From: Pelagomonas calceolata
Taxonomy: Eukaryota
NCBI GenBank assembly: GCA_918797485.1
Contig: CAKKNE010000006.1
Coordinates: forward strand, 2,604,001 to 2,668,000
Direction of reading: 5' to 3'
Length of the DNA stretch: 64,000 bases
A program made the translations under genes and the position numbers. The notes under the pieces are model-generated. The model was not told the DNA's origin and ran no database searches. It saw only the letters and a program-made list of their open reading frames with translations. Position 1 is the first letter of the stretch. Every line of letters starts with the position of its first letter. Below, in pieces: positions 1 through 64,000 of this stretch.

Positions 1-678
1 AAGCCTTTACCTCCAATAAATGATAATATGATAAGGAAGCCTCAACAAATATGTGCGTGCGGCTTCTCTTGTGGGCTGGAGGTGGACTTTCTACGGCATT
101 GTCTTGAATGTGAATCGAGGGAAGGCGACACGGTCGACCTGCTGCTGCTGATGCGGACCTTGGATCCTGACGTTCATCGTAAGGAGGCCGCGATCCGCTC
201 TATGTCAACCGCGCCCGCGCCGTCTCCCATAAACGTCTTGACGCTCGAGGCGGCGACGCCGTCGAAGAAGAAGAAACGCAAGAAGCGGCAAGCTGAGGCG
301 CCGGCACCAGCAGCTAGAATGGGCCGCGAGTCCTACGACGCCTACCCGGCCGAGATTTTGACCCTGGAAGATATTCCGGGACGGCCCGAGTCCGCGGGCT
401 TGAGGTTGGACGGGAGCGCGCTGCGGTCGCCCTTCCTCAACGCGCGCCCGGGGTCCTCGCGGCCCGGCACGGCATCGCGGCCCGGCACGGCGAACTCGGA
501 CAAGTCCGTGACCTGGAAGCTGCCGTCCCTGCCGGCCGTGAAGCAGTCGGAGTTGGGGGAGGTCGAGGACCCGACGGCGTTCCCGGCGCCGCTCGTCGCC
601 AAGGACGACGGCGTCAAGCCGAAGAAGAAGGGGTGGTTCGGGCGTCGTTCCCGGACGCCACCACGTACGCCACCCTAG
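1..678 (+). CDS. 3' part of a hypothetical protein (frame open from the window start; Lys-rich patches, SRPGTA repeats)
   Basis: Frame 1 is open from base 1 to the TAG ending at 678; codon usage is GC3-rich in the second half; no recognisable domain. Confidence 0.55.
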   Translation, partial: KPLPPINDNMIRKPQQICACGFSCGLEVDFLRHCLECESREGDTVDLLLLMRTLDPDVHRKEAAIRSMSTAPAPSPINVLTLEAATPSKKKKRKKRQAEAPAPAARMGRESYDAYPAEILTLEDIPGRPESAGLRLDGSALRSPFLNARPGSSRPGTASRPGTANSDKSVTWKLPSLPAVKQSELGEVEDPTAFPAPLVAKDDGVKPKKKGWFGRRSRTPPRTPP

Positions 679-792
679 GTCGAGTTCGGGTGAGGGTTGT
701 GACTAAGATATGTCTTTGTGTATTTGCCTAACTTACGAGAGAGAACTTAGGAAAGTGGAAACGGCATCTGCGTGCCACGAGACGCGGGCATA

Positions 793-1386
793 TCACCGGC
801 TGCGAAACATATGCGGACATAAATTATTGCCATAGCAAGCCTCAGTGCCGGTACCTCCGAGCCTACGGCCTTGCGCTGTACCGCAGCCCGGTAGTGGGGT
901 GCCGTCAGCGGCAATCGGTTCACCCGAAGAGTCGTAATTGACGCAGCACGACTGCATAGGCGAAATTGTGCACGCTTCACATATTTGGTCGTAAGCCCTG
1001 GAACCGACGGGGAGGGGTTTGGCGTAGTCTGCGGGCACAGAGACTCCTTCGTCGCTGGCAGATCGCCGCCACATGTTCGAGCAGTTCTGCTGCTCCTCGG
1101 GGCAGGCAGTGCACGTGTCCGAGCAAAAATCCGAAATCTCCGGCACGTCTGGGCTCGCGCACGCGCCAAAGTGGTAGGCATGCTGACACTTTGGGACGTA
1201 AACGCCCCGTTCGCACAGCCCCGGGCCATCCTTCAATTTTGATGGCAATGAAGCGATGGCGTCACTAGAGATTAGAACCAGGACGACGGCCGCGCAGAGA
1301 GCAAATAAGGCGGCCGCCCCTACGATGACGGCGCGCGTCAACGACTTGGGGGCAGGCTCGGCCTCGGGAATTGTTGATTGCTCCAT
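793..1386 (-). CDS. Hypothetical Cys-rich protein with a single transmembrane helix
   Basis: Likely ATG at 1386 (MEQSTIP); hydrophobic stretch AVIVGAAALFALCAAVVLVLIS followed by many Cys. Confidence 0.55.
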   Translation of the reverse strand: MEQSTIPEAEPAPKSLTRAVIVGAAALFALCAAVVLVLISSDAIASLPSKLKDGPGLCERGVYVPKCQHAYHFGACASPDVPEISDFCSDTCTACPEEQQNCSNMWRRSASDEGVSVPADYAKPLPVGSRAYDQICEACTISPMQSCCVNYDSSGEPIAADGTPLPGCGTAQGRRLGGTGTEACYGNNLCPHMFRSR

Positions 1387-1496
1387 GGCACCGCGTTCCT
1401 TGTGTGGTGGATAATCTGAATGACGATAATGGTAATGGCCTCGCGCTTTCACGAGCGCGCAATGAGCTCGCGCCGGAACTTGCTAAAAAATCCTTC

Positions 1497-1516
1497 CTAG
1501 TGTCTTACAGGGCTAG
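1497..1516. promoter_or_regulatory. CTAG-N12-CTAG motif between divergent genes
   Basis: ctagtgtcttacagggctag. Confidence 0.5.
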
Positions 1517-1587
1517 CTAACAGCAGCTCGGTTCTCACTTGCCATACGAGCCCATGAATGGAGTTGATGCATGCGTGACAGGCGCGC

Positions 1588-2403
1588 ATGGCTATACCAC
1601 TGGTGCTAGACGTGCGGAGCCAGCCAACTTATGAAGCGGGGCACGCCATCGATGCGTACAACATCCCTTTTGATGAACTACGCGATAGAGGCTTCGAGAT
1701 GCCAAGCCACAAAATGCCATTGGTGGTCGAGTGCGACGCAGCCGACGTCGAGACAGTCCGGGAGTGGTTCGCCACCAGAGACGAGCGGTGCCGCTGGAAC
1801 GTCGTCGACGTGCGCGCCGCCAGCGCGGAGAAATCGGGCCCCGGCGCGCCCGGCCGATTTCTCTTCTCCGGATCACCGCTCCTGGCAGCAATGGAGCAGC
1901 ACGTGCAGGCTGCTGCCGCGGCGCCGGGGTCGCGAGCGCTCGACGTGGGAAGCGGCTCCGGCCGCGACGCGGCGCTGCTGTGCTGTCGGTACGGCTTCGA
2001 TTTGGTGTGTGCCTTGGACCGCGACGCGAAGGCACTGAACCGCTGGACGCGTTTACTCGATCGGCATCAAGTGGCGCGCGAGTCGCGCGTCGCTGTCGAG
2101 GCGACAATTCGCGCGGAGGGAGACCTCACCGCAGCTCTTGCATCGCTCCCGGGGCCGTGGGACCTCATCCACGCGGCGCGGTTCCTGAAACGAGAAATGC
2201 TTGCGGAGCTCGCGTCGCTCCTCGCCCCGGGCGGCCTGCTGCTGTTCCACACCTTCTGCGAGGACCCGCCGCGGGCGCAGCACGCCGTCGCGCCGGGAGA
2301 GCTCCGGCGCGCGTTTTCTTCGCTCGAGATCCTCCGCGACGACGTGGGGGCCATCGACGACGGGCGCGAGCTGTCGTTTTTTGCGGCGCGGAGGCCTGCA
2401 TAG
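1588..2403 (+). CDS. Rhodanese-like domain fused to a class I SAM methyltransferase (TehB-like)
   Basis: VLDVRS...YEAGHAIDAYNIP rhodanese motif; ALDVGSGSGRDA SAM motif I; LAPGGLLLFHTF. Confidence 0.8.
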   Translation: MAIPLVLDVRSQPTYEAGHAIDAYNIPFDELRDRGFEMPSHKMPLVVECDAADVETVREWFATRDERCRWNVVDVRAASAEKSGPGAPGRFLFSGSPLLAAMEQHVQAAAAAPGSRALDVGSGSGRDAALLCCRYGFDLVCALDRDAKALNRWTRLLDRHQVARESRVAVEATIRAEGDLTAALASLPGPWDLIHAARFLKREMLAELASLLAPGGLLLFHTFCEDPPRAQHAVAPGELRRAFSSLEILRDDVGAIDDGRELSFFAARRPA

Positions 2404-2809
2404 TGTAATGTTGTGATCTATGTCATCGTTCTGCCGCGGCTAAGGCGTCTTGGCCAGGAAACCCGTTTTGGCTTGACATTTGGTGGCTCCGAGGAAGCAC
2501 CGCATCTTGGTCAGTCTAGCGTCAGGTATCCACCGCGCGAAGCATCGTCCGAAAGTCATATATTGCGCGTCGATCGGATACGCGCCGAAAGGTGTGCAAT
2601 GCAGCTCGAAAACACAAAATCTCCCCGCAGTCTGTGAGAGTTTTGCAGCGTACGCGCGACGCGAGAGCGTAGACGCCCGCGCGTGGGCCGCGCTGGACGT
2701 ACCGCGTGGCTGCCGCACTCTGGCCGCGATCCCGCGCGCCATCTCGCGATAATCGTTACCGCGTGACGGTCCGCGTCCCGCGCGCAGGCGTATTAAACTA
2801 GCAGCAACG

Positions 2810-3037
2810 ATGACGTCCGCGCGTCTGCTCGTCGCGATGGCCATCGTCGCCTACACGGCCAGCGCCATCAAACATAAATTGGAGATGCAGCAAGAAAAAC
2901 CCGCAGCGCCAGCGAGGCGCGATTCGCCGCGAGACCTCTGCCTGATCGATCGGGCCGCCATCGCTCAGATAGGGAAGTCCAAGCTCGTCTACTACCTGAT
3001 CTTGGCCGGCTCCGGCGCCCCGGGCCCGCACTGCTAG
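2810..3037 (+). CDS. Short ORF with hydrophobic N-terminus; possible gene fragment or pseudogene
   Basis: MTSARLLVAMAIVAYTASA; only 75 aa; no domain recognised. Confidence 0.3.
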   Translation: MTSARLLVAMAIVAYTASAIKHKLEMQQEKPAAPARRDSPRDLCLIDRAAIAQIGKSKLVYYLILAGSGAPGPHC

Positions 3038-3227
3038 CCGCGTCGTCCCGCCCAGAATCGACCTCGGCCATCGATTCCCGCGCCGAGGACTGCATAAGTC
3101 CCCTCTCTGGATTTTGTAGTCCCCCGACGCCATCGACGCGACGAGTCTCCACGAGTACTACCCGGGCCCAAGAGAAATTTCGTCGGGACCGACTTAGCTA
3201 CGCCCCGGGAGGGGGGGAAAGACGCAC

Positions 3228-6200
3228 CTACTTCTTCGCGCGCTTCGCCGACGTGTTGTGCTTCGTCGTCGTCCGCGCGACCGTCGACACGCCGTCGACG
3301 AACTTCGTCCGGAAGACGACGTTCGCGTTGTTGAACATGCCCTCCTTGAGCGACACGACGATGAACTGCGACGCCTTGAAGTGGGCCCTTAACATCACGC
3401 CGATGTTCTGCGTGTGGGACAGGTCGAGGGCCGCGTCGACCTCATCCAGAATATACATGGGCGCCGGCTTGAAGAGGAGCATGGCCAGGACGAGCGAGAG
3501 GGCTATTAATGAGCGTTGCCCGCCCGACAGCTCGGACAGCGACCTGCGTGGAAAGCAAATTTACGGCGCGTGCGGCGATGGGTTGATTCCACACAGCCCG
3601 CGACTCCTTCCAGAGGCCGCCGAAGCCGACTTTCACTTCTAACCCATCTAGCACTGAAGTCGCGCCCTCCGGCGGCTCCAATTTAGCATGCGCCCCCGGT
3701 AGCAACGAGCTAAATATCGAGCCAAAGTCGCGGTTCACCTTCTGCCACGTGGCCTGCGCGGGAGCGACGCCGTCGCGGAACCGCGTGGACGCTCTGAAAA
3801 GTACAGACGCGGCGTCCGCGCCTCGAGCGTCTCCTGCTTCTTCACTTCTAGTTCCGAAATGACCGCTTCTATTTTGGATCTGTCTCTGGCAACAGTAGCT
3901 TTCTTCGCCGTGAGATCATCGTAATCCCGTTCCGACTTCTCGATCATGCCCATGACCCTCTTATTAATTTTGCGAGCGAGCTTGTCCTGGGCGCGCTCGA
4001 GCTTGTCGAGGTCCGCTCGAGCTCGAGCGGCCCCGCCCTCGCGCGCCGCGAAATCATAATCCCCGCCCGCACAGCCGAAGAAGCCCTTCTCGTGGGGGAT
4101 CCACGTGTGCTTTTCCGTTAATGACTCGACCCTACGCGCGGCATTGGACGCCTCCGTTTTGAGTCGAGCGGCCGTGTGCGTCGCTTTCTTGGCCTCGACG
4201 TCGCAGGCCGCGGCCCGTTTCCGAGCGGCGGTAGCCTCCTCGCCTAATTGCCTCGCCTCGGACTCGGCCGCGTCGAGCTCCGCCGCGGCTTCGTCGAGGC
4301 CCGCCTGGGCCTCGTCTCGGACAGCGCAAGCTTCACTCAGGGCCTTGTCGGCGCGCTCCAACGCTCTCTTGGACGCATTCAAGGCATTCTCCAGACCTTT
4401 GAGGGACGTGCCCGAGGCGCTTCTCTCATCACCTATGTGGGAACGGCACCGTCGCGACACGACCGCGACTCTCTTACGAGGCGCTCTGGCGGCCGCGTCG
4501 ACGACATCGAGGCGACGCGAGGACGCCATCTTCAATACCAAGTCACGTTCAAGTTCAGTGACGACGCCGCGTCCGCACCGAGCGCCTGGAGCTCGGCGCG
4601 CGCCTTCTTCAGACGCTTCTCGGCCTCGGACAGGGCCTTCTTCGCCTGGTCCGCGCCCTTCTTCGCCGCCTTCGCGGCCTTGTTGAGCTTCTCGAGCTCC
4701 TGGCGTCGAGCCTGTTCTATTTTTTTGCCGTCGCGCTCGAGGGCCTCCAATTTGGCTGAAGACTCCTCATCTGTCTTAAGAGCGTCCTGGCGGTCGTCCT
4801 CGAGTTGCTGCAGCTCCTTGTCTAGCGTTTCTAACTTGACGACGGCGGAACCGGCGTCGGAAGCTTCAAGCTCCTCGCGAGCAGCGGTTAACTCCGCGGT
4901 CGCGACGCCCAACGCCGACGTGAGCGTCCGCAGCTCGTTGGCGTGCTTTGCTGAAGCGTCCGCTAGCGCACAGGCCTCCCGGGCTCGTTGCGACGCTTCC
5001 GAGGCTTCCGATTGCTGCTGGTGTAAGGCCACGACCAATCCGAGGCAAGCTCCCAGGTTGCCCGACCGAGACCCGCCCGACAGCGTCCCGCGAGGGTCAC
5101 ACACATCTCCATCTAATGTCACACATCTAGCTTTGACACCCGAGTCGAACGCGACCGCGCGCGCGACCTGTGTGTGACATGTATCCCGAAATGCGCTCAA
5201 AATCAAAAGTGAGACCACCCACGTCATCGTGAGATGGAGGCGAGTACGGGACGCCGCAATCAGACGTCCATGCTGTCGCACACGAGAGCCCCCCCAAAGG
5301 CATATTCGACGGCGTTCTTCACGTGTTCTTCGTGGCCGACGAACTCCAATGCGATGCGGGCACTCCCGCCGGCCTTCTTCGCGACACTCGACGCGCGCGC
5401 GCACCGCTTGTCGTCCAATCTACCCGCGCGCACTTTGTTCAACGGAATTAATGTCACTCGTCGACGCAACTGGCCCCGCTCCAGCAACGCTTTGCCCGTC
5501 TTCTCGTCATCTACGACCACTTGGTACAGTCTACCGCCAGCCACGACCTCCAGAGCCGCGGCGTATTTCCCGTCGCAAGGCGTGACTAGTGATGCTAACA
5601 CACCCCGCACCTTCTCCGCATCGAAGCCCTTGCCCGGGTGCTCATAATCAAATTTCAGTCTCGCTTTGAGTTGCGCTTCCGTCCGTTGGGCGCGCTGCGA
5701 GCACTCGCGCGCTTTCTGGGAAAGTTCCTTCGCCTGCCTCTGTAGAGCATCCGCATCACCGGGCGACGTGGCTGAATGCTCATCCACCTTCGATTGACAC
5801 TTAGATACTTTCTCTTCACAGGCCGAGAAAGCTTTCTTCAAACCTTTAGCCGAAGACGCGTACTTGGACGCCAGTTCTGCAGCTTGCTCCCTACGCTTCT
5901 CGAGGGCCGACTGCTTGGCGTCGCACTTCTTGAGGGTCGCGCGCGCGGTTCTCTGAGCGTCCTTGTGGGCCGCCAATTGTTCAGAGACGGACTTCGTGTC
6001 AGTCGCGCCTTTCCCGGCGAGCGCCTCCTTGTGGACCGTCTCGGCCTCGTTCCACGCTTGGTCGGCCTCATCCTTCTCCGTAGAACACTCCTCGACAGCT
6101 TGTTCACATAATGCGACTTCTTCTTTTTTGGCCGATTCAATGCGCTCGTTGTCCGCGGCCGCGTCGGCCTCGCCCTTCAGTCTAGAGTCATCAGCGTCAA

Positions 6201-7311
6201 AAGCCGTTTGCGCGCCCTTCTGGGCCGCCTCGAGCCGCGCGACCTCCGTCGACGCGTCGTCGACGGCTTTTTTGAGCTCCTTGCGTCTTTGGGAAGCTAG
6301 ACCAGCAGCACCGTCCTTCGCGCGGCATTTGGCCTCCTGGGCCTTCTTGGCCTCGGCCTCGTCGGCCTTTGACGCGGCTTCCTGCTCGAGGGCCTGGGCT
6401 TCTCGTTCGGCCTTGGCGGCGCCTGCGTGTTGCGATTGTCATCATCGTGTCGCGGCGACGGCGCCATCGACGCGTCGGCGCCGTCCATACGAAGGCGCCA
6501 CCGCCACGCCATCGACGCGTCGTCCAATGAAGGGAACGCAAGGACGCCGCGCCAGACCCTCGCCCGCCACCGCCGCGTTCTTCTCGGCCTCGTCGTACTC
6601 GGCCGCCACACAAAAGCGCTCCAATCTAGAAACTTCAGCGGCGTTCGCCGACCACCGCAAGTAATGACTTTTTTCCTCCCGTAACCGTTCTAAAGTAGGC
6701 GTAATGTCCGCAGCTAAAACCCGGTCGATCTCGTCGACTTTCGCTTGCTTCTTGTCCAAGGTCTTGAGGGCCGCCTGTTTCTTCGATTCGAACATCCGGG
6801 TCCCGGCCGCCTCCTCGACCATGCTTAATATTTCGGGAGGCTTCATATTTAGGACCTTCGTGATGCGGCCCTGCATGATGAGGAAGTGGGGGTTGTTCAC
6901 GTTGAGCTGGACGGACTGGAAGAGGTTGGCCACACTTGACGCTTGCGCCCCTTTGCCGTTGATGAGGTAGCGGTTGCGGCCGCCCACAACAACTTCGCGC
7001 GTGACACATAAGCGTTTCTCGCCCTCGTAGCCGACCGGCGAACTCTTGATCTCCGAGTTGTCGAAGACGATCGTGACGGAAGCTTTGGTGACTCCCGCTT
7101 GGCCCTGCTTGTAGACTAAATCCTGCAAGTTCGCGGCGCGTACTTGGGAGAGGTTCGAGATGCCGAGGACGAAGCAGATCGCGTCGAGGATGTTGCTCTT
7201 GCCGGAGCCATTTAACCCAGTGATGGCGTTGAACGCGGGATCGAAGCCGCTCACGACCGTTCTTGTGGCATAACTCTTGAAGCCGTCGATGATGACCTCG
7301 AGGATGTGCAT
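3228..7311 (-). CDS. SMC2: Condensin subunit SMC2; 6 exons (introns 6423-6557, 5168-5265, 4433-4578, 3754-3821 GC-AG, 3544-3604); 1191 aa
   Basis: [14 protein letters not shown], Walker [10 protein letters not shown], hinge ([19 protein letters not shown]), LSGGQRSL signature after splicing, [11 protein letters not shown]. All five introns restore frame; exons sum to 3576 nt. Confidence 0.97.
3544..3596. mobile_element. Introner-like TIR element forming the last SMC2 intron (intron 3544-3604)
   Basis: Ends ctgcgtggaaagcaa / ttgattccacacag; flanking 8-mers acagcgac / cccgcgac; the donor GT lies in the duplicated flank. Confidence 0.75.
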
Positions 7312-7676
7312 GGTTGGTTTTTGGAGCACGGCGCGCCTCGGTCGGGCGGCTGCCGAGTGCTCTGGTCTAGCGGCGGCTCGGCGCGGCTAGGAATGTGTTG
7401 ACGTCGCTTCGCGGCGGCTCTGTAACGAACGTTACCGTTCGCTACTGAGTCAGGTGCGCCGCGGCGGCGTTTTAGTGTGCGTAGGGCGCGGTAGCGGGCG
7501 CAACGGCGTGTTTGTGCCAGGCAACTGTAACTCCGGTTTCACGAGGAGCTGAGCCGCTCGTCGCGCTGACAGCGGAGCGCAGGGCTGCTACAGTGCTCCT
7601 TTAACGCGGCTTGGCTCAGCGCGGCGTCAACGTCGCGTATAGAGCGCGGCGCGGGTCGAGCGTCCAAAACAGCTTT

Positions 7677-7698
7677 CTAGTGTCTTACAGGCCGCTAG
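7677..7698. promoter_or_regulatory. CTAG-N14-CTAG motif between divergent genes
   Basis: ctagtgtcttacaggccgctag, identical to the reverse complement of 46163-46184. Confidence 0.55.
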
Positions 7699-7803
7699 CA
7701 AACATTTTTTTAATGGCAAAAAAACAGGGCGCTATGCGCTTCACGCAACTGTTAGAGCTGTGAAATTTGGTCTCAGACTGCTCTCTGATAAGCAACAAGC
7801 GCC

Positions 7804-8319
7804 ATGGCTGCCGCAAAGGCCAGCTTCTTCCCGTACGTGGCCGCGGCGCCAGCCGAGCCCCAAGCACCGCTCAAAGACGAAGCCGCAGCGCTGCGCAAGA
7901 GCCTAGCCGACAAGTCTAAGCGTGACGAGGCGACCGCGGAGACGCGCCGAACGCTGGACGCGCGACGCGAGGCGCAGACCGTCGCGCGGCGCGAGGCGCG
8001 CAAGGCCGAGCGCGCCGCCGCGACGCGCCAAGCCGTCCACGCGACGCGCGTGGCGCTGGCGAAACGTGTGGAAACGGCGCGATTCGCCGCCGAGGCCGCG
8101 GCCGAGCGCTGCGCCAGCGCCGACGCTGATGCGGCTTCGAAACAACGAGCGCGCGCCGATGCGGCTCTGGAGAAGCGTCGCCGAGAGTTCAAGAAGGCCG
8201 TAGAGAAGGCCAAGAAGCGCTTTGATGATGTGGCCCAGGTCTGGGCGCGGCGCGACCGGCGGACGGACGATCGGCTTCGGGACATGCGTGTCCTGCCGGC
8301 CAAAGCAGCTGCTGCGTAA
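7804..8319 (+). CDS. Hypothetical Ala/Arg/Glu-rich coiled-coil protein
   Basis: 171-aa ORF in gccATGg context, divergent from SMC2. Confidence 0.6.
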   Translation: MAAAKASFFPYVAAAPAEPQAPLKDEAAALRKSLADKSKRDEATAETRRTLDARREAQTVARREARKAERAAATRQAVHATRVALAKRVETARFAAEAAAERCASADADAASKQRARADAALEKRRREFKKAVEKAKKRFDDVAQVWARRDRRTDDRLRDMRVLPAKAAAA

Positions 8320-8494
8320 GACCGTGTTCTGTGTACTACGTACATGCTTATGCGTGTGGTGGGTTAAACAGCGGCGTGAGACGAACGCGGCTAGTGTGTC
8401 TATACACTATCAACTCATTTTGCAATTGCCCGTTTTGGGCCTGCTTGGCCGCATTGCTGACGTTCCACGGCTATTCGTAGTCACGCGATTTAAC

Positions 8495-9250
8495 ATGGGT
8501 GACAGGCTCCTGGAGCACGCCCTCGACGGCGACGCTACAACAACGGAGTGGCGTGAAGCCGGGTTCAGAGCTGCCAGCGAGGCCGGCGCCTTTTTTGCGG
8601 TCACAGCTGGCTCACGCATGGCGCAAGCCGCGCTCGGCATCTCGACGCGAGCGCCGCCGGTCGCAGCGCTCGCGACACTGGCCACTGTATGTGTTGGCGC
8701 GGTCGCCGCGTCGTGCGCCGGCGGCGGCCAGTTCCAGTTCGAGCAGTCGACCATTGATGACGCTTTACGAGCGGCCGCGTGCGGCGTGACGGCCTACGCT
8801 ATCCTGGGCGGCCGGCCGACGTCGTTGGCACCGTCCCACCTGGCGTCCGTCGGCGCCTTCGGCCGTCGGAGGGCGTCCCTGGCTGCGTCGCGCAACTACG
8901 CCACCGACGCGCAACGCAAGCAACTGGCGTCTTTAGGAAGACGCTTTGGCTGCCACACCTGCGGCGTCAAGTCTTCTGTACAGTGGATCGCGGATCACCA
9001 GCCGCCCCAGAAGATCGCCGCACTAAGGGACGCGCGCTGGTGGAAGCGGCTGCCGTTCCTTGGCGCGCCGACTTCACAAAGATTCTACCCGCAGTGCGCG
9101 CCCTGCTCGCAGAAGCAGAGCGCCGCCGTACGCGTTTTGAGTGGAAGGAGCGTTCTGCACCTCCCGACGGTGCGGCCGTTCCACCTGACGGGCTTCGTGA
9201 GCGCGCCACTCTCCCGAGCGTCGGCACCGAAGAAGCGATGGTATGAATAA
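8495..9250 (+). CDS. Membrane-associated protein with a C-terminal Zn-binding HNH-like (GCHTCG...DHQPP...CxxC) domain
   Basis: Hydrophobic N-terminal helices; FGCHTCG, WIADHQPP, FYPQCAPCSQKQ. Confidence 0.7.
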   Translation: MGDRLLEHALDGDATTTEWREAGFRAASEAGAFFAVTAGSRMAQAALGISTRAPPVAALATLATVCVGAVAASCAGGGQFQFEQSTIDDALRAAACGVTAYAILGGRPTSLAPSHLASVGAFGRRRASLAASRNYATDAQRKQLASLGRRFGCHTCGVKSSVQWIADHQPPQKIAALRDARWWKRLPFLGAPTSQRFYPQCAPCSQKQSAAVRVLSGRSVLHLPTVRPFHLTGFVSAPLSRASAPKKRWYE

Positions 9251-9304
9251 CGAAACCGAGTATTAATAGGGGGGAGGCCGTGCCACGACGGCCAGGGGGG
9301 TTGT

Positions 9305-10885
9305 TCAAGAAGCCTCGGGCGACACCCGAGATAAAGGCGTCTTCGCGCCCGGGCGAGGACTCCCTTGCTCGGACGACGTCGCGACGCTCTCCTCATCATC
9401 ACAAGTGACGTAGCAGCCCGAGAAGACGCTATTTTCGAACTCCTTGAGCGCTGGGTTCAGCTCCCGGACGCAGTCCTCGAGATCCTCCAAATCCTGGAAC
9501 AGCACCCAGTCCGCTTTTATAAATGTGGCCACTTCGTCCGCCGAGCGGTTATGGGCCACCAATTCATTATGCGTCGAGATGTTGATCCCATACACGTTGG
9601 GATAACGGACCTCGGGTGAAGCCGACACAAAATAGACGTTCTTCGCGCCGGCCTCCCGCGCCATCAGGACTAGTTCCCTGGAAGTAGTCCCTCTCACTAT
9701 CGAATCATCTATGAGTAGTACCGTACGACCGGCGAACTCGCTCTTGATCGTGTTAAGTTTCATGCGGACGCCCTTCCTCCTCATGTCCTGCCCGGGCATG
9801 ATGAAGGTCCTTCCAATATATCTGTTCTTGATGAAGCCCTCTCGGTAGACGCTATCTAAGCTATACGCACACTGCAGGGCGATGGGTCTAGAGGTATCGG
9901 GTACGGCGATGACGACGTCTGGCTTTGGCCTATCACCTAACTGGCGCTTGATTTTGGCAGCCAACTTCTCGCCCATCTTGAGCTGCGCCGCGTAGACGCA
10001 GACGCCGTCCATCGTGCTATCGGGCCGCGCGAAGTAGACGTACTCGAAGATGCACGGCCGGTGCACCGGCCGCTCGGCACAGCGCTGTGTGAGGACAGGG
10101 AAGCCCGGTCTCAATAGGACAGCTTCACCGGGAGCGACATCTCGACAGAGCTTGTATCCTAGAGTGTCCAAGGCTACGGATTCAGAAGCTACGGCCCTGT
10201 CATACTCGTTTTCTAGGGTGCGAGACTTCCTTTCCCCAAAGACCATCGGTCTAATCCCCCAGGGGTCCCGAAAGGCCAGCACGCCGACGTTGTGCACTAA
10301 GACTACTACGGCATATCCTCCCACACATCTTCTCATCGTGCGCTCGACGGCGTCGAAGAGCGTGTCGGGCGACACCGGCGTACTGAGGGGATCTCCCGCG
10401 TGGCCTACGGAACCTCGTCGCCGCGCTTCGAGGTTGGCTGCTAGGTGCTCCGCGAAGACGTTTAGCAAAGCTTCGGAGTCGGAGGTCGTGTTCAGATGTC
10501 TGTGTCTGCTGACGAGCTCCTTCCGTAACCTCTCGGAGTTCGTCAAGTTGCCATTATGCGCCAGGGCCAGTCCGCAGGGAAAGTTCGCGTAGAAGGGCTG
10601 GACGTCGTCCAACCCGGAACCGCCCGCCGTCGGGTAGCGCACGTGGGCTATCCCAACATTCCCGAGCAGTTCCTGGGCCCGCTTCGGGTCCGCAAACACT
10701 TCCCTAACCATGCCCGTGCCCTTGACCGTCTTGAAGGTGACCTTCTCCCAGTCTTGGGACGTCGAGGCCGTCGTGAAGCCGGCGGCGTCTTGCCCTCGAT
10801 GTTGTAAGACGGTCATGCCATCAACCAAGTCGCCGACGCAGTGGCCGTCGCCGTCGGCGAGTAATGTCGCGAGGATGCCGCACAT
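9305..10885 (-). CDS. purF: Amidophosphoribosyltransferase
   Basis: N-terminal MCGI, LQHRGQDAAG, HVRYPTAG, AHNGNL, CIFEYVYFARPDS, LIDDSIVRGTTS. Confidence 0.97.
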   Translation of the reverse strand: MCGILATLLADGDGHCVGDLVDGMTVLQHRGQDAAGFTTASTSQDWEKVTFKTVKGTGMVREVFADPKRAQELLGNVGIAHVRYPTAGGSGLDDVQPFYANFPCGLALAHNGNLTNSERLRKELVSRHRHLNTTSDSEALLNVFAEHLAANLEARRRGSVGHAGDPLSTPVSPDTLFDAVERTMRRCVGGYAVVVLVHNVGVLAFRDPWGIRPMVFGERKSRTLENEYDRAVASESVALDTLGYKLCRDVAPGEAVLLRPGFPVLTQRCAERPVHRPCIFEYVYFARPDSTMDGVCVYAAQLKMGEKLAAKIKRQLGDRPKPDVVIAVPDTSRPIALQCAYSLDSVYREGFIKNRYIGRTFIMPGQDMRRKGVRMKLNTIKSEFAGRTVLLIDDSIVRGTTSRELVLMAREAGAKNVYFVSASPEVRYPNVYGINISTHNELVAHNRSADEVATFIKADWVLFQDLEDLEDCVRELNPALKEFENSVFSGCYVTCDDEESVATSSEQGSPRPGAKTPLSRVSPEAS

Positions 10886-12009
10886 GGTTTCCTAGCGCTT
10901 TTGCAGTTGTCTCTTGCCGGCGCTCCCGCTTTGTATGCCTTCTGCAGCTGCTGCCTTGCACGGCTCTTGCTCGCGCGCTGCCGGCTCTCACGCCGTGAAA
11001 ATTTTGCTACACAACCAGTGTGGCCTCCGCAGCTGCGCGCGGTGGCCTCACTTGCCGCCCGGGCCCGCGGGGCGCTGAACCCAGAGTTCGCTCTCGATGC
11101 TGGTGTTTTGAACCAGGCCTTCTAAGTGAGACACACTAGGAAGCAATTGAGAGTCGTCACCGAGGAGCAGGAGGAGCCGGATGACTCCACGCAGGCGACG
11201 ACTCCGCCGCCTCGCTCGCGGGGCGGTCGCGGGGCCGACCGCGGCGTAGTCGGCGTCGAGCGCGAAAAGCGAAGAACTAGAACATCACAACGACGGCATC
11301 ACAACGCCGGCCGCGGGGCGCCGCCGCGACGGGTCCAATCAAAGGGAGGAGCCTAGACATTGATGTCCTCCGCGACGACTGGCAGGACGCGTATGATACG
11401 CGTGTGCCTCCAAACGCTGCAGGCCCCGAGCCCCGCGTAGGCCATCACCGCGACGGCCACTACCAACGCAAAAATGCCGCCGGCGATGCCGATCACACGC
11501 TCCGAGAGCGCCCAGGCCGCCGCACCCATCAGGCCTCACTACGTATAAGGATGGCATGTGATTGGGCAGCCGGCGCCGTGATGCGGAGGGCGCGCACGTC
11601 CCTCGCATACAAAAATTCGGCGGCCGCGCGCAGCAGCGTCGCACGGTCCATGGTTGCCAGGAGGGGCAGGGCTTTGCCAGCTTGGAGGTGGTGAGCTAGC
11701 CGAGTCTACGAGCCAGGAGTCGCGCGCCCGGCGCGCGAGAGGACTAGCGAGGCCTCCGCGACGCGTCTCCGTCGCGTGAGAAAACCCGCAAGTTATGCTG
11801 CAGACGAGCTAAGTTACGAGCTTGGCAAGGATCGCGGCGTGCGAGACGCAGCACTGCGTTCACACACCGCCAACACTCGTATTATTCATCGTCCAAGCCA
11901 CCGCACTGCTTCACGTAGCCGCAACGCCATCCGTGCGACCGCATAGCAGCACAGCCGTAGTGCAATCCAGCCCTAGAGCTGCGCATAGCAGCGCAAGAGC
12001 TGCACACAG

Positions 12010-13050
12010 ATGGCGCGACGAATCACGCTCGCGCTCTGCGCACTAACAACGGCATTCCAAACGCCGCCGCGGCAACCCTCAAAGACGAGACTCCGCGCCA
12101 CCACAACAACCGAGTGGGACCTCAGCCTCTTCTCCCCGGCCAAGATCAACCTCTTCCTCCGCATCATAAAGAAGCGCGACGACGGCTTCCACGAGCTCGC
12201 GTCGCTCTTCCAGGCCATCGACCTTGGCGACGTCCTCTCGTTCCAAAAACTATCAACAAATGATGAGGACATTCTCGAGTGCGAGACGGAGGGCATGCCC
12301 CTCGACGCCACGAATTTGGTGCTGAGGGCCGTCTCATTATTGAGAGAGAAGTGCCCCTCGGGCACAATTCCAGGCTTCCGGATCCTACTAGAGAAACGAA
12401 CTCCCATGCAAGCGGGCCTGGGCGGTGGCTCGTCGAACGCCGCCGCCGCTTTATATGGTGTGAATGAATTGTGCGGCCGACCGGCGACGCAACAACAGCT
12501 CATTGATTGGAGCGGAGCTCTGGGAAGCGACATCACGTTTTTCTTGGGACCGACCGGGAGCGCGTATTGCACGGGACGAGGGGAAATCTTGGAGCCCGTC
12601 GACGCGCTGCCGACGACCTACAAGCACCTCTTCGTCATCAAGCCCTACAGGGGTCTGTCGACGCCGCTCGTGTTCAAGACGTTGGCTGCGTCGGAGTACT
12701 CAACTTTAAGGAGAGATGCGGACCCACGCACACTATTAGAATCTTTTGGAGACGGCTCGCGCGCGGCGCCTCTGAGCGACTACGTGAACGACCTCGAGCC
12801 TCCCGCTTTTGAGTGCGAGCCGGTGCTAGCACAAATCAAAGATAGGTTATTGGACAAGTACGGCTTCCACGCGGCGATGATGAGCGGGAGCGGCACATCT
12901 TTATTCGCCGTGGCGACGGGGAATGAAGTGGATGCCGATGCGTTTCCCGCGGCGTTCGTGGAGGAGTGCAAAAATGAATTGGACGTCGACGTGGACGTCT
13001 GGCCGACGCGGTTTCTAGGAAGAGACGCGGGGGAGTGGTACGCGAAGTAA
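12010..13050 (+). CDS. ispE: 4-diphosphocytidyl-2-C-methyl-D-erythritol kinase, plastid-targeted
   Basis: SPAKINLFLRI, PMQAGLGGGSSNAA, GSDITFF, NDLE, MSGSGTS; signal peptide followed by an AF (ASAFAP-like) motif. Confidence 0.96.
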   Translation: MARRITLALCALTTAFQTPPRQPSKTRLRATTTTEWDLSLFSPAKINLFLRIIKKRDDGFHELASLFQAIDLGDVLSFQKLSTNDEDILECETEGMPLDATNLVLRAVSLLREKCPSGTIPGFRILLEKRTPMQAGLGGGSSNAAAALYGVNELCGRPATQQQLIDWSGALGSDITFFLGPTGSAYCTGRGEILEPVDALPTTYKHLFVIKPYRGLSTPLVFKTLAASEYSTLRRDADPRTLLESFGDGSRAAPLSDYVNDLEPPAFECEPVLAQIKDRLLDKYGFHAAMMSGSGTSLFAVATGNEVDADAFPAAFVEECKNELDVDVDVWPTRFLGRDAGEWYAK

Positions 13051-13697
13051 GGAGGGTTAGTCATTTTGCGCGGTGAACGAGAGGGGTCGCGGCGGCGGCG
13101 TCAAGGGGGCTTGCTGCGGGGTCCAGACACGTCCGACGCGACCCGGGCACGCCTCCGGACACGCTCAGCGTCCGGCTCGGCGCGATCTTCGGCGAGCCAC
13201 AGAGGGCCTGGGCTCCACGGGCTCGAAGAGTCGTCTAGGGGCTCCCACGCGCTCGGGGCAGGCGGCCGCTCGCTGCGAGGGGCGCGTATCAACGAGCGTC
13301 AAATTGAAATGGAAGGCCACGCAAGCCATACGTTTTCGTCGATACAGCCCCGACTGGCAATTAAACCGTGCGCACGCCGCGTCGCAACTTGCACCAAAAC
13401 CGGCGCGCGCGCGTCAAAAGGCTCAGCACCCCACGGCAACGCCGCCGCGCGCGAAAGGGCTGCGTTTCCGCGCCGCGCGGGCGGCGCAGCGGTGGCCTTC
13501 CAAAAAATCGCGCCTATCGCCGCCCCACGGCGCGCGGCGCACGGCGGGCGGCGCGCGGGGCGCGCAGCGCGTCACACGCGCCGCGCCGGCGCCGCGCGGC
13601 CACAAAAACGCCGATGCGCACACTTGCACCTGACGCGCGCCCGACATCGCACCGACACGCATCTCACCACAAACCACCGCAGGCAAAAACTAACACG

Positions 13698-16600
13698 ATG
13701 GCCACTACCATGAACGCCATCGCCGACGCGATCCAGCCATCCGCCCTCGAGGCGCTGCTCACGCAGACCCTGGCCGACGAGGCCGGTTTGAACGACGTGG
13801 CGGAGGGCTTCAAGCCCATCCTCGCCTACGTCGCGTCCCTCGCGTCGAACCAGTGCGTCGCCGAGACCTTCCACATGTTCGAGTGGGAGAAGACCTGCAA
13901 GGCCTACCTCGCGCCCATCCTCGCCGACGAGGAGAAGTGCGCCGCGGTCACGAAGAAGTTCATGGACGAGTCCGAGAAGCGCGTGCCCAAGCGCGAGGTC
14001 GAGCTCGACATCCCCGAGGGCGAGGGCGAGATCTTGTGTAATGTCGAGTTCAAGCTCGCCTACGGCGGCAAGATCCTGCTCAACACGACGCACTTCCACG
14101 TGCGCCGCGGCCGCATCTACGGCCTCCTCGGCCACAACGGCTGCGGCAAGTCCACGCTCATGCGCGCCATCTCGTCGGGTGCCCTCGCGGGCTTCCCCGG
14201 CGCCGAGGAGCTCATGAAGCTCCGCGCCTGCTTCGTCGACCACGACATCGACGGCTCGGACGCGAACACGCCGACGATCGACTTCTGCCTCCAGGAGCCG
14301 GTCCTCGCGCCGCTCGGCCGCGAGAAGATCCGCGAGAAGCTCCTCGAGATGGAGTTCACGGAGGAGCTCATCAACAAGCCCATCTGCAACCTGTCGGGCG
14401 GCTGGAAGATGAAGCTCGCGCTCGCGCGCGCCGTCCTCCTGAACGCCGATCTCCTGCTCCTCGACGAGCCGACGAACCACCTGGACGTCCAGAAGCAGCA
14501 GTGGCTCTGCGACTTCCTCACGGGCCCGCAGTGCGAGCACGTCACGACGCTCGTCGTGTCGCACGACTCCAAGTTCCTCAACAAGGTGCTCTCGGACGTG
14601 ATCCACTACGAGAACATGCGCCTCAAGCGCTACACGGGCAACCTCGACCAGTTCGTCGAGCAGTGCCCCATGGCCAAGGCCTACTTCTCGATCCACGACA
14701 CGGAGATGAAGTTCACGTTCCCCGTGCCGGGCCCGCTCGAGGGCGTCAAGTCGCGCACCAAGGCCATCCTCCAGGCCAAGAACATCACGTTCACCTACCC
14801 GACGTACCGCGACCGCGTCCTTTACCTTCTTCGAAGACCGATTGGCGCAACGGTAGCGCGTCAGATTCCAGTCCTGAAGGTTACGTGTTCGAATCACGTA
14901 TCGGTCACTTGTTCGACGTCGCGTCGATGGCGTGGCGGAGGCGTAGCATTCCGCTTCCCTCGAGAGTACGAACGCGCGTCGACGGTACGTTCCCCCGCAG
15001 GCCCGAGGAGAAGGCCCTGGGCCCGTCGTGCAAGACGCGCTCCGGCAAGCCGACGCTCGAGGACGTCTCCGTTCAGGTGTCGCAGGCGTCGCGCATCGCG
15101 TGCATCGGCCCGAACGGCGCGGGCAAGTCGACGCTCATCAAGGTGCTCGTCGGCGAGACGAAGCCCGACGAGGGCTGCCCCGAGGTCTACCGCCACCAGA
15201 ACTGCCGCATCGCCTACGTGGCGCAGCACGCGTTCCACCACATCGAGCAGCACCTCGAGATGTCGCCCGTCGAGTACATCCAGTGGCGCTTCTCCGGCGG
15301 CCTCGACAAGGAGCAGCAGGCCATGGAGGCGGCCCAGATGTCCGAGGAGGAAAAGGCCCAGCTCAAGCAGCCCTTCATCGTCTACCTCAAGGAGCTCGCC
15401 GCCGAGCTCGACGAGGCCGGCAACGCGACGGGCGAGCGCGAGATCATCTTCGAGAAGATGGAGCCGCTCAAGAAGGGCCAGAAGCCGCCGCCGGTCGACC
15501 CGGTCAACGGCATCTTCCCGAACTGCGTGCGCACGATCAAGCAGCTCATCGGCCGCCGCACGCGCCACGGCGACTACGAGTACGAGGTCAAGTGGGGCGA
15601 CAAGGAGATGGTCTCCATGGACCCGAAGAACAACCTCTACGTGCCCAAGGTCGTGCTCGAGACGCACGGCTTCCACAAGCTCATGAAGGCGATCGACGAC
15701 AAGATCGCCGCCGAGGCCGGCAACGTCAAGCCGCTCACGACGACGGCGATCCAGAGGCATTTGGACGACTTCGGCCTGCACGAGGAGTTCGGCACCTACG
15801 GCAAGATGAAGAACCTGTCGGGCGGCCAGAAGGTGAAGTGCGTCATCGGCGCGTCCATGTGGTTCTGCCCGCACATCGTCGTGCTCGACGAGCCGACGAA
15901 CTACCTCGACCGCGACTCGCTCGGCGCCCTCTCGCGCGCCATCAAGGAGTTCCAGGGCGGCGTGCTCATGATCTCGCACAATGCCGAGTTCTTCGGCGAC
16001 ATCGCGCCCGAGGTCTGGGAGGTGCCCGGCGACCAGAAGGTTCATGTGTCCGGCGCCGAGTGGATGGAGGCCGTTAAGGCGAAGGAATTAGCCGAGGCCA
16101 AGGCCAAGAAGAAGTCGATCCCGAAGCAGGACGACGACAAGTTTGACGCGCTCGGCAACAAGATCGAGACGGCCGTGGCGGCCGCGGACATCGACCGCGA
16201 CTACGTACCGCGACCGCGTCCTTTATATTTTCAACTCCGTGGCGCAATGGATAGCGTATCAGACTTCGAATCTGGGGGTTGCGGGTTCGAGTCCCGTCGG
16301 AGTTGACCGCGGAGGAGTCCGCCGACGGATGTTGTGGCCGAGTGGTCTAAACCCTGCGTGGGTGACCAGAGGCGCTGGTTTTAGGCACCAGTCTTCGGGC
16401 GTGGGTTCGAACCCCACCAACATCATGGCGGCTCCTCCTTCGACCGATTGGCGCAACGGTAGCGCGTCAGATTCCAGTCCTGAAGGTTACGTGTTCGAAT
16501 CACGTATCGGTCATTCATGAACGCGTGTCGACGGTACGACCCCTCCGCAGGTCAAGAAATTGACGAAGCAGCTCAAGGCGCTCAAGGAGCGCGTCAAGAA

Positions 16601-16763
16601 GGGCGACGCTTCTGCTGAGGATGAAATGTATGAAGTAGAGGAGGCCTTGGACAAGGCCAACGCGATCCTCAAGAAAGAGAAGGAGGCCGCGAAAAAAGAA
16701 AAGGAGGCCGCGAAGGCCCTGGCCAAGGCCGCCAAGGCCAAGGAGAAGAAGTCGAAGAAGTAG
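13698..16763 (+). CDS. Elongation factor 3 (eEF3)-like twin ABC ATPase; exons 13698-14803, 15001-16204, 16551-16763; 840 aa
   Basis: ABC1 (GHNGCGKST, LSGGWKMKLALARA, LLLDEPTNHLD); ABC2 (GPNGAGKST, AYVAQHAFHH, LSGGQKVK, VLDEPTNYLDRDSLGAL) with the chromodomain-like insert GRRTRHGDYEYEVKW; Lys-rich tail; GT-AG introns 14804-15000 and 16205-16550 restore frame; very strong codon bias. Confidence 0.92.
14836..14907 (+). tRNA. tRNA-Trp(CCA), inside intron 1 of the eEF3-like gene
   Basis: 72-nt cloverleaf: acceptor GACCGAT/ATCGGTC+A, D arm GCGC-AACGGTA-GCGC, anticodon arm TCAGA-TTCCAGT-CCTGA, T arm ACGTG-TTCGAAT-CACGT. Confidence 0.93.
16233..16305 (+). tRNA. tRNA-Arg(UCG), inside intron 2 of the eEF3-like gene
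   Basis: Acceptor AACTCCG/CGGAGTT+G, D arm GCGC-AATGGATA-GCGT, anticodon arm TCAGA-CTTCGAA-TCTGG, T arm GCGGG-TTCGAGT-CCCGT. Confidence 0.95.
16328..16425 (+). tRNA. tRNA-Leu(UAG) with a 20-nt non-canonical D-loop intron (16350-16369), inside intron 2 of the eEF3-like gene
   Basis: Acceptor GATGTTG/CAACATC+A; removing the insert gives the canonical GCCGAGTGGTCTAAGGCG; anticodon arm CTGGT-TTTAGGC-ACCAG; short variable arm TC-TTCG-GG; T arm GTGGG-TTCGAAC-CCCAC. Confidence 0.9.
16442..16513 (+). tRNA. tRNA-Trp(CCA), identical second copy, inside intron 2 of the eEF3-like gene
   Basis: 72/72 identical to 14836-14907. Confidence 0.93.
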
Positions 16764-16927
16764 ACGCCTTCGGCGGCGAAGTCGGGGGAGTAGACGCCTC
16801 CGGCGGCGGTTGTCGCGCCCCGACCACACGGGTCGTCGCGTCGGTCGCCTATTCAAGTTTTAGTCCCCCCGCACGTATCCCCTGTGATAAACCTTGAACT
16901 AAACTGCCTTACCCGGGATTTGATTGA

Positions 16928-17903
16928 CTACATCCCCAGCAGAAATCCAGTAGCGTCGGCCATGGAGTCGCTCGACACGATAGACGCCAGGACCTCCTTG
17001 CCACAGCTCTTCGCCTGGTCCCACGCGTAGTCCTTCGCCACCTCCGTCGCAAACTTCTTCGCGAGACCTGTGCCGGACGCAGCCGCCGACGTGCCGGACG
17101 CCGCCGCCGAGAGGTCCAGCGAGGCCGACGACGACAGCGAGACGCTCGGCGGGGGCAGCACCGCGCACTGCGTCGCGGCGGGCGCCGCCGGCGCGACGAC
17201 CGTGAACGACCGGCCGGGTCCTAGGCGTTGGGGCACCGTCGCTCGAATCGTCTGGCCCGACGGGACTTTGACGAGTAATTGTGATCCAGGCGGTTTGTCC
17301 GGCGGGCACGTGACGCTGACGCGGTGGACGGGAGGCGCCGCCAGCGCGGGCACGAGTATCGTAAACGTCTCGCCCGGCGCGCAGCCTTCCGGGATCGACG
17401 CGCGGGCCTTGCGGCCGTCGGGAATTTGCACGGTGATCGGCTTGCCCGCGTGACCGTCGGCCGGACACGTCACCCGCACGCGCAGCGGCGCCGGCGCCTT
17501 CGCCTTGGGGCTCGCGGGCGGCGTCGGGGCTTCGGGCGGCGGAGAGATGGGCCGCGGCGGCAGCGGCGGCGGCGCTACGGGCGCCCGCGTCGCTTTCCTG
17601 AGCTTCTGCTTCAGGAGCGATTGCTGCAGTTTGTTCGTAAGACCGCACTGCTCGAAGACCAAGGCGAGGTCGTCGTCCGACGCGTTTGCCTGTGCGGAAA
17701 TCAACCAGTGAGTTAGGTTCTAAATGCGCCCGACATTTGATTTCCACACAGGCATTTGCGAGGTAGTCGCCGTCGATGCCCGCTTCTCGCATCTTGTCGG
17801 CGGCGCCGGCGAACTGCGTCCCGAAGCCGGCGACGACGGCGCGGACCTGGTCCGCGTCGAGCGTCTCGAGCGGGCCGTCGACCTTGGACGCGGTGGCGCC
17901 CAT
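16928..17903 (-). CDS. Putatively N-myristoylated protein with a SAM-like domain and two small beta-rich repeats; one GC-AG intron 17690-17759
   Basis: MGATAS start; REAGIDGDYL|ANASDDDL...LTNKLQQ is SAM-like; repeated VTCPxD..G..I.V..P.G..V.IP....PG..FT unit. Confidence 0.75.
17690..17751 (-). mobile_element. Introner-like TIR element
   Basis: TIR ctgtgcggaaatcaa / ttgatttccacacag; 8-bp TSD gcgtttgc / gcatttgc. Confidence 0.85.
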
Positions 17904-18376
17904 GGTGTCGCTTGAGCTGGGTGGCGTTCTTAGGGGTTTCCCTTAGAGCGATTCTCCTGCACGGACCACTTCGCCGTCGCAAGGGTTCGTCTAGCGTTCG
18001 TGACTGCTTCCTATCTCACTTGACTCAAGTGAGGGTCCCGAGATCGACTCAGCGTTCGTTTTTCGGCACCAGAAGGTCGTAAGAGTAACCTCAGACACTT
18101 TCAATGTGAAATTTCGACGGATGGGCTGATCTGCACACGAAATTCCTATCTCGATGCTAGCGGCATGTAGACACTAGCCAGCTCCTAAGATGAAGGCTGA
18201 GCGTGCAAAGCGATGCAATAACGCATTGCTTTGCATAACTTTTGATAGGAAACATTAGCATTTGCACACCTGACAGTCGTGGGACACTCCTTGCTGCTGC
18301 AGACAGCCAGTAGCAGCCTCGCCGGAGAGCCCATCATCAAGCGGCGACAGGCGCGCGTGACAATAACCAGCCGCAA

Positions 18377-19384
18377 ATGACGCTGTCCAGCAACAGCAAA
18401 TCAGCCGCACTTGCAGGAGCAGCCGCCCTCGCCGCCTGCGCCTACGCCTGGCACCTCCGCAAGCGACTAGAAAGAGAGCAGCGGCTCCGCAAGGAGGAGC
18501 GCAAAGGAAGAACAAGAGCTGAGGCCGCCTTACGCAACCTGAGCAAGCAGCGCGACCGCATCCCGACGCAGTCGCTGCGGACAAGGCAAGTGGCCGCGAT
18601 CGGGCACGTCGAGACGCCCTTCGTCAAGCGGAGCGGCACGCCGCGGCAGGGCATGGTCTGCCCGTCGTCGCGCGGCGTCGTCAAACTCGATCAAGCAGCA
18701 CATGCCTGCCTCAGCAGAGCGGCCCTGGACGGCCTCGAGGACTACTCGCACATCTGGGTGCTGTTCGAGTTCCACGCGAATACCGATATGCATTTTAAGG
18801 CCGCGAAAGTCGCGCCGCCTCGAGGCTATGGCGCGAAGGTCGGCTGGCTGGCCACGCGGGCGCCGCATCGAGCGGTCCCCGTCGGCCTGTCCCTTGTGAA
18901 GGTCGATTCTGTGGATGCCAAGAATTTGCATATACACATCTCGGCTTTAGATTTGTGTCACGGGACGCCCGTCTGGGACATAAAACCCTACGTGCCTTGG
19001 GATGCCCCACAAAGTGAAATAAGGTACCCGGCCTGGGTCTCGCGGAACGACGTCCTGAAGGGTGTTCGCTGGGAATCTCAAGCTTTAGATGCCCTACGCA
19101 AGCTCGCGCCGTCTCTACTCGAGACGTACGGCTTCCCGACGGACGCCCTGGACGACGCCCAGAAGACGCTCGAGGAGGTCCTCGTGCAGGACCCGCGCAA
19201 CAAGCGGCGGCGCAAAACGCGGGGCCCGGACGGCGCCGGCGCGGGGACGGGGGCGTCGTACCGCATCCCCTTCGCTGGCTTGGACGTCGACTTCCGCGTC
19301 GACGAGTCGCGCACGGTGGTGGTCGAGGCGGTCGCTCTGGGGGCGGAGGACGGGGACCTGCTGCGGACGGAGGTCGTGGAGTAA
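18377..19384 (+). CDS. TRMO: tRNA (adenine(37)-N6)-methyltransferase TrmO/TsaA family
   Basis: IGHVETPF..RSGTPRQG, GLEDYSHIWVLFEFHAN, ATRAPHR, LDLCHGTPVWDIKPY, VLVQDPR. Confidence 0.9.
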   Translation: MTLSSNSKSAALAGAAALAACAYAWHLRKRLEREQRLRKEERKGRTRAEAALRNLSKQRDRIPTQSLRTRQVAAIGHVETPFVKRSGTPRQGMVCPSSRGVVKLDQAAHACLSRAALDGLEDYSHIWVLFEFHANTDMHFKAAKVAPPRGYGAKVGWLATRAPHRAVPVGLSLVKVDSVDAKNLHIHISALDLCHGTPVWDIKPYVPWDAPQSEIRYPAWVSRNDVLKGVRWESQALDALRKLAPSLLETYGFPTDALDDAQKTLEEVLVQDPRNKRRRKTRGPDGAGAGTGASYRIPFAGLDVDFRVDESRTVVVEAVALGAEDGDLLRTEVVE

Positions 19385-19418
19385 GTTGTTGTGTGTTCGA
19401 TAATACCAAACTTACGCG

Positions 19419-21236
19419 CTACCGCCGCGCCGCCATGGCCTTCTCGAGCAGCTGTGGTATGTCGGTCGCGAACATGCGGTCCATTTCCGCGACTTTTGAT
19501 TTGTCCAATTTCGGAAACTTCGACAGGTCGTCGATTTCTAACAGAGCTTCTCGGAAGTCGTCGACGTCCGGAAAGTCGCCCCGCGTGAGACCGTAGCGAT
19601 TCGCGCACTTCGCGAATTGGCGCGGTAGGTCCGCCAACAACTTCTGCTGCTTCTCTTCTTTGCCGAAGAACTGGGGCATCTGCTTCCGCAGGTAGTGGAT
19701 GAGGTAGCAATGCACTTTCAGCTTCCGAGCTCGTCTTGATAACTCGTTGATCCTTCGCAGGACGGCATTTTTTGGCAAATTTCTCAATTCGTCCAGTAAA
19801 TCATCGCGTTCCCTCGATAGTAGTGCCGTATCCGAACCTCGTCTATGGTCCAAAGGCCGGTCCCAGAAGGAGCCAAGATGGACCCTAACTACCTCTGGAG
19901 TGGAGACGACGCGGCCGAGCTGCCACATCAACGCGCCATAAACCCGCAACAACTGCTGCGGCGTGACCTGGTCCGCCTTGTTCAGCACGACCCTCAACTT
20001 CTGGGCGTGGGGCCGCAGCGCGTCGACCTGCGTGGAACGACACTCTCGCGCGGCCGCGTCGACGGCGTCGCGGCGGCGTGACGTCGCGCTGACGCCATCG
20101 CCGCGACCCAGGCAAGACGCGTGGACGCTCCGATGATCACGACGACGGCATCGCCGCCACCGGATCGAGTTCAAGTTCATTCACAACACTGAGTCACGGA
20201 CGGTAGCCTTCAGTTCATCACTTATATCAAGCTTATGCGCGTCGAACATGACCACGATCATGTCTGACCGCTCCGCGAACCACCGGACGACCTGGGGAAA
20301 GTCGTAGTCCCTGCCTAATCGCTGCTTCGCTCCGCTCAGCACGCCCGGCGTGTCCACGAGCGTCACGTTGTCGAGGATCGGGCAGCCATAGACCTCGGCG
20401 CCCTGGAGCTTCTCGAGGAACGCGTTGCCGAAGCCTTGCAGGCCCGCGAAGGGCTTGTCGTGGCGCATGGCCAGCGCGTTGCCCGGCACGATCCTATCTT
20501 GGTCGTCGGCGCGCATCACGGCCAAGAATCGGTCTGTGGTGGGTTCTGGCCCGATCCGGATGCCCGGGAAGTCTCTCCCCAACAGAGAGCGGATGAAGGA
20601 CGTCTTGCCAACCGAGTACTGCCCCAGCAACAACACCATGGGCTTGGCGTCGAAGTCCGCCGGCCCCATCGGGACACTTGCAAAATGCCCAAACCGCGAC
20701 GCTAATTCCAAAGGGAGCATGCGTCTTTTGTAGAGCTTTTTCAGCTCCCCGAAAAAGTACTCCTTGTCGAAGTGCTCGAACATCTCGGCGTGCGTCTCCT
20801 CCGAGAGGTAGTCCTGCTCTTCGTCCTCTTCTTTGGGTCGTGGTGGCGCGTCCGGGGCGACGGCCTCGGCACCCATCTGCTCCGGCGGCGCCGGCGGCGC
20901 GGCGGGTGGCGGCGGCGGGCGCTGTTGCTGTTGTTGCTGTTGCGGCGGCGGTTGTTGTTGCGGCGCGTAGCCCGGCGGCGCACCGTAGCCCGGCGGCGGA
21001 CCGTAGCTCTGCGGTGGTCGTCGCGGCGCGTCCGGCGGGTACGCGTCCGGCGGGTAGCGCTGCGGCGGCGGCGGCGGTTGCCGATCAGGTGGCGTGCCAT
21101 ACCGCGGCGGTGCGTCGTTCGGCGGGTAGCGCTGCGGCGCTGCGCCCGGCGCGCCGCCGTGCTTAGACGGAGACCACTGCTGCTGGCCTGCAGCCAGGCC
21201 CAGCAGCAGCAAAGCGATGCAAGCGCGTTGCCGCAT
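19419..21236 (-). CDS. EHD/RME-1 family dynamin-like ATPase with N-terminal signal and Pro/Gln-rich region; intron 20028-20201
   Basis: [63 protein letters not shown]. Confidence 0.92.
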
Positions 21237-21633
21237 GGCGTCTACTGTTCAGCGGCAATATGAATCAGCATGCAAACCCAGCATTAAACGCGATCGTCGC
21301 GCTCTACGCCGTGCAGCAACAGGAGAGATGGCTGCTGCTCCAAGTGGCGGCTATTTGTTGGGCCTCAAGAGACGTCGTTTGCGGTTCAGGAGGTCTCCTG
21401 GCTGCTGCGGACGGGTGTCTTTCGCGACGCGGCTCCAGTCGCGCAGCACAGGCTGCCTTGCCCACCATGCTCCATGCTGCCAAACGCAGGGCCGGCACTG
21501 GCCGCGGGGCAGCGTGAAAAATGATTCCCCAGAGCAACTGATGCGCCACGCGCTGCCGCAGCTTGATACCATAGCTTGGTATGGAGTAGCCATTGGTCTG
21601 GAGTAGCTCACAGATAGCCCACACCTAACAAAC

Positions 21634-23742
21634 ATGGGCGCTGGCGGCTCGACGGAAGGCGCACACCTCACCAGAGGCACCAGCAAAAACAACCTCGGCG
21701 TGCTGTTTGACCGCGAGGCCGAGGAGGCCTTCCATGCCGCCGCGACTGGTCCGGAAGACGAACTCGCCGTGCCCTGGTCCGTGGCCGACGCGTACGTGAA
21801 GACGCGCGACGAGCGCTGGCGCGACCCGAAGCACGTCTTGTTTCAGAATCTGAAACAATTCCGCGTCGCGCGGGTCGAGATCGAGAAGATCGCGAACGAG
21901 AAGATCAAGGGCACAATCCGTGAGATCCCGTGGCGCGACGGCGACGCGTGCCAACAGCGCGGCCTCGCCGGCAAGCCGGCCGCGTCGCTCGACGCGCTGT
22001 ACGCGATCGCCAACCTGGCGTGCAAAGTCTACCAGGTGATCCTGACGGACATCTGTAAGGGCGGCCCACCCCTGAACCTGGCACCGCTCAAGGGCCGCGC
22101 GCGAGCCGAAGAAAAGGCGCGCAACGAATACGCGGACAAGCAGGCGCCGTGCTACTCGTGGCTCTTCGACATCGTGAGAGGCTCCGTGTACTGCGACCAC
22201 GAGGACGACCTGGTCGCGCTCTGGAAAAAGATCGAGGCGGACCCGCGCATCGAAATTGTCCGAACGAAAAATCGTTTCAATCCCCCAGAATTCAACGGCT
22301 ACCGCGACATCATGATGAACGTGGCCGTTGACGTGGATACGCCTGCCGGGAAGATATCGCACCTCTGCGAGCTCCAGATTCACCTCACTGCAATTAAGAA
22401 GTCGGAGCCGATGCACAAGAGTCACGCCGTCTACGAGTTCTTTCGATCGTTCTTTTTGGGGAACGCAGAGGCGGTCGAGAAGCGGCTGGACATGTTCTGC
22501 GCGCTGCCCGTCGACGACGCTAAAGATGCGGACGAGCTTGTGGACCACGTGCTCGGGTCCGACGCGGACGCGAGTTTGCTCGAGGGGCTCTGTGAATTGC
22601 TCACGTCGATCCAGGAGAACGCGGGCGTCGTGAAAGTCCGGGAAGCCATCTTAGCGGAGCATGAGCGCGAGTTTGGCGCGGAGAGCAAGGAGGTGGGCGG
22701 GGCGCTGTATGATCTTGGGCTCGCGTACTATGATCTCGGCAACCAAGCCAAGAATCGCGACGTGCTGGAGCGCGCGCTCCCGATCTACGAGCGCGAGTAC
22801 GGTAGTGACAGCACGGAGATGTCCGGTTTGTTGAATAATCTCGGGAACGCGTACGGCTTTTTAGGCGACCACGCGAAGTCGCGAGACATTTATGAGCGCG
22901 CGCTCGCGATCGACGAGCGGGCGTACGGCCGTGACCACCCGGAAGTGGCCCCCACGCTGACGAGCCTCGGGGACGCGCACAACCAATTGGGCGACTACGC
23001 CAAGGCGCGAGACATGCTAGAGCGCGCGCTCGCGATCAAGGAGCGGGCGTACGGCCGCGATCACGTGAATGTGGCCAGCACGCTGACGAACCTCGGGACC
23101 GCGTACGGCGCCTTAGGCGACCCCGCGAAGGCGCGAGACATGCTGGAACGCGCGCTCGCGATCGACGAGCGGACGTACGGCCGCGACCACCCGGAAGTGG
23201 CCAAGACGCTGGAGAACCTTGGGTGTGCGTACGGCGACTTAGGCGACAACGCGAAGCTGCGAGACATGCTGGAGCGCGTGCTCGCGATCAAGGAGCGGGC
23301 GTACGGCAGCGAGCACCCGAGTGTGGCCATCACGCTGAATAACCTCGGGACCGCGTACTGCGACTTAGGCGACCCCGCGAAGGCGCGAGATGTCCTGGAG
23401 CGCGCGCTCGCGATCGACGAGCGGGCGTACGGCCGCGACCACGCGGACGTGGCCGGCACGCTGATGAACCTTGGGTGTGCGTACGGCGACTTGGGCGACC
23501 CGGCGAAGAAGCGAGACATGCTGGAGCGCGCGCTCGCGATCGAGGAGCGGGCGTACGGCCCCGATCACATTGATATAGCCCCCTCGCTGTTCAACCTCGG
23601 AAGCTTGCACGAGGATCTAGGCGAGAAGGCTAAGGCGCGCGAGTTCATCGCGCGCGCTCTCGCGATTGCCGAGCGCACATACGGAAGCGACCATCCTCGT
23701 ACCGATATGTGCCGAAGGCACCTCGCCAAATTATCATCGTGA
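21634..23742 (+). CDS. Putatively N-myristoylated RelA/SpoT-like nucleotidyltransferase domain plus about 8 TPR repeats
   Basis: MGAGGS; APLKGRARAEEK, DIVRGS, KNRF, GYRDIMMNV, CELQIH; 42-aa kinesin-light-chain-type TPRs. Confidence 0.85.
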   Translation: MGAGGSTEGAHLTRGTSKNNLGVLFDREAEEAFHAAATGPEDELAVPWSVADAYVKTRDERWRDPKHVLFQNLKQFRVARVEIEKIANEKIKGTIREIPWRDGDACQQRGLAGKPAASLDALYAIANLACKVYQVILTDICKGGPPLNLAPLKGRARAEEKARNEYADKQAPCYSWLFDIVRGSVYCDHEDDLVALWKKIEADPRIEIVRTKNRFNPPEFNGYRDIMMNVAVDVDTPAGKISHLCELQIHLTAIKKSEPMHKSHAVYEFFRSFFLGNAEAVEKRLDMFCALPVDDAKDADELVDHVLGSDADASLLEGLCELLTSIQENAGVVKVREAILAEHEREFGAESKEVGGALYDLGLAYYDLGNQAKNRDVLERALPIYEREYGSDSTEMSGLLNNLGNAYGFLGDHAKSRDIYERALAIDERAYGRDHPEVAPTLTSLGDAHNQLGDYAKARDMLERALAIKERAYGRDHVNVASTLTNLGTAYGALGDPAKARDMLERALAIDERTYGRDHPEVAKTLENLGCAYGDLGDNAKLRDMLERVLAIKERAYGSEHPSVAITLNNLGTAYCDLGDPAKARDVLERALAIDERAYGRDHADVAGTLMNLGCAYGDLGDPAKKRDMLERALAIEERAYGPDHIDIAPSLFNLGSLHEDLGEKAKAREFIARALAIAERTYGSDHPRTDMCRRHLAKLSS
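22700..23700 (+). repeat. 126-bp tandem repeats encoding TPRs
   Basis: gagcgcgcgctcgcgatc-like motif recurs at 22894, 23020, 23146, 23272, 23398 and 23524, a 126-nt period. Confidence 0.9.
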
Positions 23743-23869
23743 GCTAGAGCCGCTTTCACCTCCTCTACAGATATCGAGTCCTCTCCGTCCCAGGCGCGAA
23801 ACGCCTCCGTATATGCGGTTCCCCCCACGCGCTGCCGACGCGACATGACTAAAGAAAGAACACTTAATC

Positions 23870-25036
23870 TCAGAGCAGCTCCGCCGTCTGCTCCGCGATG
23901 AGGCCGTGCGCCTTCAGCGACTTCGACGAGAGCGTGTCGATCTGCTCGATGAGGTGGGAGATCTGGCCCGCGTCGAGGACCCGCGGCTGCACCCAGGACA
24001 CCTCGACGACCTGCGCCACCTCGTCGATGACGCCCTTCACTAAGCCGAGAGCCATCGCCCGCATCGCGAGCCACTCCACATGATCCAGGTCCAGCCTCGC
24101 GCGCGACGCGATCGCCTGAAACGAAATCGCCCGTTGATGCGCCGGCGTCTCGAACACCAAGTTCATAAAAGCCAAGAGAGCGATCTTCTCCTTGACGAAG
24201 GGCGCCTTCGCTCTGAGAGCGGGCTGTTTCAAATACTCGTCCTTGTTCTTGCCGAGGCAGTCGTTAAAGGCATCGACGTCGCCCGCCGCAAAAATACGTA
24301 AAAGGTCGCCGAGCCAGGCGTTCGGCGTGTGGTTCAGGGCGTCGAGGATGGGCGTCGCGAGGACCTCGCCGAAGTTGTAGACGCCTTCACCAGACAAAGC
24401 GGCTAGGGCCACATCCGTCGCGAGAATACGTCTTTTGTTCAGGGGCATGTCGTCGGCCGACGCGTAGCTCAACAACGAGAGTGCTGCTCGGTAGAAGGCT
24501 TCCGGCGGTCCCACCAACTTGCGGTAGTCGGAGGCCGCGGCGTAGTACTTCCGAAACACGGCCGTGTCCGTCGTGCCCGTGAGGCCGTCCATTGTCGGCT
24601 TGGCCTCCTCCAGGGCCTTCTTTACTTGTTCTAAGGCATTCGCGTCGGCGCCGCGCAGTGCCAACAACGCCGCCTCCATCTCGAGGTACAACGAGGGCTC
24701 CGCACCTAACCTACCGCGCTTGTCCTCGACGGCCTTCTTGAGCCTCTCGATGCCCTCCTGGGCGCTGATGACGGTGGAGTCGACCGCACCGACCACCAGG
24801 TCCCCCAGAATCATGGCGTACTGGAGCTGGTTGAGCTTGGCCTCGACCTTCGACAGGAACTTCTCCTCCAGATCGAGCAAGAGCTGGCCCCGTTGCCTCG
24901 CGGCGTCGGACTGCACAAAAGTTCGCAATGCCGTCGTGAGCTCGTGGTAGAGCTTTTTGCTGAAGAGCTCGCCGAGCGCGGCGAGGTCCTCGGCGACCTC
25001 GGGCGTGGCCTGGGCTTGGGTCTCGACGAAGTCCAT
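23870..25036 (-). CDS. RPN9: 26S proteasome non-ATPase regulatory subunit RPN9/PSMD13
   Basis: KKLYHELT, ALSGEGVYNFGEVLATPIL, PCI domain with VKGVIDEV...SWVQPRVLD. Confidence 0.93.
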   Translation of the reverse strand: MDFVETQAQATPEVAEDLAALGELFSKKLYHELTTALRTFVQSDAARQRGQLLLDLEEKFLSKVEAKLNQLQYAMILGDLVVGAVDSTVISAQEGIERLKKAVEDKRGRLGAEPSLYLEMEAALLALRGADANALEQVKKALEEAKPTMDGLTGTTDTAVFRKYYAAASDYRKLVGPPEAFYRAALSLLSYASADDMPLNKRRILATDVALAALSGEGVYNFGEVLATPILDALNHTPNAWLGDLLRIFAAGDVDAFNDCLGKNKDEYLKQPALRAKAPFVKEKIALLAFMNLVFETPAHQRAISFQAIASRARLDLDHVEWLAMRAMALGLVKGVIDEVAQVVEVSWVQPRVLDAGQISHLIEQIDTLSSKSLKAHGLIAEQTAELL

Positions 25037-25374
25037 CGTCGGTCGCGTCCACGCGCGGCGGCTGGCGTCTACGAGGGTGTGCAGCGCTCCTCACGCTCCG
25101 CGCGGCTGGCGTCTTCGACGAGGTCGGTGGTCTGGGGCTCTTGCGCGCGGGGCCAAAATGTAGCGAGCGGCGCCGCGTCGATCAATGGGAGTGACAGCAA
25201 AGCGCAGCGTGCAAAAACAGCTCTGTGCGTGCAACACGCCCGCGATTTCGAGCCGCCGCGGCCCTGGGAGAAGCTAGTATGTGTGTACGCTAGCTCTTGC
25301 AGGCTCCCGGCCAAAGCGCACGAGATGCGCATTGATGCCTGCGACCTCACCATTCGGTTATATTTGCAGCATTG

Positions 25375-26244
25375 ATGCGTGCAGCACTCATGCTCCTAGT
25401 CCTGCGGAGGAGCAGCACCTTTGCACCACGCGGCACGCGTTTACTCGTCACGAGACGTGCGGCCAAGGAGCCCGCGGACGACGCAGTGGTCGCGGCCGGC
25501 GCGGCGCAACGACGAGAACGGCTGGACCGCGAACTCGCGGCGCTCGGCTTCGACGCTGAACGGCTGGAGGGCGACGCGGCGCTGCGAGGGAGTGCAGCAC
25601 TCGCGACGTACCGCCGGTTCGTCATCCCGAAGACGGCCAAGGGCCTCAGGGATGCGCTGGCGCCGGCGCGCGCCGCGTCGGTGGCCGTCGACGTTGTTGG
25701 GTTGGCCCGGCAGCACCTTGCGGAGCAGGCGGCCTGGTTGCGGAACCGGGACCGGTCGCTGGAGGAGCGGCCGGAGCCGCCGCACGCGGACCTGGTTGTT
25801 GTTTTAGATGGTCTGCGGAGCGGCGAGAACGTGGGTTCGGTGCTGCGGACGGTCGAGACGGCCGGCGCGGGGCGCGTGATCTGCTGCGGGACGACGCCGG
25901 CGCCGCCTTCACCATCTGTGCTGCGGGCGGCCATGGGCTGCGCGGATCTGGTGACCGTCGAGCGGGCGCCGTCGACGCTCGAGACCGTGTTGGAGTTGCG
26001 GCGGGAGGGCTTTTCGGTCTGGGCGTGCGAGACGACGGAACGCTCAGTTGTCCTGTTCGACACGCCGCCGCCGCGGCCCCTCGCCCTGATCTTCGGCCAC
26101 GAGGAGTTCGGAGTCTCGGTGGACGTCTTAGAGGCATGCGACGCGGTCGTCGAGATTCCCGTGTACGGCCTGAAGAATAGTCTGAACGTCGCCAACGCCG
26201 TGGCGGTGGCTCTGTTTGATGTTGTGCGGCGGTGGCGTAAGTAA
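25375..26244 (+). CDS. SpoU/TrmH-family SPOUT RNA methyltransferase, probably organelle-targeted
   Basis: VVLDGLRSGENVGSVLRT, LIFGHEEFGVS, IPVYGLKNSLNVANA. Confidence 0.9.
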   Translation: MRAALMLLVLRRSSTFAPRGTRLLVTRRAAKEPADDAVVAAGAAQRRERLDRELAALGFDAERLEGDAALRGSAALATYRRFVIPKTAKGLRDALAPARAASVAVDVVGLARQHLAEQAAWLRNRDRSLEERPEPPHADLVVVLDGLRSGENVGSVLRTVETAGAGRVICCGTTPAPPSPSVLRAAMGCADLVTVERAPSTLETVLELRREGFSVWACETTERSVVLFDTPPPRPLALIFGHEEFGVSVDVLEACDAVVEIPVYGLKNSLNVANAVAVALFDVVRRWRK

Positions 26245-26335
26245 TTAACTATGTCGTTAAGCGTAGGGGGAGGGGCGCGTCAAGGGGGACGGAATGTTCT
26301 TGCCCTGGCGGGCACACACAATGTCATGGGGTAGG

Positions 26336-27424
26336 TCAGGCCTGAGGCGGCGGCGGCGGAGGTGCAGCCATCTGTGCGGCCGTGGCGTACGGCACGAGCG
26401 GCTGGAAGGGGTTGAACTGCTGCTGCGACGGAGGCGGCGACGCCGACTCGCGCGCGGGGCTCAGGCCGAAGGCCGGCGTCGCGTGCGGCGTCGACGCGGG
26501 CGTCTGGCCGGGCGTCACGGCGCCGCCGGCGGCCAATAACTGCTGGATGTGGTGCGTGAGGAACTTGACGTGCGTCTCGAGGTCGGACACGCGGTCGAGG
26601 ATGCGCATCGTGTTCGCCAGGAGCTCCGTCGGCTGCTCGTCCGGCGGCAGGTTCGAGAGCACCGCGAGGCGCTGGGCCGCCGCGGCGTTGCGGTGGGCCT
26701 GGCCGCCCGGGTGCGGGCGCGCGACCGTGTGTTCGTGAGAACTCTGCGCCGCCGCCGCCGCGAGGAGGGAGGTCGGCGACTCGAAGCCCGGTTGATAATT
26801 CAAAGGCGCGACGCCACCACCACCCGCGGCGCGCGCGCGCTTTCTTAAGGGATCTCCGGACTGCGGAGCGGGCTCGGCGATGCGCTTCTTCGAGAGTACC
26901 AATAAGCCCGGCGTGATCGCTGGCAATACACCCGCGACGTGCGAGGCATCTGGCGACACTTTCACGCAGAACTTGCGGTCGTCCGCTCTCAATGAACCGA
27001 CTTCAATCCGGTAATCAAAATAGACCACCGCGCCGGGGTTCGGCAGGGTCAGGCGCTTGGCCCCGTCGCCGAGCACCTTCAGCGACTCGGCTTCCCGCCC
27101 GGGACGGGTCTCGAACTTCGACTGGACGACTCTTCCGTCCGGAAAACACAACTCGATCTTGACGGGCACGGCGACGCCGTGGTTCACGCCCTCGACGCGC
27201 ACGCCGCATCTCACATAGTGCTCGGCGCGCGGCGTCGCGTCCTTGTAGAAGATGGGCGCCCGCGGGTTCTCGGGGTGTCTGAGCGCCACGTAGTTCGCTT
27301 GCGCCGCCGAGAACTCGTGGCTCGCAATAATTAAACGGGGGCCGGCGTCCTCGTCGTCGTCCTCGGCCTTCGGCGGCGGCGGAGGTGCCGCGTGGCTCTG
27401 GTTGCGGAGGTCCTCGCGGTTGGC
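26336..27424 (-). CDS. Hypothetical protein (last exon; 5' exon(s) unresolved)
   Basis: Long open frame beginning after a putative acceptor ...ccgacgcag near 27425; beta-rich domain followed by VLSKKR and a coiled coil. Confidence 0.6.
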   Translation of the reverse strand, partial: ANREDLRNQSHAAPPPPPKAEDDDEDAGPRLIIASHEFSAAQANYVALRHPENPRAPIFYKDATPRAEHYVRCGVRVEGVNHGVAVPVKIELCFPDGRVVQSKFETRPGREAESLKVLGDGAKRLTLPNPGAVVYFDYRIEVGSLRADDRKFCVKVSPDASHVAGVLPAITPGLLVLSKKRIAEPAPQSGDPLRKRARAAGGGGVAPLNYQPGFESPTSLLAAAAAQSSHEHTVARPHPGGQAHRNAAAAQRLAVLSNLPPDEQPTELLANTMRILDRVSDLETHVKFLTHHIQQLLAAGGAVTPGQTPASTPHATPAFGLSPARESASPPPSQQQFNPFQPLVPYATAAQMAAPPPPPPQA

Positions 27425-28112
27425 CTGCGTCGGTTTAGCGTGTTATCGCCCGAAACTTTTTGTGGGTTCAACGAGGCCGGGCATCGAAAAATTCCACAGC
27501 CGGGCGGTTTCCCGACGTGGAGGCCCAGGGCGTCGTTGCCAGTCGAGGCGTGTCTCTCACGAGGCTCGTGTGGGCGGAGAGGACCGCTTACTTCGTTTCG
27601 CGGCGGTAGCGCGAATTTCGCCGCAAACGCCCGCGTGGCCCTTTGGCGCCAGGGCGCGGCCGAGGCCGTTCGCTTTTCGCGTGTAGAGTTCTGTGGACGC
27701 TGTAACGCGCGGAGGGGACACGCGGCATGCTCGTCGTCCGAAACCAGGTGCGTTGTGAGTGTGTTTTCCAATCACAGCGCCAAACGCCTCAATTGGAGCC
27801 GGGTCTTCGCAGGAGGGCCGGCGTAGCTCGCGAGCTCGGCGAAACCAGTCTCAGAGTCACGGATAAGTCACTCCTCCGCTCAAACGCGCAGGGTAAAGAG
27901 AGGCCAGGCTATCCCTGCGCATCCCATGAAAGCTAGTAGCTCGGCGTGGGCGATGATGATGCCTACAAACCTCACGAAACACACCCCAATCGCACGAGCA
28001 GCACGTATCTGGACCCCCCTGGCCGCACGCGGACTTCAAGTTTAGTTCTGACCGAACGCAACGCACGTTCCTCAGAATAAACCAATAATCATCTTAAAAG
28101 AGAGACAAGTAA

Positions 28113-31100
28113 CTAGGCCGGCGCCGCGGCGGCCCGCTTCGCCAGCGCTTCAGAAAAAGCCTGTTCGCGCAGGGCAGCCGTCAAATCCGCGGGCGGGAGC
28201 GGCTCCTCGAGCGCAATCGATTCCGTGATCGCGTGGCAGACCCTATCTTTTTCCTCCGTCGAGAGCTCCTTCAGCGCCTTTAAACCATGTTTCATCCATA
28301 CTTTTTCCCGCACTTCGAGCGTGCAAGCCAGGCCGGACTCCGCGTGAAAGCATTGACACTCGATGACACGACGTTTCTCGTACAAGGACGCCATGACGAG
28401 CTGGCCGTCCAACTCCACACCCAACGTCAATAAAGCGCGGGACGTCCGCTGCGGAGAGCCCGGTCGTAAGTTATCAGGAGGCGCCGTGAGGTGGACCTCC
28501 AGAGGTTTTTCTTCGTCCGCAGGCGCCAAGACACTCTTCAGTAAAGCCTCTCCTAATATGTCCTTGTCTGCATCGGTCAGATGCGACGTCACGGGCACGT
28601 ACTTCGCCTGCTCGAGAACGTGAAGTGAAAACACGCGCTCGACCGCCCTCCAGGGACGAAGGGGGTCCATGGCCCTTACTCTAAAGCCCTCGGCCTCCTC
28701 CATCAACGTGACGGCGTAGCCCTCGTCGGTAGTGCCGTCGAAGGTCGGGGCCTCCCTCGGCTGTTTGTTGACGGCCAGTAGCAAACTCTCGAGGTCGTCG
28801 CCCTCGGAATTGTCGTCGATGACCAGTACATCCGCGGTCCGGTTCGGCGCGAAGATTAATCGATCGCCGGCGCCGTGGGCTTGCGGTACTAGAGTAAGTC
28901 CTTCACAAACTCTCTCAGCAATCAGATACGCGGCCGCGTCATCGTTGAGTGCGGAAGGCTCGCAGCCCGCCTCATCACAAGACACGATCAGCGAGTAGTC
29001 CATGAGCGCGTCGGGCTCGAAGGCCTCCACGCTCAACGCACCGTCGTCGTTGTAGATCGAACAGAGTAAATGCCGTCCGTCTTGGACCTCGACGCCCTCG
29101 GTATACAAGGCCCTTCTTTTAGTAGCCTGGCCGGGCGTGCCCGTCTTCTTGAGGGTCGTGAGTTCTGCAAAATCAGACAGGAACGGCGCCTCGAGCGCTT
29201 CGTCCTCCGCCGTCCAGGGCCGTCGGTCGGTCGTCGTGACGGGCGCCGGCTCGTCCGCCGCCGCGCCGATGTTCGCGATACCAGGTACGGAGTCCGGGAC
29301 CTTGGCCTCTTCGGCCGGCGACGCCACGCGCACCGCCGGGAAGGGGTCGTATTTCAGGGAGCCGTCAATGACCAAGTCCTTCAGTATACTTCGAGCGAGC
29401 GACGCCTGCTGTCTTCCGCTGAGCTCCGTGAGCGCGCCACCCAAATGACTCCACTGCTCTTGTAGAACAGTGCACTCCCAGAGCTTCTGGGTCCGCGTGT
29501 CGTAGGCGTGGATGCCCAGGTTGCCGTCCTGGTCGACAACCGACGCGAGGAGAAAAGCCTCGCCGACTTTCACGCCCTCCGTGAGGATCGCTCGCGCCGA
29601 CGCGACGGCGGTCTTGGGGCGCTGGGGGCTCGGCGGCGCCTCGGGCTCCGCGGCGGCGGCGGGCGCCTCGGTGGCTGGCTCCGCGGCCGGCTCCGGCGCC
29701 GGGGCCACTTGGGGCTCGGGCGCCGACTCCTCGACGGCGGCCACGTCGGGCTTGGGAGGGCTCGGCGCCTCCTCGACGGCGGCCGGCTCCTCGGCGGCGG
29801 CCGGCTCCGGGCTGCTCGGCTCGGCCTCGGCCTCGGTCGGCTCAGGCGCCGCGGCGGCCGGCGGCTCCGATGGAGCTGCTTCGTCGGCAGCCGGCGTCTC
29901 GTCAGCCGGCTCGGGCGCCGGATCCGCCGCGGGCTCGGCCGGAGGCTCGTCCGCCGGAGGCTCGGCATCCGCCGCAGGCTCGGCGGCCGGAGGCTCAGCG
30001 TCGACTGCCGGCTCGGCGGCCGGCTCGTCGGCCGGAGGCTCGGCGCTCGGCTCGTCGGCCGGCGGCTCAGGCGTCGGATCCGCCGCGGGCTCGGCCGGAG
30101 GCTCGTCTGCGGCTGCCGGCTCGGCGGCCGGCTCGTCCGCCGGAGGCTCGGCATCGGCTGCCGGCTCGGCGGCCGGCTCGTCCGCTGGAGGCTCGGCATC
30201 CGCCGCAGGCTCGGCGGCCGGCTCGGCGGCCGGCTCGTCCACCGGAGGTTCGGCATCGGCCGGAGGCTCGGCGCTCGGCTCGGCAGCCGGTTCAGGAGTA
30301 GCAGCCTTGGGCGTCGGCGGAGCGCTCGGCTCCGGAGTAGCAGCCTTGGGCGTCGGCGGAGCGCTGGGCTCCGGTGTGGCGGCCTTGGGCGTCGGCGGAG
30401 CGCTCGGCTCCGGAGTCGCGGCCTTGGGCGTCGGCGGAGCGCTCGGCTCCGGAGTCGCGGCCTTGGGCGTCGGAGGAGCGCTCGGCTCCGGAGTCGCGGC
30501 CTTGGGCGTCGGCGGTGCGCTGGGCTCCGGATTGGGCTCAGCGGGCGGCTCGGCGACGTCTTCGTCCGCGGGCGGCGCTTCCGCCGGGTCCGCGAGGGGC
30601 GCGCCGCCGTCGCCGCCGTCATCCTTTGTCGCGACCGTGCCGTCGTCGACCGTCGAGTCGTCCTGCGCCGCGACGACGGCAGCCGAGATCTCGGCCGCGG
30701 CCTCCTGCGCCGCCTCGCTCGGCTCGGCGTCCACGGCCGGCGCCGCGTCGTCCACGGCCTCGCTCGGCGGCGTGGGCGTGGGCTCGGGCGTCGGCGGTGA
30801 TGGCGTCGGCTCAGCCGAAGGCTCAGGCGTCGGATCTGCCTGTGGATCTGGCGTCGGCTCGGCCGGCGGCTCAGCCGCGGGCTCGGCGTCTGGCTCCGGC
30901 GTGGCAGCCTTGGGCGACGGTGGCGCGCTGGGCTCCGGCGTAGGGTCAGCGGCAGGCTCCGGGTCGGCAGCAGGCTCAGGGTCGGCCGCAGGCTCCGGCG
31001 TAGGGTCCGCGGCAGGCTCAGGGTCGGCGGCGGGCTCCGGCACAGGGTCGGCGGCTGGCTCAGGATCGGCGGCGGGCTCCGGCGCAGGGTCCGCAGCAGG

Positions 31101-34100
31101 CTCCGGGTCGGCAGCAGGCTCCGGCGCAGGGTCCGCGGCAGGCTCAGGGTCGGCGGCGGGCTCCGGCGCAGGGTCGGCGGCAGGCGCAGGGTCCGCGGCA
31201 GGCTCAGGGTCAGCTGCAGGCTCCGGCGCAGGGTCCGCGGCAGGCTCAGGGTCGGCGGCGGGCTCCGGCGCAGGGTCGGCGGCAGGCGCAGGGTCCGCGG
31301 CAGGCTCAGGGTCAGCTGCAGGCTCCGGCGCAGGGTCCGCGGCAGGCTCAGGGTCGGCGGCGGGCTCCGGCGCAGGGTCGGCGGCAGGCGCAGGGTCCGC
31401 GGCAGGCTCAGGATCAGCTGCAGGCTCCGGCGCAGGGTCCGCGGCAGGCTCAGGATCAGCTGCAGGCTCCGGCGCAGGGTCCGCGGCAGGCTCAGGGTCA
31501 GCAGCAGGCTCCGGCGCAGGGTCCGCGGCAGGCTCAGGGTCCGCAGCGGGCTCCGGTGCAGGGTCCGCGGCAGGCTCAGGGTCCGCAGCGGGCTCCGGCG
31601 CAGGATCGGCGGCGGGCTCCGGCGCAGGGTCCGCAGCGGGCTCGCTAGGAGCTTCGGCTGCGACGCTGTCGTCCGCGGCTTCAGACGGCTCTGGCGTCGG
31701 TTCCGGCGTCGGCTCCGCGGGCGCGGCCGCGGGCTCCGACGGCGGCGTCGCTGGAGCGGCCGGCTCGGCCGCCTCGGGCGTCGGCGGAGCGCTCGGCTCC
31801 GGCGTGGCAGCCTTGGGCGTCGGCGGCGCGCTGGGCTCGGGCGTGGCGCTCGCGGCCGCCGCCGGCGCGGCGGCCTTGGGCGGCGTCGCGGCGGCCGGCG
31901 CGTCGAGCGCGTCGGCGACGGCCGTGCCACCCGGAGGAGACGCCTCGGGCGGCGGCGTCGCGGCCGGCGAGGCCTGGGCCGCCTTGGGCGGCGTGCGCTC
32001 CGCATCTTCGGCCGGGGCCGGCGGCTCGACGGGCCGCGGCGACGCCTCGACGGCGGCCGCGAGGCGCGCCTCCTCGTCGGCGAGGGCCTGAGCCGCCGCC
32101 GCGGCCTTCTCGCGCTCCGCCTCCTCGAGGGCCGCCGCTTTAGCAGCCGCGGCCTCCTCCTCCTTGGCCTTCGCCTCCGCAGCAGCAGCCTTCTCCGCCT
32201 CGAGGCGCTCGGCCTCCTCGGCCGCGGCGAGCTTCTCCTGCTCCGCTTTCAGCGCTTCCTCCTCGGCGGCGAGTTCGGCCTCGAGGGCGGCCCGCTCGTC
32301 GTCGTTCGCTGACTGCAGCGCGGCCTTCTTCTCCTCCAGCGCTTGAGCTTTGGCGCGCTCCGCTTCCACAGCATCGGCCTTGGCCTGAGCGGCAGCGTCG
32401 GCCTTGGCCCGGGCCTCGGCCTGGGCTTGTGCCGCTTCGGCAGCCTGCGCCTCGGCCGCGCGCTTGGCCTCCTCCGCCTGTTGAGCCTTCTCCGCAGCTA
32501 AAGCTTGCTCCTCGTTCGCCTCGGCGGCTTTGGCCTGAGCCTCGACCAGCTCCTGTTCCGCCGCATCTTCCAACTTGATGGACGACTTCAAGACCTCCTG
32601 CTTCTCCTTCTGCTCCTCGACCAAGGTTTCGACCTCCTGGCGGCGGACCGACGCCTCGGCGCGCGCGCTCTCGACTGCCTCGGTGTGCGCCTGGACCTTC
32701 TCCAGATCTAGGTTGAGAGCCGCGGCCTGGGCCTCGGCTTCATTGGCGCGCCTTTCAGCTTCTTCCCGCTTGGCCTGGGCCTCGGCCTGGACCCTGGCTT
32801 CGTCGTCGGCGCGCCGTTGCGCCGCCTCGGCGGCTTCTCGCTCCTCCGCTTCTTTCTGGGCCGCCTGTGCGGCGGCCTCCTGCTCCTGCGCCGCTTTACG
32901 ATCGGCCTCGGCGGCCTTGGCAGCTTCTTCCTGTTCCAGAGCTTCGGCTTCGGCCAGCTTGGCCTGCTCCGCAAGTAAAGCCTCCTCCTCGGCGCGCATC
33001 TCCTCCTCCAGAGCCGCGCGCGCGGCGGCGTCGTCCTCCAGGGCGGCGAGCTTCGCTTTCTGTTCCGCGATCTTCGCTTCGCGTGCCTCTTGGGCCTCCT
33101 GGGCTTCACGCTTCGCTTGCGCGGCCGCGTCGGCCTTGGCCTGGGCCTCGGCCTGGAGGCGTGAAGCCTCCTCGGCCTGCTGGGCGGCTTTAGCTTTGGC
33201 CTCGGCCGCTTCGGCCCGCTTGGCCTCCTGGGCCTCGTTCGCGAGGCGCGCCTCTTCGGCCTTCTCGCGGGCGGCGACGAGCGCGCGCTCGGCCTCCTCC
33301 TCCTTCTTCAACTCGGCCTTGAGCTGCTCGGCCTTCTGGCGGGCGCTGTCCAACTGGGCCTCCGTGGCCTGGCGCCGCGCGGACGTCTCCTCGCGCGCGG
33401 ACTCGACCTCTTGGACCTGCTGCTCGACTTTTTCAAGGTCTAAACTCATCTGCGCGGCCTTGGCCTCGGCCTCCTCGGCGCGCCTCGCCGCTTCCTCGCG
33501 CTTGAGCTGGGCCGCTTCTTCTATTCGTTTGGCCTCGGCGGCGTCCTCGTCCGTTTGTTCGGGAGTTGGGTCGGCGGGCTCGGGCGTCGGATCTGCCTGG
33601 GGTTCCGGCGTCGGCTCGGCCGGCGGCTCGGCGACAGGCTCCGGCGTGGCGGCCTCGGGCGACGGCGGCGCGCTGGGCTCCGGCGTGGCGGCCTTGGGCT
33701 CCGGCGCAGGTTCGGCAGCAGGCTCAGGGTCGGCGGCAGGTTCAGGGTCCGCGGCAGGCTCAGGGTCCGCAGCGGGCTCCGGTGTAGGATCGGCAGCTGG
33801 CTCAGGGTCGGCAGCTGGCTCAGCCGGTGGCTCCGGGGCCGGCTCATCAGCGACCGGCTCATCAGCCGGGGGCTCCGCGGTCGGTTCCGAAGGAGGCTCG
33901 ACGGGCGGCTCAGCCGGAGGCGTGGGCTCCGCAGCGGGCTCCGGAGTGGGCTCCGCGGCCGGCTCATCAGCGGTGGGCTCAGCGGCCGGCTCGGCCGTAG
34001 GCTCCTCAGCGGGCTCCGCGGCCGGCTCATCAGCTGTGGGCTCATCAGCGGTGGGCTCATCAGTGGTGGGCCCGTCAGCGGCCGGCTCATCAGCGGCCGG

Positions 34101-37100
34101 CTCAGCTGGGGGCTCGGCCATAGGCTCAGCCGGTGGCTCCGCGGTTGGCTCATCAGCGGTCGGCTCAGCCGGAGGCTCCGCTGTGGGCTCATCAGCGGCT
34201 GGCTCATCAGCGGGCTCATCAGCAACCGGCTCAGCCGGAGGCTCCGCTGTGGGCTCATCAGCGGCCGGCTCCGCAGTCGGCTCGTCAGCGGCCGGCTCAG
34301 CCGCAGGCTCGGCCGTGGGCTCCTCAGCGGGCTCCGCGGTCGGCTCGTCAGCGGCCGGCTCAGCCGTCGGCTCGGCCGTAGGCTCATCAGCTGCGGGCTC
34401 CGCGGCTGGCTCATCAGCGCTCGGCTCATCAGCGGCCGGCTCAGCCGTAGGCTCAGCCGGTGGCTCCGCGGTTGGCTCATCAGCGGTCGGCTCATCAGCC
34501 GCCGGCTCAGCTGGTGGCTCAGCCGCAGGCTCGGCCGTGGGCTCCTCAGCAGGCTCCGCGGTCGGCTCCTCGGGCTCCGCGGACGGCTCCTCAGCGGTCG
34601 GCTCAGCGGTCGGCTCATCAGCGGCCGGTTCCGCGGTCGGCTCATCAGCCGCCGGCTCAGCTGGTGGCTCAACGGTGGGCTCCTCAGCGACCGGCTGAGC
34701 GGTGGGCTCCTCAGCGGGCTCCGCGGCCGGCTCATCGGCGGCTGGCTCAGCCGCAGGCTCATCAGCCGGGGGCTCCGCAGGAGGCTCCTCCGTCGGCTCA
34801 GTCGTAGGCTCGGCCGTGGGCTCCGCAGCGGGCTCCGCGTCTGGCTCCGAAGCAGGCTCGGCCGTAGGCTCCGGCGCAGGCGGCTCGGCCGTGGGCTCCT
34901 CCGACGCGGCTTCGGCGATAGGCTCGGCCGGCGCGGGCGCAGCAGCGGCCACGGCGGGCGTCGGCGCGGCCGCCGGGACGGGCTCCGGCGCCTCGTCGTC
35001 GCTCGCCTTGGGGCTCTCGGCAGCGGTGACCGGGTCGATGACCGTCACGGGCGACGACTCGCGCGGTGAGACGGCCTCGGGCACGGGTTCGCGCGGCGAC
35101 GCGGTGGAGAGCCGGGCCTGGCGCGCGGTCGCGGGCGTCGTCGGCGCCTCGGGCTCGGCCTCGGTCGGCGCGGGCTCCTCCTCGACGTCGATGGGCTCGG
35201 GCACCGGGACGGGCGCCGCCGCCGGTTCGACGGCTTCGACCGGCTCCTCGGGCGCGGAAGGCTCGTCGTCGGCCGCGACGTCGACGGCCGGGGGGCTCTC
35301 GGCGGCGGCGGGGGCGGCGACCGGCGAGGCCGCGGCGACCGGCGTGATGGGCGACGGCGGGGCGCTCGGCTCCGGGCTCGGCTCCGGCGTGGCCGCCTCG
35401 GGACGGGCGAACGGGACGGGCGTGGCCGTCGCGAGCGACCGCTCGTCGTCGTCGGCGACGGCGACCGGCGCGCGCGACGGCGCCGTCGCCGCCGTCGCGA
35501 GCGACTTCTCGGACACGGCGAGCGACCGCTCGTCCTCCTCGGGCTCCGGCGCCGCGAGCGGCTCGCCGAGCGCGACGCCGCTCGCCTTGCGCGCCTCGTA
35601 GGTCGTCTGGACCGTGGCGACGAAGGACGCGAGCTCCTGCGCCGACAGGGAAGCGAGCCGCGCCTCGAGGTGAGCCGCCAACCGCACCTCCACTAGAATG
35701 GAGCCGCGCTTGACCGACACGATCTCGATCTCTTCACTAGAAACGTCGAGCAGCTCCGAGAGCGACGACAGGAAGGCCTCCCGCTCGAACGTCTCGGGCG
35801 TGCCCTCGAGCCGCAGGACGCGCGTCGGCAGATTCACCTTCAGCGCGCCGTCCTCGACGGTCAGCCGCGACGTCAGGTCGATGCAGTCCTGCCGGTCGAA
35901 GTCGCCTGATAATTCCAGGGTATAAACCTGCCCCCGCGCGACCGACAGCGCCTCGACCACGAAACCTTCCGAGGATTTGAGGAAGGAGCACGACAGGCAC
36001 CCAGCGCCGGGCACATCAACCAAAGCCGTGTGCACGCAGTCGGCCGACTGCACCGGCGTATCATCATAGATCGTCGCGTCGCACGCATCTAAATCGTACG
36101 CGTCCGCATCCACGTCATCGGGCAGGCCCCACAACGCGATGGGGTCCTCGTAGGACCCCAGGCCCTTGGGCGCGGCGTCGCGCGCCCAGGGCGGCAGCGT
36201 CTCGACGACGCTGATGCGCTTCGTCTGCTCCTCGGGCGTCGTCATCGGCCGCGCCATCGTCGCCGGCGCGCTCGCGGGTTCGATCAGGGTCTCGTAGTCG
36301 TCGACCTTCGGTGAAGGAGCCGGCGCCGCAACGGGGGCGCCGACCGGGGCGAACGGCACGGGCGCGCCGACCGGCGCCGGCGCGAAGGCCGGCGCCGCGA
36401 CCGGCGTGGACGCCGCGCCGGGCGCCGGGGCCGGCGCGAACGCCGGCGCGCGGGCCGAAGCCATCGGCGACACCATCGGCGAGGCCGCGGCCGTGCCGGG
36501 CGCGGGCGCCGGCGCGCGGGCAGAAATCAAAGGCGAGGCCGCGACGCCCGGCGCGGGAGCGAGGGCCGGCGAGAGCGATGCCGGCGCCGGCGCGCGGGCC
36601 GAGACCATCGGAGAGGCTGCGGTGGCCGGCGCGGGCGCGCGGGCTGAAATCAGCGGCGACGCAGCGCCCGGCGCCGGCGCGGGCGCCAGCGGCGCGGGCG
36701 CCGGCGGGGCGAGCGCGACGGGCGCCAGCACGAGGTCCCGGGCCGCGGCCGCGACGGCGGCGTCGTCGGCGGCGTCGGCGGCCTGGGCGACGTCCGCCGT
36801 CTCCGCGAGGGCCTCGGCGAAGGCCTCGTCGGCCGCGGCCGCGACGTGGGCCGGCGGCGCCGGCGCCGGCGCCGCGGGCAGGGGCGCCGCTGCAGCCGGT
36901 GCCGGCGCGCTGACGGGTGCGGCGCTCGGCGCCGGGGCCGGGCCCTTCTTCTTCGGCCGCCGGCTGGGCGGCCGCGTCTCGGCCGTCTCGGCGTCCTGGA
37001 GGGCGACGTCCGTGCGGTCCGCGGCCGCGGCGTCGACCTGCTTCGACGGCGTGGCCGGCCCGACGACGATCGTCCCCGAGTCCTCGAGCGACACGTCGAG

Positions 37101-40100
37101 CTTGAGCGGGTCGCCGAGCGCCGTGCCGGGCGCCGGCGCGGCCTCCTCGAGGGGCTCGTCCTCCTTGAGGGGCGTCAGCTCGGGCCGCGGCGACCTCTCG
37201 AGGGGCGTCAGCGCGGCGGCCGGTGCCGGCGCGGTCGTGGGCGCCGCCGCGGCCGGTGCCGGTGCGCGGGCCGAGATCGGCGTCGACGCGGCCGGCGCGG
37301 GCGCGCGGGCTGAGACAATGGGCGAGGCAGCCACGCCCGGCGCGGGGGCCGGCGCGCTCACCGGCGCGATATGTAATGCAACAGCGACCTCCTCGGCCGC
37401 GCGCGCGGCCTCGGCCTCGGCAAACTCCACATCGTCGGGCTTGGCCTCGAGTGCCTCGACGCGCGCGGCCTCCGCCGCCACGGCGACGGCTTCCGGAGAG
37501 GCGCCGGGCGCCGGTGCTGGTGCGCTGATGTGCGCGAGCACGGCCGCGGCGACCGGCGCCTCGACCTCGGCCTCGTCGAGCGTCTTCTGGACGACGGCCT
37601 CGGCGGCGGCCTGGGCGACCTCCGCCGCGGCCGCGGGGCTGCCCGTGGCTTCCAGCGCCGCGGCGTAGGCCTCTTGATGGACCTCGTCGGAGACGCCCTC
37701 GACGACCTCCTCGGCCGCGGCGACGGCCTCCGCGTCCGCCGGCGCAGGTGCGGGCGCCGCGGCCGGGCCGTCGGCGGCGTCGGGGCCTGGTCCCGCCTCT
37801 TCGGCGGGGCCCGGCGCGCTCGCGGGCGCCGGCGACGGCGGCGCCGCGGCCACCGGCGCCGGCCCGGCGCTCTCCTCGAACTCGGAAAAGGCCTCGTCGT
37901 CGTAGGCGTCGGCGGACTCCTCGAGGGCCGCCGCCGCCGCGGGCGCGGCGACCGGCGCGGGCTCGTCGAAGTCCTCGGCGCCGTAGCTCTCGTCGACGTC
38001 CGTCGGCGCGGCGGACGGCGCGGCGGCGGTGGCGGGCTCGGGCGCCGCGACGGGTTCCGAAACTCCGGCGCTCTCCTCGAACTCCGAGGCCCCGTAGCTC
38101 TCGTCGACGTCCGTGGCGGCCACCGAGGGGGCGACCGAGGGCACCGCCGAGGGCACGACGACCTGCTCGGACGAGGCCTCCTCGGGCGCCGCGACGGGCT
38201 CGGGCGCCGCCTCGACGGCCGACGACGACAGCTCCGTCGGGCCCTTGCTCTCCTCGAGCTCCGAGAACTCGTCGGCGCCGTAGCTGTCCTCGACGTCCGT
38301 GGCGGCGGGCGTTGGTGTTGACGGTTCCGCGGCGGGCGCGGGCTCCGCGGCGTCCGCATCGGCGGCGGGCGCCGGCGCCGCCGGTCCGGCCGCGCCGGTG
38401 CTCTCCTCGAAGTCCGACGCGCCGTAGCTCTCGTCCGCGTCCGTGGCTGCGGCGGAGGGCGCGGCGGCTGGCTCCGACGCCTCGGAGGCGGGCGCGGGCC
38501 CGGCGACCGGCGAGGCGGGCTCAAAGTCCGAGGCGCCGTAGCTCTCGTCGACGTCTGTCGGAGCGGCGGAGGGCGCGGCGACCGGTGCGGGCTCGTCGAA
38601 CTCCTCGGCGCCGTAGCTCTCGTCGACGTCTGTCGGAGCGGCGGAGGGCGCGGCGGCGGGCGCGGCGACCGGTGCGGGCTCGTCGAACTCCTCGGCGCCG
38701 TAGCTTTCGTCGACGTCCGTTGGCGCGGCCGAGGGCGCGGCGGCAGGCGCGGCGACCGGTGCTGGCTCATCGAACTCCTCGGCGCCGTAGCTCTCGTCAA
38801 CGTCCGTCGGCGCGGCCGCCGGCTCGGCAGCCTCGGAGGCAGGCGCAGGTCCCGGCGCATCAGCGCTCTCCTCGAAGTCCTCGGCGCCGTAGCTCTCGTC
38901 GACGTCGGCGGCGTCGGCGGCGGGCGCCGGCGCGGGCTCGGCCGCCTCTTCGACGGCCGGCTCCTCGGCCGCTTCGGCCGCCGGCGCCGGCGCGGCGGCC
39001 TCCTCGCCTTCGGGCTCGGCGGCCTCCTCGGCCTCGGCTGCCGGCGCGGGCGCGGCGGCCTGAGCGTCGGCCTCGACGAGCACCGCGCGTTTCTCCGTCG
39101 CCGCGACGACGGCCGCGTGGTCCTCGGCCACGCCGGCCTCCGTGCACGCGAGCAGCGCGGCGTCGATGGCCTCGACGTCGGCCGCGGCCTCGAGCGCCGC
39201 GACGGCCGCGACGCGCTTCTCCTCCGCGAGCTTGAGGACGACCTCCTCGCGCCGCGCCGCCGCGGTCTTCGTGCCGTCGGCGTCGTCGGGCAGGCCGACC
39301 TCCGCGCAGTGTAGCAACGCGGCGTCGATCGCGGCGAGGTCCTCGGTCGCGCACGCGGCCTCGAGCGCCTTCAAGGCGTCGACGCGCGCCTGCTCGGCGA
39401 CGAGCTCCGCGCGTTTCGCGGAAGCCGTCACCCGTGCGTCGTCGTCGGCGGCGACGCCCACAGTATCAGCCTTGGCGAGGGCCGCGTCGATTAATTCGAC
39501 GGTGTCGGCCGCGGTTAATGAAGCGAGGGCCTCCTGCTTCGCCTCTTCCGCGGATAGGGCGGCTAATCGCTCCGCCTCGAGGCGGTCGGCCTCGGCCTGC
39601 TCCGCAGCTAACCTTTCCGCCTCGACGCGCTCGGCCTCGGCGGCCCGTTCGGCCTCCAAAGCAGCAAGCTCGTCGCGCCGCGCTTCGGCGGTGGCGAGGT
39701 CCTCGACGCCCTTCTCCTTCGCGTCAGCGAGCGCCGCCTCCAAAACGGCGAGGTCGTCGCCCTCCGCCGCCGCATTCAAAGCCTCCGCGGCAGCAGCCTT
39801 GTCCTCCTCGGCCTTCAGAGCAGCTAATCTCTCAGCCTCCAATCTCTCAGCCTCGGCCTTCTCCGCGGCTAATCTCTCGGCCTCGGCCTGTTCCGCAGCC
39901 AATCGCTCATTTTCAATACGCTCGGCCTCGAGCCGCTCAGCTTCGATTCTCTCAGCCTCTAACCGTTCGAGCTCGGCCTTTTCCGCGGCGAGTCGCTCGG
40001 CTTCCACTCGTTCCGCCTCCAGCCTCTCAGCCTCGATACGCTCAGCCTCCAGCCTCTCGGCCTCCAAACGCTGTCGCTCCGCTTCCTCAGCAGCCAATCT

Positions 40101-43100
40101 CTCGGCCTCGGCCCGCTCCGCAGCGATCCTCTCCTGCTCGAGCCTTTCAGCCTCGGCCTTCTCGGCCAGAATGCGTTCCTTCTCGGCCTTTTCTTTAGCT
40201 TTCCGTTCCTTCTCGAGGCGTTTCTCTTCTTTCTTTTCCGCTTTCCGACGTTTCGCCTCGGCCTTCTCGGCGGCTTTCCGTTCGAGCATCTCCTGCTTCT
40301 CGCGCTCCTTCCGTTCCGCCTCTTCCTTTGCAAGTTTTTCGGCTTCGACGCGTTCCGCTTCGAGGCGCTCGGCCTCGGCGTGCTCCGCCTCTCGGCGCGC
40401 GTCTTCTTCCGCCTGCCGCGCTTCTTCTTCCGCCTTCTTTCTAGCGGCTCTGGCAGGCACGACAACAGCGGCCACGCGCTCGTCCTCTTGTTGTCTTTCT
40501 TCCATAGAACCGAAGAGAGGCTCGACGACTGGCGCTTCCGCATGATCACCGAACATCGACGACTGTTGCGGTAGTGCGCGCGTGTCGTCGTAGCCGCGCT
40601 GCTCCTCCACCATTTGATGAACTCGAGCATCTAAGCGTAGTACCAATACACCTCTGGTGGTATTCGCGTCGACCTGACCTCGCATGTCGATCTCGCAGGC
40701 ATCGGCCAGAGCTGCTGCTAGCGACCGTTTCTCGGCCGGTGTGAGTTCGTACAAGGCACCGTAGCCGATCTGGTACCACTCTTGTTCCGACGCCTGGACC
40801 TGGTCCCCGGTTTTCGGCATATACAGAGTGAGCTTGTCACCCTCTTCATACACCTCGATCTTCTCCCCAGATTGGGTCTTGGCCTTGAGGAGGACCGGAC
40901 CACTGGGAGGCTCCTTCTTGACCTTCTGGAGAGGCAGCTCCGTGACCACCGGTTGAGGGTCGGGCGTGAAATGCGACCTTTCTTCTACCACCGACAGATC
41001 ATCAGACTGCTTCAGGACGGGGGGCGACCGATCAGTAGCCGGCCCTTCATGCGCGCCGGGCGTGATGGGCCGTCTGATTTCTTCCATCGTCATCGTTTCC
41101 GCTTTGCCTTGTCTGCGGGGTTTCCGAGTAGTGGCGGCAGAAGTCGGCCTGGACGCCCCCGTGCCTCTATCAACCTTGCCGTCCTTGGAACGGGGCGGCG
41201 TGAGCGAAGCCGCTCGCGAGACGGACTTGGACTTCGGTCTCTCTTCGTCGGGAGTTTGTAATAGAGCATGCGCTCTGGGATCATTCTGAGCTTTGGTTCT
41301 AGGCGTATCCTCCTCATTCACGTGGGGGGGCTTGTAGGCGTGGTCGCCGCCGGGCGCGAAGTCCAACGATGGCCTTAATTTAAGTCCCATATCTGCTGCT
41401 GCTGTTTTCGGAGCTACTAAAGCCGATAGATCAGGCCTAGGCGACGCGCGCACCTTGAGAGCGAGCTGGCCGTTCTTCAACTCGAGATCAGAAGACAACA
41501 CGGCAGCCAGGGCCTCCTTCTCCGGCCTTAGTAAAAAGGATAGGGGCCCATAACCGGTAGCCGCCCACATACTACTTTCAACTGTTAATTCTTTTTTGGC
41601 CTGCGTCACGAATTTCAGAGCATCGCCCTTCTCATACGCATTTACTTCCCCTAAACCAGGTTGGGTAGAGGTACACAGTAACAGAGGGTCCAATTGAGCC
41701 TTGGCAGTTTGCGTTTCCCGGAAAAGATCCTCGGGCGACTTGCCACTTTCTTCAAACTGCACGGAAGTTTGCGTAGAAATGGGTATCTCGAGGTCGTACC
41801 ACTCCTGCTTGGAGAAGGGCATCTTGTCAAGGTCGGCCGTTAGTTTTGGCGCCTCCGTGCCCACGACCCTCGTACAAGCACTGAGGGAGGTACAGACCTT
41901 CTGCTTCTGGTCCAACGACATGGTCTTCCAGCCCTCGATGACTGCTTCTAATTGTGACTGTAACACTGAGCCTTCCACTCGGTCATCAGTTAAAGCTGTG
42001 TAAGCTTCTAACACCAAGCCTTCCGGATGGACGATGATATTCAAGAGAAGATGAGTCCCATGCGCATCTTGGACCGCGCCCCGATACAGCGCGGGTCCAT
42101 CTCTATCGCGGTTGAGCAATTTGACCTTGGCAGCTTCCGCGTCACCCTCAGCATTTTTACGAGATTTCCTTAAACGAGCCCGTTCCGCTTCCGCTTGTTT
42201 GCGCGCTTCGGCCTCGAGCCGCTCCTTCGACTGCTGGTCGGCGATCATCCTCCGCCGCTTGTCGGCCTCTTCCTGTCTACGTCTAGCTTCGGCACTTCTC
42301 TTGTCATCAAGCTCTTTTTGTTTTTTGGCCCTTAACCTAGCGCGTTCCGCCGCTAACACAGGATCGTGCAACATGAGATCTACTTGGATCTTCGCGAGCA
42401 TGATGCGGACCCTCTTTTGTAATTGAATAGCAGCATTGCCGGCAATTTCCCGGATTTTGGCCAGTAAGGGGCCTAGTCGCGCCTTGTCCGCGGCCTCCGC
42501 ATACGACACGACAGGTAAATAGTCGTACTCCGGCGAGATCTTCGGCGTCGGCTTCACGCCGTACTCATTTGCGGCCACACCTCGGTTGCGACTACGCATC
42601 AACTGGAGTTGCTGCTCCTCGCCGAGCGGCGACACGTTGTGGTCCCGCTTCGTCTGCAGCACATGGATGTAGACATGCGCCCCGAAGCCCTTGACCCGCT
42701 CCAGGTGCTCTTGTTTAAAAGGCACGGGACTCCCGTCCGGCAGGACAAAGGCGAAGCGCGGCGGTACGTCGCGCGACGGCACCATCTGCGCGTCGATCAG
42801 CGTCTTTCGTAAGTCGCGAAGAGTGTCCTCCTTGTCGTACTCCACAAATCCGAGCGGCCCCGTCGCGCCTCGGACTCTTATGGCAATTTGCGGCGGTTGG
42901 TTATTAATCTTCGATTGTATTGATTGTGTTCCTTGGGATTCATACATCGAACCGAGCGCGGGGTCGGCCCAGTTGTTGTTCGGCTCGTCGACGTATTTGA
43001 TGGGGGGTGGGTTCATGAGTGGATCGGGGCCCATCTGAGCTGTTTTAGGTCTTTGTACTGTGGCAAATGATTCTTCGCCCCAGGCCTTGAACAATGGTGT

Positions 43101-43559
43101 CGGGTCGTCCGTGTCCATCGTCGCGTCATCAACAACGGCCTCAAAGGGCCTCGAGGACCTCTTAGCAGTTAATAAAGATGGAACCATGTCCGCGATCGGC
43201 ACCTCGAAGGCCGGCAAGGCACTCACGTCGGGCGTCCTTACGAGACGAGACAAAGGCTTGTCCATGCGCGGCTTGGACTGCTGCAACAACTCCAACGAAT
43301 TCGTCCCGACCATTTCCGTGAAGTGCCTCCGGAAGGACTCGCCTCTGGCAAACACGCAGTAGTCGTCGGTCAACGCGTCGTACTTGCCGAGGATCTGCTC
43401 CTGCTTCACATTCCTAGAGTCCCAGCCTCCTTCGAGCTTCTTGAGTCGTTTGCGGCTTGGCCGCTTCCTCAAAGGCCGCATGGCGCCGCCGCGCAACGCG
43501 CTGCGGTCGACCTGGAGCGGCTGGCGCGTGCGCTTTTGCGGGCCTAGGTCGACCCCCAT
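28113..43559 (-). CDS. Giant 5148-aa protein: ubiquitin-like N-terminal domain, IQ-like motif, E/A/K/R coiled coils, Pro/Ala/Glu repeats, SEA-like module and repeated ~80-aa globular modules
   Basis: 15.4-kb uninterrupted ORF with non-repetitive globular segments at both ends. Confidence 0.85.
29880..34900 (-). repeat. Coding minisatellites: [13 protein letters not shown] (39 nt, ~30290-30530), ADPEP/ADPAPEP (~30940-31640), EPAADEPTA (~33700-34900)
   Basis: Visible tandem units such as gggtccgcggcaggctca and ggctcatcagcgg. Confidence 0.9.
37880..38910 (-). repeat. About 10 copies of an acidic motif [14 protein letters not shown] within the giant ORF
   Basis: Recurrent ggcgccgtagctctcgtcgacgtc on the + strand. 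Confidence 0.85.
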
Positions 43560-44078
43560 GGTTTAGGTCTGCCGCAGCGGCGGCGGCTGCCTGTGGCGCT
43601 ATCGGCCTTGGCTGCTTCCGGCGCGCGGCAGCGCTTGCTTTGCAGCCCCGGCGCTATAGGTGGCCAGGTAGTGCAACCGCGGCAGCGCGGGCAGCCCTTC
43701 CTCGTCGGGACAGGGCCTGCTGCCTCGCGTTAATGCCGCCTCGTTAAGCTGGGCCGGGGGCTGTGTAGCTGTAGTCCTAGCTAGCCTGCCATGGGGAATG
43801 GACGTGTCCTGGGCCCCGCGGGCTCGCGGCGCAGCCTTCGAGTGCTCCCGGGCACGCATGGGCTGCGATCGCCCGGCGGCTTGGTTTGGGGTCTCGGAAA
43901 TTGCCCACGGCGCCTCGTATTGGTCCGAGGGTGCTTGTGGAGGCTCTGGGAGGCGCGCTGAGGCCTGTGGAGCCGCGTCGGGCGGTCGCGAACAAAAAAA
44001 ACGCTGCTCCTTGTCATCGTCTTCGCGTGCGTTGTGCGCGCACCAATCGCCATTGTTTTGAATTCTGACCGCGGCATT

Positions 44079-45179
44079 ATGAACCCGGTTATACTACTTT
44101 TGCTGCACAGCCAACGCGAGGTTCTGGCGTTTAGCGCAAGGCTGCAAAAACCGACGACCAGCACGAAAAATGGCTGCTCGCGCGGCGCCTCGGCGGTGCA
44201 ACGTCGCAAAAATGGCGTCTCCTGCAGCGCCGCGGCCCACTTACCCTGCGACGCGACAACTGGCGCGTTATACGAGTGCGCCGAGGCCGCAGCGTTTCAG
44301 GCGCAGGCCGCAGCACTCCGCCAAGAAGCCGCGGCGCTCGAAGACGCGCTGCTCGCGGAGCGCCGCGCCCTCGAGCCCACGAAGGTCGTCGTGCCAGCAG
44401 CGACGACGACGGCACCGACTTTACGTACCCGCTCGACGCTCGCGGGCCAGCTCCTTTCGACGAGCTGGGAGCTCAAGGACGACGGCGCGGCCTTTGCATG
44501 TTTCGAGGACAACGGCGGCCACGTCGTCGCCCAAGCTGAGGGCACGTGGTCCGTCCGCGACTCGCGCCGGGGCGGCATCGGCGTCAAAATTCGGCTCTAC
44601 GCGCGCGGCCGCGTCGACGGCCGCATCGTGTCCACGGTCGCGACCTTCGACGCGCTCCATCCTGACGACGCCCGCGACGCGCGAGAATTACAACGGACGC
44701 TCGCCGACGCCGTCCGCGATGCAGAAAAAGCAGCGGCGCGGCTGGTGCCCCTCGAGGCGCTGAACTTCGTCGAGCCGCCGCAAGCGTTCTGGCCGAAATT
44801 AAATACCGAGAGCCTCGCGAGCCGCTTCGTCCAGAAGCTCCGCACGACGTCCCGGCGGCGACGCGCGCGGCGGATCCGCAAACTGTCGCTTCAGAGCATT
44901 ACCGCGGCCCGGCGCGCGTACGATAAGAATGCGCGAGCGGCCGCGGTGGCGGAAAGGGGCGAACCGGCCGTCGTGGGCGGCGTCGCGCTCGTGGTCGCCG
45001 CTTCTGGCAACGTTCGCGTCGACGGCCTCGCGCCGGTCCTCGCGACGACCTGGGCGCCGTCGCCGGGCGCCTTACTGCGCGGCGAGGCCTACGTCGTCGA
45101 CGGGGCGCCCGCGGCGGCGAAGAAGTCGCGCCGCCGGGCCGGCGGCCGCGCGGGCGGCGTCTCTACACGACTCGCCTGA
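44079..45179 (+). CDS. Hypothetical protein, possibly plastid-targeted
   Basis: MNPVILLLL...VLAFS; AQAAALRQEAAALE coiled segment; start uncertain. Confidence 0.55.
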   Translation: MNPVILLLLHSQREVLAFSARLQKPTTSTKNGCSRGASAVQRRKNGVSCSAAAHLPCDATTGALYECAEAAAFQAQAAALRQEAAALEDALLAERRALEPTKVVVPAATTTAPTLRTRSTLAGQLLSTSWELKDDGAAFACFEDNGGHVVAQAEGTWSVRDSRRGGIGVKIRLYARGRVDGRIVSTVATFDALHPDDARDARELQRTLADAVRDAEKAAARLVPLEALNFVEPPQAFWPKLNTESLASRFVQKLRTTSRRRRARRIRKLSLQSITAARRAYDKNARAAAVAERGEPAVVGGVALVVAASGNVRVDGLAPVLATTWAPSPGALLRGEAYVVDGAPAAAKKSRRRAGGRAGGVSTRLA

Positions 45180-45275
45180 TGTCCATACTGCCCGCCACGC
45201 ACGACCTTCGAAGAATTCCTCTCAATCGCCGCTCCTCTGTATATATACCCCTGTTGTCCATAAGCACATGTATAC

Positions 45276-46004
45276 TTAGTAGTCGCCCACGTGGAACGCG
45301 TATTCGACGACGCGGCGGATCATCTCCGGCGGGAGCAGCGGCAGCTTCGGGATAAACGTCGCGGCGATGGCGTTGAGGTGGGCGCGCTCGTATTTTTTGA
45401 TGCCGCCCGCGGCGTGGACTTTTCGGAGGTAACTTGAGGGCCTTCCGGCGAGAGTACTTCCGGAGGGCCCGGGCCTCAGTGCCGTTTCTTCGGAAAGGGT
45501 GGCGCCGGCGCGGAGTAGCGTTGGGTAGATTCGTTCTTGGTTCCCTTTAATTATTGCCAAATCCAACGATGTCCACCCGTGAGTCCTGAGCCCCGCGTTC
45601 ACCGCGGCGCCTGCATTGAGGAGCAGTTCCACGCACTCGACACTAGAATCATCGCGCCAACATGCCCAGTGAAGGGGCGTCCAGCCTGTTGATGATGGGC
45701 AGTTCACGTTGGCCCCGGCGTTGACGAGGGCCACCACAAGCTTCGGATGCCCGAAGCTGGCCGCGAGAGAAAGTGGAGTCGACGACCGCGTCGTCTCTGC
45801 ATTTATATCCGCTCCCGCATCGACGAGGATGTTTAAGCAGGTGATCCGATTATCCGCGTCTGACTCCCTTTTTTCGCACAAATGGTGGAGAGGCCTTAAG
45901 CCGTTGGACTCTGCTAGATTTGGCGAAACGCCTTCCCCGAGCAATTTTCGCAACGCGTCGACGTCGGCGTTGCGGGCGGCAGAGTGTATTGGCTCATATG
46001 CCAT
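45276..46004 (-). CDS. Ankyrin-repeat protein with a C-terminal F-box-like motif
   Basis: TPLSLAA, GWTPLHWAC, GAAVNA repeats; C-terminus LPPEMIRRVVEYAFHVGDY. Confidence 0.88.
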   Translation of the reverse strand: MAYEPIHSAARNADVDALRKLLGEGVSPNLAESNGLRPLHHLCEKRESDADNRITCLNILVDAGADINAETTRSSTPLSLAASFGHPKLVVALVNAGANVNCPSSTGWTPLHWACWRDDSSVECVELLLNAGAAVNAGLRTHGWTSLDLAIIKGNQERIYPTLLRAGATLSEETALRPGPSGSTLAGRPSSYLRKVHAAGGIKKYERAHLNAIAATFIPKLPLLPPEMIRRVVEYAFHVGDY

Positions 46005-46162
46005 AATATGCCAAATTGTTATTTACCATCTGAGAGTCGGCTCTGGTACACTGGTCCAACTCCCACCAATTCCGGTGCTCGACGGCTACTGGACGGCGCC
46101 GATTAGGCACCGTTCTCGCTCCAAAATGCGGGCCAAAATATGTCCTGGAGCCTACACTCAGC

Positions 46163-46184
46163 CTAGCGGCCTGTAAGACACTAG
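46163..46184. promoter_or_regulatory. CTAG-N14-CTAG motif upstream of the ankyrin gene
   Basis: ctagcggcctgtaagacactag. Confidence 0.55.
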
Positions 46185-46329
46185 CAAGCAAGCCGTAGCC
46201 TGGCCCCGGGGAGCGGGAGGGGTCCGGGGGACCCCGCGACGTAATAGCCCGAGCCTTATCAGAAGAAGCCGCCGCGAGACGATGGTCACGTTCCCGGACG
46301 AATGTAGACAGGAAGTACTACTACTAAAC

Positions 46330-48330
46330 TTAAGTCGTGCTCGGCACGTACGGAAACGGCACGACCTCCTCTTGGGTGGTCTGCGCCTCCCAGAGATCGG
46401 CGTACCGACCATTTGCTGCCAGCAACTGCGCGTGCGTCCCTCTTTCCGCGACCTTGCCCTCCTCCAGCACCACGATCTCGTCGGCATCGGCGACCGTCGA
46501 CAGGCGATGGGCGATGACCAGCGTCGTCCGGTTCCGGCCATGCGTCTTGAGGTGCGCCATGATCTCGGCTTCGGTTTCGGTATCTAGGGCAGAAGTCGCC
46601 TCGTCGAAGCAGCAGACCGGTGCGTCCTTGAGGATGGCCCTTGCTAAGGCTACTCGTTGTTTTTCTCCACCAGATAGTTTTAAACCTCTATCACCGACGA
46701 GCGTCTCGTAGCCGTCCGGCAACGTTAACAGTAGTGGACCAAGATTCGCCGCTTCTGCTGCTCTTTGTACAGCACTGAAATCACTGTCTAGATTGCCATA
46801 GTGGATGTTGTGCTTGATGGACGAGTTAAATAAAGGAGTCTCTTGCGGCACCACCGCTATACTACGTCTTAGGTCGCCGACATCTAGATCCTTGACATCG
46901 ACGCCGTCGACCGTGATCTTGCCCTTGTCCGCGTCGTAGAATCTGAAGAGTAATCGCAGTAACGTCGACTTGCCGCACCCGCTTGGACCGACGAACGCGA
47001 CCGTTTTCCCCGCTTGAATATCTATATCCACTCCTCTCAATACCGAATCTCGTCCTTCGTACCCAAAGTGGACGTCCTCAAAGCGAATACAAGGAGGATC
47101 GACGGGCGGGTCGTGGCCCGGGCCGCGCGCGATCGATGTCGTTGCGTAGGACGCGGGCACGGGGCCGGGCTTTTTATCTAGTAGATCGAACATGTTCTCC
47201 ATGTCCACCAAAGCCTGGTTGATCTCCCGGTAGACCATGCCGATGAAATGTAAGGGCATGGCCAATTGAAATAGTAAACCGTTCACCAGGACGAGGTCGC
47301 CGACCGTCGCCGTACCAGAGGCAATATCTCCAGCGGTTAACAGCATGATCGAACTGAGACCGACGGCGAAGATGGCCTGCTGCCCGAAATTCAGGATAGA
47401 TAGGGTCTTCTGGACGTCCACCGCCTGCGCCTGGTACTCGCCTAAGAGCTTATCATACTGTCTAGCTTCGTGCTCCTCGTTGCCAAAGTACTTGACGGAC
47501 TCATAGTTTACTAGTGTATCAATCGCATGACCACCAACAGCGGCGTCGGCGGCGTTCATGCGCTTTCGGATGGGTATCCTCGACGCTGAGTATTTTACGG
47601 TAAAGAGCACGTAAGCGCCTACCGTAGCCAAGCAAGCCAGCGCGTGGTAGCTCCCGAACTTCGTCGCCACGATACCTGTGACTAAGCTTATTTCCAGTGT
47701 GGTCGGAAACACGTTGAACAGCGTCATGCTCACCAAATAGTTCACACTCCGCGCTCCTCGATCCACAGTTCTGGAAAGTTGCCCCACATTTCTGTCTAAG
47801 TGAAACGCATGGTCCAAGGCGTGCAAGTGGCGATACACTCCAAGAGCGACATTGCGGATCGCCTGCTGACTAACGGTCGCAAAAATGGCATTGCGCGCCT
47901 CTTGGAATCCGGACGCACCCAGTCGCGCGACACCGTAGCCCGCCAACACCGCGACGGGCGCCGCCACGACCGCATCATTCGTCGACAACACATCAATGGC
48001 CTCCTTGAAGAGGAACGGCGTGCCGATCGTTAAGGCCTTGGCGCCGACCAGTAAGGATGCGGATAAGGCCACTCTCTGCCTTATGGACTGCGCCGTCTCC
48101 TTTGGTATGGCCTTGCCCGTCGTTATCGACGCATCTTGCTTCGTCTCGTCGACGGGCGGCCACAGTTGTGAGGCTAAGAGGCGGACGATGCGCTGGGCTC
48201 GTTGCGGAGCTGGTTTCGCTTCTCGTAAACCAGCCTCTTCCACGCCGCCGCCGGACCAGATGGATCGCTTCGGTCGCCAGGTATTTGTGATGACGACGCG
48301 CGGCGCGCGCCGCAGTGTGAGTGTCAGCAT
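46330..48330 (-). CDS. ATM1: Mitochondrial ABC half-transporter ATM1/ABCB7
   Basis: [60 protein letters not shown]. Confidence 0.95.
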
Positions 48331-48605
48331 CGGTCAAATTATGGGAGAGCAGAGCTGCGAAATCTATCCGATCGTATCCATGCCTCGCAGCGTCGTCTGT
48401 GCTTATAACCAGCAAAGCTTATTATGCTTTTGCGCCGCAACACGACGCCTACTCAGCTTCAGCGCGAGCAGTCGAGCTAGCGTGATGTTAGACACTAGCA
48501 ATCTCGGCAGCCGAGCTCGGGCAGCCCCTTTCACGGCCGCCGACAGTAAATCACTCGGCGCGAGTTGGAGCAGCCGCTATTTTGACGCCACCGCAGCGAC
48601 GCACG

Positions 48606-49514
48606 ATGGTCAACGGCACGGTCATCACCCTCTACTTGATGCGTTCGGGCCCCTCCTGCGCCGACGCGCTGGACGGCTGCACCGCTAACATAGCGAAAGC
48701 GGCCGCGGCCTTCGGGGCGCAGCGCGACGGCATCAACGACGCCCTCGCGGGCACGCCCTACAATGCCGTAGATATAAAACCGGGCTGCCGCCTCACACTC
48801 GACGACGGCCAATCAGTAAGGCTGAGGGACGCCTACAGCGACCCGGGCCTGACGACTTATGGTAGAGATAGGTCTCGAGCCGCTGGCAGAGAGCTGAGAC
48901 GGCGCGTCGAGCCGGACCTCGTCGTTTGTTCCGTGCTGCGAAGGGCTCGGTTAACGGCCGAGGCCGCGTTTCCTTCTCATGATATCTTCACGGCGCCCTA
49001 CTTAGCTGAAGCGGAGGACGACCGCTTGCTCGCGTTGGACGACGCGCCCATGTCGCCCTCGGCCGGAGGGCTGTCCTACGTCGATCCTACCAGACGAGAC
49101 TGGGCCTCGTCAAATTATCATGCGTTTTTGACGTTTCTGGGCGGGCGCCTCGCTCGAAAGCCGCGCGCCTCCAAATCAAGTTCCTTGTCGGAGAAGATAA
49201 CCGCCGAGTCGGATCATACGGCGGTTGCCGTGACGCACGGCGCTTTACTCAAAAAGGCCTGCGGGTTGGACGCGGAGCCGCCCCACAATACCGTTTGGAG
49301 AAGGAGGCTCTTGGTCACCCAAGAGCACGTGCGCGAGGAGCCGGGGCCCTGCGACCTGTTTATGGATGCGACGCCACCGGTTCATTTGAGCGTCGGTTGT
49401 GATGATGCTCCTCACAAGCCCTGGGACGTGAGTCCCTTCCTCGACGATGAGGCGGTGCTCACGGGACCTGGGACGTTCTCGTTCCCCGACGAGGTGGTGC
49501 ACGACGAGCTTTGA
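48606..49514 (+). CDS. Histidine-phosphatase (phosphoglycerate mutase)-like protein with degenerate RHG motif and C-terminal HDEL
   Basis: LYLMRSG, DPGLTTYGRDRS, VVCSVLRRARLTA, AVAVTHGALL, terminal HDEL. Confidence 0.65.
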   Translation: MVNGTVITLYLMRSGPSCADALDGCTANIAKAAAAFGAQRDGINDALAGTPYNAVDIKPGCRLTLDDGQSVRLRDAYSDPGLTTYGRDRSRAAGRELRRRVEPDLVVCSVLRRARLTAEAAFPSHDIFTAPYLAEAEDDRLLALDDAPMSPSAGGLSYVDPTRRDWASSNYHAFLTFLGGRLARKPRASKSSSLSEKITAESDHTAVAVTHGALLKKACGLDAEPPHNTVWRRRLLVTQEHVREEPGPCDLFMDATPPVHLSVGCDDAPHKPWDVSPFLDDEAVLTGPGTFSFPDEVVHDEL

Positions 49515-49715
49515 GTCTTTTTGACACGCGACGACGACCACAACGCCGTCGACTCGAGGACCAGCGGCGCGGGGGATGCCACAGAACAGCCAGGAGCACA
49601 CGACCAACATCCGGGAGAAGTGCGACCACGCTCCACTCCGGTGGTGTACATCGAGTCGTCGAGGCGCCCCACGCCATCGACGCGACGATTCCACGCATGT
49701 TTAAACAGTTATAAT

Positions 49716-50699
49716 TTACTCCTTCGCATCGGGCAGCTCGTCGAGGAACCGCTCCTCGTCCTTCGCCTCGGCGTCCTCATCCGTATCGTCCTCGTCCTCC
49801 ACAGACTCCTCGTCATCCTCCTCATCCACATCACCGCCGCTCTCCCGCAGCGACGCGCGCACGGCCAGCCGGAAGGCCGCGTCGTCGTCGTCGTCCTCCT
49901 CCTCCTCCTGAGAGACCATGGGTGGTGGCGGCGCCTCGTCCCCTTCGGAAGCGGCTCTCGCCCTTCTCGCAGCCTCGTCCTGCATCGACGCCTGCATCGC
50001 CTCCAGCAGCATCAAATCTTCGACGTGTTGGAGATCGCCCAGCGACGCCAATAGACGATGCACGTCGTCCAGAGGTAGAGCTTGCGTGCCCTCTCCTGGA
50101 TTACTCCCCCGCCTCCTGAGAATGAACTGGGGCCGCCGCCACCCTCGTCGCTGCGGCGCCGCGCCGGGCACGGGCTCCGGGACGTCGCCGCGCCGTCGCG
50201 CCTCGAGCTGCTGTCCCCTAATTTCGTCCTCCATCTTGCGGCGATCATCAATGGACACCGTGGCCACGGTCTCATCGATAGAAACCTTGTGGGCGACGGG
50301 CGTGTCGATCTTGCACTCCTCTTTGCATTCACAGGCCTCGGCCTCGAAATCTTCCACGCTACAGAAGGGGCACTCTGTTTGACCTTCTTGAGGCCGCACT
50401 TGCAAATAACAACTTGTACAGATGGTTTGATTGCAGCATTTTGAAGAGTTCATAGTAGGGAAGTAGAGGAAGCAGATCGGGCACTCCTCCGTTGCTTTTG
50501 TAGTGGGATCGTCCTCTCCTTGTGTAGGCGGTGCGAGTTTCCCGCTCTTCACTAACGCAGCGACGGCGTCGGCGTCCCATGCATTGGATTTGCGCGGGTG
50601 GTCCGCTTTGATGACGGCCGGCCGGGCCTGCTCTTGGAGCGTTCGGACGGCGACGGCGCGGCGCCGCGTCTGCTGCGCGCGGGACGTGTTGGCGCCCAT
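49716..50699 (-). CDS. RING-finger protein, DA2/Sip5-like, with UIM-like motifs; putatively myristoylated
   Basis: MGANTS; ECPICFLYFPTMNSSKCCNQTICTSCYLQ...CPFC; EDLMLLEAMQASM. Confidence 0.88.
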   Translation of the reverse strand: MGANTSRAQQTRRRAVAVRTLQEQARPAVIKADHPRKSNAWDADAVAALVKSGKLAPPTQGEDDPTTKATEECPICFLYFPTMNSSKCCNQTICTSCYLQVRPQEGQTECPFCSVEDFEAEACECKEECKIDTPVAHKVSIDETVATVSIDDRRKMEDEIRGQQLEARRRGDVPEPVPGAAPQRRGWRRPQFILRRRGSNPGEGTQALPLDDVHRLLASLGDLQHVEDLMLLEAMQASMQDEAARRARAASEGDEAPPPPMVSQEEEEDDDDDAAFRLAVRASLRESGGDVDEEDDEESVEDEDDTDEDAEAKDEERFLDELPDAKE

Positions 50700-51369
50700 T
50701 TTTTCTGGGCTGTTTTTGAGCTAGCTGCGGTCTCCGCGCTCGTGCCGGCGGACGCGTGGGGCGGCGCCGCGGGTGCGCGGGGCGGCTGCGACGCGCCGAG
50801 GGTGGGCTAAAGCCCTTGTGCACTCAGCTTCCTAAGACGCTTTTTTGAGTGCCTAGGCCCTTGTTTCGGGCCCAGCAAAGGCTCACGTGGCTGGAAGGCT
50901 TGCTGGCCGCTTCTGTAGGGTGGCGAGAATTCAAACGCCGATCTCTCGCGGCCGTTCAGCGCCCAATGCGAAGCTCTGCCTCTGCTGGCAGGCGTTCGGC
51001 TTGGGTCGTGCGGAAGCGTCGAGGTCCGGCCCGCTCGTCGCGAGACGTCTGGTGTATCGACCTGTCCGAGTTTCGGGTGGGACCCGGCTAGCGCACTGTG
51101 AGGCACTAGCAAAAAGCAAGGAGGGTGATGAGCATCGTGAGCGACGCATACTGGTGCACCGTGGGAGCCGCAGGGCTCGTCGGCGACTCGTGTTGTGGCT
51201 GCGCGCGATTGCCGCACCAGACTGCACCACTGCACTGCACAGAGATAGCACTGCGAGCTGCAATTTGTGAGAGCCAGCTGAGCGCTCTCGCTGACGCCAT
51301 TCGCAGCAACGCATACAAAGTTCAGCCGCATCCACAGCACTGCACAGCCATAGCACCGCAAAAAAAGCC

Positions 51370-53232
51370 ATGAGCGCCCAAGTACAGCAACCACAGCTCA
51401 CCGACGACCAGTGGCTGCAGCTGCACCGCGACCAGCTCGTAAAACAAAACGTGCCGGCCGCCGTGCATTCAATAATAGCGAGGAAGATGAACCACGAGAT
51501 ATTCGACTGTTCGACAACGTTTGCGCTGCAGGACGGGACAACGCGCGTCGTCAAAGCGACGCCAAAACACGGTGATGCGTGGATTTCGGACCACGCCTTG
51601 GTCTTCCGCGCGCCGACGGACGCCAAAGCAGCTCTTGCACAGTACCCGGGCCTCGCGGAGCGCTTCGCGACGATGGCGCGCTGTGAGCCCGAGGACGCAC
51701 TCGACAAAGCCATCTGGAGGTACGCGCAGGCCCTGCCCGGCGCGCGGCCGCCCGTGTGGTGCGTCGAAGATGAAATTGGCAATGGCTTCATGCGAGGGTC
51801 GCCCGTCGCTATCGGCACGGCTCATATTACAGACCGGAGGACGGGCGACACGTTCGCCGTTTATTGGCCTGAGGGCGACTTGGACGTGGGCAGCGCCCCG
51901 AGGCGCGACCCGTATCCGCACATCAAACCAGGATTACGTAGAGACGCTTTACTAAGTGCGAGCGCGGACTCGTCGGAGCGCTGGCGAGCGGCCTACGCCG
52001 CGTTCTCGAAGCCTGAAAGCGCTTCTGCTGAGGTTCCGGCCTCGTCCAACACAAAACCACCGGCAACGACTCCTCTCAAAGTCTGGACCGACGTCGCCTG
52101 GACCTCCGAGGTCACGGACCCACGAATAGAATTTGTGGAGGACGCGTCAACTGCCGACGCCGTTTTCGCCCATTCCGGCGGTGGGAAGTATCAAGTTCTC
52201 AAACACCAGCTGGTGTCGTGGTTCGCCTACGAGGCGGCGCTGATCAAGAAGGACCACCTCGCGGCGACGTTACGAAGAGCCGGCCTGGCGCACCTGGCAC
52301 CCGTCACGTTTGATCTGGAGACGGAGCTCGACGCGCTGCTGGGCTTCCTTGTTGCCAGCCGTGTGGAAATCAAATTTCGGGCGCCCCACGCCATCGACGC
52401 GATGGTGTCACCGTAACTGCGTCTGCTCGATGGCGTGGCGATTCCACGCCATCGACGCGACGTCCCCGTGACCACGTCGGCTCGATGGCGTGGAGGCTCA
52501 CGAAGTCCACGCAACATTTCTCAGGATAGCCTAGCTCACTGGTTGATGTCCACGCAGGCCGCCACCGACGCCCACGTCATCCTGAAGCCCTACGATCTTG
52601 GGCGGTCGATAGGCCACAGCGTGACCAAGTCGATCCCCCAGGTCCTCGCGTATGCCGCGGCGGGCGGCTACGTGGCCCAGCGCTACGTCGAAAGGCCGCA
52701 CGCGCTGCCGACCGATTCGAGGGGGCGCAAGTACGATATAAGGGTGGTGGCCCTCCTGCGGTCGGCATCACCTTTGGAACTCTACGCGCACGACCACGTG
52801 TATGTCAGGTGCGCGAACAAGGCGCACTCACTCTCAAACTTGGACGACGTCGAGGTCGCGCTCACGGCCATGCACCTCGTGGAGCGGGAGGCGGACTACC
52901 CAACAACTAGCGCCTTTATCGAAGCGTTCGACAAGGAGAACCCGTCGAGGCCCTGGGATTCGGTCATGGCCGACGTCCGCGCGACGCTAAGGAAAGCCTT
53001 CGCCGCGTGCGCTTCTCTGCACGCGGGCTTCGCTTCTTCATCCAACAGTCGTAGCGCCTACGGCTGCGACTTCATGCTCGACGCGGATCTGAAGCCGTTG
53101 TTGCTAGAGGTGACCTTCGCTCCGGCTCCGCTCTGGTCGTCGGAGAGCATGCCGGCGCGCGTCGACGGCGTCGCCGACGATATCTTCCGGACGCTGTTTT
53201 TTGGGGAGACGGCGCGGGTGACTCGGTGTTAA
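51370..53232 (+). CDS. Tubulin-tyrosine ligase-like protein (TTLL12-like); intron 52351-52557
   Basis: SDHA, VEDEIG, FAYEAALIKKDHLA, ILKPYDLGRS, VAQRYVERP, KYDIR, YGCDFML, LLEVTFAP. Confidence 0.88.
52359..52557 (+). mobile_element. Introner-like TIR element (long form)
   Basis: Ends ccgtgtggaaatcaa / ttgatgtccacgcag; degenerate TSD gttgccag / gccgccac; internal ctcactgg. Confidence 0.8.
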
Positions 53233-53261
53233 GTGTATTGTACTTTATAAACAGGCACATC

Positions 53262-56200
53262 CTACTCACCGACCTCCGCCCGCGTAGTTTTCCGACAGAG
53301 CGGGCACGACACTCCGAGCGAGCGCCGCGTCGGCGCCGCGAGCCGTACATGGTCCGCTAGGTCGCCGAGGCATGCCGCGTGGAATGCATGCCCACACTCA
53401 AGAACACAGGCATCCTCAGTAATAGTCGACATGCAGATGGCGCAGGGGTCCGTCGGCAGCGGCGGCGGCGGTGGCGGTGGCGGCGCCTCTACCGGCAGGG
53501 CTTCCGGGATCTTTTTCTTCGGCGGCGGTGGTGTCTTGTAGCGAAACACGTGGCCCTCTGCCGTACTCGTCTTTCCCGATAGATTCTTTGAGATTTTCGA
53601 AATGCATATGTCTAATTTGTCTGCTGCAGCCCCGACGGAACAGAATTCCTCCAGGACAGCTCCCGTCTGCGAGTCGTACCTGACAATAGCTGTCGACCGG
53701 GGACCCTTGCAGTAGCAGTCTGGGCGGCCCGACGTGCATCTAATACCACCGGTCGCGAATCGCTGTTTCGCGTCTCCGGTTACAAACTCGGGGTAGTGTG
53801 CCCGAGCGACCCCTAATAAAGAGCGGTACTGCTTCGATTCGCCGGGCTTGTGGTAGTACTTATCGGGCTTTGCTCTGCCACCGTCCTTGCCGGGCGGCCT
53901 AGGTACCACGCTGATCGTCCAGTTGTCCTCCCTCATCTTGGCCTCTAGAGCTGTATTGTCCGTCACCCGCTCCGTGCGCGAGCCCGTGCGCGAGCTTTTA
54001 GGTTGCTGCGACGTCGGATGGACGGGCGTGGGTGTGCTGAGCGGCTCTAACTCCTCGAGCGGCACCGTCTTCAGGGCGCCGTCCTCGAACGCGACGCGCG
54101 CAGACGTAGGCCCACTTGAGACGACGGTCGCAGCATACTTGCGCCCGTCGCTCCAGGGCACAATACACTTGGAGCCCTTGGCGAATTGCGGCGACGACGG
54201 CGAGGGCGGCGGCGGCGACTGCGGCAACAGAATAACTGGGGGCGGTGTTCGCTTGCCAGTAAGTTCTTGGTAACCTGTGCATAAATCAACCAGTGAGTCG
54301 GGTGCGGAATAGACTACAACGCCACGCCATCGAGAGAAGCGCCGCGACAATTTGATTTATGCACTGTTGGTAACGTTGTAACAAGCGGCGATTCGCCGGT
54401 CGCACCAGTTCCACAGGGACATCATCCTCTTCGTCGCTATCATCAACGTACTTTAGATCAACCGTCGCACCGGAAGTGGCCAGGACAAGCGCTGGATAGA
54501 ACTTGGAGCCTCCGCGCCACCTTGCCTCGACCAGCGCGTCGACGGGGTAGGACACCGAGCTCGTAGGCGCCCGTGCGATGGCGTCTTCCGTCGGGGCGAC
54601 CGGGGATGGCGGCGGCGCTGGGTTCCCGGCCTTGTGAGCCCGCAACTTCCGCCGGAAGTCGTCTTGCCCGTCGTAGGGGTCGCGGCCTATGCCTCTGGTT
54701 CGCATCAACTCCGTCAGCTGCCTCCAACCCATCCCAGAAAACTCGTCTGTGATCGCGCCCTCGACCGCCTTGGGCGCCGGCGGCGCCGCCATTATTGTTC
54801 CTCCCATCATGCTATACTTCCAGTGCCATTCACAGGCAGGCCCCGACCGCTGGGAGCCGAGCCGCGCAGCGATGGCAGACCAGCTCTCGCGGTCCCCCAA
54901 CTCATTCACAAGCTTCCGTAATTGTTTTTCCTCTTCGGCCGTCCAGCGCGGCGCCGCCGCCTCGGGCTTGCTTGTGGGCGCCGCCGGCGGCGCTTCCGGG
55001 ACGGCCGCGGCCGGAGCCGAGCGCTGGCGGGCAGCGAGCGGCCGCACGAGGTCCAAGGGCACCCTCTCCTCGGAATCGCCATCCGTATACTTGAGGTCTA
55101 GAGTCCTACCGCCGTCTCTCACGGCGACGACTAAAGCAGGATAGAAAACGTCACCGCCGCGGAACCGCGCCTCGACTAGAGATTCAACCGAGTACTGAGC
55201 AGTCGCCCGCGGGTCTGGTCGTGGCCCTGTGGACGGCTTGACGCTTGGGCGAGAAGGATGCGCGGGCGGCCGTTGTTGCGTCGACGGCTCCGCGGCCATG
55301 GCTAGGACGCGCTCGATGTGTTGCCGTGTTGTCTTAAATGCCATTTGGCTCGCATAATGACCGCTGTGCTGCTTGATGGAGGCAACCCATTTCGTCCATT
55401 CCGCCAAAGGGCCACTCTGTAGCGCGCGTGACGCGCCCGACGGTGCGGTCCAGTCGCAGAGCGCGCACCGCACGTCACCGTTTGACTCTACTGTGAACGT
55501 CCGCTGCGTTCGGCCGTCCTTGGTCGCGAAGCAGTTCCCGAACTCCCGACCCTTATAAGTGGCGCAGATGGCACCGTCTAGTTGTGCCTGGACCCACTCG
55601 TTGGGGGTCAGCCGGCTTCGGTCGCAGAGCGCCGCTTCCTCGGCCGACAGCGTGGTCGTGGTCAGATCGCAGCAATAAACCGTCACTGCGTAGCCGGTCT
55701 TCGTCGTCACCTCGGTTTGACCGTTATATCCGAGCTTCGTCACGACGCCTCGCAACCCGTCGCCGCGCTGGACGTGGGACCCGACGACGGGCCAGGCGTC
55801 GCCAGAGCCGCCTGGCGCGTCCCGCCGATTCTCCGACTGCGGATCGTCGACAGGCTCCTCCGCGGGCGAGTAGTGGTGGCGGCCCCGTTTCGCTGGCCGC
55901 GCAGGTGTCGCTTCGCGCTGGGCCGCCATTTGCCGATCGAGCTTCTGGCGCAGCGCCGCTAACGCCCGCTCTGAAGTAGCGGCGTCCTTGCGCGCCTCGT
56001 CGCGTTCCCGACGGAGGCGTTTGGCATCACCCCGTGCCTCGTCGCGTTCGCTGCGCAGGCGTTTGACGTCCCCGCGCAGCTGGTCGGCGTCGCCTCGCGC
56101 CTCGTCGCGCTGCGCCTCGGCGGCGCGCAGGTCCTGCTCGAGCGATTGCGTCGCGGCTCGCAGGGAGTCCAGCTCTCGCCGCAGGCGCTCGTTCTCCGCG

Positions 56201-57699
56201 GCCGCGTCGTCTTCGGACCGCGGGCGCTTCCGCGATGGTGTCTCGGCAGGCGCGGCGGCCGAAACTTTGGGCGTTCTTGCTTTGCTCGGCGCGGACGGGC
56301 GCGCGGCTCTCGGCTTCGGGCGCGCGGCGGCCGCCGGCCGGCTCTCGCGCCGCGAGGCCGGCGCGCGCCGCGTCGCAATAATGTCGGGGAATGCCGCGCG
56401 CGTCGCCTCCTCGTCGCCGGGAAAATTCACCGCCTTCTTCCGGTGGGCTAGGAGCATCGCGTCGACGGCGCGCGCGGCCGCCTCCTGCGTCGCGTGGCTC
56501 CCGGCGCTGACCGAGCCCCCGCCCATATGGACGCACGTCGTCCAGCTCACGCGCGTCTTGTTGGGGGGATATACATGCTTGAACCGGGGCACCGACACCG
56601 GTGCCGGCGTGTCCTCGTCGACGGGCTCCGTCGCGGGCGCGGGCGCGGGCGCCTCCTCCGCGTCGTTCCGCGTGCGCGATGCCGAAGGCCGCGCCGCGTA
56701 GGTCTTTCCCGCGTCGACTAGATCCGTCAGCCGCTCGGGCTTCGTCCGCGCGCGCCCCACTCGTTGCCCGACGGCGGTCTCGGGCCGCGCGGCGGTGGCG
56801 TCGGGCGCCACAGGCTCGACGGCCGCAGTGGTGACCGGGGGCTTCGGTCGTAATTTTTTCGTCGCGGCGCGGCGTGCGTCCTCGCCCTCGTCGGCCTCGC
56901 GGTCGGCCTCCGTGCGGTAAGCACCACCGGTTCGCGCGAGGTCCAAGCAGCCTTCGAAGTACTTGACGAGCTGGGGCTTCGTCCGTGGCATGTCCTGAGA
57001 CGCCGAGTAGTCCTTGCCGGCGACGTCGTAATAGCACGGGTATGTGGCCGGTACTGAGATGTGATATTCCGACGGTTTTGGGCCGACCTTAACGCACCGG
57101 AAGCCGTCGCTCACGAGCCGGTCGCGGATGCCCACGATGCCACTCTGGTCCTCGAGGGCGGCGAGTAGATCGGTGCAGACGCCGGCCCACGCTGACGCAG
57201 CGGACGCGACGTGCGGCTTTCGCGCCGGTGCCGGCAGTGCCGGCGGTGGTGCGGCCTCGGAGCGTTCCGGCGCGGGCGGGACCGCGACCGACTGATGAGC
57301 CTGCTCCCTTTCATCTTCAGCCGCAGTGGTGACCGGCGGCACCGCCTCAGCATCCTCGGCCGGCGCCGGCGCCTCAGTAGTTGGAGCTGGCGCCTGGCCC
57401 GGGAGCGGGAAGTTTACGGGCGGGAGGCCTCGCTCCTCGCGGGCCGCGTCGTAAGCCCACGCGGCGGCGCCAGCATTTTCGTACGTGCCGAGCCGCTTAA
57501 TCTCTTCCCCGTCGAATTTGATGTCAACTACCCACATACCCTCCTCCCGCGAGACGCCTTCGTAGGTGCGCTCTTCGGGCGGCAGCGGCGCCTCGACGGC
57601 TACCGGTGCGGGCGCGGCTTCAATAGCAGTTTCCGCCGGGAACCAGCTCGGCGCTGCTGCTGCAGAGGGAGAGCCGACGGTGCCTTGTAAGTCCTCCAT
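53262..57699 (-). CDS. Multidomain chromatin/transcription protein: 2 AP2, coiled coil, 3 Tudor/Agenet, Myb, SAP-like, MBD-like, NUMOD1-like, RING-H2; intron 54275-54374
   Basis: YEGVS..LGTYENAGAAAWAYD..VNFP; VEARFRGGDVFYPA..LKYTDGDSE; WTAEEEKQL..WSAIA; PDKYYHKPG..YRS; CAICM..CGHAFHAACL..CPLCR. The intron joins the two ORFs in frame. Confidence 0.85.
54275..54366 (-). mobile_element. Introner-like TIR element with a perfect 8-bp TSD
   Basis: ttggtaac at 54267-54274 and 54367-54374; TIR ctgtgcataaatcaa / ttgatttatgcactg. Confidence 0.9.
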
Positions 57700-57904
57700 G
57701 CTCCGAGCACTGCAGCGCGCGCGCGAGACTGTAAATCGCTGCGCGCTGAAAATGCGCTACAGGAATGCCGATACGCCTTTGTCTGAACAGCCTGCGCAGT
57801 GGCCTTCAGAGCCCGAGTCGGAGAGCCGGCTTGCTAGTGTGTTACAACCGCTAGCGCCTCGTTTTGCGCTTATTTTTGCTGCGGCACTTAGGCAGCCCAA
57901 AACG

Positions 57905-59327
57905 ATGAAACGCCTCGTCCTCGCAGCCGTTCTCCATGTGGCAGCCACAAATAACTGCGAACGGGCCACCGATTTGAAGCCAGAGCACATTTGCAGAGCC
58001 CCCACCAATCCGGATGCGCTGCGGAGCGCCATACCAGACGATGCTGACGCGCTCCCGCTAAAAAGTAGCGCACCACCGTCCTTGAACGTAATCCAAGGCA
58101 ACGTCGCGAAACAGAAGGCGCGGCTCCTGCGCAAGGCCAATACTGAAGGCGCGCCGCTGGTCTGGGTGCTCGACGACTACGTGGGCATTGGCAACGCGCT
58201 GGATGCTTACGTGAGGGCGGTGATCGAGGCGCGGCATCGCCGACGATCGCTCATCATCAAGTCGCCGATCCTGCGCAATCTGTGTCGCATTGTTGGCGTG
58301 CGGTGCATAAATCAAATTGTCGCGGTGCGTCTACGCCATCGCACCCGACTCACTGGTTGATTTGCGCACAGGTGGCGTGCGATGGCCTTGTTGGTGCAAA
58401 GCGCGACGACCTCTCGCGAAACGAGCGCATGTGCCTCGCAAGCAGCCACCAGGCGGAATCAGAGCATTGCGTCTACTACACGACCTTCGGCTGGCGCAAC
58501 GGCAAGTATCCTCCCGATTATGACCTATCCTTATATGACGGGCGCCTGACAGCAGCGCGGCGGGCGATCCTGCGCGAGTTCCTGCCGAGGCGGGAACACG
58601 GCGAGCTATTGAAGCGCTTCTTGCCTATTCTGGAAAGGGCGTTCGTGGGGGCGAGCGTCGAAGAGGCTATAGCGCCTACTCAACGTTATGCGGTGGCGCT
58701 TCACTTAAGGACGTTGGATTTTATCGAAGGCATTGACCTGCGTGGCCATCAGCCAGTGGCCTTCTTATTGCGAGAGACTCCGCCAGCCTCCACGCCATCG
58801 ATCGCGTCGATGGGCGTCATTGATTCCACACAGGCAAGAATGCGACCGACGCCGCCGCATTCGATTGGCTCCAGACGAGGAAAGCCCGATTCAAGTGGAC
58901 CTGTTTAGTCAGGCGGCTGCGCGCTCTGGGGTTGGGCTGTTCACCTAATCAAAAGGTTTTCCTGGCGGCCGACTCCGCACCCGTAAAGCGGGCCTTTGCA
59001 CGCGCGATCGAGGAGGCTTTTGGCTCCACGGTGAAATGTGAGTACTTCGACGGCATCGAACCACCCAAGTACAACGTCTGGTTCGCCAAGACGCCGACGT
59101 TTAACGACTGGCTCTCGCTGACGACGACGGTCTGCGACTGGCTCGCCCTCGCGAATTCGCGATTGGTCATCGGCGTCAAGGGCACGACGTCGGTGCAGCA
59201 CCTGCCCTCGTCGTTCGCGCGGACGGCGTCGATCATCAGTGGCGCTAATTTTGATGACCTCGCGGGGCTCGAGCGGGACCAGCGGAGCGTGACGTGCTGC
59301 GCGTGGTACGACCATCGGGACTGGTAG
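57905..59327 (+). CDS. Secretory-pathway fucosyltransferase-like glycosyltransferase; introns about 58292-58371 and 58730-58833 (GC-AG)
   Basis: Signal peptide MKRLVLAAVLHVAA; GIGN, AVALHLRT, VFLAADS, DWLALANS, SSFARTA motifs typical of GT11/GT23/O-FucT. Confidence 0.75.
58301..58371 (+). mobile_element. Introner-like TIR element
   Basis: cggtgcataaatcaaattgtcgcgg...cgcacccgactcactggttgatttgcgcacag, nearly identical ends to the 54275 element; TSD ttggcgtg / gtggcgtg. Confidence 0.88.
58738..58833 (-). mobile_element. Introner-like TIR element, inverted relative to its host gene
   Basis: Ends ctgcgtggccatcagccagtg / ttgattccacacag; GC donor at 58730 in the upstream 8-mer. Confidence 0.7.
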
Positions 59328-59391
59328 TAGTTTTGTATAAGCTTGTTTGTGTGTGTCAAACAGATCTTACTTTGGTGTCCCCGGCCTACTA

Positions 59392-59916
59392 CTACACCGT
59401 GAAGAGGGCGGCGACGGCTGCGGTAAGGACAGAGAGCACTCGCCCGGCGTCGCCGTCCGACTCGTCCTCATCTCTGTCCGCCTTGCCCCCTTTGGCGAGC
59501 GTCGTCGTCGGCTTGGGCGTCGGCGGCGGCGGCGAATCGCTGTCGCCGTCAGCCGCCGGCACGGAATCGAACGTATGATCGGTTCCCGGCGCCGCGGCGC
59601 CCGTGATAGCGACGACCTGCCCGCGCCGGCAATGTAGTCCCACCCGACACGCGTAGTACTTCGTAGTATCAGCGGGGGGTGCATCAATCGTGCAGGAGCC
59701 GCCCACGGCAGCTGGACAGACTTCGGTCGCGGCGCTGAAGTCGCAGGCGTCATAGGCAGCTTTGCTGGACATTTCGTACACGTTGTGTCCGTTGGACCAC
59801 TCGAAGGTGATCTCACTATCGGCGGGAACCGTGATCGACTGCTCGGCGACGGGGATGATCCATGGCACGATAATGGGGGCAGGCGGTGCGGTCGTCGGCG
59901 GCGGGGTCGGCTTAGG
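59392..59916 (-). pseudogene. Phytocyanin/stellacyanin-like cupredoxin with GPI-type C-terminus; lacks a start codon and signal peptide
   Basis: GHNVYEM..AYDACDFS, YYACRVGLHCRRGQ (Cys/His/Gln ligands), hydrophobic tail; upstream the frame hits TAG at 59917-59919 with no ATG. Confidence 0.6.
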
Positions 59917-60510
59917 CTACTCATAGAAAAAGGGGCGTCGGTGCATGTGCGGGACTCCCGTAATAACACGCTGCTTCACCGTGCGAGCTCATATAACCAC
60001 GTGGAGGTAGTCAAATTGTTAATCGAAGCGGGAAGCGACGTTAATGCGCGTGGCCGCGATCAGAATACTCCCCTACACCTGGCGGCTCGCCTCGGCAATG
60101 GTGGCGTCGCAAGCGCCCGGGTGCTGCTGAGAGCTGGCGCCGAGGTGAACGCTGAAAACAATATTGGCGACACGCCGCTTTTTGGCTCACTCAGCGCTTG
60201 GGAATGTAACTCGCGTTGCTTCCGCGTCTGGCCGATTCTCTTGCGTGCCGGTGCCAATCTCCCCGCCGACCCGGACCAGTTCCAGACGTTTCTTGCCAGC
60301 GGTTATATCCGGGGAGTGATCGACGCGGGCGGCTGGGCAAACTACGAACGCCACCACCTCGACAAGCTCACCGCGATGCTCACGCCGAAGGATGATGGCC
60401 GCCGCCGCTCGCCCCGCCGCCTGTCGCCGCTCCGTCGCGTCCCGCCCGAGGTCCTCCACAAGATCGCCGCGTTCGCTTTCCAGTTGGCGTTTTCACCGTA
60501 CAGATACTGA
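59914..60510 (+). pseudogene. 5'-truncated ankyrin-repeat protein, same family as 45276-46004
   Basis: Begins mid-repeat at RLLIEKGASVH; NTPLHLAA, GDTPL; C-terminus VPPEVLHKIAAFAF. Confidence 0.6.
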
Positions 60511-60605
60511 GCGCGAACACCAGCCGGGCCCACCGCGACCCCCGAATAATGGACTCGATTGTATAGTTCTTTAGTAGGGGATGGGGAGGGGAGAGGACCG
60601 CGCGT

Positions 60606-63600
60606 CTACGCCATCGCTGCGGCGACGAGCGCGCCCGCGTCCGCGCGCCCGGCGAAGATGCCCTTCAGCTTCTGCACTAATGCTTCCTTCTCGGCCTCGT
60701 CGACCATCGCGGCCGCCTCCCGCGCGTGCGCGTCGAAGTACGACAACACCGCATCATCATCCGACCAGTCGCAGTCGCAGAACGCCTCGACCTTAGAAGT
60801 GGCGTCCGCGAGCGAGCCACCCTGCCTCGAGATGCCCTTCGCCAGAGCATCGACCGCGAGCCGCCTAGCAGCTCTTTTGTAGAAGTAGCCGCGGGCGCCC
60901 TCCCACGAGACCACGTCCCTAATAACGCCCTTGGCCTTCATGCGGCCCGCCCTATCATGGAGATCGGCAAACTCGATGGCCACCTGCTGGTACAGGGGCG
61001 CCAGCTTCGCCTCCCGCGCCGCCACCGCCGCGTCGCGCTCCGCCGACGCCGGCTGCGCCAATAACTTCGCGAGCTCGGCGTCCGTCCGCGCCATGACCTT
61101 CTTCTGGTCCGGCGACCGGAACTTGACCTCGCAAATCCCCGGCGGCTCCAAGATCCCACCACGACTTTCCGGGTCGGCGTACATCTCCATAAAATCACTA
61201 TTGATCGTCGGGTCCACGACGACCCAGGCCCCACCTCGCAACTCGGCCTTGGGCGGGATGTACACAAAAACGGGCATGTCGTACTTCGTCAATTCATCCA
61301 CGATCTTCGCGCCGAACTTGAGGACCTCGTCGTACATGTCCCTGGTCCCGCCACTGAAGCCGCGCCAGTTCGCGAGGATCATGAGCGGCAGTTTCTCGCC
61401 CCGTCCGAAGTCGGCGATCGCCTGAGCGGTCTTGTGCGCGGAATCCGGGTACCAGACCTGGCCGGCTTGCGGCTTGATCGATTCCCTGGAGTCGGGGTTC
61501 GCCGGGTCCGCCGGGACTACTGCCTCGACCGTTCTAGTTTCGACGGAGATGACGCCGAACGGGATGCCACCCAACTTCGCCCGGCCCGCGACGACGGTCT
61601 TGCCCCAGCCCGCCAGCGTCTCCGTAAACGAACCCTTGTCGAACAAGCCCGTGCCGTCGGCGTTGTCGAGGAGTTCTCTGACGTCGTACGGCGAGCCGTC
61701 GGCCGGCGGCCGGGCCGTCACCGGCCGATCCACGGGGTCCGCCGGTGCTAATAAACCAGGCTTGAGGTCGTTGGCCGTCGCGGGGACGTAGGAGAGCCAT
61801 CTCACAATGGCCTCGCAGCCTGCGCGTGACGACGTGTCTCTCTCTAGGTGTCGCGTCGATGGCGTGTCGCGGCGTCTATGGCGTCAAGGCCGCGGCGACG
61901 GCGTGTCGCGACGACCGCGTCGATGGCGTCGCGGCGACGTAGCACCGCGTCGACGCCATCGACGCGACCACGCCACGGTTGAGACGTGTACTCTCATACG
62001 GCCGCGTCGACGCCGTCGCGGCAACGTGGGCTCACGAAGACGACATAAAATACATAGGACGCCGCCCCGAACCCTCGTAGTCGTCATCAACCCCGAGATG
62101 AGTAACACCATTGGGAACCATGATCTGCTGCCCGCCGAGTTGATCTTGCGACGTGTACACGGCCTTGCCCAACAGCTTGTTCAGGGCCTGGAAGCCTGTT
62201 AAGATCATAGGCCCGGTCTTCATCTGGATGACCCGCTGGCCTAAACGATTCAGGTACGCGCCGATGCCCACAGAGCGTCCAGACACGTAGGACAACGTGA
62301 AGGTCTCCTCATAAGCTCGCGACGTCTCGCCGGCGATCGTGCCCGACCCGCGAAGGTTCTCGACCCCGATGCCGTCCGGCACCTGATCATCAGAACCAAT
62401 GATGGCCTCGATCTCGTGGTGGCCGTTGCGATTCTTCGGCTTCACGTCAACACTTCCGGAAGGGAGCTTCTCGAGGTCCTCAGGAGTGACATACAAGTAC
62501 TCCAAACCCTTGGAGGGGTCGTTGCTGACCCACTTGACGCCGACGAGCGGTTTCAACGCTTCCACGAGCCCGATGCGGGCGCCGGAGTTCGACGACAGGT
62601 ACACTCTGGGGACACCGCGAGCAGCGGCAAACCGCGTGACCTTGGCGAAGAAGTCGTCCTCCGCAACACCGAAGGAGCCGGACTGGTACGTCACATCATT
62701 CGCGACGATGACGACCTCGCGGCCCTCCGGGTACTCCGGGGTTCTAAAAGTGCACGAGAAGCCGACCATGCCCACGTCGTTGGTACCTACCGGTCTGCTA
62801 CCTTTGGTGGAGACGCCGTACTCCGCGTCGTCGTCGAACAAAAGTTCTTCGGCTACTACTACGGAGTCAGACGAGGGAATGTCAATCGGTTCACCTCCGA
62901 ACGCCACGACTTGATCATTTCTATCCCTCCAGGCTTGTAATTGAGCAGTAGCCAACAAACCGACGAAATCATAGGCATACGTCGTGCCAATACGTCTGGC
63001 GGTAGCTCGCTTCTTGGAGACGGCGTCGGCAGCCGGGTAGGGCTCGACGACGCAGTTGTTGCCTTCGACGTCGCAGTACGACAGCGTGACACCCGTGACC
63101 GGGTCGACGCGCTCGATATACGTCCTCAGACTAAGCCAGGGCCCCTCCGCACTGGTAGCGACGCCGCGCACGGGGATGACGCCCCCAGCCGTCTTGAACG
63201 CGAACTTGACCTCTATTTCATCCACCCTAGCCGCTAGTAAGCGCGTCGCTCGCGCGGCTAAATACCCCCCAAGGGTCTTCTGGAACTCCTGATCTAGTTC
63301 TTTGGCACTTTCAAATTCAACCGGCGGGATGACGTTCACGTAGACGCGGCCGGACGCCGTCGGTTTGACGCGAGCGTCGAGGAGAGCCATATCTAGCGCG
63401 TCCAAGGCCTTGTCGAGTAAGCGAGCGCAGCCCCCTTCGAAGAAATCCCTCGAGTGCGTCAAGCGACGCACGAAGACCGACTGGGCCGCGAACTTCGGGT
63501 TCTTGGCTCTCCCAGCTCTATCGTCGCCCACGTACACTCTCAGGTCCCTATTCACGGTAGGCAGGGGCATGGTCAAAAAGTTCCGCTCCACGGCGCCCAA

Positions 63601-64000
63601 CTCCAGTAAGTGGTAAAACGTCGGCCGCATGCCACGTCTGAGCGGGTCCTCGCGGTACGGCCCCGGCTGCGCGCCAAATTCAATGCACGTCGGATTCACG
63701 AAGGTAAAGTAGCGCGGGTAGTACGGCGCGTCCGTGGCCACGAAATTTACCGAACGCAGGCGCGCGGCCTCGACGGCGTTCTGGACGCCGGCCAAGGCCT
63801 GTTCTAGCGTAGCTACGAGTGCCTTATCATCGGTCGTCGCTTCGTTCGACTTTAAGAGGAGATGGATCGTGTTCACGGGCGTCTCGTCGGAAGGATCAGC
63901 CACCCACGAACTATGCGTCTGCAGGCCACTGCGTAACTCATCCCCAAACCCTTCGACCGTGGCGCTCAACCCAGCCACGGCACTCGCAGCATCATCAAAT
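60606..64000 (-). CDS. ACC1: Multifunctional acetyl-CoA carboxylase, central and carboxyltransferase region (5' part outside the window); intron 61820-62072
   Basis: TTYAYDF, ANDVTYQSGSFG, NSGARIGL, GVENLRGSGTIAGETS, VVAGRAKLGGIP, AGQVWYPDSA, ANWRGFSGG, ELRGGAWVV, FADLHDR. Confidence 0.96.

What the first reader, a model, noticed from the sequence alone, without database searches (positions are those of the whole stretch)
14804..16550. Translation-factor (eEF3-like) gene hosts four sense-strand tRNA genes in its two spliceosomal introns
Seen: intron 1 (14804-15000) holds tRNA-Trp(CCA). Intron 2 (16205-16550) holds tRNA-Arg(UCG), tRNA-Leu(UAG) and an identical tRNA-Trp(CCA), separated by only 22 and 16 nt. 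All four lie on the host sense strand, and removing the introns gives a clean 840-aa ORF. Known: snoRNAs are commonly processed from introns of translation-related host genes, whereas nuclear tRNAs are normally independent Pol III units. Inference: this may be a snoRNA-like arrangement in which tRNAs are released from a highly expressed Pol II pre-mRNA, linking tRNA supply to an elongation factor. I do not recall this being described, but cannot check the literature.
Basis: partly seen in the sequence, partly recalled or inferred. Interest (0 to 1): 0.93.

Follow-up and report, generated by a model that had tools for sequence, protein, structure and literature searches.

The report
Mobile introns that carry tRNA genes
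In a marine pelagophyte alga, tRNA genes sit inside a family of look-alike mRNA introns found in many unrelated genes and at different positions of this one gene, so the introns have been copied around with their tRNA cargo, and the tRNAs are likely cut out of the spliced intron rather than made on their own.

Summary
Confirmed, and larger than reported. The arrangement is not special to this eEF3-like gene. The two introns share ends that can pair, and the same ends flank this tRNA-Trp at up to 46 host sites in marine metagenome contigs (ribosomal proteins, ubiquitin, cyclophilin, transporters). 71 of 76 scorable copies follow the donor motif or another cassette tRNA; 2 of 78 have a T4 run behind them. 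Near-identical versions of this gene carry the Arg-Leu-Trp intron here, 405 nt upstream instead, or nowhere, so the intron has been copied with its cargo. Release of tRNAs from the Pol II intron is my best reading (about 0.6) but is untested: poly(A) reads show no tRNA-boundary ends, and Pol III with TFIIIB is annotated in the likely species. Intronic tRNAs, a Pol II-made tRNA and introners are each known; I found no report of a tRNA-carrying mobile intron in nine searches. This scan noted intronic tRNA cassettes elsewhere in this genome (e1-10420690); the notes shown to me did not mention mobility.

The parts
13683..14803 (+). Exon 1 of the host gene (5' end of RNA near 13683; ATG at 13698), HEAT-less eEF3/New1-like ABCF ATPase
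   Evidence: read ends pile at 13683; ABC_tran; ORF
14804..15000 (+). Intron 1, 197 nt, GT-AG, member of the tRNA-carrying intron family
   Evidence: 157 + 38 junction reads; present in 4 of 4 metagenome contigs that cover the site
14804..14818 (+). 5' arm of the terminal stem of intron 1 (family donor motif, starts at the splice site)
   Evidence: predicted fold; motif specificity
14836..14907 (+). tRNA-Trp(CCA), copy 1
14972..14988 (+). 3' arm of the terminal stem of intron 1, 12 nt before the intron end
   Evidence: predicted fold
15001..16204 (+). Exon 2; its first 13 codons are an insert absent from Aureococcus and most other relatives
   Evidence: best solved relative yeast eEF3, E 3e-86; insert
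15663..15664 (+). Empty site whose flanking exon letters travel with many single-Trp intron copies elsewhere (likely donor site)
   Evidence: up to 43 nt of left and 36 nt of right flank shared
15799..15800 (+). Empty site that holds the Arg-Leu-Trp intron in other versions of this gene (L004, L032, L057)
16205..16550 (+). Intron 2, 346 nt, GT-AG, three-tRNA member of the family; absent at this site in L004, L057, L076
   Evidence: junction reads; haplotypes
16205..16219 (+). 5' arm of the terminal stem of intron 2
   Evidence: predicted fold, z -3.64 for the whole intron
16233..16305 (+). tRNA-Arg(UCG)
16328..16425 (+). tRNA-Leu(UAG) with a D-loop intron
16350..16369 (+). 20-nt D-loop intron of tRNA-Leu with bulge-helix-bulge-like geometry; removal not seen in poly(A) reads
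   Evidence: fold; clean cloverleaf after removal, variable inserts at the same site in 11 other loci; no joint
16442..16513 (+). tRNA-Trp(CCA), copy 2, identical to copy 1
16521..16537 (+). 3' arm of the terminal stem of intron 2, 13 nt before the intron end
   Evidence: predicted fold
16551..16899 (+). Exon 3 (stop at 16761-16763; RNA 3' ends near 16892-16899)

Best explanation
These two introns belong to a family of spliceosomal introns with pairing ends that carry intact tRNA genes, occur in many unrelated genes of this alga and sit at alternative positions of this gene, and their tRNAs are likely cut out of the intron RNA made by RNA polymerase II. Shown: both introns are spliced; the family ends and sense-strand cargo recur at many sites; the three-tRNA intron has three states in this gene, which needs at least one copying event. 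Inferred: after splicing, RNase P and tRNase Z cut each cloverleaf out of the intron and the tRNA-splicing endonuclease removes the D-loop intron of Leu. Inferred: the terminal stem brings the splice sites together across the folded cargo. Inferred: precise moves go through RNA (reverse splicing, reverse transcription, recombination; about 0.45), with repair-type copying that drags exon letters along as a second route (about 0.3) and a DNA transposase as a third (about 0.25).
For: Family: of 81 pelagophyte-type Trp copies in 83 loci, 46 lie directly behind the donor motif, 25 behind another cassette tRNA, 5 are cut by a contig end and 5 have neither. The exact donor motif occurs 55 times in 241,553 nt; 53 are followed by a sense tRNA and none lies on the opposite strand; a 54th precedes an interrupted tRNA-Leu. 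All 71 Rfam tRNAs in 20 loci chosen for their cassettes are co-oriented. Up to 46 distinct sites; hosts include RPL8, RPL7A, L24e, ubiquitin, cyclophilin, cold-shock, papain, nucleoside transporter. Ends pair better than shuffles (z<-2) in 40 of 52 introns, with a both-sides change in 3. At shared sites the spacers are nearly unalignable while ends and tRNA stay fixed. Mobility: each key junction in 2-3 separate contigs. For Pol II release: T4 within 25 nt in 2 of 78 copies (window background 105 of 2559) against T8-T9 in 2 of 3 unrelated eukaryotic Trp genes; next T4 lies 1320 and 344 nt behind the last tRNA of each intron; tRNA-Sec sits 2 nt behind Trp and a tRNA-Ser has an insert splitting its B box; intron-bearing sense poly(A) RNA at about 3% (11% in one run) of exon depth.
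Against: No direct sign of release: no pile-up of read ends at tRNA boundaries, flat depth over the unique intron segments and no joint for the Leu D-loop intron in four poly(A) runs of one sample. A and B boxes of the four tRNAs here are intact. The P. calceolata gene table lists RPC1, 2, 3, 5, 6, BRF1, BDP1 and Maf1. The first tRNA sits at a rather constant 35 +/- 3 nt from the donor in 36 single-Trp introns, which would also fit an upstream Pol III element. 3 of 52 introns do have a T4-T6 run after Trp. All family statistics come from loci picked for holding tRNA-Trp, so they do not give the genome-wide share of intronic tRNAs. At least two contigs (L013, L048) look chimeric at the tRNA repeat, which inflates the site count. 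Most single-Trp hosts had no Pfam match, and splicing was read directly only for this gene.
Confidence: 0.6

Rival explanations
1. Same mobile intron family, but each cassette is an ordinary nested Pol III unit: the first tRNA's A and B boxes start a multi-tRNA transcript that runs on without a near terminator, and the intron only makes insertion into genes harmless.
For: Intact A and B boxes; Pol III, BRF1, BDP1 and Maf1 annotated; constant distance from the 5' motif to the first tRNA; intronic tRNAs of C. elegans are described as Pol III-controlled though influenced by the host promoter (PMC4999229, section 8); no processing ends on poly(A) RNA.
Against: A nested Pol III gene could lie on either strand, yet none of 55 motif matches and none of 71 tRNAs is antisense; this weighs less than it seems, because a unit that carries its own splice sites is also kept only in sense. 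Terminators are missing at background rate. No TFIIIC term in 14,639 held rows of the gene table, a weak blank because the file is cut and SNAPc is not listed either.
Confidence: 0.27
2. The introns are selfish introners that happened to capture tRNA genes; most intronic copies, including these four, are silent passengers and working tRNAs come from stand-alone genes elsewhere.
For: L076 lacks the three-tRNA intron, so this copy is dispensable; some copies have broken acceptor or T stems and some lie in sequence that looks non-coding; identity among copies could come from recent copying or gene conversion.
Against: No intact stand-alone copy with a terminator was found among 81 pelagophyte-type Trp copies; T-stem changes are on both sides in three variants; tRNA and ends stay fixed while spacers diverge.
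Confidence: 0.09
3. One reading: a stable, gene-specific coupling of tRNA supply to an elongation factor, as for snoRNAs in translation genes.
For: Host is eEF3/New1-like; several multi-tRNA cassettes are in ribosomal-protein and other housekeeping genes; intron 1 is present in all 4 contigs that cover it.
Against: Many hosts unrelated to translation; intron 2 is polymorphic; Trp reads from other loci outnumber this locus about 15-20 to 1; no codon match to the host.
Confidence: 0.04

Closest known systems
Introner elements (Micromonas, Aureococcus, 956 putative ones in Pelagomonas calceolata; fungal introner-like elements)
   Same: Repeated spliceosomal introns with conserved, complementary ends, GT or GC donors and AG acceptors, at unrelated sites (PMC9481584 Supplementary Note 3; PMC9860276; PMC11282704).
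   Different: Cargo of one to at least five intact tRNA genes; interior spacers hypervariable; no target duplication beyond 1-2 nt; 3' arm lies 8-14 nt inside the end. The main texts of PMC9860276, PMC12130899 and PMC9481584 do not contain the word tRNA.
Intronic tRNA genes of C. elegans and Arabidopsis
   Same: Canonical tRNA genes inside introns of protein genes: 47% in C. elegans, with host-promoter influence (PMC4999229); 19 sense overlaps in Arabidopsis (PMC6152437).
   Different: In the parts read, those are individual genes in ordinary introns, with no shared intron ends, tight cassettes or mobility described.
Pol II-made tRNA-Sec of Trypanosoma brucei and the GUT15 intronic tRNA-like RNA of Arabidopsis
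   Same: Show that a cloverleaf can be cut from a Pol II precursor (PMC2943599, PMC6152437).
   Different: Single exceptional RNAs; the trypanosome gene lies in a polycistron, not an intron, and GUT15's product is not a canonical tRNA.
Intron-encoded snoRNAs (recalled, not tested)
   Same: Sense-strand small RNA in introns of highly expressed housekeeping genes, with flanking stems.
   Different: Cargo is tRNA; the intron itself, not just the small RNA, is the repeated unit; processing dependence not shown here.
Ectopic bulge-helix-bulge tRNA introns of archaea and Cyanidioschyzon merolae (recalled; named in earlier scan notes)
   Same: D-loop insert in tRNA-Leu with helix and 3-nt bulges.
   Different: Here nested inside an mRNA intron; removal not observed.

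Membership tests
Spliceosomal (U2-type) intron | GT-AG ends, exact removal from poly(A) RNA, restoring the ORF | tested here: met
Introner element | Family of similar introns at unrelated sites | tested here: met
   up to 46 sites, conserved 17-nt 5' end and 3' end
Introner element | Recent gain: filled and precisely empty alleles | tested here: met
   three states of this gene, gap 0 at empty sites
MITE-type (DNA transposon) introner | Terminal inverted repeats at the very ends | tested here: inconclusive
   complementary arms in 40 of 52, but the 3' arm is followed by a constant 8-14 nt tail
MITE-type (DNA transposon) introner | Target-site duplication of 2 nt or more | tested here: not met
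   repeat at the junction is 1-2 nt in 33 of 37 complete sites, 3-4 nt in 4, and is mostly the G after AG
MITE-type (DNA transposon) introner | Autonomous transposase element with the same ends | not testable with these tools
   no genome held
Pol III type-2 tRNA gene | Intact A and B boxes | tested here: met
   Rfam alignments of the four tRNAs; not met for the cassette tRNA-Ser in other loci
Pol III type-2 tRNA gene | Oligo(T) terminator close behind the gene | tested here: not met
   2 of 78 within 25 nt; next T4 1320 and 344 nt away
Pol III type-2 tRNA gene | TFIIIC and Pol III occupancy, own 5'-triphosphate start | not testable with these tools
   gene-table searches only
snoRNA-like intron-processed RNA | Sense orientation inside a spliced intron of a Pol II gene | tested here: met
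snoRNA-like intron-processed RNA | Mature RNA depends on host transcription and processing | tested here: inconclusive
   poly(A) reads show unprocessed intron RNA only
tRNA-derived SINE | Degenerate tRNA head, A-rich or simple-repeat tail, long target duplication | tested here: not met
   intact central tRNA, no tail, no long duplication
Canonical eEF3 | Two ABC domains of the eEF3/New1 type | tested here: met
   E 3e-86 to yeast eEF3, 1e-80 to New1
Canonical eEF3 | N-terminal HEAT-repeat region (about 1040 aa in all) | tested here: not met
   840 aa with the first ABC domain at residue 128; near relatives of 710-920 aa lack the N-terminal families seen in the longer hits

The most novel reading that the evidence does not exclude
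This alga makes most of its tRNAs, including tRNA-Sec and tRNAs with broken internal promoters, by cutting them out of spliced Pol II introns, has lost or sidelined TFIIIC, and its tRNA gene set lives on a family of mobile introns that still move, so tRNA gene dosage varies between ocean strains.
Probability: 0.3. Interest if true: 0.95.

Novelty: new variant of a known kind. Interest (0 to 1): 0.82.

Why it matters
Textbook nuclear tRNA genes are independent Pol III units; a 2026 review of photosynthetic eukaryotes states this without exception in the sections read (PMC13578239, sections 20-21). A lineage whose tRNA genes ride on mobile mRNA introns would be a domesticated introner with an essential cargo, and it would tie tRNA supply to splicing and to host promoters. 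It also gives a rare natural case of one spliceosomal intron at two positions of one gene, in a culturable alga, which makes the mechanism of intron transposition testable. Standard annotation misses it: the genome paper of the likely species does not mention tRNA genes in its main text.

Tried and rejected
No whole genome is held, so no genome-wide tRNA census. The tRNA-Trp pattern found nothing in viral or prokaryotic genome contigs. The window-wide repeat search was swamped by a repetitive gene at 29.6-40.4 kb and added nothing. ARAGORN's call at 39043-39137 lies in that repeat and has no Rfam support: rejected. ARAGORN's Gly(acc), Arg(gcg), Thr(cgt), Ala(cgc) and long Ala(tgc) calls in cassettes are misreadings of intron-bearing Leu and Ser genes. 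The T4 at 16379 is inside the Leu anticodon arm and was not counted as a terminator. The search for RNase P or tRNase Z ends and for removal of the Leu D-loop intron in poly(A) reads found nothing; poly(A) selection makes this a weak test. The acceptor pattern used for counting is permissive (241 of 1231 control windows), so counts rest on the donor motif (27 of 1231). The lineage of the second end type (L015, L054, L060, L082) could not be named: best protein hit 72%, no organism given. Assembly artefact as the cause of the alternative intron position: rejected because the exon-donor, acceptor-exon and empty junctions each lie in unique sequence and recur in 2-3 separate contigs, and the empty 16204 site is on contigs that hold another intron, so they are not cDNA. 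Dropped before counts: 5 low-GC viral copies and 3 copies from other eukaryotes, of 89; 3 of the 86 matches were repeat listings.

Full report
Observation. Stranded poly(A) reads skip exactly 14804-15000 (157 and 38 reads in X21, X24) and 16205-16550 (949, 286, 234 and 40 reads in X21-X24). These four runs carry one sample label; contigs of a further run (X5, RNA by guess) show both junctions too. The RNA starts near 13683 and ends near 16895. tRNA-Leu has a 20-nt D-loop insert (16350-16369) that folds with a short helix between bulges; without it ARAGORN reads a clean Leu(TAG).

Host and organism. Exon 2 matches yeast eEF3 (E 3e-86) and New1 (1e-80) best among solved structures, but the protein lacks the long N-terminal region of eEF3. 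The closest named relatives are Aureococcus anophagefferens (86% on exon 2, 82% overall) and other pelagophytes. The organism is therefore a pelagophyte. An earlier scan note names Pelagomonas calceolata for this genome; I did not verify that, but the GC content of most of the window (0.56-0.69) fits the 63% of PMC9481584.

The two introns are relatives. They share their first 20 nt and a near-identical 3' end, and in both the first 15 nt are predicted to pair with an arm 12-13 nt before the end. Reads and contigs of the same organism showed the same tRNAs with other flanks, so I scanned metagenome contigs for the tRNA-Trp anticodon arm and got 83 loci with 89 copies. Five copies are on low-GC viral contigs and three belong to other eukaryotes; these were set aside. 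Of the remaining 81, 46 lie directly behind the same donor motif, 25 directly behind another tRNA, 5 are cut by a contig end and 5 have neither. Conversely, 53 of 55 exact motif matches in 241,553 nt precede a sense tRNA, one more precedes an interrupted tRNA-Leu, and none is on the opposite strand. This sample was chosen for tRNA-Trp, but the 64-kb window, which was not, has only the two exact matches described here. Flanks fall into 46 sites, an upper figure since L013 and L048 look chimeric. Pfam on 54 exon pieces named hosts for 22, a few of them weakly: RPL8, RPL7A, L24e, ubiquitin, cyclophilin, a cold-shock protein, a papain protease, a nucleoside transporter, zf-CW, a dehydrogenase, a KH protein and others; 32 had no match. 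In RPL8 and the protease the profile continues across the intron. Cassettes hold Ala, Arg, Gly, Leu, Sec, Ser, Trp and Val genes, and all 71 Rfam matches in 20 loci are co-oriented.

Selection on ends and cargo. Ends pair better than shuffled partners in 40 of 52 complete introns. The 5' hexamer GTACCG faces CGGTAC in 33 of 40, and a second type GCGCGG faces CCGCGC in 3 of 3. At three sites seen in 3-4 contigs each, exons differ by a few percent, ends and tRNA are almost fixed, and the spacers are nearly unalignable. Purifying selection explains this; gene conversion among copies could contribute.

Mobility. Six contigs carry this same gene (exon 1, where covered, 98.0-99.6% identical to the window). 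The Arg-Leu-Trp intron follows 16204 in the window, L016 and L048; it follows 15799 in L004, L032 and L057, with the 16204 site precisely empty in L004 and L057; both sites are empty in L076. The intron is alignable end to end between the two positions. Intron 1 is present in 4 of 4. Whether this is a move or a duplication with reciprocal loss, the intron was copied to a new site with its tRNAs. L076 groups with L004 and L057 in the 3' part of the gene, so it may be a recombinant or a loss. Separately, about 17 single-Trp copies of roughly 148 nt elsewhere carry 4-43 nt of exon matching this gene around 15663/15664 (the shortest matches could be chance), which points to that site as a donor and to a second, imprecise route of copying. 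Sites have C before (24 of 37) and G after (36 of 37) the intron and no longer duplication. Because the 3' arm is followed by a constant tail up to AG, the copied unit equals the intron. That fits an RNA route better than a MITE, but this is inference.

How the tRNAs are made. For release from the Pol II intron: no terminator (T4 within 25 nt in 2 of 78 copies, background 4%; T8-T9 in 2 of 3 unrelated eukaryotic copies), with the next T4 1320 and 344 nt behind the last tRNA of each intron; tRNA-Sec 2 nt behind Trp and a tRNA-Ser whose B box is split; strict sense orientation; and intron-bearing sense poly(A) RNA at about 3% of exon depth in three runs and 11% in one. Against or neutral: no read ends pile up at tRNA boundaries and no read lacks the Leu D-loop intron; A and B boxes here are intact; the first tRNA keeps a near-constant distance from the donor; Pol III, BRF1, BDP1 and Maf1 are annotated in P. 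calceolata. No TFIIIC term was found in the 14,639 rows held, but the file is cut and SNAPc is not listed either, so this is a lead only. I put Pol II release at 0.6 and nested Pol III at 0.27.

Literature. Nine searches gave no report of tRNA-carrying mobile introns or of intronic tRNAs in pelagophytes; the library lacks most subscription papers. Seen: PMC4999229 (abstract, section 8 part 1): 47% of C. elegans tRNA genes are intronic and host promoters affect them. PMC2943599 (abstract, Discussion): Pol II-made tRNA-Sec, and a suggestion that intronic tRNAs may be Pol II-made. PMC6152437 (abstract, section 9): GUT15. PMC9481584 (passages; Supplementary Note 3; term searches of the gene table; file 5 unreadable, file 4 cut, Figure S3 logo not visible, so this family may be among its 956 putative introners). 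PMC9860276 (passages, section 8). PMC12130899 (term search only). PMC11282704 (passages). PMC13578239 (abstract, sections 20, 21). Huff et al. 2016 was not read. snoRNA processing, RNase P, tRNase Z and reverse splicing are recalled knowledge.

Earlier scan notes. e1-10420690 reported tRNA clusters in mRNA introns elsewhere in this genome with a similar guess on processing; it is an AI note and not independent support. Others report permuted and multi-intron tRNAs, and one a convergent tRNA pair, so not every tRNA gene of this genome need be in such a cassette.

Verdict. Real, and part of a lineage-wide family of mobile, tRNA-carrying spliceosomal introns. Each ingredient is known; the combination was not found in print. 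New variant of a known kind, interest 0.82; categorically new if Pol II release and TFIIIC independence are shown.

Noticed in passing
L028, L039, L049, L053, L067, L084-L087: Giant-virus-like contigs (GC 0.28-0.32; four are in IMG/VR, one labelled GVMAG; HSP70 next door) carry a stand-alone tRNA-Trp almost identical to the pelagophyte one, outside any intron, with AT-rich upstream DNA and a T-run about 40 nt behind. Likely captured from the host lineage.
   Followed up: partly
window 15002-15040: A 13-aa insert begins exactly at intron 1; it is in the 29 closest spliced relatives (90% or more) and absent from Aureococcus and the rest, one of which has a different insert there. It may be exon sequence that arrived with the intron; a resemblance to a cyclophilin loop was not tested.
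   Followed up: partly
window 15074-15253 (loose read ends): A second, more yeast-like eEF3 paralogue appears to be expressed in the same runs and dominates in X24.
   Followed up: no
L018, L063, L077 (RPL8 introns); L015: tRNA-Sec genes inside cassettes, 2 nt behind tRNA-Trp in RPL8, leaving no room for an upstream promoter.
   Followed up: partly
L021, L027, L055, L058, L080: tRNA-Ser(UGA) with a 25-29-nt hairpin insert that splits the B box; tRNA-Leu(UAA) occurs both with and without a D-loop insert.
   Followed up: partly
L004, L027, L058: A tRNA-Trp-like 3' half with an apparently inverted anticodon loop and no 5' half sits in three cassettes; remnant or piece of a split gene.
   Followed up: no
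L015, L054, L060, L082: A second end type (GC donor, different 3' arm, different Trp T stem) in polyubiquitin, RPL7A, papain and KH genes, possibly another pelagophyte species.
   Followed up: partly
window 16001-16763: Versions of the gene differ by up to 15% just before intron 2 and up to 23% in exon 3, but by 1-2% in exon 1, suggesting old polymorphism near the intron site.
   Followed up: no
window 29600-40400: Long, highly repetitive Pro/Ala/Glu-rich coding region on the minus strand; 126-nt tandem repeats at 22706-23761.
   Followed up: no
window 54273-54306 and 58340-58373; similar at 17690-17752: A 34-nt inverted repeat 4 kb apart, resembling the end of an intron at about 17700; probably another introner family without tRNA.
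   Followed up: no
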